From positions 6,291-70,290 of the IMG/VR virus record IMGVR_UViG_3300024299_000011: a stretch of DNA of 64,000 bases; one strand, given 5' to 3'. Position 1 is the first letter of the stretch, and each line of letters begins with the position of its first letter. The translations under genes were made by a program, and so were the position numbers. Source of the stretch: a virus. Below the pieces are notes generated by a model. It had not been told where the DNA came from, did no database searches, and worked only from the letters and a program-made list of their open reading frames with translations. Positions 1-64,000 of this stretch are shown here, piece after piece.

Positions 1-1
1 T

Positions 2-559
2 AGTTTATGTGTAACTCAGTTAGGTAAAGAATACGTAAACCAAATAGGAGTTAGAAGAAAAGGATTCAAAGCAACGTTTGATTTAAAAGAAAAAGAATAT
101 GTACCCTTTGAAGTTAATTTAAAATCTAAGTTAGCGTGGATGGCTGGGTTATTTGATGGAGATGGATGTGAATTAAAGGAGGGAGGACTACAGTTAACTT
201 CAGTAGATTTTTCTTTCTTAAAAGATCTACAAACTTTAATAAGCACTTGTGGTGTGAATTCTAAAGTAGTGAAAGGAAATGAAGAGGGCTATAAAGATAT
301 GCCGGATCAAAAAGGCGGAACTAATTCATATTTCTGTAAAGAATCTAAAAGAATTTGTATACCATCAGTCGGAGTTCAAAAATTAAAGGAATTAGGAATG
401 TCTTGTAAAAGATTAAACTTTGATAAATCCCCTAATAGAGATGCGTCTAGATTTGTCCAAGTTATCGGAATAGAGGAGTTAGGTGTTGAGGATTTTGTTT
501 ATTGTTTTAATGAGCCAAAAAAACATTTAGGATTATTTAATGGAGTATTAACTGGTCAA
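2..559 (+). mobile_element. C-terminal part of a LAGLIDADG intein in the RNR, ending Gly-Gln before the extein Cys
   Basis: WMAGLFDGDG motif; block F/G VYCFNEPKKHLGLFNGVLTGQ|C; CAA at 557-559, TGT at 560-562. Confidence 0.88.
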
Positions 560-1411
560 TGTACTGAAGTAACCTCAGAAGATGATTCTGATAAATGTAA
601 CTTAGGTACGTTATGGATGAATAGATTTGACAATAAAGAAGATTTTGGAGAAGCAGTAAAGTATGCAACACAGTTTCTTTTATGCGGTGGAATATATAGT
701 GACGTTCCTAATGAAAAAATTAGAGAAGTTGGCGACAAGAATAATAGAATAGGTCTTGGTTTAGGTGGAATGCATGAGTGGTTAATGACCAGAGGATACG
801 ACTACAACGTAAATCCTGAATTACATAAATGGTTAAATATATATGAGCAGGAATCTAATAGTGCTGCTTATATTGGTGCTAAAGATTTAGGTGTTGCTAT
901 ACCAAAGGGTATACGCAGCGTCGCACCAACTGGAACTATTGGGATACTCGCAGAAACAACAACAGGAATAGAGCCTTTGTTTTGTAAGGCATATAAAAGG
1001 CGATATTTAAAGGATGAGATTTGGGTACATCAATACGTAGTAGATGGTTCTGTTAAAAGATTAATGGAACAAGGTGTTGAAATAGAAAAGATACAAGATG
1101 CTTACGACCTTTCTTTTAAGCAGAGAGTCAAGTTTCAGGCAGACGTGCAGAATTATGTAGATATGGCTATATCTAGCACATGCAACTTACCTCAATGGGG
1201 GTCGGAAGAAAATAATGAAGAGTCCTTGAAAAAGAACTCTAAGATGCTACTAAAATATGCTAAAAGGTTAAGGGGATTCACTTGTTATCCTGATGGAAGT
1301 AGAGGTGGTCAGCCATTAACTAGAGTTGAACTTGATGAAGCTTTGGGTAAAGAGGGGCAAGTATTCGAAGAACATGAAGATGACTGCGTTTCTGGCGTAT
1401 GTGGAGTCTAA
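2..1411 (+). CDS. nrdJ: Ribonucleotide reductase, probably class II (B12-dependent), 5'-truncated by the window, intein-containing
   Basis: Frame open from base 2. After the intein: CTEV..CNLG, RIGLGLGG, VAPTGTIGIL..TTTGIEP, DMAISST and C-terminal CxxGxC (CVSGVCGV). Confidence 0.88.
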   Translation, partial: SLCVTQLGKEYVNQIGVRRKGFKATFDLKEKEYVPFEVNLKSKLAWMAGLFDGDGCELKEGGLQLTSVDFSFLKDLQTLISTCGVNSKVVKGNEEGYKDMPDQKGGTNSYFCKESKRICIPSVGVQKLKELGMSCKRLNFDKSPNRDASRFVQVIGIEELGVEDFVYCFNEPKKHLGLFNGVLTGQCTEVTSEDDSDKCNLGTLWMNRFDNKEDFGEAVKYATQFLLCGGIYSDVPNEKIREVGDKNNRIGLGLGGMHEWLMTRGYDYNVNPELHKWLNIYEQESNSAAYIGAKDLGVAIPKGIRSVAPTGTIGILAETTTGIEPLFCKAYKRRYLKDEIWVHQYVVDGSVKRLMEQGVEIEKIQDAYDLSFKQRVKFQADVQNYVDMAISSTCNLPQWGSEENNEESLKKNSKMLLKYAKRLRGFTCYPDGSRGGQPLTRVELDEALGKEGQVFEEHEDDCVSGVCGV

Positions 1412-1650
1412 ATAAGCTAATAGGCGGATCAGGATCGGTTCTCCTAGCTTTGTGTGGATTTCCGGCAATGATAGACGTCATCAACAAGGGACACGCTGAC
1501 GGGTATTCTGTGGCGTTCATCTTGATGTGGTGGCTTGGAGAGGCCCTAAGCCTCGTATATGTCTTAAATAAAGACAAAGATCTCATACAAATACTTAATT
1601 ACATATTTAACTTGACATTTATATCAATTATAGTTTATTATATGTTGTAG
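1399..1650 (+). CDS. Small 3-TM PQ-loop/SemiSWEET-like membrane protein
   Basis: G..GSVLLALCGFP...K.H.ADG.S..FILMWWLGE..SLVY..ILNY pattern; three hydrophobic segments. Confidence 0.65.
   Translation: MWSLNKLIGGSGSVLLALCGFPAMIDVINKGHADGYSVAFILMWWLGEALSLVYVLNKDKDLIQILNYIFNLTFISIIVYYML
1612..1641 (+). promoter_or_regulatory. Sigma70-type promoter for the tRNA-like RNA and helicase
   Basis: TTGACA 1612-1617, 18 bp spacer, TATTAT 1636-1641. Confidence 0.55.
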
Positions 1651-1652
1651 TA

Positions 1653-1734
1653 GCAAGTATCGTCTAATAGGCATTACCAGGACACCAGCCGTTACGCGCT
1701 GGAGATATTGGACTCGTCGAGCCAATTACTTGTG
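1653..1734 (+). ncRNA. tRNA-shaped RNA with enlarged loops (atypical or pseudo-tRNA)
   Basis: Acceptor GCAAGTA/TACTTGT, D stem GTCT/GGAC, anticodon stem CCAGC/GCTGG, T stem ATTGG/CCAAT; loops of 14, 8 and 10 nt; no TTCGA, no encoded CCA. Confidence 0.7.
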
Positions 1735-1757
1735 AAATTTAACCAAAAGGGACTACT

Positions 1758-3203
1758 GTGGATAATATTAAACTTAGAGAATATCAAAAAGAATCTATCA
1801 TTGATATAGAAAAGAAATTCAAAGCTAACGATAAAGTAGTGCTATCTATATGCCCATCTGGAGGTAAAACGATTACTGCATTAAAATATGCTTTAGATAA
1901 CAAACTTAAAACATTAGTATTGGCACATGGGACTGGAGTTCTGAGAACTCAATGGGGTAGTGTTTTAGATTCTCACAACATAAAATGGTCAACCGATTTT
2001 ACTGAAAATTTTACTGTAAATTTACCACAATCTTTATATAAAAAGAATAAGTTCCCCAAGATCGATCTATTGATTATAGACGAAGCCCATGAATTTTACT
2101 CAGCAAATATGGTTAAAACTATTATTAAAAACCTAAAACCAAAGAAGATGCTACTGTTGACAGGAACCCCCTCGGTGTTCATAAAAAAAGGATACCCAAT
2201 AACAATAATTCCTGCAGAAAAACTTATTAATGAAAATTATATAAATAATGTTTATTTTGGATTAGCATCTACCAGTGAGGATTTAAAAAATACAAGCTAT
2301 AATAAAGATGGGGATGTCAAACGAAACATAAGATTTAAACAAACTAACAACACTCTGGATAGTTTAATGGAGTCTATACATGCCAGACTAAATGAAACTA
2401 TGTATAAAGACAAACCACTACTACAGATGAATTTACCTAGGATATTTAAAAAACTACATAAAACAATGATTGCCTGTAACAACATTAGACAAGCAGAAGA
2501 AGTTGGGTTATATTTTAGTAAAAAAGGTATAAATAATGTAGTTAGTCATAATGATAATGATATAAATAGCGATAATATACAAGAGTTTCTATCTGATGAC
2601 CTTGTTAAAGTGTTAGTGGTTGTAAATAGAGGAATTCTTGGATTCGATATGCCAGAACTTGTTAATATAGTAGACTTAACTTGTTCTAGGAATATAGACA
2701 GGATATATCAATTATATGCTAGAGTAATGAGAAAGCATGATAAGTTTAATATGAAGTACTTTTTTAAAGTTATTCCAGAAAAGCAATCTGATTTATATAA
2801 ATTTTATATGTCAGCTTCACTATGTTTATTGAGAAAAGATTTCATTGAAAAGTACAATGGAAAAAATATAAACGGGATGGAGCTCTGCGTTTTAAAAAAG
2901 AGAAAGTCTAAATCTAACACTAAAGACAGTAAGGTTAAATCAACTAAGACTGAGAAATATATTCCTATAGATGAGTTATTTCAAGGAGAGGTTGAATCTA
3001 GCAAATTACTTATAGATATTTATAATAAACAAAATAAGAAATATAATGAATACTCATATACAACTATAGGAAAGTTAAAAGAAGTTAATTTTGGAATAAA
3101 AAGATCTATAACAAATGTACCAGAGTCCGTGGTAAAATGGCTAGTACAGGCTTCTGTGGATGATGTAATGCCAAAGCATTTAGAGGAGAGTATGTATGAG
3201 TAA
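1758..3203 (+). CDS. SF2 DEAH-box helicase
   Basis: LREYQ, PSGGKT, IIDEAH, LTGTP, GFDMPEL, QLYARVMR motifs. Confidence 0.85.
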   Translation: MDNIKLREYQKESIIDIEKKFKANDKVVLSICPSGGKTITALKYALDNKLKTLVLAHGTGVLRTQWGSVLDSHNIKWSTDFTENFTVNLPQSLYKKNKFPKIDLLIIDEAHEFYSANMVKTIIKNLKPKKMLLLTGTPSVFIKKGYPITIIPAEKLINENYINNVYFGLASTSEDLKNTSYNKDGDVKRNIRFKQTNNTLDSLMESIHARLNETMYKDKPLLQMNLPRIFKKLHKTMIACNNIRQAEEVGLYFSKKGINNVVSHNDNDINSDNIQEFLSDDLVKVLVVVNRGILGFDMPELVNIVDLTCSRNIDRIYQLYARVMRKHDKFNMKYFFKVIPEKQSDLYKFYMSASLCLLRKDFIEKYNGKNINGMELCVLKKRKSKSNTKDSKVKSTKTEKYIPIDELFQGEVESSKLLIDIYNKQNKKYNEYSYTTIGKLKEVNFGIKRSITNVPESVVKWLVQASVDDVMPKHLEESMYE

Positions 3204-3405
3204 AACACAATACAACAGTTCACAGTTAGAATTAATCATGGAACAGCTTAAAAAAGAAGTGATCTATATCCAAAAAAGACGCGAAAATAACCAACCGTTG
3301 AAAATAGATAAAGAGGTTAGTGATTTTTCAAAAAATATTGATATAGTAAGTAATTTAGAAAATCAAATAAAGTCACTGAACGAATGGTTTTATAGTAATG
3401 ACTAG
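3196..3405 (+). CDS. Hypothetical protein
   Basis: ORF with GAGGAG SD, overlapping both neighbours. Confidence 0.55.
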   Translation: MSKTQYNSSQLELIMEQLKKEVIYIQKRRENNQPLKIDKEVSDFSKNIDIVSNLENQIKSLNEWFYSND

Positions 3406-3976
3406 GGCTGAGTTAGAAAAAAACTACTTCAATATTTATAATAGGTTGAGAAGGGTTAATAAATTGTATTTAGATGAATTATTCCCATACTCATTATTAT
3501 GGGACAAAAAAAGATGCATTGACGAAGCTAAAAAATATAAAACAAAAACAGACTTTTATAAAGGAGCCCGTTCTGCATATAACGCAGCAAAGAAATTGGG
3601 TATTTTTGATAACTGCTGTCAGCATATGAATAGTGCGCAAAAATCCCATGGATACTGGTCTTTAGATAGATGCAAAGGTGAATCATCAAAGTATAAAACT
3701 AGAGGAAGTTGGTATAGTAGCGGATGTGTTGGGTATAGTGTTGCTATTAAAAATAAATGGATTGATACCTGCTGTAAACACATGAAAAAATCACAATCAG
3801 CAAAAAAAACAGTATTAAATGTAGATACTGGTGAGGTCTTTAAATCTGTTACAGCAGCTAAGATAGCTTATGGATCAAACGTAACTTCGGCGCTAAGAAA
3901 AAGACAAAAAACAGCAGGCGGCTACCGCTGGGCTTATTGTGATGAAAACGGAAACATACTAAAGGAGAAAAAGTGA
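3398..3976 (+). CDS. Repeat-containing DNA-binding protein with C-terminal NUMOD1-like HTH
   Basis: Two W....C.....KYKT.....C.HM repeats, then DTGEVFKSVTAA...AGGYRWAY; no catalytic nuclease motif seen. Confidence 0.6.
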   Translation: MTRAELEKNYFNIYNRLRRVNKLYLDELFPYSLLWDKKRCIDEAKKYKTKTDFYKGARSAYNAAKKLGIFDNCCQHMNSAQKSHGYWSLDRCKGESSKYKTRGSWYSSGCVGYSVAIKNKWIDTCCKHMKKSQSAKKTVLNVDTGEVFKSVTAAKIAYGSNVTSALRKRQKTAGGYRWAYCDENGNILKEKK

Positions 3977-4230
3977 GTTTATTAGAAATTACATTAATAG
4001 GAGTTATAGGTCTTTTATGCTTAGTAAAAGTCGGTATATACGTTAATAAACTAATCAAGATGATTAGATTTAATAACTTAACTGCAATTTCGGCAAACGC
4101 GGGAGTTACTGACTTGATATATTATGTAAATAAAGAAAATAAAGATATAAATTATAGAGTAGATAACCTTATCGATGATATTAGAGAAATCAAAAATGAA
4201 GGTAAGGTCGATGATACTACCAAAATATAA
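3973..4230 (+). CDS. Hypothetical membrane protein
   Basis: AGGAG SD, GTG start, N-terminal TM helix. Confidence 0.6.
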   Translation: MSLLEITLIGVIGLLCLVKVGIYVNKLIKMIRFNNLTAISANAGVTDLIYYVNKENKDINYRVDNLIDDIREIKNEGKVDDTTKI

Positions 4231-4489
4231 CGACATTATAAAACATGAGAGATTTACTGACGTTGCTATACAGATATCAAAACCAGTATATGTTACAGAT
4301 TCGGGAAAGCTAAAGATCAGAGGTAACTGGCTTAATACTGGTAATCCATCTTTTGTCATAGGCTCGATGAGGAATATGGTCGGAAAGTCAACATTGATAA
4401 TACTTCCTGATGAGATTGAGAAATGGAGCATATGTTTAGATCCAGATGCTACGCATTTGAAAGGAACTAAGTGGGGGAGTTTGAAATGA
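4211..4489 (+). CDS. Hypothetical protein
   Basis: ORF in operon; likely start MILPKY after AAGGT. Confidence 0.55.
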   Translation: MILPKYNDIIKHERFTDVAIQISKPVYVTDSGKLKIRGNWLNTGNPSFVIGSMRNMVGKSTLIILPDEIEKWSICLDPDATHLKGTKWGSLK

Positions 4490-6273
4490 AGGTTGAATTG
4501 ATAGCAATGACAAAAGTTGTAAATGAGAAATTACTTAAAGAACTAAAAAGTAATTCTCCAGCAGAATTAATAATGTATTGCGCTAGGGTATCTAATCCAA
4601 ACGACCAGACATCCGGTAATACTAAATTATTAGAGTATTGCGCAAAACACAACCACTGGTCAGTATTTCAAATGAGTAATATGGTAGTTGAGATTGAAAC
4701 AAGTAGAGCAATAGCACAACAAATACTCAGACATTCTAGTTTTGATTTTCAAGAATTTTGTATGTCCGGAGATACTGAAGTTTATTTTGACTTACCTAAC
4801 GCAATTAAAAAAGGTAAAAGAAGTTTAAGTAGAATGAAACTTAAAGATTTATATAGAAAATGGTCAGAAGGAGCCCTTCCTATAAAACACAGATACAGCG
4901 GTAAGATGCAAAAAATGGAGATGAAAAGCCGGATACGTAGTATGTTTGTTAGGGTATATGACGAAAAAACAAAGAAATTATCTCATGCCCACATAAAAGA
5001 GGTATTTAAAACTGGCGTAAAAGATTTATTTGAAGTAGAATTAGAAAATGGAAAAAAGATTAAATGCACTAAAGAACATAAAGTACTCACTCAGTCTGGG
5101 TTCAAATCATTAGAAGATGAATTTGGATTACAGTTAATTAATAATATTGCAGTAATAGAAAAAAATGGATTTATAGGATGTAATGGAATTCCTCTACACC
5201 AAAGTTATACTTTTCTTAAAGAACAAAAGGAAATTCACTTAAAAACCGGAAATGGAGTTCAGGGGATTGCTGACGTATGTAACGTGTCCTATCATACAAT
5301 AAGAAAGTGGCTTAAAATTCATAAACTACAATTCTCTAAACAAGAAACAGCAGACATGACAACTATAAACGGCGGGGTTTGGAATAAAGGAAAGTCTGGA
5401 TACTCTTGGGGAAATCACAGTAAAGAAACCAGAGAAATAATGTCCAAAAAAGCAAGAAAAGGAAAAGACTCTAATTTTTGGAAGGGTGGAGTAACTAAAG
5501 AAAGGCAAAAAATACAAGCAGACATAAATAAGTATAGAATTGACATAATTAAAGATTATGGAGGTAAATGTGGGTTATGTGATAAAAAACTAAAAGGACA
5601 AACAGACTTACATCACATTATCCCAGTTAGCGATGATATGTCATTATCTAGAGAATATTCTAATTTAATGCCAACTCATAGAAGATGCCACATGAAGCAC
5701 CACAGTAAAGCTGGGGATTTGAAAAGGTGGAAAGAAGGTTCGAAAGGAAATACACTAACAGTTAATTGGGCTAAGATTAAAAAAGTTAAGTATTTAGGAA
5801 AAGAGATGACATACGATTTAGAAATAGATCACCCAAGTCATAATTACGTCGCAGACGGAGTTATAGTACATAATTCACAAAGATATAAAGAGATATCAGC
5901 GCTTGATGACTCTTTTGAGATATATGGAGCACGGAGTCAAGATAAGAATAACAGACAAAATAGTATAGATAATATGTCAGATGACGATCGTTTATGGTTT
6001 GAGGCAGCTCAGTTGGACATACAACAAGAATCTGTGGATAAGTATGAAGAGGCGCTATCTAGAGGGGTCGCCAAAGAACAAGCCAGATTCCTGCTACCAT
6101 TGAACGTTAAAACAAAACTATATATGAATGGGTCAATCAGATCTTGGATACACTATCTAATGGTTAGATGTAGACCAGAAACCCAGCTAGAACATAGAGA
6201 AATTGCTAATGAGATAAGGTGTATATTAATAAAAGAGTTTCCAGAACTAAAAGAAACTTTAGATTTTACTTGA
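4486..6273 (+). CDS. thyX: Flavin-dependent thymidylate synthase ThyX with intein
   Basis: YCARVS, HWSVFQ, SRAIAQQILRHSSFDFQEF|SQRY, KEQARFLLP, RSWIHYL..R....TQLEHR; likely ATG at 4486. Confidence 0.93.
   Translation: MKVELIAMTKVVNEKLLKELKSNSPAELIMYCARVSNPNDQTSGNTKLLEYCAKHNHWSVFQMSNMVVEIETSRAIAQQILRHSSFDFQEFCMSGDTEVYFDLPNAIKKGKRSLSRMKLKDLYRKWSEGALPIKHRYSGKMQKMEMKSRIRSMFVRVYDEKTKKLSHAHIKEVFKTGVKDLFEVELENGKKIKCTKEHKVLTQSGFKSLEDEFGLQLINNIAVIEKNGFIGCNGIPLHQSYTFLKEQKEIHLKTGNGVQGIADVCNVSYHTIRKWLKIHKLQFSKQETADMTTINGGVWNKGKSGYSWGNHSKETREIMSKKARKGKDSNFWKGGVTKERQKIQADINKYRIDIIKDYGGKCGLCDKKLKGQTDLHHIIPVSDDMSLSREYSNLMPTHRRCHMKHHSKAGDLKRWKEGSKGNTLTVNWAKIKKVKYLGKEMTYDLEIDHPSHNYVADGVIVHNSQRYKEISALDDSFEIYGARSQDKNNRQNSIDNMSDDDRLWFEAAQLDIQQESVDKYEEALSRGVAKEQARFLLPLNVKTKLYMNGSIRSWIHYLMVRCRPETQLEHREIANEIRCILIKEFPELKETLDFT
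4759..5874 (+). mobile_element. 372-aa intein with HNH homing endonuclease in ThyX
   Basis: Starts CMSGDTEV; block B IKCTKEHKVLT; HNH CGLC..DLHHIIP..NLMPTHRRCH; ends YVADGVIVHN|S. Confidence 0.93.
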
Positions 6274-6297
6274 CAAATTCGGATATTCTGCTAAAAT
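6270..6297 (+). promoter_or_regulatory. Sigma70-type promoter
   Basis: TTGACA, 16 bp spacer, extended -10 TG-n-TAAAAT. Confidence 0.6.
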
Positions 6298-6320
6298 ATT
6301 ATTAAACAAAGGAGATTAGT

Positions 6321-6518
6321 ATGAAATATAGAATAGGGGATTTAGTTAAATATAAATTTAATATGGGCGATGGAGATATTGGGTTAGGTTTCGGATTAAT
6401 AAGAGAAATAAGTGAAGTGGAAACTATTAACGGAACAGTTAAAACTTATAGTACATCATCAGATAGATGTATACTTAGGAAAGATATAATTGGTAAGTTT
6501 GAAGAAGTCAAGGAGTAG
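6321..6518 (+). CDS. Hypothetical protein
   Basis: AGGAG SD; MKYRIGDLV start typical of small phage proteins. Confidence 0.6.
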   Translation: MKYRIGDLVKYKFNMGDGDIGLGFGLIREISEVETINGTVKTYSTSSDRCILRKDIIGKFEEVKE

Positions 6519-6520
6519 TT

Positions 6521-7129
6521 ATGAACTTAAAATGGATAATTAACGGAATGAAGAACGCCAATCCAGATGAGGCTATTGCTTTTCACCTAAAAGCTTTGCC
6601 TATATTTATTATAGTTTGTCTGGCTTTTTACTTAACAGGTTGTGGTAGCAATCAAGTACAAGGCACAACGATAGTTGAAGTACCTAAGATTATAGAGACC
6701 ACTATAACAGAAGATACGATACAAGGTACATATTTCTTTGTAGAAGAGTCTAGTGGAGAGATTAGCGGAGCATTAGGCATTACTGTTGATTTTCTTGGCA
6801 GGATTGATGTTGAAGAAGTTGAGCAGTTTAGATCTACTAATTTTAATAGTACTTTCGGACTTCACCCAAGGATTTCATTTTCAAATATAACACAAAGAGA
6901 TGATGATACTGTAATATATGCAGGAGATGTTACTTATACTGCAGCTCATGATTTAGAGTCAGACGGGTCGACTACGAACTTATCGGCAGGAAGGCACTAT
7001 ACTGTATATACTTTATCATTTGATGAAAACGATGCGCTTGTATTGACAATACAGATACACTCAGGCAGTACAATATCTTCCGGTGGTATAAATAGTATTA
7101 TAATAGAACGAGAATTTAAGGAGTTATAA
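6521..7129 (+). CDS. Putative lipoprotein
   Basis: Hydrophobic stretch ending in lipobox LTGC, followed by a beta-rich domain. Confidence 0.6.
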   Translation: MNLKWIINGMKNANPDEAIAFHLKALPIFIIVCLAFYLTGCGSNQVQGTTIVEVPKIIETTITEDTIQGTYFFVEESSGEISGALGITVDFLGRIDVEEVEQFRSTNFNSTFGLHPRISFSNITQRDDDTVIYAGDVTYTAAHDLESDGSTTNLSAGRHYTVYTLSFDENDALVLTIQIHSGSTISSGGINSIIIEREFKEL

Positions 7130-7566
7130 TGGAAATCAAAGTAAAGAAACTAAATAAAGAGGCTAAGTTACCTTTTAAAGCAACAGACGGATCAGCCGGG
7201 TTTGATTTATTTGCTGTCACAGAAAAAGTAAGAATGGAATTAACTGGCCCAGTTGTTGAGTATGATACCGGATTAAGTTTCGAAGTACCTAAAGGTCATG
7301 TAGGGTTATTATTTCCTAGATCTAGCGTAACAACTAAGACCACATTAATGTTGGGTTGCTCTATAGGTGTTTTAGATAGCGATTTTCGCGGGTCTGTAAA
7401 ATTCCAATTTAGACAAGTAAATCCTGCAGCAAGAAAGATCTATAATGTTGGAGACAGGATTGGTCAAATAGTTGTGTTACCTATACCTACTCTAAACTTT
7501 GTCGAAGTTGATGAATTAAGTGACACTATCAGAGGGGAGTCTGGTTTCGGAAGCACTGGAGAATGA
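7129..7566 (+). CDS. dut: Trimeric dUTPase
   Basis: SAGFDL, PRSS, GVLDSDFRG, DRIGQ, RGESGFGSTG. Confidence 0.95.
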   Translation: MEIKVKKLNKEAKLPFKATDGSAGFDLFAVTEKVRMELTGPVVEYDTGLSFEVPKGHVGLLFPRSSVTTKTTLMLGCSIGVLDSDFRGSVKFQFRQVNPAARKIYNVGDRIGQIVVLPIPTLNFVEVDELSDTIRGESGFGSTGE

Positions 7567-7685
7567 GATCATTTATCTCTACAGTAATTTTAACTGCATC
7601 AGAAATCCATACAGTAGACCTAATTCTTATTGTTATATTGATAATTATAGGAGTAGCCGCACATCTAGATAAAAGGAAATACTGA
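7563..7685 (+). CDS. 40-aa membrane peptide (not in ORF track)
   Basis: ATG overlaps the dUTPase stop; MRSFISTVIL...LILIVILIIIGVAAHLDKRKY. Confidence 0.45.
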   Translation: MRSFISTVILTASEIHTVDLILIVILIIIGVAAHLDKRKY

Positions 7686-7686
7686 C

Positions 7687-7965
7687 TTGAGCAAAACTAA
7701 GAATAAAGAACATAAGCCAGATGAGCATTTAAAAGGTTTAATTAAAAAACTTAGGAGCGAGAATAAACAATTAAGGCAGAGGTTGAAGCAAATTGAGAAT
7801 AAGTCACACTTCTACGAACATATAGCAGATGAAGTTGTAGAAGATATAACAGTTGGTGACGCCTGTACTTTCTGTGGAAAAGGGAATTTACAGACGATAG
7901 ACCTCAAGTTTTTGTCTCTAATTAAATGTGATATTTGTGATTTTAGTGAAAGAGTTAAAAAATGA
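7687..7965 (+). CDS. Coiled-coil protein with C4 zinc ribbon
   Basis: CTFC...CDIC; TTG start after AAGGA. Confidence 0.6.
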   Translation: MSKTKNKEHKPDEHLKGLIKKLRSENKQLRQRLKQIENKSHFYEHIADEVVEDITVGDACTFCGKGNLQTIDLKFLSLIKCDICDFSERVKK

Positions 7966-8372
7966 CAACAAAGAGAAAACCTAATAGAAAATCCTGGATT
8001 ACATCTCAATTAAGGAGACTATCCCTCAGATGGCCTCCTAGAGGCAAGGCGCTTAAAGAAGGTAGAAGAGAACTCCCTAGAAAGATAAAGAAAGACGGAA
8101 CTCCTTTTAAGAAGCCCAATTTTGAATATCAATGCAACGCTTGTAAAGAGTGGTTTAAAAGTTCAGACATACAGCTCGATCACATCGAACCTATCGTAGA
8201 CCCAAAGGCTGATACTGTGTTATCTGAAGAAGAGTTTATTGGTAAATTCGCTATAGGATTATTATGTTATGAAGAAGGGTACCAGCGGCTCTGCGAACCC
8301 TGCCACGATACCAAAACCAGGAATGAAAATAATATAAGATTTAGTGTAAAAAAACTTGACACTAGTGACTAA
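7962..8372 (+). CDS. HNH-family endonuclease
   Basis: YQCNAC, LDHIEPIV, YQRLCEPCHDTKT. Confidence 0.8.
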   Translation: MTTKRKPNRKSWITSQLRRLSLRWPPRGKALKEGRRELPRKIKKDGTPFKKPNFEYQCNACKEWFKSSDIQLDHIEPIVDPKADTVLSEEEFIGKFAIGLLCYEEGYQRLCEPCHDTKTRNENNIRFSVKKLDTSD

Positions 8373-8384
8373 ATAATATACAAT
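8356..8384 (+). promoter_or_regulatory. Sigma70-type promoter
   Basis: TTGACA, 17 bp, TACAAT. Confidence 0.6.
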
Positions 8385-8413
8385 ATAAGAAATACGTCTA
8401 AATAGGAGACCTA

Positions 8414-8746
8414 ATGAAAAGTATTAATGATATAAATGAGGCAGGAGATGACCTAGCTTTAGTTCCAGCAGCTGAGCTTAGGGATATGACTATAACCGAA
8501 GAAGAGATGTATACTAGGGATAAGTCTAGTTTATTACAATCGTTGATGTCCACTATGGTATCTAAGGCAAACAATAACGGAGTATTTGGGTACAGCGCTA
8601 GCGTAAATCCAAAGATAGACCGGAAGTTACTATCAGAAATTAAAGATCAGTTTTCAGAATTAGGGTATAGTGTTGAAGTAGAAGAAGTTAAAACCCCAAC
8701 TCTAGGAGAACAGGTTGTCCTTCATATTTCATGGGAGAAAAAGTAA
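8414..8746 (+). CDS. Hypothetical protein
   Basis: AGGAG SD, 110-aa ORF. Confidence 0.65.
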   Translation: MKSINDINEAGDDLALVPAAELRDMTITEEEMYTRDKSSLLQSLMSTMVSKANNNGVFGYSASVNPKIDRKLLSEIKDQFSELGYSVEVEEVKTPTLGEQVVLHISWEKK

Positions 8747-8967
8747 TGTATTTAGTTGACCCTAAAAATGATTTAAAATCAGTTTCTCTGACGTTCTTAG
8801 TTGTATCTTATATATTACTAGTTATAGCATCTGTATTACAAGCAGGAGAGTTAATCAAATCTGTTGGTTATTTACCTGAGTTATTTTATGCATGTTCTGC
8901 TTTATATTTTGGACGAAGAGTTAAAGTTGGATCAAAAACCTTTTCATCAGAGCCGGAGAAATCATGA
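8746..8967 (+). CDS. Holin-like 2-TM protein
   Basis: DPK...SVSLTFLVVS TM, second TM ending ALYFGRR and a basic tail. Confidence 0.5.
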   Translation: MYLVDPKNDLKSVSLTFLVVSYILLVIASVLQAGELIKSVGYLPELFYACSALYFGRRVKVGSKTFSSEPEKS

Positions 8968-9812
8968 GAGTAATAATAACATTAATATTATTTATGGCAG
9001 CGACTATAACCCAAGCAGCATTCAACCCAAAGACCAACGCAGACTTTTATGACACATCAGTTCGTGTATATAATTTGGAAATGAATAGCGGCGGAACCGG
9101 GTCAATCTTTAGGTCATACAAAAACGCAAGTCATATCCTGACTAATAAGCATGTATGTGCTTTAATAAAGCCAGGTGGTTACGTTAACTATAAAAATAAA
9201 GATTACATCATCACTCACTATAAAGAATATAAGAGACATGACTTATGTCTGGTTCGTATAAACAAGGGACTAAAGATTAGCTTGAATATATCTCAAACTA
9301 TATCTAAGGTATCTCAAACTGTATATGTTTCAGGACATCCTAACTTATTACCTCATATTGTAACTAAGGGACATATATCTGATAATATGGATATCCAAAT
9401 AATTACAGGTAATAGACCTTGTAATAAAAAAGAGATCATAGAAGATCCAGCAAGATGTTCATTCTTTGGAGGAATGCCCATCATAGAAGTATCAGAAAGC
9501 ACTGTTGTATCTAACTTAATTAAGCCAGGAAGTTCTGGTAGTGCTGTGTTTAATTCTGCAGGAGAGTTAGTTGGAGTTGTTTATGCTGGTAGCGGTAGAG
9601 GCTTTAGCCACGGATTCATTGTACCTCATATATATCTACTATACTTTGTTCAAAATGCACATAGACAATCTTGGGTTAGAGTTGGGTTAAAGTCTAAAAC
9701 TAAAGGATCTAATAGTTCTATTTTTAATTATGAAAACTGTACTGGGATTATCACTAAACCAATTAAAACTATATGTGATAGCATTCAAGACAACTTAATC
9801 TGGAGAAAATAA
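8964..9812 (+). CDS. Secreted trypsin-like (S1) serine protease
   Basis: Signal peptide; GTG, ILTNKHVC (His), HDLCLV (Asp), PGSSGSAV (Ser). Confidence 0.88.
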   Translation: MRVIITLILFMAATITQAAFNPKTNADFYDTSVRVYNLEMNSGGTGSIFRSYKNASHILTNKHVCALIKPGGYVNYKNKDYIITHYKEYKRHDLCLVRINKGLKISLNISQTISKVSQTVYVSGHPNLLPHIVTKGHISDNMDIQIITGNRPCNKKEIIEDPARCSFFGGMPIIEVSESTVVSNLIKPGSSGSAVFNSAGELVGVVYAGSGRGFSHGFIVPHIYLLYFVQNAHRQSWVRVGLKSKTKGSNSSIFNYENCTGIITKPIKTICDSIQDNLIWRK

Positions 9813-10085
9813 ATGGAGTATTTAATAGGATTATTAGTAGCAGCGTTAGGTGGAGTTTTTTACTATAAGAAGAAAGCCGGAGATGCTTCTGTAGCAGCTA
9901 AATTAGCTGAAACAAAGGGTAGAGATGCAGAGCTAAAGCAGCAAGCAAAAGAAGTAAAGCAGGCTATAAAAGACATAGATGACAGCTTAGCTAAGATAAA
10001 AGCTAAGCGGACTGCAGATAAAAAGAAGAATGATAATTTATCTTTAGTTGAACTTAGAGATAAGATAAGAAAGGGACAAAAATGA
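9813..10085 (+). CDS. Membrane-anchored coiled-coil protein (i-spanin-like)
   Basis: N-terminal TM followed by a Lys-rich coiled coil. Confidence 0.45.
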   Translation: MEYLIGLLVAALGGVFYYKKKAGDASVAAKLAETKGRDAELKQQAKEVKQAIKDIDDSLAKIKAKRTADKKKNDNLSLVELRDKIRKGQK

Positions 10086-10315
10086 AATTAGTAAAAGGAT
10101 TTGGTATAAATATTGGTATTGATGAAGATGTGGTAAAAAAACTAAACGTTCACTTGTCTGATCATTTTAAAAATAAGAAGTTAATTAAGTTGGATAATAA
10201 AAGAGACTTAGTTATCCAGAAGTTAAATGAATATAAATACGAGTATTACAACATGGTATTAAAGAAAGCTGAGTTAGAATCATTAATCAAGGATTTAGAT
10301 AATGAAGCTGTGTGA
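10082..10315 (+). CDS. Hypothetical protein
   Basis: ORF in coupled operon. Confidence 0.55.
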   Translation: MKLVKGFGINIGIDEDVVKKLNVHLSDHFKNKKLIKLDNKRDLVIQKLNEYKYEYYNMVLKKAELESLIKDLDNEAV

Positions 10316-10682
10316 TATTAAATGTGGATCATATTATGAAACACGTGATGAGTTTATCTTTAGAGTTGAATCTATATACAAACAAGAAAACACTTCTAAC
10401 GTATTATTTGAAATAGACGATTGGATATATGGTGACAACAAGAAACTTATGAATATTAGTAACGATAATAGATTAATTAAATTAACCTCATCAGAGCTTG
10501 AAGATGTATCAGAAGTAAGTGGTACTAGGTTTGACATTAGAGAGTATGAGGCAATGATTGACTTAGTAAAGACTGTCTCCTCCCGAGGCCCCCACTACAG
10601 ACCCATGAAACGTAACGAAAAACGAACTACCTTATTCAATATTTTAATTAAATATCATAGGATGACACATGAAGAGTGTTAA
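10302..10682 (+). CDS. Hypothetical protein
   Basis: ORF in coupled operon. Confidence 0.55.
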   Translation: MKLCDIKCGSYYETRDEFIFRVESIYKQENTSNVLFEIDDWIYGDNKKLMNISNDNRLIKLTSSELEDVSEVSGTRFDIREYEAMIDLVKTVSSRGPHYRPMKRNEKRTTLFNILIKYHRMTHEEC

Positions 10683-11067
10683 ACTTATTATTGGTATTTT
10701 ATTCTTATTACCTCAATTTATTTTTGCTCAATGTCCTGAAGATATTCAATCAATTAAAAAAGGACAAGTTGCTAATTGTGAAGGTCTTCTATTTTCACCA
10801 GAAGCAAGTAAGAATGTAGCAAACACACAAGATGATGCTAAGCACTATAAAGAATTATCTGATCTACTGTATAAGCGCCAAGAACTAACTACAAAAGACA
10901 TAACTATCCTGGATAAAAGATTACATCTATATATGGAGCAAAGTAATACTTTAGCAACACAGCTATATAAAAAAGAGCAAGACGGTAAGTGGCAGAAGTT
11001 TATATATTTTGGTTTAGGCGTATTAGCAACAGGATTTGCATTCTACGGGGTGTCTCATCTCAAATAA
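10669..11067 (+). CDS. Exported protein with C-terminal TM helix (spanin-like)
   Basis: Signal peptide, two Cys, coiled coil, C-terminal FIYFGLGVLATGFAFYGV. Confidence 0.45.
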   Translation: MKSVKLIIGILFLLPQFIFAQCPEDIQSIKKGQVANCEGLLFSPEASKNVANTQDDAKHYKELSDLLYKRQELTTKDITILDKRLHLYMEQSNTLATQLYKKEQDGKWQKFIYFGLGVLATGFAFYGVSHLK

Positions 11068-11428
11068 CGACGACATTGAAAGATTAATGGAGATTGCTAC
11101 ATCTAGCACAGCCCCAATTAAACACGACGATCCTGAGGTTCTCCAGTTCATAGAAGAGTTGGGGATTACCAGTGGAACAGCTAAAGTTCCAACATATACG
11201 TTATATTACACTTATGTGTTATGGAGAGATAAGCGAAAGAAGTTAAGTAGATTATTATTTTTTAGAGAAACCGCTAAACATTTTGAGAGAGTCCAAGGAA
11301 AAGGGACTAACAATTACCTCCTAAACGCAGAGCCCTTTGATCTAACACCTGAAGGTTTTTTTGCAGCTAGAGCACAACTGAGACGAGAGCGATATGCAAA
11401 AGAAAAAAGGAAAAACAAAAAGAAGTAA
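11057..11428 (+). CDS. Hypothetical protein, probable ATC start
   Basis: GGGGT-5nt-ATC at 11057, in frame with ORF 11036..11428. Confidence 0.55.
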   Translation: MSNNDDIERLMEIATSSTAPIKHDDPEVLQFIEELGITSGTAKVPTYTLYYTYVLWRDKRKKLSRLLFFRETAKHFERVQGKGTNNYLLNAEPFDLTPEGFFAARAQLRRERYAKEKRKNKKK

Positions 11429-11918
11429 GGAGAAATTCCCCTCCTTAAAGAGAAACTTAAACTCTAAGGTTAGACAGGAATACGTTGATTATGATTATAT
11501 TGATGGATTCAACAACTACAGCACTGGCGAACAAGTAATGAGACCTTTAACTGACGAAGAGAAGCAATTCCTAGAAGACTTTAATAATGAGTATTATAAC
11601 GCCTCTGTTGGAAAACAAGCAGATGAAGGTAAGAATAACCGATTCGTAAAGGGTTATGATGAAGATGGTTTAAGTGAAGTAAAGAAGTCTCAGGATGCAA
11701 ACAATGCCCGTCAGAGAGACTTATACGGTAAGGTACGTAATAAGGTGGGTGCCACTAAATTACTCAACTACGAGGATTCTACGGCTATTATTGATGATCA
11801 TTTTAAGAAGAGATTAAGTGCTAGTGAATATGAGGATGCTTTAATAGATTATTTAGATTCTACCGAAGAGTTTGAGGAGACCAGCAAGCCCCGTAATAAG
11901 AATGGTAAGAAATCCTAA
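11394..11918 (+). CDS. Hypothetical phage protein
   Basis: 174-aa ORF with basic N-terminus and YVDYDYID/LTDEEKQFL motifs; last gene before the strand switch. Confidence 0.65.
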   Translation: MQKKKGKTKRSKEKFPSLKRNLNSKVRQEYVDYDYIDGFNNYSTGEQVMRPLTDEEKQFLEDFNNEYYNASVGKQADEGKNNRFVKGYDEDGLSEVKKSQDANNARQRDLYGKVRNKVGATKLLNYEDSTAIIDDHFKKRLSASEYEDALIDYLDSTEEFEETSKPRNKNGKKS

Positions 11919-12173
11919 AGCTTTAAGACCTCCGTGAACCATACTAATATGGCGTTTAATTGGCTCTAATTCAGACTTTATATTGCCTTTTTCGTTCTCA
12001 ACTATTTCTTCTAGATGATGTGATCTTTTCATATGTTCTTTAAGATTCTGTTCCTGAACAATCAGGACTTTCTCGATATTATCCAAACGAACGTCATTTT
12101 CTTTGTCGTGCCTATCCATTTTATCGTGGATCTCTTTTAACTTGTTGTATAACTCTTTTTTATCCCAGAACAT
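11853..12173 (-). CDS. Coiled-coil protein with C-terminal TM (holin/hemolysin-like)
   Basis: Coiled coil followed by LKALGFLTILITGLAGLLKLF; last gene of the late operon. Confidence 0.5.
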   Translation of the reverse strand: MFWDKKELYNKLKEIHDKMDRHDKENDVRLDNIEKVLIVQEQNLKEHMKRSHHLEEIVENEKGNIKSELEPIKRHISMVHGGLKALGFLTILITGLAGLLKLFGRI

Positions 12174-12174
12174 A

Positions 12175-14181
12175 TTATTTCACCAATTTCATCATCCTTC
12201 TATATTGAGGGTTTTGTAAGATATGGAACATAGCAGCTCGTCTACCTTTAACATCTTTTTGTGACATATTATCAATAAGTGTTGATAGTTTATCACCTTC
12301 TTCTCCATACTCTTCTCTAATCGACTGTGCCTGCGCTGTTAACTCTTCAGGACTCGCTTTTTCTGCATGTTTAAAAGCCCTTTGGTGTGTTTTATAAGGA
12401 GCTTCTTTAGCGTCTATTTTATTTTGATCTACTTTAGACGCATCTTCTATTAACTTAACGTTAGCCGGTTCATTAAGAGTTTTCATAACTAACCCCTTAA
12501 CTCCCCCAGGACTATCCATTGATTTTAACAACTTGCCTGATAAAACCATACCCTCTGAACCCATTTTAGCTAAATTACCAGCAACAGTTTTAATAAATTC
12601 TGGAGGTGCGCTCATTAGTTTATTAGCAGCTAAACCAGATACATTAGATCCTGCAGTAGCAACTGCTCTAGGAGTTCCTAGTAAAGTAAATGTAGATCCG
12701 CCTTTAATTATCTTTTCTGATAGATCTAAGCGACCAACGACATCAACCAATTCTTTTTCATACTTAGCAGCAATATTTGGTGATATTTGTCTTACATTTT
12801 CCACAACATCTGTTACAATCCTCCTAGCTTCATCTCCTGTGAGATTTTCACCCTCAAGCTTAGATAGTACTTTTGTTATCTTATCTTTAGTTTGTTCCGG
12901 TAAATTCTTTTCATTAACTTTCAACCTATCAAGTGTGTTTTTAATGAGACCATATTGTTTCTTTAATTCAGGCATACCTTCAGTAATATCACCTAACTTT
13001 TCACCAACACCTTTATATAACTCTCTAGCGGTTCCTGCAGGTTTAACCACTAGAGGAGACATACCAAATTGAGGTCTATATGCCTTAATAGCTAATTCAA
13101 AATCTCTAGCCTGTTCAGGAGTAACCATTACTTTTTTAGCTGTTTCTTTAGGTAATACAAGTCCTTCTGGTAAATCTTTTTTAGCAAAACCAGAGAACAT
13201 GTCATTAACTTTAGTTCCCTTTAATTTATTTATTTCAGCTTCTATGCCGCTGGCATAAGAACCAGTCTCTATAGTTCCGTGCTTTTTAATAGACTTTAGT
13301 TGTTTCATAGCTTCAGATATTTCATCAGTTAAATCAACTTTAGCCCCAGATTCCGTAGCTCTTTGTATTTCTTTTTGCATACCGCCACCGACTTTATCCT
13401 GTAAACCTTTTATGTCTTCAAATAACTCTCCACCTTTTTTAGAAACCAAATCCGCAGCTTCTCTTCTACCGGCAGAAGTGGCTAAAACTTCCCCTTTTTT
13501 TCCACGCTTAAACGATTCTATCATATCTTCAATAATTGGAACAGATTTAATTTTAGATCCAACACCTTTTACTGCTTTTATTCCAGACGTAGCTAGGGGA
13601 ATTAACGGCCCAGTAGCAGCTCCAATAGCAGCTCCCTCACCAGCACTCTCTAATCTATCTCCAACACCACCTTCACCCATACCAAATCCGGCAATAGCAC
13701 CAGTACCGGCACCTATTCCACTAGTAACGGCAACTTTACCTGCAGTACCTAGACCTTTAGCGTATTTATATGCTTTGGCGAACTTACCAGGACCTGCCAC
13801 ACCTCCAGCAAGGGTTCCTCCCATATATGTTCCAGGATGTTCTTCTGATGCTTGCGTATTTCTTCCTCGCTCAGCTTCTAAACCTTCTCTATATGATTGT
13901 AGTAGTTTTTCTTTATCTAATGTCGGGTCCCATTCGTCTCCAGCAACGCTAATATCAGTAACTGGACCACCTACTCCTTCTAATCCAATAGCTCTACCAG
14001 CAGCTTCAAAACCCCCAGCAATCTCATCACCAAACCCAAAAGTAGCTCCTTGAGAAACTCCTTGTAACGCAGCCTGAGCTTGTCCCATTGACTCTTCTTG
14101 AGGACCACCTTCATTAAGATATGCATCTGGATCAAAATCATCTTCAGCTAAATATGCATCTGGATCGAATGTATCTGCCAT
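12175..14181 (-). CDS. Internal virion/ejection protein
   Basis: FDPDAYL x2, QGATFGFGDE and Gly/Ala-rich helices typical of podovirus ejection proteins; synteny. Confidence 0.65.
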   Translation of the reverse strand: MADTFDPDAYLAEDDFDPDAYLNEGGPQEESMGQAQAALQGVSQGATFGFGDEIAGGFEAAGRAIGLEGVGGPVTDISVAGDEWDPTLDKEKLLQSYREGLEAERGRNTQASEEHPGTYMGGTLAGGVAGPGKFAKAYKYAKGLGTAGKVAVTSGIGAGTGAIAGFGMGEGGVGDRLESAGEGAAIGAATGPLIPLATSGIKAVKGVGSKIKSVPIIEDMIESFKRGKKGEVLATSAGRREAADLVSKKGGELFEDIKGLQDKVGGGMQKEIQRATESGAKVDLTDEISEAMKQLKSIKKHGTIETGSYASGIEAEINKLKGTKVNDMFSGFAKKDLPEGLVLPKETAKKVMVTPEQARDFELAIKAYRPQFGMSPLVVKPAGTARELYKGVGEKLGDITEGMPELKKQYGLIKNTLDRLKVNEKNLPEQTKDKITKVLSKLEGENLTGDEARRIVTDVVENVRQISPNIAAKYEKELVDVVGRLDLSEKIIKGGSTFTLLGTPRAVATAGSNVSGLAANKLMSAPPEFIKTVAGNLAKMGSEGMVLSGKLLKSMDSPGGVKGLVMKTLNEPANVKLIEDASKVDQNKIDAKEAPYKTHQRAFKHAEKASPEELTAQAQSIREEYGEEGDKLSTLIDNMSQKDVKGRRAAMFHILQNPQYRRMMKLVK

Positions 14182-14182
14182 A

Positions 14183-15592
14183 TTATAAACCTTTATTATT
14201 TAATTTTTCTAAAATAGCTTTTGCTCTAGGGTCATCTTTATTTGATTCAGCCCACTTTTTAGCAGCTTTATCTTTAGCACTAAGTTCTACTTTCGGTACA
14301 TCCTTCTCTATAGATTTCTTGTAGTTTTCGTCAAGAAGGTATCTAGCATCTTCTTTAGAGATACCCTCTCTCCTAGAATACAACTCGGCTTCAGTGTCAA
14401 TTGATTTATTGATTTTTTCATGAGCAGCTTTTTTACTAATTTCTAATAATCTTTTTAAATTCTCATAAGAAGTTTCGGTAATCTGCCCACTAGACGCCTT
14501 TTTCAAAGTATCCAACAAACCACCAACTAAAGATGGATTTTGAACATAACGCTTAACATCATTCTCAGTTAAAACACCAACTTCTCCAGCAATAGCTTTA
14601 GCAACCTTAGGTCCAATCATGGCTAAAGATTGTCCACCAGTTTCATAAGCATCATCTAATAATCTATTAATGTTATCAACTTCATTAATTGTTTTAGATG
14701 CAGTTTTCCATGCATCAGTTTTACGAAGACTATCTACAGCACTTTTTGCATCATCTTGTTGTTTTTGGGTTATACTATGTTTCATTTTAACACCACGACG
14801 AGTCTCTCCAGTCTCTTTAATACCCAACGCTTTTTCTCTTAAAGTTAAAGATTGTTTTTGATATTCACTCATCCCACTCTTACCTGAATCCATAATTTTA
14901 TCTAAATGTGTCAACTCTCTTAAAGTTATTGAAGGATGAATTACAATGGGATCAACTTTTGTTTTCTCAGCTTCAGCGTTTAATCTTTTTTGAAGATCGT
15001 CTTTTAAAATAACAGCTGCAGCATTTGGTTTTTTAGTAACAGGATCTACATAGTCGCTTGGGTGATCCATTATCTTCTCCCAGTTAATTTTCATACCGAG
15101 ACGTTCACCTTCCATTTTAGCTTGTTTTAAAGACTCCTCTTTTTCTTGAGTAGTTAAACTAAATAAACTAGAGGCTCGCTCTTCTTTAGAATCAGCTAAA
15201 TCCATACCCTGCTCTTTTTGTTCTTGACTCAAATCAAACGCTAAAGCATCTCTTTCATCTCTTGCCGAAGCTCTTTCTTCTTTTTTTGCCGCAGCTTGCG
15301 AGTTCATCATTGCTTTATATTTCTTCAGAGGATCGTTAGACCGCTCTTCTAAACTATCTGCCATACTCATATCAGCTTTATACCCTGTACCAGATACTAG
15401 AGCTTGGTTGAGTTGTTGAAATCCACGAAGTAAGTCTGCTTTTTTTCTTTGCTCGTCACGTTGAGCTAAAGCGTCTTCTAATAAAGGATTAGTTGGTTGT
15501 TCAAATGACTCATCTTCTTCAGGAACGTATTCCTGTCCTTCTATGGAATTTTGAAATTGATTTAATAGATCTTGATCGTCTTCATATGCCAT
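14183..15592 (-). CDS. Internal virion/ejection protein
   Basis: Helical charged protein with GEVGVLTENDV; synteny. Confidence 0.6.
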   Translation of the reverse strand: MAYEDDQDLLNQFQNSIEGQEYVPEEDESFEQPTNPLLEDALAQRDEQRKKADLLRGFQQLNQALVSGTGYKADMSMADSLEERSNDPLKKYKAMMNSQAAAKKEERASARDERDALAFDLSQEQKEQGMDLADSKEERASSLFSLTTQEKEESLKQAKMEGERLGMKINWEKIMDHPSDYVDPVTKKPNAAAVILKDDLQKRLNAEAEKTKVDPIVIHPSITLRELTHLDKIMDSGKSGMSEYQKQSLTLREKALGIKETGETRRGVKMKHSITQKQQDDAKSAVDSLRKTDAWKTASKTINEVDNINRLLDDAYETGGQSLAMIGPKVAKAIAGEVGVLTENDVKRYVQNPSLVGGLLDTLKKASSGQITETSYENLKRLLEISKKAAHEKINKSIDTEAELYSRREGISKEDARYLLDENYKKSIEKDVPKVELSAKDKAAKKWAESNKDDPRAKAILEKLNNKGL

Positions 15593-16563
15593 TAAGATTC
15601 TCCATCTTTTTTCTTATCTTTTTTATTAAACGCTGAGACTATGTCAGCAATACCACCACCGATACCGGCGTATTGACCAGCAACTGCGTTATGTCCTGCC
15701 TGGGCAATCTTACCCCCAGCAGTCAACTGCTCAGCTTGTCCACCAGCCCTTTGAATATCGTTTTGAAACTGTTGTTGTATCAATTGTTTATTTCTAAGTT
15801 CATTTTGATTTCTATTTTGAATGTTCGCATCTGATGCTGCTTGACGTGCTGCTAGATTTGCTGCTTGAGCTTGATTTCTAGATGCTACATTTTGACCCAT
15901 AACCCGCTGTCTATTAGCCGTATTGAATTGATTAATAGCGTCCTTAGCCTTTGCTATATTAGCCTGTTCACCAACATCCTGAGACCTTAGGTTACCTGCC
16001 ATAGAGCTTTGTTGAGCTGTTGCTTGTAACGCTCTAGCTTGTGCATTTTGAATTGCTTTATTACTTGCAGAAGCCTCAGCATCTATTGATTGTTGTTCAC
16101 CTTTAAGTTGCGCTGCTAGTTCCATCCCAGAACCAAGAACTCCACGTTGAGCCATTTCATTTAATATTGATTTTTGCCTAGCTCTTGCATTTTGATTAAC
16201 ATCTCTTTTAACGTCTCTCATTGCAGCTTTATCGCCTTCGGTGTAACCACCCTCTGCGACTTCAGACATAGTTTTTAATGCGTCCATTTGTTGTTGTACA
16301 ACTTCAGGATCTGCAGATACTTGCTCCATTGCTGAGGGATCTAATCCCAGAGACTGTAGTGCTTCAGGATTATATTCTCCTATAACTCTAAGTTCTTCTA
16401 AGATTGCTTTCTGTTCTTCTATGCCGGGAGTTTCTACGTTTTGTAATAATTCTATAGCCCGTCTTTGAGCGTCCTCTGCAGACTCTCTACCTTTTTTAGC
16501 TTCACTTGCTCCGGCTAATCCACCGATTAAACTTGCAGCACCTGCTATAATTGTTGGCCACAT
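15592..16563 (-). CDS. DNA pilot/ejection protein
   Basis: N-terminal IIAGAASLIGGLAG, Gln/Ala/Asn-rich body, RGVLGSG. Confidence 0.65.
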   Translation of the reverse strand: MWPTIIAGAASLIGGLAGASEAKKGRESAEDAQRRAIELLQNVETPGIEEQKAILEELRVIGEYNPEALQSLGLDPSAMEQVSADPEVVQQQMDALKTMSEVAEGGYTEGDKAAMRDVKRDVNQNARARQKSILNEMAQRGVLGSGMELAAQLKGEQQSIDAEASASNKAIQNAQARALQATAQQSSMAGNLRSQDVGEQANIAKAKDAINQFNTANRQRVMGQNVASRNQAQAANLAARQAASDANIQNRNQNELRNKQLIQQQFQNDIQRAGGQAEQLTAGGKIAQAGHNAVAGQYAGIGGGIADIVSAFNKKDKKKDGES

Positions 16564-16574
16564 ATATTAACTCC

Positions 16575-18149
16575 CTATTTACCTTTAAATCCAACTGAAG
16601 GATCTATATATTCATCGGTTCCATAATATTCATCACCTTGAGCTTTACCGCCCAAAGTTCTTGCATAATTTTGTTGATTTAAGAAATCTTGAAATTGCTG
16701 ATATACGTTATCTTCAACTCCTTGAGCATTCTGAGTTCTACCTCCACTTCTAGTAGAAGCTAGTTGATTAATTGCACTACGACCACCAGACACCATATCT
16801 AAAGCATTAGCTTCAGCCATAGACATCCCTCTACCGGAGTCATTTATATTTGCATACAAATTAGTATTTCCTGCAAGTTCATTAAATTGATCTTGTCTAG
16901 AAGATAATCTATTAGCTAAAGCAGAGTCTCCAGTTTGTGCCGAGTAAGCAGATCCTAAATCAGCAGCTTGTGTTATATTTTGACGAGAATCAGATCCCAT
17001 CATTTTTGCTAAAGCGGCATATCTATCCACATCTCCCTGAGTTGCAACATCTTGTGCGGTTTTAGCCTCAGTACCTTGCACTGCTATATCACCAACCCCG
17101 TTAAGGTTTTCCATAACATCGAAAGATCTAGTTGGAGCTGTTACACCAAGTTGAGCTAATTGAGAACTAGTCAAACCCTGCTGTCCCATTTCTTTAGTTT
17201 TATAAGCATCTACTGCAGATCCTAACTGATCCCATTCTGTTTGTCTTTGTTGCTGTACTGGATCAACATAAGACCCCAGCATGTCCATGAAAGCTTCTTC
17301 ATTTAATCCCGCTTGGGTGTTTAAGCCACTCATAATACCTTGTTCTTGAGAAGCTAAGCTAGCCACAGTACCAGCACCTTGTTGAGCAAGTCTTTGAGAT
17401 TCTGTTGCAGATTTTAAGTCTTGTGAAATATCAGATCGTAACCCACCAAGTCCTTGTTGAGATAATAAAGCTTGATCTAGCCGTTGCTGCCCAGTTGAAT
17501 ACCCAGGTCTAGCCGCTCCACCAAATGTTTTTCTTAGTAAATTAAACCTACCGCCTTCAGAACCCAATGCTTCTTGAGCATCTTGAGCTGATTGTAAATA
17601 CTCTCCAGACTCTTTAGCCGCCTGTTGTTGACGTAAAGCTAATAACCTCTCGTCTATCCCACGACCTGCTTGAATATTTTGATATTGATTAAATCCAGGA
17701 TCTTGTGTGAATTTTTGTATTCCCAGATCTTGTTTACGATTTTCATAATCTTTAATAGTAGCGCCTTCGCCTAATTTAGCGCTACCTATGTTTTGTCCAA
17801 TTTTATTTAAAGTTTCTTGGTATTTAGCACCCTCTTCTGTTACTTTTCTAGCCCCAGATATAGCACTTCCTAAATTCTTGTAATATTCTCCAGCTTCTCT
17901 CTCTTCTTTACCTATCTCTTTTTTAACGCCTTTACCAACTTGACCAGCAATTTGTTGACCAGCACCTTGATTAGCTTGAATGTATTTTTGAAGATTAGTA
18001 AATCTACCAGAACCTTGAGGTCGTTTATCAGGAGTTGCCATCCCACCAGGAGCCGCATTACCGACAGTTTGTAGAGGCCCAGGAGCAGATACTCCAGATC
18101 TATCAACAGCTTGATCATTCTCTTCTTGATTATCTTGTATACTAGCCAT
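16575..18149 (-). CDS. Gln/Gly-rich virion (ejection) protein
   Basis: Composition and position directly after a late-promoter motif. Confidence 0.55.
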   Translation of the reverse strand: MASIQDNQEENDQAVDRSGVSAPGPLQTVGNAAPGGMATPDKRPQGSGRFTNLQKYIQANQGAGQQIAGQVGKGVKKEIGKEEREAGEYYKNLGSAISGARKVTEEGAKYQETLNKIGQNIGSAKLGEGATIKDYENRKQDLGIQKFTQDPGFNQYQNIQAGRGIDERLLALRQQQAAKESGEYLQSAQDAQEALGSEGGRFNLLRKTFGGAARPGYSTGQQRLDQALLSQQGLGGLRSDISQDLKSATESQRLAQQGAGTVASLASQEQGIMSGLNTQAGLNEEAFMDMLGSYVDPVQQQRQTEWDQLGSAVDAYKTKEMGQQGLTSSQLAQLGVTAPTRSFDVMENLNGVGDIAVQGTEAKTAQDVATQGDVDRYAALAKMMGSDSRQNITQAADLGSAYSAQTGDSALANRLSSRQDQFNELAGNTNLYANINDSGRGMSMAEANALDMVSGGRSAINQLASTRSGGRTQNAQGVEDNVYQQFQDFLNQQNYARTLGGKAQGDEYYGTDEYIDPSVGFKGK

Positions 18150-18181
18150 AATTACCTTTTATTTTAGAAGTATTCCCTCAG

Positions 18182-18194
18182 TTATATTTGTTAA
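18182..18194 (-). promoter_or_regulatory. Late-promoter motif TTAACAAATATAA (copy 1)
   Basis: Exact 13-mer shared with five other sites upstream of structural genes. Confidence 0.75.
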
Positions 18195-18602
18195 TTAAAT
18201 AGTTAATATTGTTAGATCATATCTAGTTTCGGCCTGTAAGCCCCCGATATTAGTAATAGTCACTAAACTCGCATTCTGACTCCAAGAAATTACAGGTACT
18301 TGGGTCGGAAATGAGGTGTTATCTGACGTAATAACAGATCTAACAGTCAATATTCCTTGTATTTTATTTACTATACCAGACTTAAAACTGACAGTATTTA
18401 AAGGCTGACCAGTAGCTCCTGTAGTAAACGACAAAGTCTTAACTTCCTGAGCTAGGTTATCAAAGTCTACGTTTTTAGCTAATACACTTCTGACTTGCTC
18501 ATGAAATGAGTTAATAATGAATGCAAGCTTTCCTATGAGTTTCTGATCATCTTTATCAAAATCCTCAACGGTTACTCTTTTTAAATCAGGCGTCTTACCG
18601 AT
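18195..18602 (-). CDS. Virion-associated protein, 135 aa, probable ATC start
   Basis: Frame open 56 codons upstream of the listed TTG to GGAGGT-5nt-ATC GGT AAG ACG, filling the gap after the nozzle gene. Confidence 0.7.
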   Translation of the reverse strand: MGKTPDLKRVTVEDFDKDDQKLIGKLAFIINSFHEQVRSVLAKNVDFDNLAQEVKTLSFTTGATGQPLNTVSFKSGIVNKIQGILTVRSVITSDNTSFPTQVPVISWSQNASLVTITNIGGLQAETRYDLTILTI

Positions 18603-18614
18603 AGCAGACCTCCA

Positions 18615-21600
18615 TTATGTCCAGGCCTTTTCAGATATAGGTCTAAATGTGTATGTTATTCCGTATAATGCAAACTTCTCTCTAGCACTGTTGAATATAA
18701 ACTCAGCTTTAATGAATCTACATCTTTGTTTTTGTCTAGGGATATATGTTCTTAATGGAACCCCACTAAAACCTCCGCCCCAATTATGTTCTCCCCAAAT
18801 AAATAAACCCCAGTCACCCTTACCTGATTTAGTAAAATCTATAGTTTGAAATCCTGGACTTAAGTCTGATGCATATCCAACAGTAGCTCTAGAAAAGTTA
18901 TTATTTTCAAATATAAAAGTACCCTCTCTAACGTGCTTAGATATAGACGGATCTCCTAATGGATCAGCAGAGTAAACTACATCACAATTAATACCTTTAT
19001 ATAAAGTAATAGGACCTTCTATAAATTGAGTTGAGTACTGCATAACAACATCTGTTACGTTATTTTCTTTACCTACAATTAAAACCTCTTCTTCACTAGA
19101 TCCAGTAGATCCGTCGTAGTTTTGGTAAAATACACCAGCATCTAAATTTAACTTATTAATTACAGTATTAAAGGCTGCTTGGGTTTCTTCAAATGTAGAG
19201 ACGTTAGCTGCCCAGTCACAAGTACCACCAACCGTAGTAGTAATATCTATTGAAAAGTTATTTGCATCCACTTTTGTTACAATATAATTACCGTCAATAA
19301 CTGGAGTAGATGTACTATTACTTATTGTTATAAATCTGCCAGTTTCTAATAAATGACCAACTTCAGTTATTACTGTAGGAGTTCCTAACGTCACTGTAGA
19401 CCCAACTGCGCTACCAGGAGTTATAGATGTTAAATAATCAGTATCTGATACACCAGGATCTAAGTCTAATGATTGAGCTAAAGAGTTCAACTGCTGTGTT
19501 AAATTAACTCCTGGAGTTGCTTGTAAGTTTCCTAAGAAATCGCCAAACCCTTGACTAGTAACTGTTATTACAAAACCATTACCTATACCATTTAATACCC
19601 CATCAAAAGCGTCTGTAGTATCTCCATTACGAGTTGTTACAGTTTCAACCAACGGTCCAGTATTAGATGTAATAAATTCTAAAGAGGTGGTACTTAGTGT
19701 ATTTTTTGTAAATAAAGCAACGTCAGAAGTTGTTACTGCAGTGGTTACGTCCACTCTAACTTGAACAGCATCAGCTATATCATTAAATATTAAAGTATCT
19801 AGCTCAGTTAACGTTCCAATAGCATCATAAAATACAGCATATTTAGTGTTATCTGCTGCAGAGTATAATATATAATACTTACTATGTAAATCTAAGATAG
19901 ATCCGGTATACGAAGTAAAATCATAACTAGTTTGTTCTGGAGCACCTGTGCCAGGATCTAAATCTAATCTAGACAATAATTGATTAAACTCGGATATAGT
20001 TAAATATTGAGTCTGAACTACAGCGTCACCAACATCTACGTTTGAAGACGAGGATAACTTTAAGGTTGTGTCTGCAATAGAATCTGTAGGGATTGATAAA
20101 GCGAAGTCTCTATCCGCATAATCAGTACGATCAAACAGCTTACGTTCTTGCTCTATAAAATTCTCATCATCAGGACCTAAGTATAGTTTATCATTTGATT
20201 GATTAACTATCCCACAAGTTTTAGCTATGGTAAATATAGTGAAACTATTTGTCACAGTACTATACCTTAAGCACTGTGTTGCAACAGTATCTGTCTCGGA
20301 ACTTGGAAGCCATAAAAGATATGACCTATCTGTTTCATAAGACACTCCGAAGGAATTAAACTTAAAATCATATCCTGAACTACTAACTAGCTTAACGATA
20401 TCATCAATATCCTTAGATATAATATTAACACCAGTATCTGATATAATTGCTATACCTTGGTTAGTTAGACAATATATTTGGTTATTTAAAACCACAGCAG
20501 TATCTGGGGCAATTATCTTAGTAGATTCATCAAATAAATCCACAGCATAAACACCGTTAGATCCAGTCAATCTATATATACCATCATCTTTTAATATGAA
20601 TAAACTCTCTCTTAATGCTAATATTCTTTGTATCTCTTTATCTTCAGGACCAATGTCTATGAAATTTAATAAAGGAACAGCTTCTGGTTGTTGTAACTTA
20701 GCATAATAAACTCTATTAGGTTTAGTTTCTGTCTCTCCAGAAAAAGTCTGAGCACCAACGGAAGGTGGTAATGCTGGATTAAACACATCTCCTGTAGCGG
20801 CATTATTAGCTGTAATCGTAAATTGATTAATTCCAATATCTCTACTCTCAAAAAGTATAAGACCAGGAAGATCACTTGCTCCTGATATATAAAATGCATA
20901 TACAGTTCCGCTTGAATTTCTATTAATTATATTAACTAAAGATCTAGCAGTCTCATCTATCTGTTGAGATGGGCTTGCAGCGGCTGAGAGTAATACTTTA
21001 TTAGTAGAAGAATCTTCTCCAATACCTTGCTGAGTTACTGTTACAGTAAAGCTATTAGCTATACCAGCTATAGCACTATCTACAGCATCAGTGGTGTCTC
21101 CGTTATTAGTTGTAGTTAAAGTAACTAATGTACTTGCTGCAGTATATGCTACATCAAAGTCTGCAGCGGTATCTTGGTCTAATATTGCAGCGGCAGTAGC
21201 ATCGGCAACTTGAGCTACAGTAGTAACCCCCCTACTAACATTAACCTTAAATCCAGTTCTTCCTACAACATCTGTATGAGTAACAATGTCGTTAGCTGGA
21301 TCGCTATTTACTGGAGTAATTGCTGTGTAAGAAAATCCCTTTTGAAGGTCCTCAAGTGATATTAATCTAGATGAATCAATAGACTCTGAATCAACAGTTA
21401 TTATCGTAGCTGGTGCTGTATGAGTAACATCAAAATCGCTATTAATATCATTCAATACTATAGCCTGTGCAGTTAAATCTGCTAATTCTTCTATCAATGT
21501 TGTATTTGGTGCATTTATAGATATAGTGCTTACATCAACTCTAATACCTATCATCCCTAATAAAGGAGTTCCAGACAATGTACCAGGATCTATTGTACCA

Positions 21601-22934
21601 CCTTTATCAAACCAAACATAATAAGTAACACTAGTATCTGGAGTATAAAGAACAATAACCTTACCCTCTACATCATCAGCTATTACCCCAACGTAGTTAG
21701 TAAAATCTAAAGTCTGTGTTGTTTTTGTATCATCATACCATACATAATATTTACGCTTATCTCCTGCAGAATTAACTAAACAATACTTACCGTCTAGGTC
21801 TGCCGGAATAGCTCCAGAGTATGCACTATATTCTAATTCGGTGATTTCTTTTCCACCTTGAAATGTATATACTTGTGCAGGATTAATAGTGTCGTCAATA
21901 GTTATCGATGATGTTCCACTAACCAGTCCTTGAACTGTTAATAATCCTAAGTCTTTCCTTGCTCTTCCAATAGTATTTCCATAAAATAATGTACTTTGAT
22001 ACATTGTAATATCTTTAGCTTTTGGAGGAGGTTCGTTTGCTTGATCTATACCATCTCCAGAATTTGGATTAGTATATAAAAAAGTACCACCGCTTCTGAA
22101 ATCCTCTGGCGCAATATCTTCTACAGATACAATGTCACCTGGAACTGAGGTTGTTACAAAGTCTTCGATAACTAATTGCATTTCATCACCAGGATCTATA
22201 TCTTCTACAGTAAGACTTCCTACTGTAGTAAATACTGCAGTACGGTATACTTGATAAAAATATATACTAGTATCCACGTTATCTGGTATAACAAAGCTTA
22301 AATTAACATTAGCGTTTGCTTGAGTAAAGTTAGAAATAACTAATCTTGAACTTGGAGATCCTAATAATAAATTATCATTATTATCTTTATATCCCCATAC
22401 GATTCTATATGCTACTTCGCTACTTGGAGGCAAATATCCGTCAGCATTACTAACTAAGTCACCAGTAACATCTAACGCCTTAGCTGCACCCGAATCTATT
22501 ATAAAATCTGCTGCTGTAGTGAAGTCTGCTGCTGTTTTAGCTGATATCTTCTTTACGCCATCATCTGTAGTAAAGTATAGGTTCTTATTGGACTCAAATG
22601 CTCGTATACGACGACCATCTTCAATCTCACTGAATGTACCAGAGAATGCTTGAAAGTTACCGTCAGCGTTGTTTTCGTGAGAATTATCGTTATATAATAG
22701 AGTATTGTTATTGTGTACTAATACCCTGTCTTTGTATGAAATAAGTTGATTTGCTCTATCAGAACTTGTGCCAAAAGTGTTACCAAACTGTGAAAACCCA
22801 CGTCTAGATTCTACTATATCGTCACGGTCGATGATCACATTGTCAGCAACAGTCATAGCTCCTTCAGGAACAGAACCTAGTTGGTTTGAGTCAGTGAACA
22901 GGCCACGCGCCTTCAAAAGAGTTTTTTGGCTCAT
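18615..22934 (-). CDS. Tail nozzle/DNA-stabilisation-like protein with inserted domains
   Basis: ARGLFT..SVPEG...ADNV..SRRGF N-terminus, propeller-like core, WGLFIWGEHNWGG C-terminus; follows the adaptor gene. Confidence 0.65.
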   Translation of the reverse strand: MSQKTLLKARGLFTDSNQLGSVPEGAMTVADNVIIDRDDIVESRRGFSQFGNTFGTSSDRANQLISYKDRVLVHNNNTLLYNDNSHENNADGNFQAFSGTFSEIEDGRRIRAFESNKNLYFTTDDGVKKISAKTAADFTTAADFIIDSGAAKALDVTGDLVSNADGYLPPSSEVAYRIVWGYKDNNDNLLLGSPSSRLVISNFTQANANVNLSFVIPDNVDTSIYFYQVYRTAVFTTVGSLTVEDIDPGDEMQLVIEDFVTTSVPGDIVSVEDIAPEDFRSGGTFLYTNPNSGDGIDQANEPPPKAKDITMYQSTLFYGNTIGRARKDLGLLTVQGLVSGTSSITIDDTINPAQVYTFQGGKEITELEYSAYSGAIPADLDGKYCLVNSAGDKRKYYVWYDDTKTTQTLDFTNYVGVIADDVEGKVIVLYTPDTSVTYYVWFDKGGTIDPGTLSGTPLLGMIGIRVDVSTISINAPNTTLIEELADLTAQAIVLNDINSDFDVTHTAPATIITVDSESIDSSRLISLEDLQKGFSYTAITPVNSDPANDIVTHTDVVGRTGFKVNVSRGVTTVAQVADATAAAILDQDTAADFDVAYTAASTLVTLTTTNNGDTTDAVDSAIAGIANSFTVTVTQQGIGEDSSTNKVLLSAAASPSQQIDETARSLVNIINRNSSGTVYAFYISGASDLPGLILFESRDIGINQFTITANNAATGDVFNPALPPSVGAQTFSGETETKPNRVYYAKLQQPEAVPLLNFIDIGPEDKEIQRILALRESLFILKDDGIYRLTGSNGVYAVDLFDESTKIIAPDTAVVLNNQIYCLTNQGIAIISDTGVNIISKDIDDIVKLVSSSGYDFKFNSFGVSYETDRSYLLWLPSSETDTVATQCLRYSTVTNSFTIFTIAKTCGIVNQSNDKLYLGPDDENFIEQERKLFDRTDYADRDFALSIPTDSIADTTLKLSSSSNVDVGDAVVQTQYLTISEFNQLLSRLDLDPGTGAPEQTSYDFTSYTGSILDLHSKYYILYSAADNTKYAVFYDAIGTLTELDTLIFNDIADAVQVRVDVTTAVTTSDVALFTKNTLSTTSLEFITSNTGPLVETVTTRNGDTTDAFDGVLNGIGNGFVITVTSQGFGDFLGNLQATPGVNLTQQLNSLAQSLDLDPGVSDTDYLTSITPGSAVGSTVTLGTPTVITEVGHLLETGRFITISNSTSTPVIDGNYIVTKVDANNFSIDITTTVGGTCDWAANVSTFEETQAAFNTVINKLNLDAGVFYQNYDGSTGSSEEEVLIVGKENNVTDVVMQYSTQFIEGPITLYKGINCDVVYSADPLGDPSISKHVREGTFIFENNNFSRATVGYASDLSPGFQTIDFTKSGKGDWGLFIWGEHNWGGGFSGVPLRTYIPRQKQRCRFIKAEFIFNSAREKFALYGITYTFRPISEKAWT

Positions 22935-22943
22935 TAGTTTCCT

Positions 22944-23903
22944 TTATCTTCGATTAAATCGTTTAGAAAATACAGCAGTTCTAACTAAACCATGTCTATT
23001 GACAACCTTTTGAGGGGCATCATCAATACGACTATCTATTAACATACCTGAAGCTTGTTGCATCTGCTTTACTTTAGTCAATGCATTTTGTAACGCCTGA
23101 GTATCGCCTAATGCCTCTAGAACTCTACATGCAACCATTTCTGCTAATAATGGATGTAATTCTGTAGGTATTTGAGCTATAGCAGCTTCACATGCAATAG
23201 ATATATGGTCTCCGGCTTTTAATTCTTTAGGTATATCTGTTGTGTTAAATGTAACAGTTTTATTACCAGAATCAACGTTAGTTGGAGATAAGTCTTTATT
23301 TAATATAGAACTTGGAGAGTCAGCTTTATAAAAGTCATATGTAGAGCTTGTAGTAAATGCGGAAGGAACGTCATTTATAACTACCTTACTAGTACCGTCA
23401 CCGTTATCGACAACACCTTGAATTACTCCTACGTTTTCTAATTTAACTAAACTAGAAGGTCTCATGTAATATACAAAAACCAATGATCCGTTTGTTTGTC
23501 CGCCAATAGGGGGAGTTAATACCACTTTATTACCTTTGACATAAAACTTTCTAATATTAGCTTCAGATCCTGAATTAGATTCTGCGAATCTCTCACCAAC
23601 ACCAATACGAGTTAATTCAACAAGATGATTTCCATCAAGTTTAAATTGAACATCACGTAACTTATTACCTAAAGCTCTATGTGGAATTTCATAATCACTA
23701 CGATCAGCTTCAAGAGCCTTATCTTCTTCATATAAAAGATGGTCCTCGTGAACCGACATAATACCAGGAACAACTCCTAGCTGTAATTCTTCGTTAGCAA
23801 ATTCAAGTAAATCTTCATCAGTAAAAGATTCTTGGCTTACAGGAATCATAGCTCTTCTTTTTATACTAGATATTAATTCATCACTAGTCATTGGCTTACT
23901 CAT
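22944..23903 (-). CDS. Head-tail adaptor (tail tubular A-like)
   Basis: T..ELISSIKRR..FTDEDLLEFANEE..DYEIP..IPTELHPLL; likely start MSKPMT. Confidence 0.65.
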   Translation of the reverse strand: MSKPMTSDELISSIKRRAMIPVSQESFTDEDLLEFANEELQLGVVPGIMSVHEDHLLYEEDKALEADRSDYEIPHRALGNKLRDVQFKLDGNHLVELTRIGVGERFAESNSGSEANIRKFYVKGNKVVLTPPIGGQTNGSLVFVYYMRPSSLVKLENVGVIQGVVDNGDGTSKVVINDVPSAFTTSSTYDFYKADSPSSILNKDLSPTNVDSGNKTVTFNTTDIPKELKAGDHISIACEAAIAQIPTELHPLLAEMVACRVLEALGDTQALQNALTKVKQMQQASGMLIDSRIDDAPQKVVNRHGLVRTAVFSKRFNRR

Positions 23904-24618
23904 TAATAACCTTCCAATCATTTATTACTTTATTTTTATAATACATATTCCTGGCTCGCCTCTCACCGATAGATAAGAATCTAGAAAGTTCACATATACT
24001 TTTAAAGTCATGTACGACTTTACTTTTTATGTTGACAATAGATCCAGATTTACTGTTGTGAGATGGTTTTCTTTTATACTTAATAGTCGGATCATAGTTT
24101 TTCTCTAAAAGTATTTTATAATTGCCATATAAATACCCAGTTCTGACTGCATTTTTAGTCTGCGTATATTTAAAATTATTAATTTCGCAACACTCTGCTA
24201 TGGAGTTGAACTTTTGAATATCGTCAGTTTCTATATTAATACACACAACAGGCTTTCCTACAGTCTTCCTACTCATTAACTTAGCTTTAAGTATTTGTTC
24301 TTCAGTTCTTTTAGTCCCTAGCGTGGATCTTAGACCCAGGGTACCTTCTCCACCTAAAGTTGAATTATAACCAACATTATAAGTGTTATATTTATCTATA
24401 TAAAATATCTCTTTATCTAACATTTGTTTAAATGTCTCAGCTCTATCTATTATATCCCAAGATATAGAATCAAATCCATATTTTTGTATGGCATAATGAA
24501 ATGCGCATTTAGGATTCTTACTTCTACTTTTATGTGATTTTTTACGTTCACTCAAAGTTCTACTAGTACATCCTATGTATATTTTATTTGATGGAGATTT
24601 AGCTAAGTAAATAATCAT
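23896..24618 (-). CDS. Free-standing GIY-YIG homing endonuclease
   Basis: IIY...KIYIGCT..R...H, EIFYI, GYNSTLGG, NUMOD-type C-terminus. Confidence 0.88.
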   Translation of the reverse strand: MIIYLAKSPSNKIYIGCTSRTLSERKKSHKSRSKNPKCAFHYAIQKYGFDSISWDIIDRAETFKQMLDKEIFYIDKYNTYNVGYNSTLGGEGTLGLRSTLGTKRTEEQILKAKLMSRKTVGKPVVCINIETDDIQKFNSIAECCEINNFKYTQTKNAVRTGYLYGNYKILLEKNYDPTIKYKRKPSHNSKSGSIVNIKSKVVHDFKSICELSRFLSIGERRARNMYYKNKVINDWKVINE

Positions 24619-24815
24619 TACGATTTCTTTTTAAGAAGTTCTTTAGCTTTATCTAACCCTTTAGTAAGACCTTTTTTATCCTTAGCTGCTACAGTTACTT
24701 TTTGTAACTCACTAAAATCATCACCCATCATCTGAGATGCGATACCGTGAAGCTCTTGTAAAGCTGCCATTTTACCTTTAGATTTGTTGCTGTGGTCTTT
24801 CTTTTCTTTTTTCAT
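24618..24815 (-). CDS. Small basic protein
   Basis: GGAGG SD; KVTVAAKDKKGL.KGLDKA. Confidence 0.6.
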   Translation of the reverse strand: MKKEKKDHSNKSKGKMAALQELHGIASQMMGDDFSELQKVTVAAKDKKGLTKGLDKAKELLKKKS

Positions 24816-24828
24816 ATACTTTCCTCCG

Positions 24829-25281
24829 TTATATGAATTTAATTAATGTTGATATTAATAATCCCATCCCTAATACAATATTCAAGATAGATTGTTTGGC
24901 TACTTGAGAGTTCAGGATATGTTGTGTTGCTTTTATGTGAATCATTGCTTCTTTATTATCTTTTTGATTTAAAGAGCATAAATGTTCTATTACTTTAACC
25001 TCAGCTACTAAAGCTTCGATCTCACTGCTATCATTTTTATAAATAGTAACTTCTTTTACTATAGTCTCTTTGTGTTGTAATTCATTAATAGAATGTTCAT
25101 TCTTTTTTAGTTTAGATTTAATAACATCTATTTCTCTTTTTAGTGGAGATAAATCTACGCTAGACTCTTTTATAATTTCAACAACCTCTTTTAATGGAGC
25201 AGATACCCCTTTTGAGGGTGATATAACCCCTTTTAAGGGTACTTCTAACTGTATTCCTTCACCAAATGTCATCTTAGCCAT
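24829..25281 (-). CDS. Hypothetical protein with C-terminal TM
   Basis: ORF in late operon. Confidence 0.55.
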   Translation of the reverse strand: MAKMTFGEGIQLEVPLKGVISPSKGVSAPLKEVVEIIKESSVDLSPLKREIDVIKSKLKKNEHSINELQHKETIVKEVTIYKNDSSEIEALVAEVKVIEHLCSLNQKDNKEAMIHIKATQHILNSQVAKQSILNIVLGMGLLISTLIKFI

Positions 25282-25694
25282 TACGATCTCCCAACTAAAT
25301 GAACGTCTCCAACAACATCAATAGACATAACACGAACTCTACGAGCAACAACAATACTACCTGGATTCTCACCAGAGAAATTAACCCAATGATCTCCTGA
25401 ATCTGATAAACTAACCTGAACGTTTATTGTCCCCGAACCGTCAATTCTGGCAGCAATTAATCTCATAGAAGAACAATCTAAAGGTGGTATAATCTCTGTA
25501 CCATTATCTGAAACTTCGACACCTATAACGCTTGCGCTTAACTTAGCTGGATGAGATGTAACACTATCTCCGTCTAAATGATCAAGTTCCATGTTTATCT
25601 GTGTATCAGTAATTTTAACTTTCTTAGCTTTAGATACAGGATCATGTTCGTCTCTAGCTATTCTTATTGGGTCTTTTTTAATATCTTCAGCCAT
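25281..25694 (-). CDS. Putative virion protein
   Basis: Beta-rich ORF in late operon. Confidence 0.55.
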   Translation of the reverse strand: MAEDIKKDPIRIARDEHDPVSKAKKVKITDTQINMELDHLDGDSVTSHPAKLSASVIGVEVSDNGTEIIPPLDCSSMRLIAARIDGSGTINVQVSLSDSGDHWVNFSGENPGSIVVARRVRVMSIDVVGDVHLVGRS

Positions 25695-25704
25695 TGTATA
25701 TCCT

Positions 25705-28014
25705 TTATACGCTTGTTACTAGTGCTCTACACTTCACTGTACCAGAAACAAATCCAGCTATATTTCCACTGGTATATTGTAATTGTCCAGAAGTGCTTAC
25801 ATTAAATAATACTTGAGAGTTATCTCCGTTACCTGTCTGAGTTATAACCCAATCGGCTCCACGTTGAACTATCATTAATTTTCCTGATTCAAATAAGTCT
25901 GCAGTAGCGTCAATTGCTACAGAGTATTGTATTTCAGCAGATCTAACACTTCCGTTAGCAAAAGCAACACCAGTTACGCTAGCTAAAGTTGTTTGGTTAT
26001 TAGCCATACTAAAAGAAACTTGATCTAAATCTCCGAGAACATAAAAAACACTATCGTCTACATACTTCTTAGTTGCTACGTCTTGATCTGCGGTTGGATC
26101 AACTACGTTAGTAATTTTAGCAGCGGTAACTAAGTCAACAGATAAACCGTCTAATTTAATACTACCCCTAGTTCCAGTAGAAGAACCAGATCTAACAGTC
26201 ACATCCCCAGAATTTCCAGTACCAAGTTGATTACCTGATTCAACAACAACATCTCCAGACTTACCAGAACCACCACTCACTATACCAGAAGTTAGGGTTG
26301 TATTTCCAGATGTGGCAGAGGTTGAGCTAGCACCCACTACCCCGGAACCAAATGTAGAAAAACCAGTTCCTCCAGTAGCTAATGCAGTTGAATCTCCACC
26401 AGACCTAACAGTCACACTACCAGATATTCCTGCAACAGAAGTAATAGAACCCGATTGGGCATTAAATACTCCACTGTTTCCTCCAGTAGAAGATCCAGTT
26501 TCAATTCTCAAGGAACCAGAGTCTCCGCTAACACCCTTTTGATCTCCAGATTGAATATAAACTGTACCAGTATTAGATGTGTCAGCAACATCAACAGTAC
26601 CTGCAAGTAAATCTTTATCAGAACCAACACCCAAGTTAACTAAAGCAACGTCAGCAGTTCTTCCGCCAAGTATACCGTTATGAGCTGCGCCAGTAGATGT
26701 ATCTACAATGCCCCCAGTTAAAACTGCTCCATCAGTTAATAATAATTCTTTACCTATTATCTTCGCCCAACCACTTGTTGCACTACCTATTTCTTCTGTA
26801 GAACCAGGAAGTAAGTTTTGATTAACTGCAGTAGGAGAAGTTAAATTACCTAAGTTTTGATTTGCTTTACCGTCTATTTGTGTTTGAATTGCACTTGTAA
26901 CACCGTCTAGCGTTTGATACTCGGCGTTAGAAACACTACCGTCGGCTATCTTAGCGGCATCTATAGCTGCAGCAACTTTAATGTCCGCATCTTCTATATT
27001 TGTAATAGTATTAGAATCAGCATCAATAGTCTTGTTGGTTAAAGTCTGAGTAGCATCGTGACCAACTAATGTTGTATTCGCATCAGGAACATCAAATGTT
27101 CTTGTGGTTGCTGTTGTAAGTAAATCAGCTCTAAGTTGAAATTGCTTAGTGTTGTCACTGTTATCTTGAACTGTAAAGCTGTTATCTAGTACAGTAATTG
27201 CATTTGTGTTATCTAAAGTCTTATTTGTAAGTGTTTGAGTAAAGTCTTCTAATACGAAGTTATCATTACTTGCTGAATCGGGAATTGTAAATGTATTTTG
27301 GTTCCCGGTTTCACGATCTAAACTATCAGCACTAGATCCTGTAATTAGATTTGTTGAAGATTTTAAGTTCTTATTTGTAAGTGTTTGAGTTGAAGATGCG
27401 TCCACTATCTCAGCTTCGGCGCCAACGTCACCTATTTTAAATCTAGAAGCAAGTGTTGAATCATATCCTATTTGAACGTCAGTAGCATCAGACATTTCAA
27501 CAGTTATTCCCGCATCAGCTAAATTAGCACTAGACTGTGTTCCGCCATTATTAATCGTAATATTAGCATCTGTAACTTCCATAGTTGTTGAATTAACAGA
27601 AGTTGTTGTACCATTAACAGTTAGATCTCCGGTAACTATAAGATTATCATCAAAGGTTTTATTACCAGCAAAACTCTGAGCAGTAGTAGATACAGCACCC
27701 GGGTTTGTACTATCGGCAGGATGTATGTTTATTCGGTAATCTACTTTACCAGAAGCAGTTACCGAGTCTATTGAAACTCCAGCAGCAGTTGCCGTAGCGT
27801 TAAATGCGCTTAATGTTAATCTAGTATTGTGCCATTCATCAGCAGCATTATCATATACAAATACAGTATCTTCATCTAATACAACTCTAGCAGCTCCGTC
27901 TGAATCTCCAGAAGGAAGAGACGCTCTAGTTGCTACTGGCGGAAGCCATGTAGTTGCAGTTGCTGCACTATCAAAATCAAAATTGGATGTAAATGGATTA
28001 AATCTTAAACCCAT
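25705..28014 (-). CDS. Tail fibre-like protein
   Basis: TQTLTNK repeats, GDLTVNGTTT, Gly/Ser repeat shaft, DPTADQDVATKKYVD. Confidence 0.75.
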   Translation of the reverse strand: MGLRFNPFTSNFDFDSAATATTWLPPVATRASLPSGDSDGAARVVLDEDTVFVYDNAADEWHNTRLTLSAFNATATAAGVSIDSVTASGKVDYRINIHPADSTNPGAVSTTAQSFAGNKTFDDNLIVTGDLTVNGTTTSVNSTTMEVTDANITINNGGTQSSANLADAGITVEMSDATDVQIGYDSTLASRFKIGDVGAEAEIVDASSTQTLTNKNLKSSTNLITGSSADSLDRETGNQNTFTIPDSASNDNFVLEDFTQTLTNKTLDNTNAITVLDNSFTVQDNSDNTKQFQLRADLLTTATTRTFDVPDANTTLVGHDATQTLTNKTIDADSNTITNIEDADIKVAAAIDAAKIADGSVSNAEYQTLDGVTSAIQTQIDGKANQNLGNLTSPTAVNQNLLPGSTEEIGSATSGWAKIIGKELLLTDGAVLTGGIVDTSTGAAHNGILGGRTADVALVNLGVGSDKDLLAGTVDVADTSNTGTVYIQSGDQKGVSGDSGSLRIETGSSTGGNSGVFNAQSGSITSVAGISGSVTVRSGGDSTALATGGTGFSTFGSGVVGASSTSATSGNTTLTSGIVSGGSGKSGDVVVESGNQLGTGNSGDVTVRSGSSTGTRGSIKLDGLSVDLVTAAKITNVVDPTADQDVATKKYVDDSVFYVLGDLDQVSFSMANNQTTLASVTGVAFANGSVRSAEIQYSVAIDATADLFESGKLMIVQRGADWVITQTGNGDNSQVLFNVSTSGQLQYTSGNIAGFVSGTVKCRALVTSV

Positions 28015-28016
28015 TA

Positions 28017-28295
28017 TTAACTCCTAACAACGTCTATTAGTCTATTTGATGCGTCGTAAGAAAGTGTCAAAGTTGCCACGCTTACTGCATTTAATTTAAA
28101 AACTACAGTTTCTATCTCACCAACTCCATCTCCGGCGGCTACGTAAGTTAATTGTATTTGTTCATATTCATCAGGAACCAAGCTATTCATAACTATAGTT
28201 CCAGTACTAATCCCACCACCAGATAGATCTACCGATGATTTTCTTATTACTTGATTAGCATCTAATGTGCTTAGTCCGTTAGCATCTTTAGCCAT
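28017..28295 (-). CDS. Putative virion protein
   Basis: Beta-rich ORF between fibre genes. Confidence 0.55.
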   Translation of the reverse strand: MAKDANGLSTLDANQVIRKSSVDLSGGGISTGTIVMNSLVPDEYEQIQLTYVAAGDGVGEIETVVFKLNAVSVATLTLSYDASNRLIDVVRS

Positions 28296-28341
28296 TATCT
28301 CTTCCTCTCAGCAATGAAATAGTCAATTAGGCTTTTGTCCA

Positions 28342-31300
28342 TTACTTTACCCGCCTGGCTGATATTTTGTATGCTACTTCTAGATTTGTGGTTGATGTAT
28401 TCGCCGCTGCCTTTAGATACCAATTTTCAGTGCTTGTAACAATTATCCCGTTCCTAGATAGTGTCAATGTATCTCTATTGGTACTTGAACCCCTCTTTGT
28501 GGTTACTAAATATTCAATGCCCTCAGTCCCAGGGGATGTTGTTCCCGATACGTTATTTATACCCAGTTGAACTAAGCTTGTTGTTGTTGCTCCATTTGAA
28601 TAATAGACTGCATGTGCTTGTATATCCCATTCACCTGGTGATAGAGATATTGTTGCAAGATCCCCGTATGTGCTTGCTGTAATGGGAAAAGAAATAAACC
28701 CCGAACTTGCCTCAACCAATTCAGTTTCACCATAAACACCGAATACTGAGAAGTCTGGGAGCTCTTCAATTGTAACGTATGTGAATTTGTCATCACCCGT
28801 ATATAGTACCTGATTAGCTCCTGAGTTCTGGTTAATTCTTATGTCAATATAGTCACCTTTAACTAACTTAATAGTATCGCTACCACTTATTTGCATAAAT
28901 GTAGACGTTGCACCAAACTGCGTCTCTCTGTCTAGGTTAGAATAAACTGCGCCATTTTTAAATAATATAAAAGTCGCCGACTCTGATTCAGTCCAAGCTG
29001 TACTACCCGCAAACAGCAAGGCAGATTTAACGCTATAGTATCCTGTTTTTGGTGCTGTAAATTTCCAACTTGCGCCAGTTGTAACCAAGCCTTGGTCGTC
29101 ATATTCTTGACCATCAAAATCTATAATTGTAGTACTACCTGTAGAGATAACTTGTCCTGAGTCTGTTTTATATCTAGCTTTTGCTGTACTAAACAAAGCC
29201 TCAGTCGTTGAAACTAGGTTAGATGCTTTCAGACCTTCAATTGGAACCGAAACCGTGAATGAAATATCTGAACCATTTCCAATGGAATTTCCGTTAACAG
29301 GAGTTAACCCGGAGCTAGCGGTGTCACCGCGGCCCATGTTTAGAAAAGAATCGCCACTTGTCCCTAGAACATTTAAATCAATAGAAGTAGCATAACTTGT
29401 ACCCATGCTACCTAGCATTTTTACAGAAGATGCTATAGACGAATCAATAGCTTTACCGTTAGGTAGTCCTATTTGAGCTTCGACACCCGTGTTTGTTCCT
29501 GAATTAAAATCAATTGAAAGCTCATAATTACTACCAACCCTTCTCCACCAACAATCGACACTTGAAATGCTACCGAAGCCTTGAGTCGTTGGCGTATAAG
29601 CTTCCCACTCTGTAATTATAGCACCAGGAGCAAATTGTTCTGGACCAACTTTTACATTATCTAAAATCATTCCATGAGCACTTGTATTTGTTGTAGCTAT
29701 ATGAAATATTAATCTATAATTTTTAGAACTAGTAGTATAAAACTCTCCTTGAAATTTTGTATGAGTACTACTATCGGCTGTAGCAATAACATCACCATCG
29801 TTGTCGTTACTAACTCTCCCAATGAGTGTTGTGTTATCGATATCATAAACAAACACAGCAATGTCTCCTGAAACAAACCCAGGATTTACTGTAGAATATT
29901 CAAAAGATACATTTAACTTCTTACCGTTATCATCTGCGTTATCTATTGTAAAATCAGTTGAAAAACCTTGGCCTTGTTTACTAGCACCATCTTTAATTAA
30001 CTGTAAACTGCCTACTCCTCTAACTATAATACTAGCGTTAACAGTTCTACCTAAAGATATACCAGAAGCAGTCCCACCAGTCCCATCTACGGGGGTTGCC
30101 GAAGCTCCGTCGTTGTAAAGACTCCAGCCAGAAGTGTCATTTTCTATATCAGGATTAGATATATAGTTTATCCCACCCTGACCACCACCACCACCAAGAT
30201 CTATTAGCGACGTTCCATCATCACCTTTATAAGTATTGGTAGTATCATCAAAATACACAGCACCTTTTTTTCTAGCCAATAAACCTAAGTTTGTTGAAGT
30301 ATCGCTACTGACAACAGCTCTATTAGTCGCAGAAGCAGCTCCCGTTAAGTCAATATTAGATGTTGTTATTGTTTTATTAGTAACAGTCTGTGCATGGTCT
30401 TCTAACACTACGTCATCAGCAACAGTTGCATCAGGAATTGTAATTACACTTTGGTTGCCTGTGGCTCTAGTTATACTATCAGCACTTGCTCCAGTAATTG
30501 TATTAGTGCTAGACGCTAGATTCTTATTTGTAACAGTTTGAGTGCTACTTACATCCACAACTTCAACTTCAGATCCTAAAGCACCTAATTTAAACTTAGA
30601 AGCTAAAGCGTCTTCATAAATTATAGAACCATCTGTACCAGTTCTCTCTACAGTTAATCCTGCACCCTCAGAAGATCCATCAGTACCTGTTTTATTTACT
30701 GTTATATTTGTATCCGTAACATCAAGAGTTGCCGTGTTAAGCGTTGTAGTAGTCCCATTAACCGTCAGATCTCCAGGAATTGTAACGTTGTTTGTGTCAT
30801 CAATTAGAACACCAGATCGTTCTACAGCATCACCAGCAGCATTAGATTTCATTACTGAGTTATCTACGCCTGCACCATAATCATCTATCTTAGCGTCTAG
30901 TTGAGTTTGCACATCACCAGTTAATCCGTTTAATCTAGACAGCTCAGTGTTATCTACATCTCCGTTACCGATCTTAGTAGCATCAATTGCCGCAGCAGCT
31001 TTTATATCAGCATCAACAATATTAGTTATTGTGTTATTATCAGAGTCAATAGATTTATTAGTAATTGTCTGTGTATCCGTATCTCCTACAAATTCCCCAC
31101 CTGGAGCATCTTTAGCGTCCACTGTAACACCGAGACCATCTCTACTCAATACCTTATTGGCCTTAGCTAACTCAGTTTTTAAAGAAGTTAAAGCTAAATC
31201 CTGAATAGTATTAGTATCTCCGTCAATTGTTTTATTTGTAAGAGTGTCTGTAGTTGCTTTTCCGATTAAAGTGTCATCAGCATCAGGAAGATCTATACTT

Positions 31301-31440
31301 CGATCTACAGTCTGTTTTGCTTTTAATGTAGTACGAGTTCCGGTAGTAGAGGCCACATCAGCTTCGATAGCCACCTCTTTGGTTCTATCCGTATCGTTTT
31401 GTATCAAAAGACCTTTGATTATTGATAGTAAGTTAAGCAT
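28342..31440 (-). CDS. Tail fibre/spike protein with carbohydrate-binding-like and C1q-like domains
   Basis: TLTNK repeats, GGGGGQGG linker, NYISNPDIE..GW, KFTAPKTGYY..LVKGDYIDI. Confidence 0.75.
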   Translation of the reverse strand: MLNLLSIIKGLLIQNDTDRTKEVAIEADVASTTGTRTTLKAKQTVDRSIDLPDADDTLIGKATTDTLTNKTIDGDTNTIQDLALTSLKTELAKANKVLSRDGLGVTVDAKDAPGGEFVGDTDTQTITNKSIDSDNNTITNIVDADIKAAAAIDATKIGNGDVDNTELSRLNGLTGDVQTQLDAKIDDYGAGVDNSVMKSNAAGDAVERSGVLIDDTNNVTIPGDLTVNGTTTTLNTATLDVTDTNITVNKTGTDGSSEGAGLTVERTGTDGSIIYEDALASKFKLGALGSEVEVVDVSSTQTVTNKNLASSTNTITGASADSITRATGNQSVITIPDATVADDVVLEDHAQTVTNKTITTSNIDLTGAASATNRAVVSSDTSTNLGLLARKKGAVYFDDTTNTYKGDDGTSLIDLGGGGGQGGINYISNPDIENDTSGWSLYNDGASATPVDGTGGTASGISLGRTVNASIIVRGVGSLQLIKDGASKQGQGFSTDFTIDNADDNGKKLNVSFEYSTVNPGFVSGDIAVFVYDIDNTTLIGRVSNDNDGDVIATADSSTHTKFQGEFYTTSSKNYRLIFHIATTNTSAHGMILDNVKVGPEQFAPGAIITEWEAYTPTTQGFGSISSVDCWWRRVGSNYELSIDFNSGTNTGVEAQIGLPNGKAIDSSIASSVKMLGSMGTSYATSIDLNVLGTSGDSFLNMGRGDTASSGLTPVNGNSIGNGSDISFTVSVPIEGLKASNLVSTTEALFSTAKARYKTDSGQVISTGSTTIIDFDGQEYDDQGLVTTGASWKFTAPKTGYYSVKSALLFAGSTAWTESESATFILFKNGAVYSNLDRETQFGATSTFMQISGSDTIKLVKGDYIDIRINQNSGANQVLYTGDDKFTYVTIEELPDFSVFGVYGETELVEASSGFISFPITASTYGDLATISLSPGEWDIQAHAVYYSNGATTTSLVQLGINNVSGTTSPGTEGIEYLVTTKRGSSTNRDTLTLSRNGIIVTSTENWYLKAAANTSTTNLEVAYKISARRVK

Positions 31441-31454
31441 TAATTATCTCCCTC

Positions 31455-31931
31455 TTATTGAGCTAAGCTTTTAGCTCTAAAATGTATTACACCAGAATAA
31501 TTTAAAGAATTTATATCATTTGATTTATATTGAACTTGTCCACCTGAAGTAAGATCAAAATCTACTCCAGAGTTACCAACAACATTACCGATAGCTATAG
31601 ACCACCCAACGTTATTATCATAAATAAGGTGCATTTCACCAGTCTCAGCAAAACCAGACGGGTTTGCAGTAGAAATTCTATAAACTGAATATTGAACAAC
31701 AGCAGATCTTACTGCTGCGTTATTGAAAACTAGGCCTATTATATCAGCAAGTGTTGCTTGATTATTCACAATATTGAACGAAGATTCTAATATATCATTA
31801 GGCCCAACAACGTCATTTAATACGCTAGTAACCTCTTCTGCCCATTTAGTTGCATCTGAGCCCCAGCCTGGTTCATCACCTTTAGTTGGATACGAAAACG
31901 GTTTGTTATTGACGATCAATGTTTTAGGCAA
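31455..31931 (-). CDS. Virion protein sharing a domain with the 769-aa fibre C-terminus
   Basis: SF...NNQ.TLA...G..F.N..VRSA..QYSV...E.G...GQ.QY.S...SG....RA present in both. Confidence 0.65.
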   Translation of the reverse strand: MPKTLIVNNKPFSYPTKGDEPGWGSDATKWAEEVTSVLNDVVGPNDILESSFNIVNNQATLADIIGLVFNNAAVRSAVVQYSVYRISTANPSGFAETGEMHLIYDNNVGWSIAIGNVVGNSGVDFDLTSGGQVQYKSNDINSLNYSGVIHFRAKSLAQ

Positions 31932-31960
31932 GATATACCCCTAGATTGTGAGTTAAGGCT

Positions 31961-31978
31961 TCACTTTATATTTGTTAA
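31961..31978 (-). promoter_or_regulatory. Late-promoter motif TTAACAAATATAAAGTGA (copy 2)
   Basis: Exact 18-mer repeat. Confidence 0.8.
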
Positions 31979-31986
31979 ATTTACTC

Positions 31987-32014
31987 TTGACACGGTCTAA
32001 ATCTGTGATATAAT
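31987..32014 (+). promoter_or_regulatory. Sigma70 promoter giving a probably leaderless transcript
   Basis: TTGACA, 16 bp, TG-n-TATAAT; ATG 6 nt downstream. Confidence 0.7.
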
Positions 32015-32020
32015 GCCTAT

Positions 32021-32218
32021 ATGGAACTTATTTTTATATTAATGGTAATTTTAATAATAGCTATATTCAGATCAACGTCTAATAGTGAGAGTAATAAACA
32101 CTGTTACACGCTGAAAAAGAATCATAATTGGGTCAGAAGTGGAGAAGAACCGGATACTTACCTGGTTTGTTCTATATGTAAGATGTTACCTGGCGGAGAA
32201 TCAGAGGAAGGGAATTAA
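32021..32218 (+). CDS. Small membrane protein with Cys/His motif
   Basis: N-terminal TM; C..H.W....C..C. Confidence 0.6.
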   Translation: MELIFILMVILIIAIFRSTSNSESNKHCYTLKKNHNWVRSGEEPDTYLVCSICKMLPGGESEEGN

Positions 32219-32617
32219 ATGTATAAATTTAGCAGGAAATCAAAGGCTAAGCTAGAAACATGTCACCCAGATCTACAGAGAGTGTTCAATGAGGCTATTA
32301 AGCACGTAGATTTTACTATACTAGAAGGTATACGGTCCTTAGAGCGTCAACAGGAGTTAGTTCGTTCTGGGGCTAGTAAGACGCTCAATTCTATGCATAT
32401 AGAGAAACCTGATGGAACCTCGCATGCTGTAGACGCAATTGCTTATCCGATTCAGTGGGATAATTACAATAGAAATTATTTATTTGCTGGATTTATTAAA
32501 GGAATTGCCGCAGGAATGGGGATTAAGCTTAGGTTAGGAAGCGATTGGAATGGTGATTTCGATACTACAGATCAATCATTCCATGATTTGCCCCACTTCG
32601 AATTGGAGAAGAAATGA
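32219..32617 (+). CDS. M15-family (L-Ala-D-Glu peptidase-type) endolysin
   Basis: S...L...HPDL, EGIRS.ERQ, SMH......AVD, G.DW, DLPHFEL. Confidence 0.9.
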   Translation: MYKFSRKSKAKLETCHPDLQRVFNEAIKHVDFTILEGIRSLERQQELVRSGASKTLNSMHIEKPDGTSHAVDAIAYPIQWDNYNRNYLFAGFIKGIAAGMGIKLRLGSDWNGDFDTTDQSFHDLPHFELEKK

Positions 32618-33000
32618 AATACCACGATCCATTACATATACCCAGTGCTGAGAGAGTTGTTTGGCATAAGGGAGTAGAGGCTTTAATATTAAATAAAGAG
32701 CTACTAGATCAACAGAATTGCTGGACTAATTTAGATAAAATCAAAGAGTTACATTCAGAAAGATTGCATTTATGTGATATGATGATGGAAAGTGACGATA
32801 TAGACTTCCTGACATTATGTGACGCTTATTATACTTTAATTGAATTTGAATTACAAGAAGCTTGGGGATTTCCTTTAGATAAGAAATTTCATATGTTTTG
32901 GAGAAGAGTAAAATGCGAATGCGCTAAGCTAGATAACCAGGATGCATATCCTTTTGGGTATTATTCAATTAGCGGAGGATGTCCTTTACATGGCTCTTAA
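32614..33000 (+). CDS. Hypothetical Cys/His-containing phage protein
   Basis: LQEAWGF..D..FH..W...CEC..LDN...CPLHG. Confidence 0.65.
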   Translation: MKYHDPLHIPSAERVVWHKGVEALILNKELLDQQNCWTNLDKIKELHSERLHLCDMMMESDDIDFLTLCDAYYTLIEFELQEAWGFPLDKKFHMFWRRVKCECAKLDNQDAYPFGYYSISGGCPLHGS

Positions 33001-33319
33001 GATCCTAGCTTTTATATATAGACATACAGGATATTATAGTCCTTTAATTAAAGTGTATCAGTATGATGCGGTCATAGAATATATTAAAGAATGTAACTAC
33101 GATATAAGCGAACTTGGTATTCACTTATTTATAGGATGTTGGCAGACAAATCATGGATTATATAAAACTCATAGGAGGTTTAAATGAATGTATCATTTAA
33201 AGAGATTGAAGATTGTATACATAAAGAACCTTGGGCCTATATTTGCTACTGCCACCACGCACAAGGTCCATTAACAAAAGAAGAAGTTGTGTATATGTAT
33301 TATAAATATAAGGAGAACT

Positions 33320-33571
33320 ATGATTCAAGATAATTGGGATAAGTACAACGATGTACAAAAGAAAATAACATCGCTAGCTGATTCTCTTGGAGTTACAGAA
33401 GTTCACTTAAGAAAAAATGCTAAGAATTTTGACCTGATTATTAGACTACAGGTACAGCACCTCTTGATAGATAAACTAACTATACTTGAAACAATACATA
33501 ATAAAAAAATAAATAAAATATGTTCAAGTGAGGTGGTTTCTTTAGAGGAATATAAATGCAATATAATATAG
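33320..33571 (+). CDS. Hypothetical protein
   Basis: AGGAG SD before ATG MIQDN. Confidence 0.55.
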   Translation: MIQDNWDKYNDVQKKITSLADSLGVTEVHLRKNAKNFDLIIRLQVQHLLIDKLTILETIHNKKINKICSSEVVSLEEYKCNII

Positions 33572-33594
33572 ATTACAAGGTATAGGAGATTTAA

Positions 33595-34041
33595 ATGATA
33601 ACAATGAAGATTGAGATACCAGTTGGATCTAATGTTAAGTATGAGATAGATAAAGTTACTGGAGAGTTGAGGGTTGACCGACTGTCAAAACTGACATATC
33701 CTGCAACATATGGGTACATAAAAGATACGTTAGCTGAAGATGGGGACCAATTAGATGTGTTCTTATTAGGAAGTGACGTGTATATTCCAGGATCTATAAT
33801 AGATGTTGATATATTAGGGATGCTTGAAATGTCAGACAATGGGATTGTTGATAATAAAGTAATAGCTAAGGTTCATTGTGATAATTTAGGAGTAGCTCAA
33901 GATTACTTAGATAGGCATGTTAGGGTTATAAAGACTTTCTTGAGGAACTATAAAGAGAATACTATTGTAGGTAACTATGTAGATAAATCTGATACTGTTG
34001 AGTATTATGAAAAATGTAAGGAAGTTTATGAAAAGAAGTGA
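33595..34041 (+). CDS. ppa: Family I inorganic pyrophosphatase
   Basis: IEIP.GS.VKYE.D, DR, YP..YGYI..TL.EDGDQLDV, M.D.G..D.KVI, F..YK. Confidence 0.9.
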   Translation: MITMKIEIPVGSNVKYEIDKVTGELRVDRLSKLTYPATYGYIKDTLAEDGDQLDVFLLGSDVYIPGSIIDVDILGMLEMSDNGIVDNKVIAKVHCDNLGVAQDYLDRHVRVIKTFLRNYKENTIVGNYVDKSDTVEYYEKCKEVYEKK

Positions 34042-35142
34042 TGCGTTGGAAATTATAGATACAGTATTATATGAACACGAGTTACCTCTACTACAAGGTA
34101 TAGATAAAGAAATATTAGGTAGATTAGAACGAGCTGGGATGTTACCTCCTGCGGTTGATCCTAAGGTTTTTGGTTTAAAGCCAGAGCATGTGTGGGAACC
34201 TGAAGATGACTGAGTATAGATTAATTACAAATGGATTCAGGTATAGTATTCAATATTTAGGTAAGAAGTATATTTTCTTTAGAGAACCTAAGTGGTTAAA
34301 TTATACATACTATCCCTATTATATGGGTCTTAATGAGCGGTTTTACGGGACTAAGTTGGAATGCGAAGATCATATAAAGAAATTACTAGATTATGAGTCA
34401 GAAAGAAATGCAAAGTGGAGTGTTGTGTGAAAATAGTTGAGTGTTATTTTGAAGATTGTGGCGAGCCTGTTGTGGGGACTAAAACTAATAGTAAAGGCGC
34501 AAAGTTCTATGTTTGTGATTATCATTACCAGATGCTATTAAATGTATTTACTCCGGATGATGTACAAGAAAAGACTTTCGAGAGAGTAGATGAAGAAACT
34601 GTTTAGTGTTTATATAATTGTTATACTACAGGCGTATTTGGCAGGTTACTGCTATTTAGAAAAAGAGTATACAGCTGCAGGAGTGTTGGTTTTATGTACT
34701 GTGGCGACGTTTCTGGTGGCTAAAATGATAAGAGGAGCAATGAAATGATTGATTGGTTCTATGGAAAAGCGGAACCAGAGCATCAGATGTGGTTTGGTAT
34801 AAATGGATTTAGGTATGAGTCATCTCGGTGGAGTCCATCAAGAGAAGAGAAAGTTAAAGAGCGTGGTTGGTATTTATACTTGTTTGTTGCAGGATATCAA
34901 TTGGTGTTATTTAGAGAGGTAGAAGTATGAGGTTTTGGATCAAGATTGCTTTAATAGTACATGCGTTGGGGTTTTAATATAAAAAGGGGATGTAGATGAT
35001 TTTAGAAAAAGTAATAGCATTTATTAAATATATAGTATTTTTGTTTGTATTAGTGTTTTTTTGTGCTGGAATTGACTGTGTTTTTAATAATACAAAAAAG
35101 ATAGATCATTGTAATAAAGTAAAGTATATAGATGAAAAGTGA
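34028..35142 (+). other. Run of small hypothetical ORFs (e.g. 34028-34213, 34206-34430, 34427-34606, 34745-34930)
   Basis: Overlapping start/stop codons and SD motifs; no recognisable domains. Confidence 0.55.
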
Positions 35143-35153
35143 ACAACTACAAC

Positions 35154-36485
35154 TTAAGTTAAGATTAATGAATATATATTATTAGTACTTTCCATTATTT
35201 TTATAAATCCATTTTTTTTGAGCATAGCTGGGCCACTCTTTGATCCATCGTAATCACTTCCCAATATTCCCGGAAGTTTGTGCTTCATTAACTTTTGTCT
35301 ACTATACTTAACTCCATCTTTAATGTAATGATAACTTCTCTCAGTTTCTCCAATATAACTAAACCCCAAAGCTAAATACACCTTCCCTCCATTCTTATAA
35401 CTAGACACAGCATAGGACAGTATACTATCTGGATTATATTCTTTTATAAAGGCCTTTAGTAACTTACTGGCCCCACCAACAACAACAATACTCCCTTTAT
35501 AACATAACCTATACAACTCCCATTTAAACTCAACTCTCCTACCCCTAGGAACACCGAAGCTCATTAAACAAACCAACTCCTCTTCATAATACAATCCATA
35601 ACAAACCGTTGTAGGTATACTTTTTTGTCTATGATATTTATCTAAGAATGATTTATGTTCAGACCATCCGACCTTACGTACCTTGCATTTTCTGGCATAT
35701 ATTTTAGATATAGAGTCAGCATAGCACCAGGAATATCCTTTATACTTCTTATTGTTTAATATAGATCTTCTTATACCGGTTTTATCAAAACCACCTACAC
35801 TGGCGTCTACACCTGACTTAAAATACAACTTATCTCCATTATCATTTACGCCAATAAATGGTCTGGCGGTAGTTTTTCTATCTCTATAAGATTGCTTAAA
35901 CTCTGATTTTGTTAAGGTTTTTATTGGATTCTTCTCCCTATACTGCCTAGTTTGGCTTATCTGACAACTCTTACAGATCCTCATTAACTTATCCCAAGTT
36001 TTATTATAAACATTAAATCCACTTAAAGGGAAAACTAAATTACACTTAGTGCATTTTTTACAAGAAATATCGTTAACTTCAATATGGTGATTTCTATTAT
36101 ACGCTATAATGGGTTCTTTTAAATTCTTGTAATACTCCTTTCTTGACTCTGATATCTTTAATTTAGTTTCTTCAGTATAAACAACTCTACTGTCTATAAT
36201 ATTTACCGTATTATATCCTTTAGGTGCTATACTATTGTTTTCCTTTATGTAGTATTCTTCCCTGGCAGCTATATTATCAAAAGGTATATTATCTTCAAGG
36301 ACCGTCGTAGTGAATTCGTTCCAAGAATACTTCTTTAACGCTCTGTAGAATACTGTACAACTCTTGTATGAATTATAGGTCTTATCTGACTTTCTCCACC
36401 TTCTAGCTGTAGTTTGAATAGTTGAGCCTATATAGACTTTACCGTTAATCTTGTTTTCGTGTTTATATATTATCCCAGTTTTCAT
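35154..36485 (-). CDS. GIY-YIG homing endonuclease with zinc finger and extra C-terminal domain
   Basis: GIIY...KVYIGST, REEYYI, GYN, CTKC..CKSC; C-terminal FL..YH.Q...WELYRLC...VVGGASKL. Confidence 0.82.
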   Translation of the reverse strand: MKTGIIYKHENKINGKVYIGSTIQTTARRWRKSDKTYNSYKSCTVFYRALKKYSWNEFTTTVLEDNIPFDNIAAREEYYIKENNSIAPKGYNTVNIIDSRVVYTEETKLKISESRKEYYKNLKEPIIAYNRNHHIEVNDISCKKCTKCNLVFPLSGFNVYNKTWDKLMRICKSCQISQTRQYREKNPIKTLTKSEFKQSYRDRKTTARPFIGVNDNGDKLYFKSGVDASVGGFDKTGIRRSILNNKKYKGYSWCYADSISKIYARKCKVRKVGWSEHKSFLDKYHRQKSIPTTVCYGLYYEEELVCLMSFGVPRGRRVEFKWELYRLCYKGSIVVVGGASKLLKAFIKEYNPDSILSYAVSSYKNGGKVYLALGFSYIGETERSYHYIKDGVKYSRQKLMKHKLPGILGSDYDGSKSGPAMLKKNGFIKIMESTNNIYSLILT

Positions 36486-36491
36486 ATTACC

Positions 36492-36520
36492 AGTATACTA
36501 TACATGAGGTTGTATGTCAA
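36492..36520 (-). promoter_or_regulatory. Sigma70 promoter for the endonuclease (leaderless)
   Basis: TTGACA, 17 bp, TATACT, 6 nt, ATG. Confidence 0.7.
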
Positions 36521-36552
36521 GTAAAAGGTGGTATACAATTCATGGTGAGACA

Positions 36553-36584
36553 TAAAAAAAAGGACCCCATTGCAGAGTCCTTTA
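36553..36584 (-). terminator. Intrinsic terminator after the major capsid gene
   Basis: AAAGGACTC-TGCAAT-GGGGTCCTTTTTTTT on the - strand. Confidence 0.8.
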
Positions 36585-36618
36585 TATAATATCTTAACTG
36601 AGTAGTTAAGTATTTAAA

Positions 36619-37839
36619 TTAATTAACTATTCCTTTTACAAGACAATTCTTGCCAGGAGCGTAGCACAAAAGCGCTTGATCGCTGTATGCTCTTAATTCA
36701 TATCCTGCAGCATTTTCTAACTCACGGAAGAAAGTGTCACCTTGATCAGGACGGTTGAATGTGATATCACTAGAACCAATTCTTAACATTTCTTCTTCAC
36801 AAAGAACATAAGAAAATCCTTCTTTAACATAAATGCTAGGAACGATTTCTACTTTACCATTTTGGCCGTAGAAAGTGATTTCTTGATGTCCAGCTTCTGA
36901 AACAGAAACACTGTAAGAACTATCATACTGACGTAGAGCAGTTTGCTCAGTTAAAAGGTCAGACCAAGTTCTAGGGTTAACGAAAACACATACGTTGCTA
37001 TCAAGACCTTTTTCAACTGCACGAGCAATTGCATCTTGAACCTTAGCGAAAGAAAGAGGATTTCCAGCTAAATCGATTTCGTTACCTTTCCAAAGGTTAT
37101 ATTGAGAAGCATCTATGCCGAATAAAACTCCAGTATTAGTTAGTATCTTATGGATACCAGCAGCTTCTTTACCTTTAGCACCTTTATAATAGATGATGTC
37201 AGTGGCAACAGTACCAGCAGGCATCGCATCTACAGTGATTTCACGAGTATCCATGTCAATTCCTGAAATCTGAGCAGTACCACGTAAAGTAGTAGAAGTA
37301 GCATCATAGATGTCAATCTTCATAGCTTCAGAACCAGCGAATATTCCAGGTGCCCAATCAGCAGTAGTAACAACTAAAACGTTACCTACAGGAAGTGCAT
37401 CTACAGATCCTATGCCAACACCACCATAAAACAAACCAACTTCAAGTCTTTTAGACATTGAACGAAGCATGTTTCTTACTAGGAACTTAGTAGCGTTTTC
37501 AAATGCTTTTGGCTCTCCACCAGCAGCTCTTGAAGCAGCAGCGATACCAAGACGAGATCTAAGCATCATTTGTGAACCTTGAACAGAAGCGTCACGGATT
37601 ACACCGTTAACAGCGTCATCTAATGCGAAAGCATCGTCAGTTGGTCCAGCATAAGTAATACCGTGCTCTAGGCCTAATATTACAGGTTGGTGATATAAGC
37701 TACCTAAAGCTTTCTTTCTTCCAGAAAATGGAACTTTCTGCATGAACTTTGTTCCTTCTGGGATTAAATTTTCTAATTTATCTGCGTATATTTCTTTAAA
37801 TAAACCATTTAGTGTGGTTATGGTATTTTCTCCAGCGAT
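36619..37839 (-). CDS. Major capsid protein, 406 aa, probable ATC start
   Basis: Follows the scaffold, has its own late motif and terminator; frame extends 32 codons past the listed ATG to AAGGAGC-5nt-ATC GCT GGA GAA. Confidence 0.82.
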   Translation of the reverse strand: MAGENTITTLNGLFKEIYADKLENLIPEGTKFMQKVPFSGRKKALGSLYHQPVILGLEHGITYAGPTDDAFALDDAVNGVIRDASVQGSQMMLRSRLGIAAASRAAGGEPKAFENATKFLVRNMLRSMSKRLEVGLFYGGVGIGSVDALPVGNVLVVTTADWAPGIFAGSEAMKIDIYDATSTTLRGTAQISGIDMDTREITVDAMPAGTVATDIIYYKGAKGKEAAGIHKILTNTGVLFGIDASQYNLWKGNEIDLAGNPLSFAKVQDAIARAVEKGLDSNVCVFVNPRTWSDLLTEQTALRQYDSSYSVSVSEAGHQEITFYGQNGKVEIVPSIYVKEGFSYVLCEEEMLRIGSSDITFNRPDQGDTFFRELENAAGYELRAYSDQALLCYAPGKNCLVKGIVN

Positions 37840-38005
37840 AATGTGCTCCTTGGTTATTATACGTTATTTACATATAATTGTTGATATTTATTGTTTATTA
37901 TTTAATGATATGTGCCAAATAATTAATCAATATTACGGGTTTACCAAGAAGCTCCAAACGGCGTACTTCCGATTCCAACAAAATATAACATAATATATTG
38001 CTCTA

Positions 38006-38023
38006 TCACTTTATATTTGTTAA
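38006..38023 (-). promoter_or_regulatory. Late-promoter motif (copy 3)
   Basis: Exact 18-mer upstream of the capsid gene. Confidence 0.8.
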
Positions 38024-38070
38024 CTTATACACCATATTGGGCACATTATTTGCACCCAATACAATATTAC

Positions 38071-39063
38071 CTAGAAATTACTCCAAAAATCCTTAGCCTT
38101 TTTAGCTGGAGTTGGCTCTTTGTCAGCTAAAGCTTTCTTATCTTCGGACTGACCTGTAGGTTTAATGTTAGTTGCCTCAGCGGTTGTCTTCTTAGCTCTC
38201 TTGATCCTGCGCTTACGAAGCTTAGTTGAAACATCATTTCCCAGGACCTTTTCTATGATATCCTCAGGCATAGCTTCAAACATCTGACGAATCTCGTCTT
38301 TAATTTGCTTCTCAACTATGGGTAATACATCAGTAACTGTAATGTCCTCATTACCTTGATCTAACCCAATCATTAGGTTTTCAGCAATCCTCTTAACCAC
38401 ATATGGGCTTTTAGGTAGATCTGAACTAGCTAAAGAATCTGTAATCTCAACATCTAACTGCCTAGAATACTCTTCTTGGGCTCTAGATTGCTCTAAACTA
38501 ACCTTTTCATTCTGAAGCTCTTCTCTTGCTTTTCTCTCAACTTCGATCTCTTTTTGTAGCTTTTCAAGCTCTAATTGCTCAGGAGACTTCTTCATATCCT
38601 CAACACGCTTTTCTAAGTATGACTCAGCAAGCTTATCCATATCATGCCCAGCTGCCTTTAAAGCTTGAATTGGGTCTGATTGCATCAAATCAGCAAAACT
38701 CTTCATTTGCTTTTCCATGCCCGAAGCCTTTTGAAATCGCTCATCTGCAGCAAATCCCTTTTGTAAAAGTTCACGAATTGAGCTTTCATCACCTAAATCG
38801 ATCTCTTTTTCAACGTCTTTACCGTTAATCTTAAAGGTCATTCTCTTTTTTAGTTCTTGGATTGCTTCTACTTTTTCCTCTTCAGACGCATCTTCATCTT
38901 CGAGTACTTCGGTTAATTCTTCTTCAGTAGCATCTTCAGCGTCTATTTCTCCGCTATCCTCACCTTCTACTTCTTCAGATTCAATAACTTCATCATGTGA
39001 CGCGTCTATTGTACCTATTACTTCCTCAGCTGATGCTTCGGGGCTATCTTCTTGTATTGACAT
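38071..39063 (-). CDS. Capsid scaffolding protein
   Basis: Highly acidic N-terminus, FKING...E, coiled coils; immediately upstream of the capsid gene. Confidence 0.75.
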   Translation of the reverse strand: MSIQEDSPEASAEEVIGTIDASHDEVIESEEVEGEDSGEIDAEDATEEELTEVLEDEDASEEEKVEAIQELKKRMTFKINGKDVEKEIDLGDESSIRELLQKGFAADERFQKASGMEKQMKSFADLMQSDPIQALKAAGHDMDKLAESYLEKRVEDMKKSPEQLELEKLQKEIEVERKAREELQNEKVSLEQSRAQEEYSRQLDVEITDSLASSDLPKSPYVVKRIAENLMIGLDQGNEDITVTDVLPIVEKQIKDEIRQMFEAMPEDIIEKVLGNDVSTKLRKRRIKRAKKTTAEATNIKPTGQSEDKKALADKEPTPAKKAKDFWSNF

Positions 39064-39103
39064 ACATTTCTCCTTAATATCCCATATAGGGGTAATTAGT
39101 GCC

Positions 39104-39340
39104 TTATATTGGCAGTTGGTTAATTAGGCTCTCCACAATTGGAGCTACCTGGTTATATAAATCAACTACATAGTCTATAATTTGTTCTTGATATGGTTCG
39201 GACATAAAATATATGTTTCCGGCCATACTCAGGATTGTTACAATAATGTACATTTTATCTCTAACTTTGCGCTTAAACTTCAGCTTTCTCTTAGCTTTGA
39301 TTCTTTGTTGTACATTTGTTAGGTTTTGTTTAGACATCAA
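39104..39340 (-). CDS. Small membrane protein
   Basis: Basic N-terminus followed by a TM helix. Confidence 0.55.
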   Translation of the reverse strand: MMSKQNLTNVQQRIKAKRKLKFKRKVRDKMYIIVTILSMAGNIYFMSEPYQEQIIDYVVDLYNQVAPIVESLINQLPI

Positions 39341-39809
39341 TCATCTCTTTAAGTAATTTAGCCGGGCTATGCATAGAACAGGCGCATCCTGACAATATAG
39401 CAACAAACTCTGTACAAAAATAAGAGTCTTTGTTATTCCAGGAATTAACCTCTGGCATTGGTTCTTTAAACATAATCAACTTTACGTATGATAGCGCAAA
39501 AAATGATATACCTTTCCAGTCATAACTCCGACCCCAAAGAGATGTTAACTCTTTAAACACGTCCATTGACTTTCTATAAGATCTATCACAAGGAATTTTA
39601 GCTATTTCATTGTTTATCTCTAACCACTTAGTATAAGGTATTATCCTAACACCAGTAGTAAATGTAGATTCTATTACCATATTTTCATTTAATAACACAG
39701 CAACATGGCTTGGGTTATCTATTAATCCAAGATTTTCATATTTAGCGGCCCAGGATATTAATCTAGATCCGCACTTTTTGTTGTTACTGAATAAGTATTC
39801 AACTTTCAT
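39330..39809 (-). CDS. Permuted papain-like (NlpC/P60, YiiX/YebB-type) enzyme
   Basis: SHVAV, IES...GV, G..YD, YFCTEFVA, SP: His before Cys. Confidence 0.75.
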   Translation of the reverse strand: MKVEYLFSNNKKCGSRLISWAAKYENLGLIDNPSHVAVLLNENMVIESTFTTGVRIIPYTKWLEINNEIAKIPCDRSYRKSMDVFKELTSLWGRSYDWKGISFFALSYVKLIMFKEPMPEVNSWNNKDSYFCTEFVAILSGCACSMHSPAKLLKEMIDV

Positions 39810-40486
39810 TACACGACCTCATGTATGTCTAAATTCATAGACACTGTAATGGTCTCCGTTCCGTTATTTGTATACTCCACAGAAATATGTAGACCTAAAA
39901 ATAAATCAGCATCATAAGTGTAGCTTTTTTTATACTCTCCATCAGGCATATTAACAGAAAATCCAAATTGATTTAATGGATATAATGGAATTGTAGTAAG
40001 TAGCCCGGTATCAGTATCTAATATCTTAAAATTAACAGTATCGCCCACTTTTGTACCCAGGATATGTGCTCCGGTTATTTTAGCGGCAGCATACGGTATT
40101 TCAAAAACTAAAGAACCCGTGGCACCGGCAGCAATAGTAACCGGAGTTACGCCATGTTCTCTACCAAATAACTTTTTACCATCAGGAAGTGTTTTTGATG
40201 CAAACGGTTGTTGCGATTCTACTATTGCTTTAATTGCTTTATCTTTAAGGAGTGCAACCCCATCGTGAGCTGCAATTAAGTTGTCTAATGTAGTTTCGTC
40301 ACCAACGCTAAGTGAATCTTTAAAGTATATATTTAAAACATCAGAAGTTTCCCCAACTTCTCCAGAAGCAGTATAATCAAGAGCGATTAAGATCGACGAG
40401 CTTTGTATTTCTAATGCAAGCTTCCCATCATATACCCCATTTAATGTATCTGCCGTTATTGAGTACGTATATTTTGTCTGTGCCAT
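39809..40486 (-). CDS. Putative virion protein
   Basis: GGAGG SD before MAQTKY; late operon. Confidence 0.6.
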   Translation of the reverse strand: MAQTKYTYSITADTLNGVYDGKLALEIQSSSILIALDYTASGEVGETSDVLNIYFKDSLSVGDETTLDNLIAAHDGVALLKDKAIKAIVESQQPFASKTLPDGKKLFGREHGVTPVTIAAGATGSLVFEIPYAAAKITGAHILGTKVGDTVNFKILDTDTGLLTTIPLYPLNQFGFSVNMPDGEYKKSYTYDADLFLGLHISVEYTNNGTETITVSMNLDIHEVV

Positions 40487-41220
40487 TAAGCGACCCTCCA
40501 TATAGATATTCTGGCATTTCTTATTCTTCCAGTACCGCCGAGATCGGTTTGTCCATATTGTATTTTTAAATTAACAGCACCTGCAGTTAGTGTAACTTCT
40601 TTCATTCCAGAAAACATAGACCATACTGTAGCATCTTCACCTTTGTGATGCATAGTTACCTCACCTTCACCTGATCCGCCGATCATCATTCTAGCTTCAA
40701 CCATATCTTCTTTTGGACATGATATCTCAGCAGACCATTGGACTAAGTAATCACCAGCATCTAGAGATGTTGTAGTAAGATTAACCTTATCAACCCATCC
40801 GTTAGATGTGGTTGTAGATTTTCCGTCTGAGTCTAGATAATTATAATGTGTACCAAAAACAGATGCACTAGTTTCATCATCTTCATATTCTAAATTACCA
40901 CTAGTTGAATTATACTTTAATATCTTACCATTAGCAATATCTGTATCATCTACGGTAATACCTTGTATTCTATCAGCATTCCATGTAGCATAATCTTCAC
41001 CAAACTTTAAAAAATTGATCCCATCTGAGGTAGATAAGTCAGACGTTCCGTCATTCATAGTCAAAGTACCGGCGGTTAGTAATGAAGAAGTATCATCTGA
41101 TGCGGCTAATATCCAATAATCAGTAGGTTCTATTGTAAATGTGCCACTTGCTGGAACTTCTATCCCAACGTCCGTAACGTCTACAATTGATGCTGTATTA
41201 TTTTTAAGTATTTTATCCAT
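40486..41220 (-). CDS. Putative head fibre/decoration protein
   Basis: NADRIQG..VDDT..ILKYNS motif and C-terminal jelly-roll-like domain. Confidence 0.55.
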   Translation of the reverse strand: MDKILKNNTASIVDVTDVGIEVPASGTFTIEPTDYWILAASDDTSSLLTAGTLTMNDGTSDLSTSDGINFLKFGEDYATWNADRIQGITVDDTDIANGKILKYNSTSGNLEYEDDETSASVFGTHYNYLDSDGKSTTTSNGWVDKVNLTTTSLDAGDYLVQWSAEISCPKEDMVEARMMIGGSGEGEVTMHHKGEDATVWSMFSGMKEVTLTAGAVNLKIQYGQTDLGGTGRIRNARISIWRVA

Positions 41221-41687
41221 TAATTATTACCTATTAACTGCAGATTAACACCAGGATTCTTTACTGTTCCGTTTGTTCTGACGGCAAGCTGCTTACCTTG
41301 AGTTAAGGTTATATTTACTGTAAACGTTGTAGATCTTGATGCGACTACACTATGCGTTGAGAGTAGTGTGAGGTTAATTTGATCTCCATCATGCTCGTAT
41401 ATTTTAACATCATATGTATTTAAATTCTCACATGTAGCAACAACGGTTATTAACTTTGGGTTAGATATAAAAACAGGAATTCCTGATCTGTTAGAAACAA
41501 CACCACCGGCTATTTTAAGCCAAGTATTACCTGTATTGCTACCCGGTCTAGAAAAAGTAAACCCAGGGCTCGCCCCTGCGCCAATCTCTTCAATAGCGGT
41601 TTGAACTTTATCCGCAGTAAATCCGTTAGTTGAATTATCAAAAGGTGTTTCCTCTGCGGTCTGCTCAAATTCATCTCTACCAGACAT
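41220..41687 (-). CDS. Putative virion protein
   Basis: PFDNSTNGF.A..VQ.AIEE; late operon. Confidence 0.55.
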   Translation of the reverse strand: MSGRDEFEQTAEETPFDNSTNGFTADKVQTAIEEIGAGASPGFTFSRPGSNTGNTWLKIAGGVVSNRSGIPVFISNPKLITVVATCENLNTYDVKIYEHDGDQINLTLLSTHSVVASRSTTFTVNITLTQGKQLAVRTNGTVKNPGVNLQLIGNN

Positions 41688-41995
41688 TATGCCCTCTCTG
41701 CAATAGTTACGTTGATACTAGCACCTGTATCAGATACTATATAAAGTATTTGAGAACTAGATGCCTCATAACTTCTTATAGAATCCTTACCATGCTTAAA
41801 CCCATCAGATAATACTGTAGCAGCGCTTGGTGTTGTTGACCCATCTCCGAAATATACTCTAATCTTCCCTGAAGGTTGTATAGTGACCACTTTTCTCTCA
41901 TCTAAAACAGTGACGCCTACTTTTACTTCAGACACTACTGAATTTGACACAGGAATTACACCTTGAGATGATGGGCCATCTAATGCTTCTATCAT
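41687..41995 (-). CDS. Small beta-rich virion protein
   Basis: RK...IQ...YFG..GF pattern resembling the C-terminus of 42257..43222. Confidence 0.55.
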   Translation of the reverse strand: MIEALDGPSSQGVIPVSNSVVSEVKVGVTVLDERKVVTIQPSGKIRVYFGDGSTTPSAATVLSDGFKHGKDSIRSYEASSSQILYIVSDTGASINVTIAERA

Positions 41996-42213
41996 TAGTT
42001 AGATCCCTTATCGTCGGCTTCAACCACTTTTACTACTTCTAATATATTATTTTTTATTTTAGGTAATATTACTTGTTGCATATTTGCTAATAACTTAAAA
42101 TGAGTAACAGTATCTTCAGTCTTCCATCCGTTAAACTCTGCTTTGTTTGCAATAAAGTTTAAAAATTCTGTAACTTTTTTTAAATCATCTTCATTAAAAT
42201 TGTTTTCGTTCAT
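41995..42213 (-). CDS. Hypothetical protein
   Basis: GAGG SD, 72 aa. Confidence 0.6.
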   Translation of the reverse strand: MNENNFNEDDLKKVTEFLNFIANKAEFNGWKTEDTVTHFKLLANMQQVILPKIKNNILEVVKVVEADDKGSN

Positions 42214-42222
42214 ATTAACCTC

Positions 42223-42252
42223 AAAAAATAAAGGGGAGAAAAACTCCCCTAT
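42223..42252 (-). terminator. Intrinsic terminator
   Basis: AGGGGAG-TTTTT-CTCCCCT then TTATTTTTT on the - strand. Confidence 0.75.
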
Positions 42253-42256
42253 TTGA

Positions 42257-43222
42257 TTAACTTAATTCTAGAGTTCTAATTGCGTGTCCACTTTTAGCAG
42301 AATCGTAATATACATCAACAGCGGCTCCAGCTCTCATTTCAATATAAGATCCAGGAGATATAGGAAAACCATTAGCAGCATCTACACCACTATGTCCAAC
42401 ATACATTTTTCTATTATCGTTATTATATACTAATAGGTATTTTCTACTAGCAAGATTTGCTGCAACAACTTTTTCAGCAGTTCCAGCAGCGGCTAAAGTA
42501 TCAGCTGCAGATAAAATTGCAGTATCAGCTAAAGCTGCATCACTTGTGGCTAAAGTTCCGCTAGCAAGATTAACGTCAATCGCTCCACCAGTACTAGTAA
42601 TAGCAGTTCCAGTTCCATCATGTAACCAAGAAGCTATAGCATCATCAGTTGCATTTAAATCGTCGATATCTAATTGAACAGCATCAACAGTAATTGAATT
42701 TCCACCGTCTTGAATATTAACAGCAGCAACTCCGGCAGCATTGTTGATTGTAACATCACCAATATCCACTCCATCGTTTGCACCAAGAGTACTTCCTGAG
42801 GCATCCACTTTATCGTCAGCGAAAGTAAGATCGTCAACGTCTAACTGAGTAGCAGTAACCGTAACACTTGATCCAGATACGTCTACCTTATCTGTAGCAA
42901 ATACTAAATCTCTGATGTCTAAATCTGTAGCAGTTACAGCAATTGATGTATTTGATAAATGCACATCTAAAGCAATATCTCCGTTTTCTGAAGTACTGGT
43001 AAAAAAAGCAGTACCATCTCCTAGACGAACAGAATCGTCAACGTGGCTTAAATCCACTTCAACATTTACACCTTCTGCCATTCTAACATCTAATGCTTTC
43101 TTTCCACCTACGTCTGTATGCGTAAGTAACGTACCATCACTGGCCCGCAAAAATGCACCAACACTATCACTATCAGCTATTGTATTAGCATCCGTGGTGT
43201 CGAATATTAATTGATCTTTCAT
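42257..43222 (-). CDS. Virion protein (decoration/fibre-like) with its own promoter and terminator
   Basis: Repeats of VTAT.LD..DL...DKVD.SG; flanked by a late motif and a terminator. Confidence 0.6.
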   Translation of the reverse strand: MKDQLIFDTTDANTIADSDSVGAFLRASDGTLLTHTDVGGKKALDVRMAEGVNVEVDLSHVDDSVRLGDGTAFFTSTSENGDIALDVHLSNTSIAVTATDLDIRDLVFATDKVDVSGSSVTVTATQLDVDDLTFADDKVDASGSTLGANDGVDIGDVTINNAAGVAAVNIQDGGNSITVDAVQLDIDDLNATDDAIASWLHDGTGTAITSTGGAIDVNLASGTLATSDAALADTAILSAADTLAAAGTAEKVVAANLASRKYLLVYNNDNRKMYVGHSGVDAANGFPISPGSYIEMRAGAAVDVYYDSAKSGHAIRTLELS

Positions 43223-43268
43223 ATTTTATTCTCCCTTTATTTTTGTTTAGAGTACCCAATCACTCATA

Positions 43269-43281
43269 TTATATTTGTTAA
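43269..43281 (-). promoter_or_regulatory. Late-promoter motif (copy 4)
   Basis: TTAACAAATATAA overlapping the upstream stop codon. Confidence 0.75.
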
Positions 43282-43784
43282 ATCCAATAATGTATTTCCA
43301 ATGTATCGCCACCCTTAGTGCTGCTTACATAGATAGTAATAGCGGTAGTTGCTATTATATCGTTTATTTTCTTAGTATTTCCGGGTATTACTGTAAAATT
43401 CCTATTACCAGTAGAGTACCCAAAACTAATCGTACCTTTAAACCTAGACCTTATCTCAAACCACTTAGTCCCTATAGGAAGGACGTAGTTATACTCGGTT
43501 CCAGAAGTCACCATACTTACAGAATCTGTATCAGGAACTTGTCCAACAGAGTTGTTTATAACACTAACATCTAGTCCAGTTTTGGTCCCAATAGCTGTTG
43601 ATGAAAATAACGTAGTTCCATCACCCAATCTAATTGAGTCCGTAGTATGATCAACAATAACCTCAATAGGACTACCACCGCCAGCGGCACCATCGACGAT
43701 ACAAACCCTTAAGCAGTTTTTATCTACATCGAAAACGCTACGCAGTACTTGAAATGCGTCATATCCTTTTAAGTTATTGGCCAT
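43278..43784 (-). CDS. Putative virion protein, partial paralog of 42257..43222
   Basis: DSIRLGDGTTLFSST versus DSVRLGDGTAFFTST. Confidence 0.6.
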   Translation of the reverse strand: MANNLKGYDAFQVLRSVFDVDKNCLRVCIVDGAAGGGSPIEVIVDHTTDSIRLGDGTTLFSSTAIGTKTGLDVSVINNSVGQVPDTDSVSMVTSGTEYNYVLPIGTKWFEIRSRFKGTISFGYSTGNRNFTVIPGNTKKINDIIATTAITIYVSSTKGGDTLEIHYWI

Positions 43785-43799
43785 TAGGGTCCTTTATTA

Positions 43800-44012
43800 T
43801 TACTTGTTCTTATCGCCGTAATACGCTGACTTCATCATCTTTTTAGTTTTGTCCCAAAAGCCTTTCTTTTTCCATATGTTTTTTCGAACGACCTCATTAC
43901 CTTCAGCCTTTTTTAATTCTTTTCTTTCTTTGGCAGTCAAGTCGTCATCGCTGTTATATTTAGCTCCGACCGCATCTTTAAACCCTTTAATCAAATCTCT
44001 CTTCCTGCTCAT
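43800..44012 (-). CDS. Small basic protein
   Basis: GGGGT SD, 70 aa. Confidence 0.55.
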   Translation of the reverse strand: MSRKRDLIKGFKDAVGAKYNSDDDLTAKERKELKKAEGNEVVRKNIWKKKGFWDKTKKMMKSAYYGDKNK

Positions 44013-44527
44013 TATGACCCCTTATATTTATTATATTTTTTAACGTAATCGTGATCTTTGTAATTTCTTGCATCTATATCTTCTGGCTTTAAGTTATGTC
44101 CTTGAAACCACGAGTAAGCAGCTTTTTCCGGATCACCCTGTCTTGCTAAAACATACTTAGCTAAATGTCTAGCTATCTGTTGTTCTTTATTAGGATCGCT
44201 TTCTAAAGATGCTTTCATTTTATCTGGAGGTAAAGCGCTTAATCCTTGTAATTCAGGATTTACTTGACCGTCTCTTCTCATCATATTTAAAACTTCATTA
44301 ACTGTATTCGGCATCAAACCATAAGTTCCTGCAGCACGATGTCCTTTATGCATTCCACTTTGTATTTCTTCGTGGTTAAAGTTTCTTCCACCACCGGATT
44401 CAATTTGGCCTATTGTATTTAAAAAGTTAGTTACGTTTTCATCGTCTTCTATTCTATTTTCTATAGACTGTTGCTCATCCATTTGTTGAGCCATTTTATA
44501 AGCTTCAAGTAATTTTGGATCTGGCAT
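44012..44527 (-). CDS. Lytic transglycosylase-like (lysozyme-fold) protein
   Basis: IGQIESGG, AAGTYGLMPNT, AAYSWFQG, DYVKK; likely start MPDPK. Confidence 0.7.
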   Translation of the reverse strand: MPDPKLLEAYKMAQQMDEQQSIENRIEDDENVTNFLNTIGQIESGGGRNFNHEEIQSGMHKGHRAAGTYGLMPNTVNEVLNMMRRDGQVNPELQGLSALPPDKMKASLESDPNKEQQIARHLAKYVLARQGDPEKAAYSWFQGHNLKPEDIDARNYKDHDYVKKYNKYKGS

Positions 44528-44562
44528 AATAAGTCCTATTGTAAAAAGTGCAGGTAAAAACA

Positions 44563-46719
44563 TTATTCTGGTATTACGTCTGCCGCGTTAGTTGGAAGGT
44601 TCTCAAAGGGGGGTGGCGGAGTTGCTGGTTGAGGTAAAGTTGGATCAGGTTGTTCTCCAGGTTGTTGTAACATTTCTTCAGTCTGTCCCATAGCGCTTTG
44701 ATTAACCATATCATCTGGTGATGGTTGATTCGCAGGAGAGCCTCCTGGAGGTGCTAGAGGCTGTTCGCCTATGTGCATCAGTATATCTGGGTCCACCTGT
44801 CTTAACGCGTCTATGTGCGCTTGTATGTGGTTTAAAACATTACTAACTAAAGTAGGGTCTTCTTTTAATGCTGGATCTGATAGTATGTCTCTATGTTCTT
44901 TGATATGTAGAGAATGAGGTTCTATGTCAATAACTTGAACCTCTCCTCCGGCTATCATCTTCTCATTTTCAGATTTAACTAACATTAACTGACGATCAAT
45001 ACTATCGGTCATAGTCTCAAGCTTACCGCTATTTATAACACTGATATATTGCTCTGGGGTTTTTATTAAATTCATCTGTAGCATCTGCTCTGCCATCTGA
45101 ACTCGTCCAGCTGTCGTCTTAGCAAGAGGATTACCTACGTCAACTATTACTCTATTAACTTCAGATAAATCATCACCATTAAATTCTTTCATGTATGTTC
45201 TATTTGCTTCACCAACGATAGATGCAACTCTAGGTGCTGAGGCAAAATCTTTAAGTAACATAATTAAACCAGTACCAACATCTTCAATTAACTTAACATA
45301 AGAATGCTGTAATCCTGATATAAATTGCAAAGACATACTTTGAACCAAGGCCAAAGCATTTCCAGATTCTAATGAAGCTTCTGGGTTTCCTCTAGATACA
45401 GAGTTAACACCAGATACAGTTTCCATGGTCTTTTCTAATATAGATATAAAGTTAAAAACTTCAGGAGGAGTTGCTGTCAAATTCAAAGGTTCAGGTTTAC
45501 CTGCTTGAGTGTTATACTCTATAACGTTTAATCCACCAGCGAGCTGCCCAGGGCTAATGTCTGCACCTCTAGGAATAAGTACATTTTGTACTGCAAACGC
45601 ATTGTGGTTTGTTAACACAGCACTATATAAACTATTTACAGCATCTTGAATGGGAAGTAAATCGAATGTGTCAGTATACCCATAAGGAGTACCTAATATG
45701 TCTCCCGGAGATACTCTGTATAAAGGTAATTTTCTATATGGATTAATTGTGTCTAATAAAACTGCATCAGATTCAACAAACAACAAATAACGACCATCAG
45801 GCATTGATTCAGTTTGTCTGTGGTAAAACTCATATATAGCAATATCGTCTGATTCATCATAAAATACACCATTAAAGTCATATCGTTCTTTTTCGTCTTT
45901 AGTTTCTTGATTTAATATCTCATCTCTCATTTCAGGATATTTAGCGGCTAAGTCAAATCTGTTTTTAAACGACCTTATAAGAACCCAATCTTGTTTCTGA
46001 TTATCTTCTTTAGTGCTATCAAATACAACATCAAATGGAGATACTGTACTAAATACGACATCACCTTCATATACAGGATACCCAGACTCTAGTTCAACTG
46101 GATTCCCATCCTCGTCTAACTCGTCTTCTTCCATTGGAGATCCGTCTTCGTCAAACATCTGTTCTTCGATCTCTTCCCCAGACTCTTCATCTATTGATGA
46201 TTGAAACGACTGTTTTCTCTTATTTACTGGCTCAATATAGTCATGAACTTCACCTGCTGTAGAGTTCCACTCCATCTTAACAAAACCAGAACCAAATACA
46301 ATTGCATGCTCTATTGCTGTAGATAAGTAGTCTTCTAGGCGTTTTTCTCTCATATAATAGTCTAATAGGCCATTTGCTAGCTTAGTTTGAACTAATGACT
46401 TATAATCAGTATTAGTCGCTCTAGCCTGCATTGCTGGTCTATTTGAAGTTACCATAGTAAGCATGTGACGACATATGTTACGATAATGATTTACAGGTAA
46501 ATTAACCAATTCGCCCTGTTCTCCAGAAAACGTTAATCTGTGACCAGATCCAACATCTGTGTAATATGCACCATGGTATGCTGACCATGCTTCTTTTAAT
46601 TTATCTAAGTATCCGTTGACGTCAAGTGTATGAAACCATTTATTAGCTTTTTGAAGCACAATCCTGGCAGTATCTTCGCCATCTTTAGCTGCGAAGTATT
46701 CTCTATCTTTAGACGTCAT
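44563..46719 (-). CDS. Portal protein
   Basis: Follows TerL; GSGFVKMEW, VSPFDVVFD, PIQDAVN, SGVN..SRG, SG.ALAL; Pro-rich C-terminus. Confidence 0.85.
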   Translation of the reverse strand: MTSKDREYFAAKDGEDTARIVLQKANKWFHTLDVNGYLDKLKEAWSAYHGAYYTDVGSGHRLTFSGEQGELVNLPVNHYRNICRHMLTMVTSNRPAMQARATNTDYKSLVQTKLANGLLDYYMREKRLEDYLSTAIEHAIVFGSGFVKMEWNSTAGEVHDYIEPVNKRKQSFQSSIDEESGEEIEEQMFDEDGSPMEEDELDEDGNPVELESGYPVYEGDVVFSTVSPFDVVFDSTKEDNQKQDWVLIRSFKNRFDLAAKYPEMRDEILNQETKDEKERYDFNGVFYDESDDIAIYEFYHRQTESMPDGRYLLFVESDAVLLDTINPYRKLPLYRVSPGDILGTPYGYTDTFDLLPIQDAVNSLYSAVLTNHNAFAVQNVLIPRGADISPGQLAGGLNVIEYNTQAGKPEPLNLTATPPEVFNFISILEKTMETVSGVNSVSRGNPEASLESGNALALVQSMSLQFISGLQHSYVKLIEDVGTGLIMLLKDFASAPRVASIVGEANRTYMKEFNGDDLSEVNRVIVDVGNPLAKTTAGRVQMAEQMLQMNLIKTPEQYISVINSGKLETMTDSIDRQLMLVKSENEKMIAGGEVQVIDIEPHSLHIKEHRDILSDPALKEDPTLVSNVLNHIQAHIDALRQVDPDILMHIGEQPLAPPGGSPANQPSPDDMVNQSAMGQTEEMLQQPGEQPDPTLPQPATPPPPFENLPTNAADVIPE

Positions 46720-46746
46720 TTATCCACCTTTGGGTAAATTGGAGGT

Positions 46747-46764
46747 TCACTTTATATTTGTTAA
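46747..46764 (-). promoter_or_regulatory. Late-promoter motif (copy 5)
   Basis: Exact 18-mer between TerL and portal. Confidence 0.8.
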
Positions 46765-48236
46765 TTTTTCAAGGATTTGCGTACTTTAAAGATATCTGAA
46801 AGGAAATCGTATTTTTTGTCTTCAGTCTCTCTAGAATATGCGTTATCTGGTGATAAAGCACCATAATGTGCTGGATATGGGTTCTTAGAGAAGATTATAT
46901 TACGAATAAGGTATATAACAGCGTCTAGAGCGTCAAAGTGACCTCCATCAGCGCTTCTAGCAAATTGCTTATAATTACCAGTACTTGTACTACTATTAGC
47001 TCTTTTTGCCCATTTACCGTTCTTTAAGTGATATATCAGTGTCTTACACCTGGGGTGTATTATAACCTCTCTATTAAGCACTTTTAATCTAACATTATTG
47101 ATTGCTGCTTCTTTATTATCCTTCTTTGTTGGAAGGAAGTTTAAACCATGGCCCATTTGTAGATCATTTAGTAATATAATGTTATTATTATCTGCAAACA
47201 TCAAATAAGGCAGCTTTTCTCCGTATAATCCAGTTAATTTCTCTTTTATACCTGTAGCAAGCTCTTTACTGTTCTGTTTACGCCTTAAAACGTACTCATC
47301 CTCAATAACTACAGTATTTTTGGTAAAATCAAAGTAAGCAAATAGAGCTACTGTAAAATCCTTACCACCTATATCCATTGCAACATATACATCGAAGTAC
47401 TTAGGTCTTTCATACTCACCATTAACTATGTCTTTTTCTGCAGCTACGTCAAATTCAGGAATTACAGTTGTTTCACTGTCTCTTATTATCTCACATAGGT
47501 ACTCAGCCCTAAATCTAGGGTGATCTCGTCCACCTGGGTACCTTTTAATGATCCTTTGTATCTCTTCAGCGGTTAGTCTAACATTATCATCAATAGTATA
47601 CTTAAATAACCTATTTTCAAGGTCGGCAGGTTCAACAAATAAGGTAATAAAGGGGTGTTCTGGGTCTTTTGGGTCTGGGGTGGATGATAATATACCAGTT
47701 CCACCGGTCATAGTTGTTGTTGGTATTAAAACCGAGTAAACAACCTCCTCTAAATCATTACAGAATCCTGCCTCATCAACAATCCATAGATCACATGTAC
47801 CACCACGAACGTTGTCGTAGTTTTGGTTATCTGATCCAGCAGCTTGAATCTCACTTCCGTTCTTAAATCTCCAAACTTTCTCGCCTTCTTTCCATTCTGG
47901 CATCAAATCTGGAGGACAGTCCTTTAATATGACTTTCATATTCTTATTTAGAATGTTCTTGACCATCTTTAATTTAGGGGTTACGAATTTAACTACGGCG
48001 TCTGGCCTTTTTAAGCAAGATTCTATTGCTAGTATTGATAGAAGGTAGGATTTGCCGTTCTGCCTACTAATTAACATAGTAGTTATATCATCAGTATCGT
48101 CATAGAATTGACGGTAGATCTTTTTTTGTAAATCATCAAGCTTCCACTCAAGGATGCCTTTATTCCACAGTATCTTTACTGCTTGTTTTCGACTTACCTC
48201 GTCGTTTTGATTTCTTTTCAGAGTCGCCATTAACAC
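46761..48236 (-). CDS. terL: Terminase large subunit
   Basis: SRQNGKS, RGG, IVDEAG, SSTP, EYLCE, AMDIG..D, HFDALDA..Y. Confidence 0.92.
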   Translation of the reverse strand: MLMATLKRNQNDEVSRKQAVKILWNKGILEWKLDDLQKKIYRQFYDDTDDITTMLISRQNGKSYLLSILAIESCLKRPDAVVKFVTPKLKMVKNILNKNMKVILKDCPPDLMPEWKEGEKVWRFKNGSEIQAAGSDNQNYDNVRGGTCDLWIVDEAGFCNDLEEVVYSVLIPTTTMTGGTGILSSTPDPKDPEHPFITLFVEPADLENRLFKYTIDDNVRLTAEEIQRIIKRYPGGRDHPRFRAEYLCEIIRDSETTVIPEFDVAAEKDIVNGEYERPKYFDVYVAMDIGGKDFTVALFAYFDFTKNTVVIEDEYVLRRKQNSKELATGIKEKLTGLYGEKLPYLMFADNNNIILLNDLQMGHGLNFLPTKKDNKEAAINNVRLKVLNREVIIHPRCKTLIYHLKNGKWAKRANSSTSTGNYKQFARSADGGHFDALDAVIYLIRNIIFSKNPYPAHYGALSPDNAYSRETEDKKYDFLSDIFKVRKSLKN

Positions 48237-48585
48237 TTCCAGCTATTTGTAAAAGATCCGCTTCGGTTAAACCGTCGGGTACTTTAGTATAGTCAGCATT
48301 TACTGTACTTTTATCGTCAAGTAAACGCTTATTTTTAATATGCAAGTCCAACGCTCTGGTTTCTTCTAAAGTTAATAGTCGAATGTTAGATATTGCTTCG
48401 ATGTTTTGAATCTGTACTTCCAGAATTCTTTGCTCTGGAGTTAATGCTAGATTAAGTATTAAATTTCTATCTACGTTCTGTAGTTTATCCACTTCTTTAA
48501 GCAATATAGTAACTGTATCTTTCAGCCCTTCATTTTCTTGCTTAAGTTCTAGATTTAAAGTCTGTAATTCACCTTTTGTGGACAT
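48160..48585 (-). CDS. Probable terminase small subunit
   Basis: Helical ORF overlapping the TerL start; synteny only. Confidence 0.5.
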   Translation of the reverse strand: MSTKGELQTLNLELKQENEGLKDTVTILLKEVDKLQNVDRNLILNLALTPEQRILEVQIQNIEAISNIRLLTLEETRALDLHIKNKRLLDDKSTVNADYTKVPDGLTEADLLQIAGSVNGDSEKKSKRRGKSKTSSKDTVE

Positions 48586-48860
48586 TAGAAGTATCTTTTT
48601 TCTTTAACTTGATCTGTAGCCTTAATGAAGTTCATTTTACTAAGAGCGCTTTTAACTTCTAATAAGTCTTTAGCAACTTCTTTATCTAAATTATAAGGTT
48701 GAAATCTTTTTAAATATTGAGTGTATCCATATAATGAAGCCAGTACCAATACTATGATGCTATCTGCAAACGATGGAGTTAGTATTATCATCTTACCAAC
48801 AAAAACAAGAAAAACTATAAGAGAGTAATTCAGAGATATATCTTTCAATTTTTTAAGCAT
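48585..48860 (-). CDS. 2-TM membrane protein (holin-like)
   Basis: Two hydrophobic helices; first gene of the late operon. Confidence 0.5.
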   Translation of the reverse strand: MLKKLKDISLNYSLIVFLVFVGKMIILTPSFADSIIVLVLASLYGYTQYLKRFQPYNLDKEVAKDLLEVKSALSKMNFIKATDQVKEKRYF

Positions 48861-48957
48861 ATAATGTCCTTTTCATATAAAATTGAATCTTTATTGGCGT
48901 AATAACCTTGTTGCTTTCGCGTGTTCCCGTTTGGGCCATGTCTCTTGCCGTTAGTAT

Positions 48958-48975
48958 TCACTTTATATTTGTTAA
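48958..48975 (-). promoter_or_regulatory. Late-promoter motif (copy 6)
   Basis: Exact 18-mer at the head of the late module. Confidence 0.8.
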
Positions 48976-48983
48976 ATCGATCC

Positions 48984-49012
48984 TTGACTTTATATATTTA
49001 ATGTATTATTAT
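48984..49012 (+). promoter_or_regulatory. Sigma70 promoter (leaderless S8 gene)
   Basis: TTGACT, 17 bp, TATTAT; ATG at 49020. Confidence 0.6.
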
Positions 49013-49019
49013 GGAATGT

Positions 49020-49679
49020 ATGAAATACTTATTATTTACATTATTTTTTACAAATATAGCTTATTCTAAACAGTTAAGAGTCGCAGTGATAGATACTGGG
49101 ATACAAAAAGCATACACTAAGCAAGCTAATCTATGCAAATCAGGACATAAGTCTTTTGCTAAAGATAAGAGTGTAGTTGATACGCATGGACATGGTACAA
49201 ATATTGCAGGATTGATAAAAAATAAGGCTGGTAAATCTAAATACTGTATAATAGTAATACGATTTTATTCTAACGGTGCCGGAGACCTTTCAAAAGCGTT
49301 TATAAGATCTTTAGAATATGCTTATATATTGAAGCCGGATATACTTAATTTAAGTGGTGGTGGGCTCTTCTCCGATAAAAGAGAACGTCTAATTATAAAG
49401 AGAATCTTAGACAAAGGTATTATAGTCAACGCCGCAGCGGGTAATGAGAGTTTAAATCTAGACAATAACTGCCTTTACTATCCTGCGTGTTACGATAAAA
49501 GAATAAATGTAATAGGGGCTAAGAATGTACCTCAATCCAATTATGGAAAGATTGTTGATTATACTATAAATGGTAAGGATCGAAAAGCCTTTGGGATAAC
49601 ACTTTCCGGAACAAGTCAATCTACTGCAATTTTCACAGGATTGATGATTAAGGCGTTTGGTATGTATGGGGTTTATTAA
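49020..49679 (+). CDS. Secreted subtilisin-like (S8) protease
   Basis: Signal peptide; VAVIDTG, HGHGTNIAG, AAAGN, YPA, SGTSQST. Confidence 0.9.
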   Translation: MKYLLFTLFFTNIAYSKQLRVAVIDTGIQKAYTKQANLCKSGHKSFAKDKSVVDTHGHGTNIAGLIKNKAGKSKYCIIVIRFYSNGAGDLSKAFIRSLEYAYILKPDILNLSGGGLFSDKRERLIIKRILDKGIIVNAAAGNESLNLDNNCLYYPACYDKRINVIGAKNVPQSNYGKIVDYTINGKDRKAFGITLSGTSQSTAIFTGLMIKAFGMYGVY

Positions 49680-49905
49680 CTGCTTACTGTTAACTCTATA
49701 TGTTAACACGAGACAACCTAGTAGCGTTAACGCAGCATTTAATGCTACAGCTAAAGCTAGTTATATTCAAACCGGCCTTGATAAAAAAGTAAAAGTATTA
49801 GAAAAAAAGTATGTACCTAAAGTGATAAGGAAGAATATAGGATGGATGACTTTGATAATAAAGGTTACGAACGAGAAGAAGATAAGTTACGAGTGGACGT
49901 TTTAG
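49657..49905 (+). CDS. Hypothetical protein
   Basis: ORF coupled to the S8 gene. Confidence 0.5.
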   Translation: MVCMGFINCLLLTLYVNTRQPSSVNAAFNATAKASYIQTGLDKKVKVLEKKYVPKVIRKNIGWMTLIIKVTNEKKISYEWTF

Positions 49906-49962
49906 AAGCGATGGAGCGATATAGAATTATGGCTCATGTATTTTTTAGGAGATTAGATAAGG

Positions 49963-50520
49963 ATGAAAAAATTGACGCACTTACAGAGGTTGCAGAGTTT
50001 ATTAGAGAAAATAGTTGATAAGTTTGATGACATGGTCAGACCGGTTAAGGTAATTCCTCATAAATTCTCTAGATCGTTAGCATTTGCTAAAATAGGATAT
50101 AATAGCCATGACTTTGATGATTATTACTTAGTTGAGCTTGAAGTTTTTAAACTTAAAAGGATGTTATATTTATTTGAAAACCACGGACACCATTGTCCTA
50201 CTTGTGATACATATATACCTAAAATGAAATCAATTAAATTGGCTATAAAGTTGGGAGAGAAGTGGTTAAATTCTGATTATTTCCGCTTCTGGGATTTACA
50301 TAATAAGAAATACGGAGATACTGAGATTGGTTGGGAATCTATACCAAACTCAACAAACAGTTTAATGATTACATTAAAAGATGGTAAAAAGTACGAGAGG
50401 TCAGAAGAAGAGAGAAAATCTCTTATAGATTCTCACAGGAAAGATGAACGAGAGAAAGAAAAGCATAGACAATTATTCTATAAAATAATAGCTAAATATG
50501 GGAGATACTATTGGGACTAA
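49963..50520 (+). CDS. Hypothetical protein
   Basis: AGGAG SD, 185 aa. Confidence 0.65.
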   Translation: MKKLTHLQRLQSLLEKIVDKFDDMVRPVKVIPHKFSRSLAFAKIGYNSHDFDDYYLVELEVFKLKRMLYLFENHGHHCPTCDTYIPKMKSIKLAIKLGEKWLNSDYFRFWDLHNKKYGDTEIGWESIPNSTNSLMITLKDGKKYERSEEERKSLIDSHRKDEREKEKHRQLFYKIIAKYGRYYWD

Positions 50521-51915
50521 AACACTTGGTAATTATAATTTTTATTGCTTATATATTTGCAACACAACAAATGATGAGCGGTTACATTGATATGAATAAC
50601 AGTTTATCTGATTCATTGGCAAAGTTAATGAATGTTTGCTCTAATGCAAATAGTAGTGATTTAAATAATAGATATAAAGACTTGACAGATTAATATATAT
50701 TAGATATACTTAGTTATGGAAAAAGGTCAATATTGGAAGAAAAAAGGAAAGCAGACTGTTATTAAAATAGCTGATGTATTTTTTGTTAATCAATTAAATA
50801 TGAAAGTTGATGTTAATTTTTTATATAAAACGTCACTTAATGAATATATGGTAATAAATAAATCACCAATTATCTTAGAGTTATCAATGAATGACTTTAA
50901 TAACTGGGAAAAAATAGAAAACATAAAGGAGTTTACTCATGAATAAAAGAGGATCATTACTAAAAAGATTAGTAGAAGGGGTGTTTGTTGGTTTTGGCAT
51001 CGGATTAGGTCTTGTTGTATCTGTAGTTATTATACATTTAATACAGACGGCGGTTTAAGGTGAGCAAAAAAGAAGACGAGAAGAATCCAGAAGATTATAT
51101 TCTTGATATACAAAAAGCTTGCGCAGAGCTTGGGTGGGATATTTGTATAGAAAATAAAGACGCAGTTCAAGGGTTGGTCATAGGCACTGATAACTACGTA
51201 ACTTCAGTTGTTAGTCAATTAGACGATGGCGATGATTATGAAATATGGAGCTATCCTTCAGAAGATAACTCTAACTTACATTAAAGGAATATTATGGAAT
51301 TTTTAACATTTGTTGGATATTTTATGGCATCTATGGTTATATACCAGTTAATAAGTTTTGGTGGATTTTATGGATATAAGTATTTTACACAAAAAAGACT
51401 TGAGAGTAAAATAAAGTCTGGTGAAATTAAAATGATTACTATGGATGACATAGTTAGTGAGTTAGGTAAAACACAAAATAAAGAAGAAGACGGAGATGGG
51501 ACATGGCATTAAAATCAAGTAATTTTTATAAGTTTATATTCGACGGTGGGCAGGAATATACGGTAACGCATGAATCTGAAGAGATTAAATCTGTAATTAG
51601 TGCAGTTAGTGATGGGTTATTAAACTTAGATTATATTAAACTTCAGTATCAAGAGAGTGAACCTCTTTATGTTAAGAAAAATAGATTGTTCTCGATTCAG
51701 AAGTTATCACCAAAAACAATAGGAACTCAAACTAGAGTGTGGAGACTAACATGAAAGTATACATATTATTAGATAGCGAAAGTAACGTGGTTGCTGTTTA
51801 TGACGACAAAGATCTAGCAGCTAAAATGCTACCAGTTATAGAAGAAAAGATTAACGATAAAATAGTATTACAGGTTTTTAAAATGAATCAGGATATTAAG
51901 TTAATAGGCTTATGA
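50511..51915 (+). other. Run of small hypothetical ORFs (50511, 50716, 51060, 51294, 51503 and others)
   Basis: Contiguous short ORFs, several with TM helices. Confidence 0.55.
50682..50710 (+). promoter_or_regulatory. Sigma70 promoter (leaderless 50716 gene)
   Basis: TTGACA, 17 bp, TATACT, 5 nt, ATG. Confidence 0.7.
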
Positions 51916-52313
51916 AATTAATATTAACAATATCTTTACTACTATTAACAGCATGTTCCGGTTTCGAACGTACGGGATATATAGATCCTGAGTTTATACC
52001 ATACGTAGAGTTGTTTGAAGAATATAAAGGTAATAGTATAGGTAATATGGATATAGTTTTTGAAATCCACAAAAGACCTAAGGTTGGTGTTTGTCACTAT
52101 GCTGTTGAAATGCGCACAATCGGCATAGATCCTACATATTGGAAATCTGCCTCACCTGCTCGTAAAGAGAATTTGATATTTCACGAGTTAGGTCACTGTG
52201 ATCTTAACTTAAACCACACCGAGGAATACGGGATAATGTTCTTTTCTTTACTAGGTACTGATTTTTATAAAGAATATAGGGAAGATTTAATAGAAGACTT
52301 ATTCGGGAGGTAA
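51912..52313 (+). CDS. Lipoprotein zinc metallopeptidase (metzincin-like)
   Basis: Lipobox LTAC; HELGHCDLNLNH; GIM Met-turn. Confidence 0.82.
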   Translation: MKLILTISLLLLTACSGFERTGYIDPEFIPYVELFEEYKGNSIGNMDIVFEIHKRPKVGVCHYAVEMRTIGIDPTYWKSASPARKENLIFHELGHCDLNLNHTEEYGIMFFSLLGTDFYKEYREDLIEDLFGR

Positions 52314-52314
52314 A

Positions 52315-52746
52315 ATGGAAAAAGAATTAATGATATTAGTAGGGCCTATAGGTTCTGGTAAAACAACTTTTTCTAAAACACTTGAGAACGACACGTCTAT
52401 TCGTATATCGCAAGATGAGATGGGTAGGAAAGCTTATCTAGAGCATTTTAAAGCAGCTATCCGTAATGAAGTTCCAAGGATATTAATTGATCGTCAAAAC
52501 TTCAATAAAGAGCAACGTGAAAGATTTATAAAACCAGCTAGAGAAGCTGGGTACTGTGTGACCGTATTTGAACTAAAAACAAATACTGCTACATGTATAG
52601 AAAGAGTTGTTACTAGAGTTGGTCATCCGACTGTTGTAAGCGGAGATGTTGAGTTAGCTCAAGAGATAGTAAATAGGTATTTGATTAACTACGAAGCACC
52701 TACAGCAGATGAATATGATAATTTAAATATAGTGGAGGAATTATGA
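52315..52746 (+). CDS. P-loop kinase, polynucleotide-kinase (AAA_33) type
   Basis: LVGPIGSGKTT, ISQD, IDRQN...QR, CIERV..R..HP. Confidence 0.8.
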   Translation: MEKELMILVGPIGSGKTTFSKTLENDTSIRISQDEMGRKAYLEHFKAAIRNEVPRILIDRQNFNKEQRERFIKPAREAGYCVTVFELKTNTATCIERVVTRVGHPTVVSGDVELAQEIVNRYLINYEAPTADEYDNLNIVEEL

Positions 52747-53078
52747 GCGAATATGTTCCAAATAGATGGGAATTAATCCAGTTTAAAGGTAAAGAAACTA
52801 ACTATAAAATACTAGGATCTTGGTCTGGCGGGTATGTTGATGGGGATAGTTGGAGATTATCATCCGGAGTAAAAAGCATAGAAGATGGTGGTGATTTTTA
52901 TCTAGTAAAAAACCACTCAGGATCATTATACAGGTGCAGAAAAACTAGTAGAGGTATGAACATAGTAAGTGCTGGGGTATTTGATTCAATTTTAGATGAA
53001 GCGAAATTAGTGGATGGTTTAGAAGTATCTATAATAGATATAAAAGATTATTTAAAGGGGGGTATTAATGGATTATGA
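52743..53078 (+). CDS. Hypothetical phage protein
   Basis: P..W...YKILGSWSGGY..GDSWRLSSG motif. Confidence 0.7.
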   Translation: MSEYVPNRWELIQFKGKETNYKILGSWSGGYVDGDSWRLSSGVKSIEDGGDFYLVKNHSGSLYRCRKTSRGMNIVSAGVFDSILDEAKLVDGLEVSIIDIKDYLKGGINGL

Positions 53079-53367
53079 ATCAATAAAGTTTGAATATATA
53101 CAACACTTTCACAAAGAAGAGGGGTGTGGTCATGATATAAAGATACCAAACTCTGATGTATTTATTATTTTAGAAGAGTTTCCATATCTAGAGATATATG
53201 ATAAAGAGTATTCTGACAAACTAGGATCTGGTTACTTTTATGTTAGGAAGGTTGGAGAAATGACAGCAGAGCACTCTATGACTTATTATAAAGATATGTA
53301 TAATTTAATTAGATTAGATTATGATGCGTTATATCAACGAGTACAAGACATAACGTTGGAATTTTAA
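53068..53367 (+). CDS. Hypothetical protein
   Basis: ORF with SD in operon. Confidence 0.55.
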   Translation: MDYESIKFEYIQHFHKEEGCGHDIKIPNSDVFIILEEFPYLEIYDKEYSDKLGSGYFYVRKVGEMTAEHSMTYYKDMYNLIRLDYDALYQRVQDITLEF

Positions 53368-53588
53368 TGACAACTGTATCACTATCAATAGAAGAGTTTG
53401 ATAAGATGAGAGAAGATCATATTGCTTTTAATAAAATAAAACATCTATGCAAACATCTTATAATAAAAGAAACAGATAAGATGCGACCAGAAGAGAGAGT
53501 GTTTGCTGGAGAAGGTGGGCAAGAGTATCTTGGTTTAAACCACAGGCAGATGGAATTACTATTATTAAAGATAAGGAAGTTGGTGTAA
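53367..53588 (+). CDS. Hypothetical protein
   Basis: TAATG-coupled ORF. Confidence 0.55.
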   Translation: MTTVSLSIEEFDKMREDHIAFNKIKHLCKHLIIKETDKMRPEERVFAGEGGQEYLGLNHRQMELLLLKIRKLV

Positions 53589-53589
53589 T

Positions 53590-54522
53590 ATGTTTAAAAA
53601 ATATAATTCAATTGAAAATTCATATCAACAGAAGTTTATTTTAAGAATGTTAGAACAATACCCTGAACTAAAGGATGCTAAGTATTCTATTAGGGAAAAA
53701 TTAGATGGGTCTAACTTACAATTATATTTTGAGACTAACAAACAAATGAGAGTCGGTAAAAGAACTTCCTTTTTAGAAGAAGGTGATAAGTTCTTTGATG
53801 TATGGAGTACTCTTAAAAAATACGAACCTCAGGTAATAAAACTACAACAATACGTTGATAATTACGGATGTCACTGTACCGTTAGGGTATTTGCCGAGTT
53901 ATACGGTAGTGGAGTACAAAAAAGAATAAATTACGGAGAAGAAAAGAGTATATCTTTTTTTGATATAGAAATTAATGATAAGATGTTATCTCAGAAACAA
54001 TTTGAACAAATTATGGCAGATTTACAAATTGATAATATAGCGCCTTTATTAAAGTATGTTGGCAGTTTAAAAGAAGCACTAGAATATAGTCCTGACTTTA
54101 ATAGTAAAGTACTTGGGGTAGAAAATAACCCATCTGAAGGCATAGTTATTAAACCTTATGAAAGAGAATACTACAGTAAAGTAGGATCTAGATTCTTATT
54201 AAAGAAAAAGGCTGATGCATTTTCTGAAAAAATGAAAGTAAAGCCTGGGAAGAAGCGTACTGACGAAGTCACTAAAATAGTTAACGCTAAAATTGAGTTC
54301 CAGTCTTATATAAATGACAATCGAGTTAAGAGTACTTTCTCTAAGCATGGAGAGATAGAATCTCCGGACCAACTTGGAAAGTATATTCAATTAGTGTTGG
54401 CCGATGCTAAGGGTGATTTCTTAAAAGAATATAATATTTCTGATTTAGATGATAAGGAGCTTAAGAAAATATACGGCTCTGGCGGAAAACACATAGTAGC
54501 ATTACTTAAAGGGTATTTATGA
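53590..54522 (+). CDS. RNA ligase 2 (Rnl2 family)
   Basis: FKKYNSIEN, EKLDGSN, AELYG, FFDI, EGIVIKP, LLKKK...FSE. Confidence 0.88.
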   Translation: MFKKYNSIENSYQQKFILRMLEQYPELKDAKYSIREKLDGSNLQLYFETNKQMRVGKRTSFLEEGDKFFDVWSTLKKYEPQVIKLQQYVDNYGCHCTVRVFAELYGSGVQKRINYGEEKSISFFDIEINDKMLSQKQFEQIMADLQIDNIAPLLKYVGSLKEALEYSPDFNSKVLGVENNPSEGIVIKPYEREYYSKVGSRFLLKKKADAFSEKMKVKPGKKRTDEVTKIVNAKIEFQSYINDNRVKSTFSKHGEIESPDQLGKYIQLVLADAKGDFLKEYNISDLDDKELKKIYGSGGKHIVALLKGYL

Positions 54523-56210
54523 AACGCTGGTTTACTTCAGACATTCACCTAGGACACAGGAACGTTATAGAGTATTGTGCTCGCCCCTACGCTAACGTTC
54601 ATGAAATGGATAAAGCAATAATTGAACAATGGAATTCGCAAGTAAATCCTGAAGATGAAGTATATTTTCTAGGGGACTTTGGTATTAATAAAAGAAAAGC
54701 TTTAGATAAAGAATTAGTTAATAGTTTGAACGGCGTCAAATATATAACATTAGGTAATCATGATTCTGGCTTCGTTCGTTGGCATAATAAAAAAAATATA
54801 GAAAGTATAGTCAATGGTTATATAAAATCGGGATGGGATGGTTGTGGGATTGAAGACCATCTATTACTGAAGAATGGGGTTGAAGTTATTATGACACACT
54901 TGCCTCCAGATAATAGTAGAGATACTCGTTACTCTAAATTTAAACTAGAAAACGATCCTAATAAAATATATTTAAGTGGACATCTTCATGGAATGTATCG
55001 CAAGAAAGATAATATGATTGATGTTGCGTTTGATGGGGAGCTTAAGTTATTATCTGAAGATGATATAGTTAATTTAATAGAAGATGAGAGGTCGTTTATT
55101 CCAACAAGATTAACAGAGCATTATAAAGAAGAGAATCTATTCCTGAAACCATTTGAAGATGAAGTTAAGAAGAAGAATTTACGTAAAGTTGTTAAAGGAG
55201 ATCTTGTACTTTATAACTATACAGATAAATGTACGTTTGATAGAGCTTGGAATGAAGTTACAATACATTCTCGTGGGCTAATCTTAAATAGAACTACAGG
55301 AGCTTTTGTTGCTGTCCCTTTTGAAAAGTTTTGGAATATAAATGAAATGCCAGTTACTCAATTAGAGAACCTTCCAGATGAACCATATACAGTTACAGAC
55401 AAGTGCGACGGTTCGTTAGGTATAATCCACCATCATAACAACAAATGGAACGTAGCAACTCGTGGGGCATTTTCTAGCCCACAAGCAGTAAAGGCTGAGG
55501 AGATATTAAAGAAATACGATATGAGTAAAGTATACACAAAATTAACCTTACTTGTTGAGATCATATATCCTGAAAATAAAATTGTTGCTAATTACGGAGA
55601 TGATGAGAAGTTAGTTTTACTTTCGATGGTAGATAGAGAGTCACAGCAAGAGCAAACTAGAATCCAGTGTGGTATGATATCAAAATGTACTGGAATTGAA
55701 TTAGTTAAAGAGTATAACCATACAATAGAAGAAATGATTGAACTAAAGAAGACCATACCTAAAGATGAAGAGGGTTTCGTTGTTAGATTTGAGTCAGGAT
55801 TGCGTGTTAAGATAAAAGGTGACGAGTATTGTAGAATTCATAAAATGATATCGCGCATGAGTCCCTTATCTTTCTGGGAATCTATGGATGATGGTAATGT
55901 TAACATCGATTATCTACAGGAATTGCCTGAAGAGTTTCGTGACGAGGCTGAGGAGATAACAGATAAGCTAGAATCTCAGTATAAAGACTTGCTTATAGAA
56001 ACATCGGAAGCGTTTAATGAAATTAAGGTAAAACTTGGACTATGTATATCAGAAAGTCTAACTGAAGATAAAAAGAAGCTTGGGTTGTATATAAAGAAAC
56101 ATCAACCAAAGCATGCTACCATATTCTGGGCATATTATTTAATGAGACCTGATAATATTGATAAATATATAAAAAGGATTATTAGACCAAAGGGGAATGA
56201 GTATATTTAA
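54519..56210 (+). CDS. Metallophosphoesterase fused to T4 Rnl1-like RNA ligase
   Basis: N-terminal SDIHLGH, LGD, GNHD, GHLH; C-terminal YNYT..W..RGLI..PFEKFWN, KCDGSLG, ATRG.F, EGFVV, RVKIK. Confidence 0.88.
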   Translation: MKRWFTSDIHLGHRNVIEYCARPYANVHEMDKAIIEQWNSQVNPEDEVYFLGDFGINKRKALDKELVNSLNGVKYITLGNHDSGFVRWHNKKNIESIVNGYIKSGWDGCGIEDHLLLKNGVEVIMTHLPPDNSRDTRYSKFKLENDPNKIYLSGHLHGMYRKKDNMIDVAFDGELKLLSEDDIVNLIEDERSFIPTRLTEHYKEENLFLKPFEDEVKKKNLRKVVKGDLVLYNYTDKCTFDRAWNEVTIHSRGLILNRTTGAFVAVPFEKFWNINEMPVTQLENLPDEPYTVTDKCDGSLGIIHHHNNKWNVATRGAFSSPQAVKAEEILKKYDMSKVYTKLTLLVEIIYPENKIVANYGDDEKLVLLSMVDRESQQEQTRIQCGMISKCTGIELVKEYNHTIEEMIELKKTIPKDEEGFVVRFESGLRVKIKGDEYCRIHKMISRMSPLSFWESMDDGNVNIDYLQELPEEFRDEAEEITDKLESQYKDLLIETSEAFNEIKVKLGLCISESLTEDKKKLGLYIKKHQPKHATIFWAYYLMRPDNIDKYIKRIIRPKGNEYI

Positions 56211-56213
56211 TAC

Positions 56214-56242
56214 TTGTATATTGAATAAAAATATGTTATAAT
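56214..56242 (+). promoter_or_regulatory. Sigma70-type promoter
   Basis: TTGTAT, 17 bp, TG-n-TATAAT. Confidence 0.6.
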
Positions 56243-56269
56243 TAACAAAACACAAAAAAAAGGATTAAA

Positions 56270-57229
56270 ATGGGATTTAAAGATTACGTAAAAGTACACG
56301 ATAAATATGTGGTACAGCTAGACAGTGATAGACAACCTAAACTACCTGCAGGACATTACCAGCTACATTATATACAAGAAGCTGATCAATTGTTATTTGA
56401 GAGAATTAGCTTTAATTCTGATGAGATCCTAGAACTTCCGTCAAAAGAGTTTCAATTAGTAGCAGGACAGATAGACACATTCCTGGGCGATGATAGCCGC
56501 AAGTTATTTAATGATTATAATTTTGTATATAAAAGATCGGTGTTAATGCATGGAGTCCCAGGTACAGGAAAAACCATTCTGGCAAACAGGATTGCTAATA
56601 AAGTTGTTGCTGGAGGTGGTGTTGTTTTATTCAACCCGAACCCTCAAATATTAACTAAAGCTTTTAAAGTGTTTGATGATATTCAACCTGATACTAAAAT
56701 AGTAGTTATATTTGAAGAGTTGGATCAGTTACTTAAAAATTATGAAGGTGAGTTATTACATATTTTAGATGGGGAAGTACAGAAAGATAATATTGTATAT
56801 ATAGCAACTACGAATTATATATCTAAAGTCCCTGCTAGAATAATGAGACCTGGTAGATTTTCATCTATAGTTCAGATCCAATACCCAGATGCTAAGTGTA
56901 GAGAGTACTACCTTGATAAAAAGATAGGACATATTGATTCAAAAGAAGAGATTAAATCTATAGTTAAAAAAACTGATGGGTTTTCTATTGACGAATTAAA
57001 AGAAGTTGTACTATCTAATAAGTGCTTACAAGTTCCTCTTGATGACGTTATTGGTAGAATAAATGAAACTAAGGAACTATGTAAGAACGACTCAACCTTT
57101 AATGAGTATGAAGATAGGTATGAAGACGGTCCTTTTCGTAGTGATAAGTATAGACTTAGAGATTTAATGTATGAAATGAGAGACGCTCAAGAATATCAAG
57201 CAACGAATAACATAATGGGGAACAAATGA
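56270..57229 (+). CDS. AAA+ ATPase
   Basis: GVPGTGKT, IFEELD, LDG, ATTN, RPGRF. Confidence 0.9.
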   Translation: MGFKDYVKVHDKYVVQLDSDRQPKLPAGHYQLHYIQEADQLLFERISFNSDEILELPSKEFQLVAGQIDTFLGDDSRKLFNDYNFVYKRSVLMHGVPGTGKTILANRIANKVVAGGGVVLFNPNPQILTKAFKVFDDIQPDTKIVVIFEELDQLLKNYEGELLHILDGEVQKDNIVYIATTNYISKVPARIMRPGRFSSIVQIQYPDAKCREYYLDKKIGHIDSKEEIKSIVKKTDGFSIDELKEVVLSNKCLQVPLDDVIGRINETKELCKNDSTFNEYEDRYEDGPFRSDKYRLRDLMYEMRDAQEYQATNNIMGNK

Positions 57230-59059
57230 TAAAAGTAAATATAGATATTAATCAATTAAAGAATGAATTAACTATGATACACAATGAGCTATTTGCATCA
57301 ATAAACGGAACAGATAATCAACGAAGAGACGCTGTTAATCTTGTAGTAGAAAAGATACGTACTTTAAAAAACCAAATAGATAATATTGAGGTTATAGTAA
57401 AATAATTTTAACAGGAGATTTGAACGATTAAATATTATAAAGACAGACTGAAATTGTTATTTTTTGATTTGATTTGTTTATTAATTTTTACTTTATTAAT
57501 TATTGCACCGTTTTTTACGGGTTCTTAACAAAGGGGTTGATATGCAATTAATATGCCAAAGTAATTTTAACAGTAGAGAGGATTTATGGAAAACGAAGAA
57601 ATAAGAAAGATTAATTATCACGGTTGTCCTTCTTGCGGTGAAGAATTTTCTTATGGTGACAGTGTTCAGCATTTTAATGATAAATATTCAGAAGAAAATA
57701 AAAGACTAAGACGGTTGAGAACCAGAGACCGTATTATGGCAATTGGTGTTTACATTATCTTATTTACATTATACGTGACCAAGTCTTAATAAAGGAATAT
57801 ATGGAAATAGTTTTAAATTTTTTAGAAAATAATTGGATATGGTTTCTTGCATTTTTCGTTTTATTTATAGCTGTAAATATTTCAGCATTTAGTTTTAATG
57901 TAGAACTATATTTTATAACTATGTTTTTGAGCTGGGCCATATTTTTTATATGGTTAGGTTCGTTATTTTAACATTAGGAGAATAGGTGGAAAGTGATAAT
58001 TTTGAACCCATTGTAATATTTTTATTACTTTTTATATTGCTGCAACTTACTTTCATGAGATGTGGCGTTTAATTAACACAGAAAGCAGGTATTAAATGGA
58101 GACTAAAATAGTTAAAAGTACGGCTGGTGAGTATGCCATAAAGACAAAAAGATGGTGGCGGCCTTGGTATGCATTTTATCAAGAGCTTGTTTGTGCGGAA
58201 TGTTTTAGCGTTATAATATTTAAAACTTTTGATGAAGCTAAAGAATATGAAAAGAAAATATTAGAAGATCGTGTCTACATTACTTGGTCCGATGCGTGAA
58301 CTTAACAGGAGAGGTCATGGAACCTAAAAAAATTACAGCATCACTACACGTTTCAATGAACTTTAACTGTCCATATTGTGATGAGTATTTAGATTTATTT
58401 GATATTAGGCACATGAATGATGATGGTGAATTATGGAAGTTAATGAGTGCAGAATATAGGTATGACAAAAATCCATGGGAAAACATAAGCTCGGATGGCG
58501 AAGAATTTGAATGTCCAAAGTGTAAAAAAGAGCTTTTGTTGGACAAGCTAGAGTATTGAATGAACTTAACAAAAACGGTCAGAGAAAGGAATAAATTACA
58601 TGCCTTATATTAAACGAGACAGGAGAGATGTGATAAACGCCCAAGATATGAAGATATTAAGTTACGATGACATAGACAGTGCCGGAGAGATTCAATACGC
58701 TATTGCTGTTATATTAAAATCTTACATGGAACGTAAAGATCTTACTTATCAAAACTGTAACGATGTTGTGGGCGCCTTAGCTGGGGCTCAGATGGAATAT
58801 TACAGAAAGGTAGTTGGTCCTTATGAGAGCGAAAAGGAATTAGAGAATGGGTCAGTCTAAGAAGATTGGTTACTGTTGTGGTATAGATTATACCTGGGAA
58901 CTAGGAGAGGCTCTTGGTGGGGTTAAAGTGTACGCATCTGTAGAAGATCTAAAAGAAGATCATAAATGCTGGAAAGAATGTGGTATAGTAGAAGTTGAAG
59001 TTACTAAGACTAAAGTTATAGAAAAGGCTCGAAGACATAAAGGAAGTAAAGATGATTAA
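57226..59059 (+). other. Array of small hypothetical ORFs (57586, 58096, 58317, 58600, 58847 and several under 60 aa)
   Basis: Short ORFs with SD motifs, several with CxxC pairs or TM helices. Confidence 0.6.
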
Positions 59060-59771
59060 AAAAGATAAGTACGGAGCTGTGAGTCAAATACAACCTGACG
59101 GAAGCATGGAGGGTGGAGATTCAGCTGTATGGACAGGACATTATTTATATTTAACAGGTAGAACTACGCTTGGTCCCGGAGGATCTTACGTTAAGTTCTT
59201 TGAAAAAGAGCCTGGAAGATTCTGCAGACACCCACATCCTGAAATGACAAACAACGGGTTTGGGGCATCTATTGATGTTCTAAGTAGAGATCAATTTTCT
59301 GGAGTATTAGCTGGTATTATAAACGAGAAGAATTATAAAGCAATGGGTAGAGTCTTATTACAGCATTCCAAGCATTTATTTTTATTTTCGTGGAATTATA
59401 TAAAAAATGGAGTAGACCCAAAGACTGCTAAACGAAAAATGCCAGATATTACGGTATTTGATGTATGGGCAATGGAGATCAGAGCCTTAGGGAAGTTTGC
59501 TTGGTTATTATTTCCATTATTATGCATCTTAGATATTCACATGTTATTTAATACAATCCTGGTAAACACCGAAGACGATTACGATCAGATTAATTATGCA
59601 ATGAAACTTATTATAAGCAGAGAACATGTACCTACGCCGGTCAGTTACCTGTCACTTAAACTATTAAACCGAGAACATCTAATCAAGAATATCAAAGGCT
59701 ATTGGAACGGGTGGCGACATAACCCAGGAATGACCCCTTTATATGAAAAACGTATTATGGAGTTAGGATGA
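59052..59771 (+). CDS. Hypothetical protein
   Basis: 239 aa; GGDSA, RHP, SRDQ motifs. Confidence 0.65.
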   Translation: MIKKDKYGAVSQIQPDGSMEGGDSAVWTGHYLYLTGRTTLGPGGSYVKFFEKEPGRFCRHPHPEMTNNGFGASIDVLSRDQFSGVLAGIINEKNYKAMGRVLLQHSKHLFLFSWNYIKNGVDPKTAKRKMPDITVFDVWAMEIRALGKFAWLLFPLLCILDIHMLFNTILVNTEDDYDQINYAMKLIISREHVPTPVSYLSLKLLNREHLIKNIKGYWNGWRHNPGMTPLYEKRIMELG

Positions 59772-59965
59772 ACGATCATAGCGGATATGTAAAAGTATTT
59801 CAGGAAATCTACGATATGGTGAAGCCGATACTTGGGCAGGAGAAAGCTCTTAGTTGGATGCACGAAAAGAACCCCAATCTAGATAATTACAAACCATCTG
59901 ATTTTATATTAAGCGGAAAAGAAGATAAACTTAAAGAATATATTGAAGAAAGAAAGGGAGTTTAA
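59768..59965 (+). CDS. Stand-alone Xre/MbcA/ParS C-terminal (DUF2384-like) antitoxin domain
   Basis: ILG.EKA.SWM...NPNLD..KPSDFI..G...L..YI. Confidence 0.65.
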   Translation: MNDHSGYVKVFQEIYDMVKPILGQEKALSWMHEKNPNLDNYKPSDFILSGKEDKLKEYIEERKGV

Positions 59966-59966
59966 T

Positions 59967-60296
59967 ATGAAATCTCTACTCATACCCATACCAAAAGAGA
60001 TACTAGACAAGTTAGACGCGAAAACCAAAAATAAAATATTGAATACAGTCGATAGTACATATGCGTCTGGTCATAATGGTGGGGTATTTTCCTTTGAGGG
60101 TAACCATATCCCACCAGCAGAGCTGTACCCATCAACTGCCGAGATGACTCTTAACGTTTCTGCTTACATTTATAAAGCAATAACCAAAGATATAGAGCAT
60201 GACCGAATTAAGTTGCTGGAAAAAGAAGTCAAAGAACTTAGAAAATTAAAAGAATCAATCCAGACAATCAAAGGAGTTATAGGCGATGGGGCTTAA
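59967..60296 (+). CDS. Hypothetical protein
   Basis: GGGAG SD before MKSLL. Confidence 0.6.
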   Translation: MKSLLIPIPKEILDKLDAKTKNKILNTVDSTYASGHNGGVFSFEGNHIPPAELYPSTAEMTLNVSAYIYKAITKDIEHDRIKLLEKEVKELRKLKESIQTIKGVIGDGA

Positions 60297-60627
60297 TTCT
60301 GTAACTTTGAGGAATCTTAAAGAAGACCTATTAACCAGAGCTAACAGTCTGGAGTACAATCAATCTAAATATGCACCAAAGCACTTAACATTCCAGGCTC
60401 TGGCAGATAAATATAACGTTAACTGGGTTACGGTCAAAAGGTACAATACTAAAATGGGTCTACAGAGACCTGCTATAGATACTAAAAAACTAGATCACGA
60501 TATAGCCCTACAATTCCTAAATGGAGTAGAGATTGCTGAGAAATATGGAATAGATGTTAAAACTGTGTATAATCGAAAGAAGAAACTGGGTCTAGTAGTC
60601 CCTAGATCACCCAATACCCCTATATAG
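60286..60627 (+). CDS. Tandem HTH DNA-binding protein
   Basis: TFQALADKYNVNWVTVKRY and GVEIAEKYGIDVKTVYNRKKKLGL. Confidence 0.75.
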   Translation: MGLNSVTLRNLKEDLLTRANSLEYNQSKYAPKHLTFQALADKYNVNWVTVKRYNTKMGLQRPAIDTKKLDHDIALQFLNGVEIAEKYGIDVKTVYNRKKKLGLVVPRSPNTPI

Positions 60628-60816
60628 TAGTCCATAAGAGCTAATATCTAGCTTAATACCCCATTATAATAGTCCATAAGACAAACGAGGATCGTTTTTA
60701 TGGTATTTTTTCTATTAAGCCCGTCAATATGTACATTATCACGAAAAAAGGGCGTACCGAGCGATATACAGGCTTGTATGGTCCCACTAGAACCAACATA
60801 TATCCTGAAATAACCC

Positions 60817-60845
60817 TTGACATCCAAAATATAGTGTATTATACT
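60817..60845 (+). promoter_or_regulatory. Sigma70 promoter
   Basis: TTGACA, 17 bp, TATACT. Confidence 0.75.
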
Positions 60846-60850
60846 TGATG

Positions 60851-60912
60851 TGAGGTCGTTGAAACCCATCAACATTAAAGTTCTGGTCTGCGTAGGGGAA
60901 CCAGACACCTCG
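60851..60912 (+). ncRNA. Candidate small structured RNA/leader (three-way junction)
   Basis: TGAGGT/ACCTCG closing helix with GTTGA/TCAAC and TCTGGT/ACCAGA hairpins, starting at the predicted TSS. Confidence 0.45.
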
Positions 60913-60934
60913 TTTTATACACTAAGGAGATAAA

Positions 60935-61171
60935 ATGAACATGGAAGATATTGAATTTTTTGACGGAGATCTAATGGACTTTCTTCGCCTATTATCTAAA
61001 AACGATGATGGTTCCGGCGTAGGTGGCGTTAAAGTCATTACAGACGATATGGGCGATATTATCGTAGACGTTAAGTCTAATTTACACTTCAGAGCTGATC
61101 GCGAAGAAATGATTGCGTTTTATGATGTCATGGATCAAGTAAATGCCGTGAGGACAGACCAATTAAACTAA
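60935..61171 (+). CDS. Hypothetical acidic protein
   Basis: AAGGAG SD. Confidence 0.65.
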   Translation: MNMEDIEFFDGDLMDFLRLLSKNDDGSGVGGVKVITDDMGDIIVDVKSNLHFRADREEMIAFYDVMDQVNAVRTDQLN

Positions 61172-61281
61172 TAATCCTGTCTTTATTACTATCAGGATGT
61201 GTGTCTGTTAGTGTTGAGGTTCGCGAATGCGCTGTCTCAGAGGGTGGTCGCCAAGTTATCTGTCGAGTTAAAGTAAAATAG
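61162..61281 (+). CDS. 39-aa lipoprotein with probable ATT start (not in ORF track)
   Basis: GAGG SD, then ATT AAA CTA ATA ATC CTG: (M)KLIILSLLLSG|CVSVSVEVREC...; no in-frame NTG between the upstream stop and the ATT. Confidence 0.6.
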   Translation: MKLIILSLLLSGCVSVSVEVRECAVSEGGRQVICRVKVK

Positions 61282-61471
61282 CAGCAAGCTCATCTGTAGC
61301 GTCTTGAAGGCTATCTCCATAAACCACTATCGTTGACTCATCATCCAATATGACCCCGATCTCTACAACATAGTCCAAATGAGGATGTACGTAGTGTATT
61401 TCTAGGCTATCTACACTGTGGTGCGTATTTTCTAATATTTCATTTATTGTATATTCATATATTATAGCCAT
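61268..61471 (-). CDS. Hypothetical acidic protein
   Basis: AAGGAG SD; promoter at 61582-61609 on the - strand. Confidence 0.65.
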   Translation of the reverse strand: MAIIYEYTINEILENTHHSVDSLEIHYVHPHLDYVVEIGVILDDESTIVVYGDSLQDATDELAAILL

Positions 61472-61581
61472 TATAACTCCTTATTAAAAAGCAATACAGA
61501 CAATTCATCCTAGGGGCTGTACGCAACCTCTGCCTTGTTGTTTTACATCCTGAGCTAGAAAACTGGATATGTACTACGTAT

Positions 61582-61645
61582 AGTATACATTATTTATATC
61601 ATAAGTCAATTAATTCTTTACCTTTTCAGGATTATGTGTTATTCT
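61582..61645. promoter_or_regulatory. Back-to-back divergent sigma70-type promoters
   Basis: - strand TTGACT, 16 bp, TATACT (61609-61582); + strand TTTACC, 17 bp, TG-n-TATTCT (61617-61645). Confidence 0.55.
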
Positions 61646-61650
61646 GGTTA

Positions 61651-61840
61651 TGTTGTAGCAATGTGGAAAGCTGTGGTTACTCATCTCGGAGTTATAAATG
61701 CTGTAAGAAGCCGGGCCACTGGAGACATATTAGTTGCCGAGATACCATCAGCTGTCGGTCCTTTATGGCGATAGTTACGGTTTGATACTCGTCTGATCAA
61801 CGAGAAAGATGGGAGCCCCAGTAGCGCGGGGTCTACAACA
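61651..61840 (+). ncRNA. Candidate 190-nt structured non-coding RNA
   Basis: GC-enriched intergenic segment; termini TGTTGTAG/CTACAACA pair; long internal helix and further hairpins; promoter directly upstream, T-run downstream. Confidence 0.65.
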
Positions 61841-62002
61841 TTTTATATGCAGTATAGTGCATATTATTGTGAGTATATAATGTAGTATAGTGCATAAAAC
61901 GTATCTCATTATGTACATTGTATAGAATGCGTTACAGTAACAAAATAATGTTAGGATGACGGAAATAGTGTATTAACTTGGATTTACTCTAAAAAAAATA
62001 TA

Positions 62003-62302
62003 ATGGAGATTGAATTAATGAAGTATAATAAAAAAGTAAAGTATGATGTAGAGGAGATATTAATGTTGGTAAACGACTTTACTGAAGAGAAGGGTATAAG
62101 TCCTACTCATTGCTATTATAATCCAGTATTTGTGGATGTAGATCACATGTACCGTGAATACGAGTGTCTAGCTAAGTATTCTAGCTCTGTAAATCAAAAT
62201 ATGTTAGGAATTACTGTGTTTCATGTGTATGGAGTTAACTTTATCGAAGATGTTACATTGTCGGACCAATTAAACATAGTTGCAATCAATGTTATTGAAT
62301 AA
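62003..62302 (+). CDS. Hypothetical protein
   Basis: 99-aa ORF flanked by a direct repeat. Confidence 0.5.
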   Translation: MEIELMKYNKKVKYDVEEILMLVNDFTEEKGISPTHCYYNPVFVDVDHMYREYECLAKYSSSVNQNMLGITVFHVYGVNFIEDVTLSDQLNIVAINVIE

Positions 62303-62532
62303 ATGATGTATTAGTTTAAATTTACTCTAAAAAAATATAATGGGCGTATATTAGATAATACACTCTTTTAAAATGGTGTCATATGTTCTCTTCCCCTCAC
62401 AGAGGTATTTATAATAATAAAAGGGGTCCTACCCCCTACCCCCCCCCATACCCTTATCCTGCCATACCCATACCAACACACTGTCTCAATCTGACACACA
62501 TATATTTATTTTAATTATTTACATTAAAACCC

Positions 62533-62560
62533 TCAAGTTTTACAATCAAACAACCGAGAA
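62533..62560 (+). promoter_or_regulatory. Sigma28 (FliA)-like promoter ahead of early-type genes
   Basis: TCAAGTTT-N12-ACCGAGAA versus consensus TAAAGTTT-N11-GCCGATAA. Confidence 0.5.
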
Positions 62561-62603
62561 GTAATCATGTGGCAAACAAGCCAACCAACCAAAGGGGTAA
62601 CTA

Positions 62604-62813
62604 ATGCACATTAAAGCTACAGTTATAAGTATAACAGACAATAATGATCCAAACCAAAACGAGTTCTATGACATGGGGTTCCACGATCACCGATACACTA
62701 TCACACTAGAACTTCCAAAACAATACACGAATAGTCCAAATCACACTAAAACAATCGAGACTGACGATATCAGTAGTTATAAATTAAATGATACAATAAA
62801 CATTTTAAACTAA
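62604..62813 (+). CDS. Hypothetical early protein
   Basis: AAAGGGGT SD. Confidence 0.6.
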   Translation: MHIKATVISITDNNDPNQNEFYDMGFHDHRYTITLELPKQYTNSPNHTKTIETDDISSYKLNDTINILN

Positions 62814-62833
62814 AACCAATAAAGGGGTACAAT

Positions 62834-63166
62834 ATGAAACAGTATACATTATTAGATGCATGCATTAGACACGGAGCTACTAATAACAGACTCACTAGAT
62901 TAGCATGTGACTTAGTTGGCGCTGCATGGGACTCTCAAGTATCGATAACAGATCATGATAATGGTTTGACAACCATAATAGGGCGCTGTAGCCTTGACAA
63001 CAACCACCACCACTTAATTTGGTCTAAAATCTATATAGATCAAGTAGACACTAACAAAAAGCCGTGTGGCGTATACTTAGTAGAGGAGCTGAAAAGACGG
63101 CTATTAGACTCCGGCTGGTATCGAGATGGACTAAAAAGAGCTATTAAGTTGAATTTAATTAAATAA
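62834..63166 (+). CDS. Hypothetical early protein
   Basis: Preceded by the repeated 23-bp leader. Confidence 0.65.
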   Translation: MKQYTLLDACIRHGATNNRLTRLACDLVGAAWDSQVSITDHDNGLTTIIGRCSLDNNHHHLIWSKIYIDQVDTNKKPCGVYLVEELKRRLLDSGWYRDGLKRAIKLNLIK

Positions 63167-63195
63167 TATAACTAACACCAATAAAGGGGTACAAT

Positions 63196-63567
63196 ATGAG
63201 AACACGAAACATGATATTAAGTGATATAAAGCGTTTTACAGAGTCATTGCAATACATTCAAGAAAGGGTAGACCAGATCAATACCCTCCCCAACGGGCCA
63301 TTCAAGACCGAACTACTCGAGGATTATTCACGTGACCTTGAGAGAGACCAGAGCAATCTAGATCATTGGACTAATGAGCTTGAATTATTCGATGGCACTA
63401 ATGTAACTGATATTCCAACTAGACTAATGACCAAGTTAGATCAAACTAAGATCCAGCACGCTTTAAAGAACCTAGTTGAGACGTTTGGCCAAGACGCTGT
63501 TATAAAGGCAAACCAGTCAATGAAACTCACAAGACGTCAATCTAAGACACTTAAGAAGGCGGCATAA
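63196..63567 (+). CDS. Hypothetical early protein
   Basis: Preceded by the repeated 23-bp leader. Confidence 0.65.
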   Translation: MRTRNMILSDIKRFTESLQYIQERVDQINTLPNGPFKTELLEDYSRDLERDQSNLDHWTNELELFDGTNVTDIPTRLMTKLDQTKIQHALKNLVETFGQDAVIKANQSMKLTRRQSKTLKKAA

Positions 63568-63665
63568 TATGTTGCAAGCATTTATAAAGATATTCAAACA
63601 AGGCCCCATGACACGGGCTAAGTACTTTAAAACAAACGTCAAACGACCACTAGAGGGGCTATAAC

Positions 63666-63836
63666 ATGATTAAATATATTATAACAGACTGGGCGAGTAA
63701 TGAGATTAGATTTAATAAGTCAATGAGAGACTTCGATACGTTTCTTGATGCTGAAGACTATTTATCAGAGCAGTTAGGTGATTCTTATGAACAAGATAGA
63801 GGAGAGTATTATATTATAGAAATAGAATATAACTAA
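63666..63836 (+). CDS. 56-aa hypothetical early protein (not in ORF track)
   Basis: GAGGGG SD; MIKYIITDWA...DRGEYYIIEIEYN. Confidence 0.6.
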   Translation: MIKYIITDWASNEIRFNKSMRDFDTFLDAEDYLSEQLGDSYEQDRGEYYIIEIEYN

Positions 63837-64000
63837 GAAAGGACTATAACATGGAAACAATAATCAAGGTAACAATGACTATAGTAGTAATATCCTGCAT
63901 TTATATCAGCATTGACACGCTACAACGCATCAATAGTGGCATTATTACAGAGGTTGTATCTAATGACTAATGTACCTGAATTACAGCAACGAATCATGAT

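What the first reader, a model, noticed from the sequence alone, without database searches (positions are those of the whole stretch)
36619..37850. Major capsid gene and at least two other genes appear to start at ATC
Seen: the capsid frame is open 32 codons above the listed ATG and meets AAGGAGC-acatt-ATC (37839), giving (M)AGENTITTLNGLFKEIYADKLENLIP. The 18195 gene likewise runs up to GGAGGT-ctgct-ATC (18602), and 11057 has GGGGT-gtctc-ATC. All three have the 5-nt SD spacing seen at canonical starts here (GGGGT-acaat-ATG at 62834, GGGGT-atatc-TTG at 31931). Known: AUC initiation is very weak in E. coli and is discriminated against by IF3. Inference: using it on the most abundant virion protein implies relaxed start-codon selection in this host or during infection.
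Basis: partly seen in the sequence, partly recalled or inferred. Interest (0 to 1): 0.8.

Follow-up and report, generated by a model that had tools for sequence, protein, structure and literature searches.

The report
Phage capsid gene starting at ATC
In one wild marine phage lineage the major capsid gene and a tail-region gene begin with ATC exactly where all relatives have a normal start codon, and the lineage has persisted in seawater for years, so this very weak start codon evidently works well enough in nature.

Summary
The window is an uncultured marine phage contig (35% GC). Two of the three ATC claims hold. In the major capsid gene (36619-37839, minus) and a 135-aa tail-module gene (18195-18602, minus), ATC sits on the codon where relatives have ATG or GTG. 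It lies behind a conserved 6-nt Shine-Dalgarno at 5-6 nt, and the "extensions" are conserved protein.

The third claim is wrong in detail. Homologs' Met1 maps to ACG 11045, not ATC 11057, and a TTG at 11036 could serve.

ATC is not an assembly error. Independent assemblies (DNA 2018-19, RNA 2025) carry it at both sites, one being a variant strain whose 5 capsid differences are all synonymous. The truncated gene calls it causes occur on 14 and 18 contigs.

No other capsid locus with DNA uses a non-canonical start: 81 of 83 and 60 of 80 loci have ATG at the usual N-terminal position, and the rest are interrupted, diverged or short. Two related genomes show no such loss, and ATG dominates this genome.

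Best reading: lineage-specific ATG-to-ATC changes, tolerated as genuine AUC initiation. Relaxed start selection in the host is possible but not shown.

The parts
36619..37839 (-). Major capsid protein gene, 406 codons plus stop, read from the ATC
   Evidence: PHROG major head protein phrog_14242, residues 5-394. Arthrobacter phage major capsid proteins match from residue 6. HK97-fold hits for the model. 108 of the 120 best homologs are full length; those printed begin MAGENT....
37837..37839 (-). ATC at the position of the relatives' ATG; proposed initiation codon
   Evidence: L014, L004, L015, L002, L017 and L134 all have ATG at this codon. No other letter here in the contigs of 4 runs.
37846..37851 (-). 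Shine-Dalgarno AAGGAG, 6 nt upstream of the ATC
   Evidence: Of 6 close relatives, 4 have AAGGAG at 6 nt (L014, L015, L017, L134). L002 has TAGGAG at 7 nt and L004 has AAGGA.
37744..37836 (-). Codons 2-32, the N-terminal part lost if translation began at ATG 37743
   Evidence: Invariant L10, F14, Y18, L25, P27 and K31 in 35 sequences down to 59% identity. Synonymous versus nonsynonymous codon differences to relatives range from 7/2 to 15/7.
18195..18602 (-). 135-aa gene of the tail/structural module, read from the ATC
   Evidence: 49 homologs, nearly all 135 aa. Their first residue aligns on the ATC codon. No Pfam or PHROG family.
18600..18602 (-). ATC at the position of the relatives' ATG (L006) or GTG (L007)
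   Evidence: No other letter in the contigs of 4 runs.
18608..18613 (-). Shine-Dalgarno GGAGGT, 5 nt upstream of the ATC
18615..18617 (-). TAA stop of the upstream 1439-aa gene, in the same frame as the ATC gene and four codons above it
   Evidence: In L006 and L007 the upstream stop is in another frame.
11036..11428 (+). Third gene. The ancestral ATG is replaced by ACG at 11045-11047. Candidate starts are TTG 11036, ACG 11045 and ATC 11057. ATG 11087 lies inside conserved sequence.

Best explanation
In this phage lineage, single-base changes turned the ancestral ATG (or GTG) of two late structural genes into ATC. Both genes are still translated from that codon.

Proposed mechanism: the 30S subunit is placed by an unchanged 6-nt Shine-Dalgarno 5-6 nt upstream. 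Initiator tRNA then pairs with AUC as a near-cognate, with a mismatch at the third base. The full-length protein is made with Met at its N-terminus, at lower efficiency per mRNA than with AUG.

Shown here:
- the ATC is real;
- it lies on the relatives' start codon;
- the SD is conserved;
- the N-terminal parts are conserved coding sequence;
- the lineage is viable and widespread.

Inferred, not shown: that initiation happens at AUC, that Met is inserted, and how efficient it is.

A third gene lost its ATG to ACG, but it has a nearby TTG.
For: (1) Start alignment. Capsid: 6 of 6 close relatives with DNA have ATG on our ATC. Of the 120 best homologs, 108 are full-length calls, and those printed begin MAGENT.... 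Tail gene: L006 has ATG and L007 has GTG on our ATC. In 21 aligned homologs the start column holds M, V or L.

(2) No canonical codon lies between the upstream stop and ATG 37743 or TTG 18434. Starting there would delete 32 or 56 conserved residues.

(3) Purifying selection on capsid codons 2-33: synonymous/nonsynonymous 7/2, 11/3, 12/2, 13/2, 11/5 and 15/7 against six relatives.

(4) Not an artefact. Logan contigs of X10 and X11 (DNA, 2018-19), X14 (RNA library, 2025) and X3 (possibly the source) cover both sites with no other letter. The X11 contig differs at 10 places over 34907-38023. Its 5 differences inside the capsid gene are all synonymous, and it keeps ATC.

(5) The truncated gene calls that the ATC causes recur in other assemblies. 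The exact 374-aa capsid call is on 14 contigs. The 79-aa tail call is on 6 + 12 contigs.

(6) Whole-genome screens flag only these genes.

(7) Precedent. AUC initiates with N-terminal Met at 1-2% (0.02-3%) of AUG in E. coli reporters (passages of 10.1101/063800). Natural AUU/AUA starts behind extended SDs give about 10%, and up to 30%, of AUG in S. aureus (passages of PMC13009471).
Against: - No protein or ribosome data exist; initiation at AUC is inferred.
- In E. coli AUC is 50-100 times weaker than AUG, which is hard to square with the most abundant virion protein.
- Other AUH codons are in frame nearby: ATT 37842 directly upstream, and ATA 37821 at codon 7 behind GGAG at 8 nt.
- The ATC is not conserved. 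Every other capsid locus with a contiguous N-terminus has ATG (81 of 83; 60 of 80, the other 20 being interrupted or diverged).
- Contigs cannot show minority ATG variants. Raw reads were not seen.
Confidence: 0.72

Rival explanations
1. The host, or the infected cell, reads AUC and other near-cognates efficiently because start-codon discrimination by IF3 is relaxed. Loss of ATG is then nearly neutral.
For: - Three ancestral starts were lost in this one lineage: two to ATC and one to ACG.
- One of them is the capsid gene.
- The lineage is assembled more often (14 contigs) than its closest ATG-bearing sisters (6 + 2).
- It spans 2018-2025.
- P0133, a 66%-identical tail-gene homolog, has Ile at the start column.
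Against: - ATG is the start in 86 of 103 crude calls, with GTG 8 and TTG 9.
- Two relatives, G001 and G002, show no loss among the roughly 50 genes I could align.
- No capsid locus with a contiguous N-terminus (81 of 83, 60 of 80) uses a non-canonical start.
- The phage has no tRNA gene, and no translation factor was seen among the 20 proteins scanned in Pfam.
- The host is unknown.
Confidence: 0.18
2. Translation starts at another codon: ATT 37842 or ATA 37821 for the capsid, or the downstream canonical codons (ATG 37743, TTG 18434). The products would be slightly different or truncated but functional.
For: - ATT lies directly 5' of the ATC, and ATA at codon 7 has GGAG 8 nt upstream.
- ATG 37743 has AAGGA 9 nt upstream.
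- Two relatives make do without the first ~14 residues (L061, L155).
Against: - ATT is only 3 nt from the SD.
- The tail gene has no such neighbour (GCT precedes its ATC).
- Residues 15-32 are kept in every contiguous homolog and hold invariant positions.
- Starting at TTG 18434 removes 56 of 135 residues, including the most conserved block FIINSFHEQVR.
Confidence: 0.08
3. A defective or declining genotype. The start mutations are deleterious, and the lineage survives by complementation from co-infecting ATG-bearing relatives, or was only sampled transiently.
For: A 95%-identical sister with ATG exists in the same collections (P0002 and P0172). AUC is weak in E. coli.
Against: - It is present in runs dated 2018, 2019 and 2025 and on 14 or more contigs.
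- Two ATC-bearing strains differ by 5 of 5 synonymous capsid changes, which points to continued selection on the gene.
- The capsid RNA-library contig has depth 372.8, against 1.45-41 elsewhere (a hint only).
Confidence: 0.04
4. A sequencing or assembly artefact: the true letters are ATG.
For: The window is a metagenome assembly.
Against: - Four separately assembled runs agree at both sites, including a variant strain and an RNA library.
- Gene callers truncated both genes on many contigs from JGI, Logan and ENA.
- Two errors landing on two start codons is very unlikely.
Confidence: 0.01
5. For the 18195 gene only: it is made by read-through of the in-frame TAA of the 1439-aa gene, or by re-initiation after the 6-codon TAATG-coupled ORF, rather than by independent AUC initiation.
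For: TAA 18617-18615 is in frame, four codons above the ATC. ATG 18615 overlaps that stop and opens MEVCYR*, which ends 5 nt past the ATC.
Against: In L006 and L007 the upstream stop is in a different frame and the gene has its own ATG or GTG. The in-frame arrangement is therefore not conserved. That TAA followed by T is a strong terminator in E. coli is recalled, not taken from a call.
Confidence: 0.04

Closest known systems
AUU start of E. coli infC (IF3) and pcnB
   Same: A near-cognate AUH codon behind an SD is used as the natural start, read by initiator tRNA and discriminated against by IF3 (introduction of 10.1101/063800; passages of PMC3488254).
   Different: Those codons are conserved and serve to keep expression low or autoregulated. 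Here the codon is AUC, it is lineage-specific, and it sits on a gene that needs very high output.
S. aureus cvfC1 (AUU), ccpN (AUA) and infC (AUA) starts found by retapamulin profiling
   Same: Non-canonical AUH starts rely on strong or extended SD pairing at the right spacing. They reach about 10-30% of AUG in vivo (passages of PMC13009471).
   Different: These are regulators of low abundance, conserved across species and shown experimentally. No AUC case is reported there: 'AUC' occurs 0 times in that text.
Synthetic AUC-start reporters in E. coli (Hecht et al.)
   Same: AUC supports initiation with N-terminal Met.
   Different: Those are engineered constructs at 0.02-3% of AUG. Here it is a natural, persistent allele of essential virion genes.
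Intron-split capsid genes in the same family
   Same: They also give truncated capsid gene calls in relatives. Group I introns lie just upstream of the second exon in L144 and L163.
   Different: The window has no Rfam match, and its N-terminal coding part is contiguous with the rest of the gene.

Membership tests
Natural near-cognate (non-AUG/GUG/UUG) bacterial initiation codon | No canonical start keeps the conserved N-terminus | tested here: met
   Capsid and 18195 gene. Not met for the 11036 gene, where a TTG is available.
Natural near-cognate (non-AUG/GUG/UUG) bacterial initiation codon | Orthologs' start codon aligns on the non-canonical codon | tested here: met
   For the third gene the aligned codon is ACG 11045, not ATC 11057.
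Natural near-cognate (non-AUG/GUG/UUG) bacterial initiation codon | Shine-Dalgarno at functional spacing | tested here: met
   AAGGAG + 6 nt and GGAGGT + 5 nt. The SD is conserved in relatives.
Natural near-cognate (non-AUG/GUG/UUG) bacterial initiation codon | Initiation shown by N-terminal peptide or initiating-ribosome footprint | not testable with these tools
   No proteomic or Ribo-seq data were available.
Conserved regulatory weak start (infC type) | The non-canonical codon is conserved across orthologs | tested here: not met
   ATG in 81 of 83 and 60 of 80 capsid loci, and no non-canonical start in the rest. Tail-gene homologs have M, V or L.
HK97-fold major capsid protein | Sequence and fold match to phage major capsid proteins | tested here: met
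   phrog_14242, E = 4e-21. Annotated Arthrobacter phage capsids. Model with pTM 0.73 (mean pLDDT only 69.3) matches phage capsids and encapsulins at probability 1.00.
Group I intron-interrupted capsid gene | Intron RNA between exons | tested here: not met
   No Rfam family reached its gathering score anywhere in the window.
Programmed read-through or frameshift fusion (18195 gene) | The frame relation to the upstream gene is conserved in relatives | tested here: not met
   The upstream stop is in other frames in L006 and L007.

The most novel reading that the evidence does not exclude
The unknown marine host, or the cell once infected by this phage, initiates efficiently at AUC and perhaps ACG. 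Losing ATG on the capsid gene, a tail gene and a third gene then costs little. This abundant lineage would be a natural read-out of relaxed start-codon fidelity in an uncultured bacterium, or of a phage-induced change in it.
Probability: 0.18. Interest if true: 0.8.

Novelty: new member of a known kind. Interest (0 to 1): 0.55.

Why it matters
Gene callers accept only ATG, GTG and TTG. They therefore truncated this capsid to 374 aa on 14 contigs and the tail protein to 79 aa on 18 contigs. Databases carry these wrong N-termini.

Biologically, AUC is among the weakest start codons measured in E. coli. Yet here it heads the gene for the most abundant virion protein of a phage that has persisted in seawater across runs dated 2018 to 2025.

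There are two possibilities. Capsid output may tolerate a large drop in initiation rate, perhaps offset by high mRNA levels and a strong SD. Or initiation fidelity may differ in the host.

Either outcome can be tested with simple reporter fusions and with metaproteomes of the same waters.

Tried and rejected
- DNA search of the capsid region against GenBank phages found nothing. Protein mode found only distant capsids.
- Portal and RNA-ligase proteins gave no cultured relative, so the host stays unknown.
- The scan of prokaryote genomes gave only 5 MAG contigs with mixed labels, which is no evidence of host.
- I tried to obtain DNA for the truncated capsid homologs. Seven of them (P0044, P0046, P0053, P0054, P0058, P0067, P0073) are called from the same internal Met as ours. 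Their contigs are not in IMG/VR, and the one metagenome scan returned mostly more distant loci.
- Those seven may therefore have non-canonical starts or introns; I cannot tell. One relative (L100) has a stop directly before residue 34, and introns are proven in L144 and L163.
- Pfam and PHROGs give no family for the tail gene or the third gene.
- RNA folding of the two initiation regions showed nothing special. Capsid: z = -2.15, from a hairpin upstream of the SD. Tail gene: z = +1.24.
- The phage has no tRNA gene, so a phage initiator tRNA reading AUC is excluded.
- The scaffold gene looked extended in the first screen, but it has a plain AAGGAG-ATG start.
- Literature. Searches for 'AUC start codon' + bacteriophage gave 2 papers. 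'AUC initiation codon' gave 3 papers. A six-term search on translation start sites gave 3 papers. The listings and the passages I read showed no natural AUC-initiated phage or bacterial gene.
- Searches (7 papers; 94 papers, 20 listed) showed none in their listings either. From I opened only PMC6070908, where 'ATC' as a whole word occurs 0 times.
- One search was badly framed (min_terms 1) and useless.
- This is not proof of absence. Subscription journals and supplements were not searched, and supplements were closed.

Full report
WHAT THE WINDOW IS

The window is bases 6291-70290 of a 70,290-base IMG/VR virus record. It is 35% G+C and tightly packed with about 100 genes. All three stop codons are in use. 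ATG is the start in 86 of 103 crude gene calls, with GTG 8 and TTG 9.

The same DNA is held by many seawater and marine metagenome runs. No cultured phage is close, so the host is unknown.

THE CAPSID GENE

On the minus strand the sequence reads ...ACC AAGGAG cacatt ATC GCT GGA GAA AAT... The ATC is at 37839-37837, and the frame is open back to the TAA at 37866-37864. The first ATG/GTG/TTG in frame is ATG 37743, 32 codons further down.

The protein read from the ATC is a major capsid protein:
- It matches PHROG major head protein phrog_14242 over residues 5-394.
- Annotated Arthrobacter phage capsid proteins match from residue 6.
- An AlphaFold model (pTM 0.73, mean pLDDT 69.3) matches HK97-fold capsids and encapsulins.

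Of the 120 best database homologs, 108 are full-length calls. Those printed begin MAGENT[VI]..TLNGLFKE. Our frame reads (ATC)AGENTITTLNGLFKE, so the homologs' Met1 falls exactly on the ATC.

At the DNA level, six close relatives (73-93% identical) were compared:
- All six have ATG at that codon.
- L014, L015, L017 and L134 have AAGGAG 6 nt upstream.
- L002 has TAGGAG at 7 nt, and L004 has AAGGA.
- So only the third base of the start codon differs in our lineage.

Codons 2-33 differ from these relatives mostly by synonymous changes: 7/2, 11/3, 12/2, 13/2, 11/5 and 15/7 synonymous/nonsynonymous. This stretch also holds invariant residues L10, F14, Y18, L25, P27 and K31 in an alignment reaching down to 59% identity. 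The extension is therefore real coding sequence.

THE 18195 GENE

The sequence reads GGAGGT (18613-18608), ctgct, ATC (18602-18600). The first canonical codon is TTG 18434, 56 codons below.

The two related contigs have ATG (L006) and GTG (L007) on exactly this codon, followed by the same P-D-L-K-R motif. A database search gave 49 homologs, nearly all of 135 residues. In 21 of them that I aligned, the start column holds M, V or L.

One homolog, P0133, has Ile at that column within a call extended to an upstream ATG. This may be a second lineage with an ATH start, but I could not see its DNA.

The gene has no Pfam or PHROG family. It lies in the tail/structural block, just below a 1439-aa gene.

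THE THIRD CLAIM (11057)

The string GGGGT-gtctc-ATC is present, but the proposed test fails. All five homologs from other lineages (P0175-P0179) and the related contig G001 start with Met at the codon that is ACG here, at 11045-11047. The ATC four codons later is an internal Ile in the two closest homologs, P0175 and P0176.

The T-to-C change that destroyed the ATG is synonymous (TAT to TAC) in the overlapping end of the upstream gene. A TTG at 11036, also present in G001, is a canonical alternative. ATG 11087 lies inside conserved sequence, although gene callers chose it on 15 contigs.

So this gene also lost its ancestral start, but its present start is unresolved.

IS THE ATC REAL?

Logan contigs of four runs were laid on 18400-38100. 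At both ATC sites none shows another letter.
- X3 covers the whole stretch but may be the source of the window.
- X10 and X11 are DNA runs dated 2018 and 2019.
- X14 is a metatranscriptomic RNA library dated 2025.

The X11 contig over 34907-38023 differs from the window at 10 places and still has ATC. Its five differences inside the capsid gene are all synonymous. That indicates continued selection on the gene after the ATC arose.

The RNA-library contig over the capsid has depth 372.8, against 1.45-41 for the other bins. This is only a hint of strong capsid transcription, because contig depth is a poor measure and DNA can be present in RNA libraries. The RNA consensus shows no editing of the C.

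The exact 374-aa capsid call that an ATC forces on gene callers is on 14 contigs from JGI, Logan and ENA. The 79-aa tail call is on 6 + 12 contigs. The closest ATG-bearing sister capsids are on 6 and 2 contigs.

Caveat: contigs hide minority variants, and raw reads were not seen.

HOW UNUSUAL IS IT?

SD-plus-ATC strings are common by chance, with 30 in the window, so the motif alone means nothing.

Two whole-genome screens were run against the related contigs G001 and G002:
- The first looked for homology reaching above the first canonical codon. Among real genes it flagged only the capsid and the 18195 gene.
- The second was read by eye on the N-terminal alignments of 52 ORFs, a few of them too poorly aligned to judge. 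It added the ACG case and found no loss in G001 or G002.

Across capsid loci with DNA:
- 81 of 83 have ATG 8-20 codons before the TLNGLFK motif. One has a short N-terminus with ATG, and one is interrupted.
- 60 of 80 IMG/VR loci have ATG. The other 20 have a non-contiguous or diverged N-terminus.
- None has a non-canonical start. Some loci occur in both sets.

Twelve of the 120 best protein homologs are shorter calls, seven of them from the same internal Met as ours. I could not get their DNA. Group I introns do interrupt this gene family (L144 and L163), so these calls cannot be counted as further non-canonical starts.

MECHANISM

The simplest reading is ordinary SD-guided initiation with initiator tRNA on a near-cognate AUC.

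In E. coli reporters, AUC gives N-terminal Met at 1-2% of AUG, and 0.02-3% in other constructs (passages of the preprint 10.1101/063800). AUU and AUC are the codons IF3 discriminates against (passages of PMC3488254).

In S. aureus, natural AUU and AUA starts behind extended SDs reach about 10%, and up to 30%, of AUG (passages of PMC13009471). Both ATC sites here have 6-nt SD cores at 5-6 nt.

Several alternatives were examined:
- The phage carries no tRNA gene.
- There is no intron or other Rfam element in the window.
- The initiation regions have no notable RNA structure.
- ATT 37842 is only 3 nt from the SD. ATA 37821 has a weaker SD, and neither has a counterpart at the tail gene.
- Read-through of the in-frame TAA above the tail gene is unlikely, because relatives have that stop in other frames.

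Relaxed start-codon selection in the host or during infection is not excluded. Three ancestral starts were lost in one lineage, one of them on the capsid gene, and the lineage is frequently assembled.

The evidence leans the other way, however. This genome overwhelmingly uses ATG, its relatives keep canonical starts, and the ATC is not conserved. I put this reading at about 0.18.

COMPARISON AND NOVELTY

Near-cognate AUH starts are a known kind: infC and pcnB AUU in E. coli, and infC, cvfC1 and ccpN in S. aureus. Those are conserved and hold expression down.

This case differs in three ways. The codon is AUC, it arose recently within a lineage, and it sits on essential, highly expressed virion genes.

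My literature searches and the passages I read showed no natural AUC-initiated phage or bacterial gene. That is not proof of absence, because subscription journals and supplements were not searched.

I file it as a new member of a known kind. It is of moderate interest, with a practical point: the database N-termini of these proteins are wrong.

Noticed in passing
L144 101-338, L163 88-338; also L055, L100, L142, L146-L148, L152, L156-L158: The capsid gene family is a hot spot for interruptions. Group I introns (Rfam RF00028, 81-84 bits) sit just upstream of the exon beginning ...YNQPV in L144 and L163. Many other relatives have a stop or no start right before residues about 15, 34 or 49-61. 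L146 and L147 carry about 500 extra bases inside the match.
   Followed up: partly
window 35154-36485 (-): A 443-aa ORF directly downstream of the capsid gene combines a GIY-YIG nuclease domain (residues 4-92) with a weak, below-cutoff Mom-family match (residues 268-403). It has no counterpart in G001 or G002, so it looks like a free-standing mobile endonuclease inserted in this lineage.
   Followed up: partly
window 4471-6273 (+) and 140-1411 (+): ThyX carries an intein with an HNH endonuclease. A ribonucleotide reductase fragment carries a LAGLIDADG domain. Selfish elements are frequent in this genome.
   Followed up: no
window 52315-56210 (+): An RNA repair set: a kinase (AAA_33, with a weak tRNA-ligase-kinase match), an Rnl2-type RNA ligase, and a phosphoesterase fused to an Rnl1-type RNA ligase. 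Recalled, not tested: such sets are known as a counter-measure to tRNA-cleaving host defences.
   Followed up: no
window 18595-18617 (-): The stop of the 1439-aa gene overlaps an ATG (TAATG). This opens a 6-codon ORF (MEVCYR*) that spans the SD and the ATC of the next gene and ends 5 nt past the ATC. In relative L006 the same TAATG is the real start of the tail gene, and about 13 bases appear inserted here.
   Followed up: partly
window 37856-37878 (-): A 9-bp hairpin just upstream of the capsid SD contains a minimal ATG-TAA 'start-stop' (37873-37868). The fold z-score of the 81-nt region is -2.15. Its meaning is unknown.
   Followed up: partly
L004/L145 (G002 capsid) and G002 7321-7351: The related contig G002 has its capsid gene in two frames (a 1165-base match for 406 residues) and a run of 31 N. 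It is either a lower-quality assembly or a broken gene.
   Followed up: no
P0133 (homolog of the 18195 gene): It has Ile at the start column, within a call extended 11 residues to an upstream ATG. This may be a second lineage with an ATH start codon on this gene. No DNA was available.
   Followed up: no
window 61477-61785 (+): A frame open for 103 codons has its first canonical start (GTG 61636) only at codon 54, in a strand-switch region. No SD-preceded near-cognate codon was seen, so it is probably non-coding.
   Followed up: no

What the first reader, a model, noticed from the sequence alone, without database searches (positions are those of the whole stretch)
61651..61840. 190-nt structured ncRNA candidate with a tRNA-like end
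Seen: the 5' TGTTGTAG pairs with the 3' CTACAACA, directly preceded by hairpin GCCCC-AGTAGCGC-GGGGT (acceptor plus T-arm-like geometry). Internal helix AGCTG-TGGT...ATCTCGG / CCGAGAT-ACCA-T-CAGCT; hairpin CTCGT/ACGAG; an alternative pairing CTCATCT/AGATGGG competes with the long helix. It starts at a predicted TSS and ends at TTTT. I do not recognise it as tmRNA, SRP, 6S, RNase P or a known ribozyme. Inference: an undescribed phage RNA, possibly a Y RNA- or tmRNA-like mimic.
Basis: partly seen in the sequence, partly recalled or inferred. Interest (0 to 1): 0.75.

Follow-up and report, generated by a model that had tools for sequence, protein, structure and literature searches.

The report
Orphan GC-rich phage RNA candidate
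A 190-base GC-rich stretch between genes of an uncultured marine phage may encode a small RNA, but its tRNA-like shape is not supported and no relatives could be found to test the idea.

Summary
The stretch is a real oddity: 48% GC in a 35% GC phage, in the top 0.4% of 190-nt windows. Its two ends pair unusually well (-32.6 kcal/mol; 0 of 1000 shuffles; rank 3 of 63,700 arm pairs; 1 of 118 GC-matched bins as strong). One metatranscriptome holds a 154-nt contig inside it.

The overall fold is no better than shuffles (z -1.0 to -1.5). The T-arm-like hairpin and the long internal helix belong to a fold 3.7 kcal/mol above the optimum, with ensemble probability 0.03 or less. ARAGORN, Rfam, the YrlA motif, a Ro60 gene and a reverse transcriptase were all negative.

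No homologue of the element, of its 46-aa ORF or of its flanking region could be fetched, so neither covariation nor codon conservation could be tested.

Best reading (about 0.4): an orphan plus-strand small RNA with a rod-like end pairing. It is not a tRNA, tmRNA or Y-RNA mimic. Rivals are a small ORF, part of a longer transcript, or a functionless GC-rich remnant. Interest is modest.

The parts
61651..61840 (+). GC-rich island; candidate small RNA (the finding)
   Evidence: GC 0.484, top 0.36% of 190-nt windows. MFE -58.8/-59.4 kcal/mol, z -1.05/-1.46. No Rfam or tRNA match.
61651..61689 (+). 5' arm of the long-range terminal rod
   Evidence: In the MFE it pairs with 61805-61840 in helices of 8+1+4+4+4+7 bp. 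Duplex energy -32.6 kcal/mol, 0 of 1000 shuffles as good, rank 3 of 63,700.
61805..61840 (+). 3' arm of the terminal rod.
Evidence: The hairpin has ensemble probability 0.01.
61669..61753 (+).
   Evidence: Present by direct reading. Ensemble probability 0.03 or less. As an isolated 85-nt stretch it folds at -25.7 kcal/mol, z -1.42.
61788..61804 (+). Hairpin CUCGU/ACGAG, present in both folds
   Evidence: Ensemble probability about 0.5. Appears in the folds.
61617..61645 (+). Possible sigma-70-type promoter: TTTACC, 17 nt, TGtTATTCT. It would start transcription at about 61651
   Evidence: Direct reading: 8 of 12 plus an extended -10 TG. Below the threshold of the scan, so it was not listed there.
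61582..61609 (-). Promoter-like site for the leftward 67-aa gene, back-to-back with the plus-strand site
   Evidence: TTGACT, 16 nt, TATACT; 10 of 12.
61634..61774 (+). 46-aa ORF overlapping the element; a 37-aa version starts at 61661
   Evidence: ORF listed. Codon score 0.36, like neighbouring small genes at 0.25-0.46. SD pairing is -3.4/-2.7 kcal/mol, against -5.4 to -9.1 for 14 of the 16 neighbouring genes printed; the two exceptions are a doubtful minus ORF and the mis-set 62003 start. No homologue was found among 1.84 billion representatives.
61688..61706 (+). RBS-like GGAG, then 6 nt, then ATG CTG TAA (a two-codon mini-ORF). It resembles the RBS of the neighbouring minus-strand gene
   Evidence: Inverted repeat I1 pairs 61462-61480 with 61688-61706: 19 nt, 84%. 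SD pairing about -6.1 kcal/mol. Its antisense ranks 42 of 42,646 windows for pairing with that RBS.
61676..61829 (.). Stretch covered by a 154-nt contig of metatranscriptome run X19
   Evidence: record 7, depth figure 19.7. The other six X19 contigs on 60400-63600 have 2-5.7. The tool warns that contigs show neither strand, ends nor level, and that DNA can be present in RNA libraries.
61847..61896 (.). Two copies of the palindromic motif ATGYAGTATAGTGCATA, 33 nt apart, around a TATAAT. Operator-like or promoter-like
   Evidence: 4 matches in the window against 0.59 expected.
61268..61471 (-). Neighbouring 67-aa gene
   Evidence: Strong SD at -8.8 kcal/mol. Three homologues at 67-73% identity, aligned.
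62018..62302 (+). Downstream 94-aa gene. The 99-aa ORF starts at 62003; the likely start is 62018, behind GGAG
   Evidence: One search lists the ORF. In one search the database form, P0001, is 94 aa.

Best explanation
The island 61651-61840 is most likely the gene of an orphan, phage-encoded small non-coding RNA of about 190-200 nt. It would be made rightward from a weak extended -10 promoter that sits back-to-back with the leftward promoter of the 67-aa gene, in an early-type region of small, separately promoted genes.

Its first and last roughly 40 nt pair into a 28-bp, G-U-containing rod that closes a junction of short hairpins.

Shown: the composition anomaly, the unusual end-to-end pairing, the absence of any known family, and the presence of the stretch in one RNA library.

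Inferred: the promoter, the strand, that the RNA is a separate unit, and its role. I infer that the paired ends protect it from exonucleases, and that it acts as a stable regulatory or protein-binding RNA rather than as an antisense RNA, because no convincing target pairing was found. It is not a tRNA, tmRNA or Y-RNA mimic.
For: GC is 0.484 against 0.351, top 0.36% of windows. It is one of 2 GC-rich islands among the 19 gaps of 150 nt or more in the record.

The end arms pair at -32.6 kcal/mol, with 0 of 1000 shuffles as good. That is rank 3 of 63,700 arm pairs. Only 1 of 118 GC-matched bins is as strong. P1 has ensemble probability about 1.0.

The rod needs G-U pairs, so it is specific to the plus strand: the same arms on the minus strand are not among the 25 best.

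The promoter-like TTTACC-17-TGtTATTCT ends 6 nt before the first paired base (reading). It faces away from the 10-of-12 minus-strand promoter at 61609-61582.

The ORF starts have weak SD pairing, -3.4 and -2.7 kcal/mol, where most real neighbours have -5.4 to -9.1. The 61634 start lies inside the promoter spacer.

The ORF has no protein homologue among 1.84 billion representatives. The only hits are itself and two tandem-repeat artefacts.

Run X19, a metatranscriptome, holds a 154-nt contig at 61676-61829.
Against: The whole-molecule fold is not better than dinucleotide shuffles: z -1.46 and -1.05. The MFE structure has frequency 0.005 and differs from the centroid.

A minus-strand pairing across 61691-61850 is even stronger, -35.2 kcal/mol, rank 1. 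The strand evidence therefore conflicts.

No terminator is called at the 3' end.

No homologue exists in anything I could reach, so there is no covariation.

Codon periodicity in the ORF frame is coding-like: GC1/2/3 are 0.56/0.52/0.38 and G1 is 0.40. The codon score is 0.36, as good as neighbouring genes, and only 7% of off-frame windows score as high.

The RNA-library contig shows neither strand, ends nor level, and such libraries can carry DNA.

GC-matched controls give a chance of only about 1-3% per region. That is modest after post-hoc choice of the boundaries.
Confidence: 0.4

Rival explanations
1. It is a small protein-coding gene: the 46-aa ORF 61634-61774, or its 37-aa version from 61661. 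The pairings are incidental.
For: An open frame exists. Codon score is 0.36, against 0.25-0.46 for neighbouring small genes, and only 7% of off-frame windows score as high. GC3 is lower than GC1, and G1 is 0.40. Gene callers have called it: the exact sequence is on record on 12 contigs.
Against: SD pairing is -3.4/-2.7 kcal/mol, while most neighbouring genes have -5.4 to -9.1. AGGA lies only 2 nt before the 61634 ATG. There is no homologue among 1.84 billion representatives, although the adjacent 67-aa gene has three at 67-73% identity. The A/V/G-rich composition and 48% GC are unlike the phage's other genes. The best of six frames was chosen after the fact.
Confidence: 0.15
2. It is a functionless or DNA-level feature. 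It could be a decayed fragment of foreign, higher-GC DNA such as a gene remnant, or a protein-binding or origin-like site, with no RNA-level role.
For: The fold z-score is not significant on either strand. Strong pairings occur on both strands. There is residual codon periodicity without a usable start. The whole region 59-64 kb has no relatives in IMG/VR. Repeated palindromic motifs flank the island.
Against: No donor was found. The plus-frame peptide hit nothing but itself. The 53-aa minus-frame peptide hit nothing among longer proteins. An 18-mer search gave only 8 chance matches of 18-20 nt in GTDB genomes. The end pairing is stronger than 117 of 118 GC-matched bins. The sequence is invariant on 12 contigs, but those are near-identical strains.
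Confidence: 0.25
3. It is part of a longer plus-strand transcript: a structured 5' leader of the downstream gene at 62018, not a separate RNA.
For: No terminator-like site lies between the element and 62018. A second plus-strand promoter-like site at 61556-61584 lies upstream.
Against: Palindromic operator-like motifs around a TATAAT lie between the element and the gene. This suggests that the gene has its own promoter. No riboswitch or leader family matched.
Confidence: 0.1
4. The functional strand is the minus strand: an RNA, or a long 5' leader of the 67-aa gene, whose segment 61706-61688 can mask that gene's ribosome-binding site.
For: The best long-range duplex in the whole window is on the minus strand at 61691-61850, -35.2 kcal/mol. 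The minus-strand fold z is -2.17. Inverted repeat I1 pairs 61688-61706 with the RBS at 61462-61480, 84% of 19 nt. It ranks 42 of 42,646 windows.
Against: The 10-of-12 minus-strand promoter at 61609-61582 lies downstream of the element, and no minus-strand promoter was called in 61850-62002. The anti-RBS match is explained by a common RBS sequence of this phage: an equally good or better match is antisense to another gene's RBS near 7120. In my own shuffles z is -1.52.
Confidence: 0.1

Closest known systems
Bacterial and phage Y RNAs of the YrlA type (Chen et al. 2014, PMC4201824; I saw the search listing, and passages)
   Same: A non-coding RNA of similar size whose 5' and 3' ends pair into a long stem. 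The type also occurs in phages. An RNA-repair context is loosely reminiscent: this phage encodes Rnl2-like and phosphoesterase-Rnl1 proteins.
   Different: YrlA RNAs are encoded next to a Ro60 (TROVE) gene and carry a GNCGAAN0-1G motif plus T- and D-arm-like stem-loops. Here the best TROVE match is 13.1 bits against a cut-off of 23, and it lies about 13 kb away. There is no GNCGAA and no TTCRA. No Rfam family matched.
tmRNA
   Same: The paired 5' and 3' ends abut a hairpin, and there is an internal short ORF.
   Different: ARAGORN found no tmRNA and Rfam found none. By direct reading, there is no G-U at the third pair, no CCA end and no T-loop.
Phage P1/P7 c4 and P4 CI antisense RNAs. Recalled from memory: small phage regulatory RNAs matured by RNase P through an acceptor/T-arm-like stack
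   Same: A small phage RNA in a regulatory spacer, with a possible stack of 8 + 5 bp in the suboptimal fold.
   Different: No Rfam family matched. The stack is not in the favoured fold. No target pairing stands out. Processing cannot be tested here.
   Same: Orphan phage-encoded stable RNAs of 120-140 nt with paired ends and no known function.
   Different: As I recall, those lie within a tRNA gene cluster. Here no tRNA gene exists in the window or in the rest of the record (L031).

Membership tests
tRNA / tRNA-like domain | Recognised by tRNA models | tested here: not met
   ARAGORN found 0 genes in the window. No Rfam tRNA hit appeared at gathering score or at E up to 10.
tRNA / tRNA-like domain | 5-bp T stem with a 7-nt T-loop (UUCRANY; consensus recalled from memory) | tested here: not met
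   The loop is 8 nt, AGUAGCGC. There is no TTCRA anywhere in the element. The hairpin has ensemble probability 0.01.
tRNA / tRNA-like domain | Acceptor stem stacked on the T stem, with a 3' NCCA or a site for it | tested here: inconclusive
   An 8-bp plus 5-bp abutting stack exists only in the fold at -55.1 against -58.8 kcal/mol. The 3' strand is followed by UUUU, not CCA.
tmRNA | tRNA-Ala-like ends (G-U third pair, CCA) and detection by ARAGORN or Rfam | tested here: not met
   The third pair is U-A.
Y RNA (YrlA type) | Encoded adjacent to a Ro60/TROVE gene | tested here: not met
   The best PF05731 match in the record is 13.1 bits, below the cut-off of 23, at window 48385-48606. The record is 83% complete, so a gene on the missing part is not excluded.
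Y RNA (YrlA type) | GNCGAAN0-1G motif and T/D-like stem-loops | tested here: not met
   There is no GNCGAA and no CGAA in 61651-61845.
Y RNA (YrlA type) | Long stem formed by the 5' and 3' ends | tested here: met
   A 28-bp rod pairs 61651-61689 with 61805-61840.
Retron msr-msd RNA | Flanking inverted repeats next to a reverse transcriptase gene | tested here: not met
   No PF00078 match at E up to 1 in the record.
Any Rfam 15 family (6S, SRP, RNase P, ribozymes, riboswitches, phage RNAs) | Covariance-model match | tested here: not met
   0 matches at gathering score in the whole window. At E up to 10 only mir-471, SBWMV UPD-PKb, DUF2815, Pseudomonas sRNA P1, SMAD5-AS1_3 and snoR111 matched, all far below their gathering scores.
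Small protein-coding gene | Start codon with a ribosome-binding site like the phage's other genes | tested here: not met
   -3.4 and -2.7 kcal/mol, against a median of -5.95 over 90 ORFs and -5.4 to -9.1 for most neighbours.
Small protein-coding gene | Codon-level signal and homologues | tested here: inconclusive
   Codon score 0.36, like the neighbours. No homologue beyond itself.
Independent sRNA gene | Own promoter and intrinsic terminator | tested here: inconclusive
   The promoter scores 8 of 12 plus TG by reading and is not listed. No terminator-like site was called at 61815-61850.
Independent sRNA gene | Conserved structure with covariation | not testable with these tools
   No homologue could be fetched.

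The most novel reading that the evidence does not exclude
The island encodes a new class of phage small RNA with two mutually exclusive architectures that share the same 3' segment. One is an end-to-end rod (61651-61689 paired with 61805-61840). The other is a compact four-hairpin fold with an acceptor/T-stem-like 13-bp stack. The RNA would switch between them, or be processed from one of them, to act as a decoy or scaffold for host or phage RNA-handling enzymes. This phage carries two RNA ligases and a phosphoesterase.
Probability: 0.1. Interest if true: 0.6.

Novelty: new member of a known kind. Interest (0 to 1): 0.3.

Why it matters
If it is real, it would add an orphan small RNA to an uncultured marine phage lineage. 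The nearest cultured phage has 29.5% identity in the large terminase. Phages of this group carry several unexplained GC-rich intergenic islands.

Phage-encoded stable RNAs other than tRNAs are few, and their roles are mostly unknown. As it stands the case rests on one sequence, so it tests no open question. Its value is as a flagged candidate for stranded metatranscriptome mapping.

Tried and rejected
Known RNA families. Rfam at gathering score found nothing on the whole window. Rfam at E up to 10 on 61400-62050 and on 61640-61850 gave only noise. ARAGORN found nothing.

Similar DNA:
- blastn against 50,697 phage records: none.
- Exact 28-mer in IMG/VR: none.
- blastn of the spacer against 5 related virus records: three short matches of 19-26 nt, one inside a small ORF at a non-syntenic place, judged chance.
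- nhmmer against about 0.36 Mb of relatives: best E 2.8.
- Covariance model R1, built from the single sequence with its MFE structure: only itself in 422,046 bases and nothing in 5 whole records.

Synteny:
- The large terminase gave 12 loci and the AAA protein gave 2.
- Whole contigs G001-G004 were compared. Homology to the window stops at about 58860.
- The flanking proteins of 99, 239, 113 and 123 aa have no relatives in IMG/VR.
- The 67-aa neighbour has three homologues. Its alignment A1 found no locus in metagenome contigs, viral contigs or genome contigs, nor in 5 records.

Pattern scans. The 17-mer in metagenome contigs gave 117 stretches, all in unrelated contexts and mostly GC-rich (median GC 0.63). 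The longest alignment to the element was 33 nt. The 18-mer in genome contigs gave 8 matches of 18-20 nt in unrelated bacteria.

Protein readings. phmmer of the 46-aa ORF found itself plus two tandem-repeat proteins, whose scores add up over 10 and 5 repeats; I rejected these as artefacts. The ESM Atlas gave scores of 0.80 or less, which are leads only. The 53-aa minus-frame peptide found nothing among longer proteins. tblastn of the frame against the relatives gave a best E of 0.06.

Target search. RNAduplex of the element against the start regions of the window's ORFs of 50 aa or more (the call printed no count) gave a best of -41.1 kcal/mol. Ten shuffled queries reached up to -39.9 for the plus strand and -48.4 for the minus strand. 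This was uninformative.

MITE or transposon idea (inverted ends). There is a single copy in the record and none in the relatives. Host genomes are unknown and were not searched.

Origin-of-replication idea: not tested.

GC-rich islands of relatives share no similarity with the element. The best E involving this spacer was 0.015.

RNA runs without cover. In one search, runs X15, X20 and X24 have contigs on the flanks but none over 61555-61860. X15 covers 61419-61554 and 61861-62437. The tool states that a hole proves nothing, so I draw no conclusion from it.

Supplements of PMC4201824, which hold its covariance models and tables, were not opened and may list phage Y RNAs that I could not compare.

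Full report
Where it lies. The window is bases 6291-70290 of a 70,290-nt linear IMG/VR virus record, estimated 83% complete. It is found in seawater metagenomes. It encodes a portal protein and a large terminase, a thymidylate synthase with an HNH insert, an Rnl2-like ligase and a phosphoesterase-Rnl1 fusion. The nearest cultured phage has 29.5% identity in the large terminase.

The finding sits in a 531-nt spacer, 61472-62002. On one side is a leftward 67-aa gene (61268-61471) with a strong ribosome-binding site. On the other is a rightward gene whose likely start is 62018.

The observation. The island is compositionally real. Its GC is 0.484 against a mean of 0.351, reached by only 0.36% of 190-nt windows. 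Of 19 gaps of 150 nt or more in the record, only this one and the next hold a GC-rich island.

The usual test for a structured RNA fails, however. The plus-strand MFE is -59.4 kcal/mol, with z -1.46 and 15 of 200 shuffles as good. My own shuffles gave -1.05. Sub-domains score between -2.2 and +1.0 on either strand.

It uses the 'competing' CUCAUCU/AGAUGGG pair and extends the terminal helix into a 28-bp rod, 61651-61689 paired with 61805-61840. With those helices enforced, the best fold is a tight four-hairpin junction at -55.1 against -58.8 kcal/mol. That is a near-optimal alternative which the energy model cannot exclude.

The end-to-end pairing does stand out. It is -32.6 kcal/mol, against -17.4 +/- 3.5 for shuffled arms, with 0 of 1000 as good. 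It ranks third of 63,700 arm pairs scanned on both strands of the window. Only 1 of 118 GC-matched 300-nt bins is as strong, and 4 of 118 reach -30. After post-hoc choice of the boundaries this is suggestive, not decisive.

The strongest pair of all lies on the minus strand across 61691-61850, at -35.2 kcal/mol. The strand evidence therefore conflicts.

Signals. TTTACC, a 17-nt spacer and TGtTATTCT end 6 nt before 61651 (reading). This scores 8 of 12 plus an extended -10 TG. It is below the threshold of the scan, which lists instead a 10-of-12 minus-strand promoter at 61609-61582 and a 9-of-12 plus-strand site at 61556-61584. The two -35 boxes sit back-to-back, which fits a divergent control region.

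No terminator-like site is called after the element. Two copies of the palindromic motif ATGYAGTATAGTGCATA flank a TATAAT just downstream.

Is it a known RNA? No. Rfam 15 gives nothing at gathering score and only noise at E up to 10. ARAGORN finds no tRNA or tmRNA.

For Y RNAs of the YrlA type, the passages of PMC4201824 that I read name three features: adjacency to Ro60, a GNCGAAN0-1G motif, and T- and D-like stem-loops. The record has no TROVE match above cut-off (13.1 against 23 bits). The element has no GNCGAA and no TTCRA. No reverse transcriptase is present.

Is it a gene? A 46-aa ORF (61634-61774) overlaps it. Its codon score is 0.36, the same as neighbouring small genes (0.25-0.46), and only 7% of off-frame windows score as high. 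GC falls from codon position 1 to position 3.

Its starts have weak Shine-Dalgarno pairing, -3.4 and -2.7 kcal/mol. Among the 16 neighbouring genes printed, 14 have -5.4 to -9.1; the two exceptions are a doubtful minus-strand ORF and the mis-set 62003 start. The 61634 start lies inside the putative promoter.

phmmer against 1.84 billion representatives found only the ORF itself plus two tandem-repeat artefacts. The adjacent 67-aa gene, by contrast, has three homologues at 67-73% identity. The exact ORF sequence is on record on 12 contigs, with no variant members.

Expression. Four metatranscriptome runs were laid as contigs. X19 holds a 154-nt contig at 61676-61829 with a depth figure of 19.7; its other six contigs on 60400-63600 have 2-5.7. 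The tool warns that contigs show neither strand, ends nor level, and that DNA can be present in such libraries. I count this as a weak hint only.

Relatives. All routes failed, as detailed under Tried and rejected. Homology with related phage contigs ends near 58860. The region 59-64 kb is orphan in IMG/VR. The contigs of the 67-aa gene's homologues are not in the collections I could scan. Pattern scans returned only chance matches. A covariance model found only itself. Neither covariation nor codon-level conservation could therefore be tested.

Verdict. I put about 0.4 on an orphan plus-strand small RNA with protective end pairing. I put 0.25 on a functionless or DNA-level GC-rich remnant, 0.15 on a small ORF, 0.1 on a leader of the downstream gene and 0.1 on a minus-strand RNA. 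The tRNA, tmRNA and Y-RNA mimic reading is not supported. Interest is modest (0.3) until relatives or stranded reads are available.

Noticed in passing
window 4471-6273 (+): A 600-aa ORF has thymidylate synthase matches at both ends (residues 42-96 and 469-597) and HNH endonuclease matches in the middle (about 258-435). It looks like a thyA gene interrupted in frame by an HNH element, either an intein or a read-through intron ORF.
   Followed up: no
window 53590-56210 (+): An RNA-repair-like pair: an Rnl2-type ligase (310 aa) followed by a calcineurin-like phosphoesterase fused to an Rnl1-type ligase (563 aa). The pair is conserved in G001 and G002 at 52-62% identity. No tRNA gene is present in the window or the rest of the record.
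   Followed up: partly
window 62303-62603: The next spacer (301 nt) holds a C-rich, strongly skewed tract at about 62380-62500, with GC skew down to -0.75. It begins with a 34-nt copy (85% identity) of the sequence just upstream of gene 62018: 61969-62002 against 62307-62339, core TTTACTCTAAAAAAATATAATGG.
   Followed up: partly
window 62583-62603, 62813-62833, 63175-63195: Three consecutive genes (62604, 62834, 63196) share a nearly identical upstream context, CCAAYAAAGGGGTA..., which suggests a repeated translation or regulatory signal.
   Followed up: no
L032 6414-6608, 10874-11324, 12951-13412: A related phage contig carries three copies of a GC-rich intergenic repeat of about 120-240 nt (73-85% identity, with internal repeats). 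The repeat is unrelated to the element here. No Rfam or tRNA match covers it.
   Followed up: partly
G003 56938-57300 and G004 52196-52544: GC-rich intergenic islands of two related phages share a 64-nt match (73% identity, E 8e-7). This is a possible conserved non-coding element of this phage group.
   Followed up: no
window 13606-13810 (-): The only other place in the window with a long-range 40-nt arm duplex as strong as the element's (-35.2 kcal/mol). It lies inside the 668-aa ORF 12175-14181.
   Followed up: no
window 60825-60860 and 62518-62546 (+): Good sigma-70-type promoters by my reading of the spacer sequences: TTGACA-17-TATACT and TTTACA-17-TACAAT. RNA-run contigs of X15 begin shortly downstream of them, at 60867 and 62578.
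   Followed up: partly
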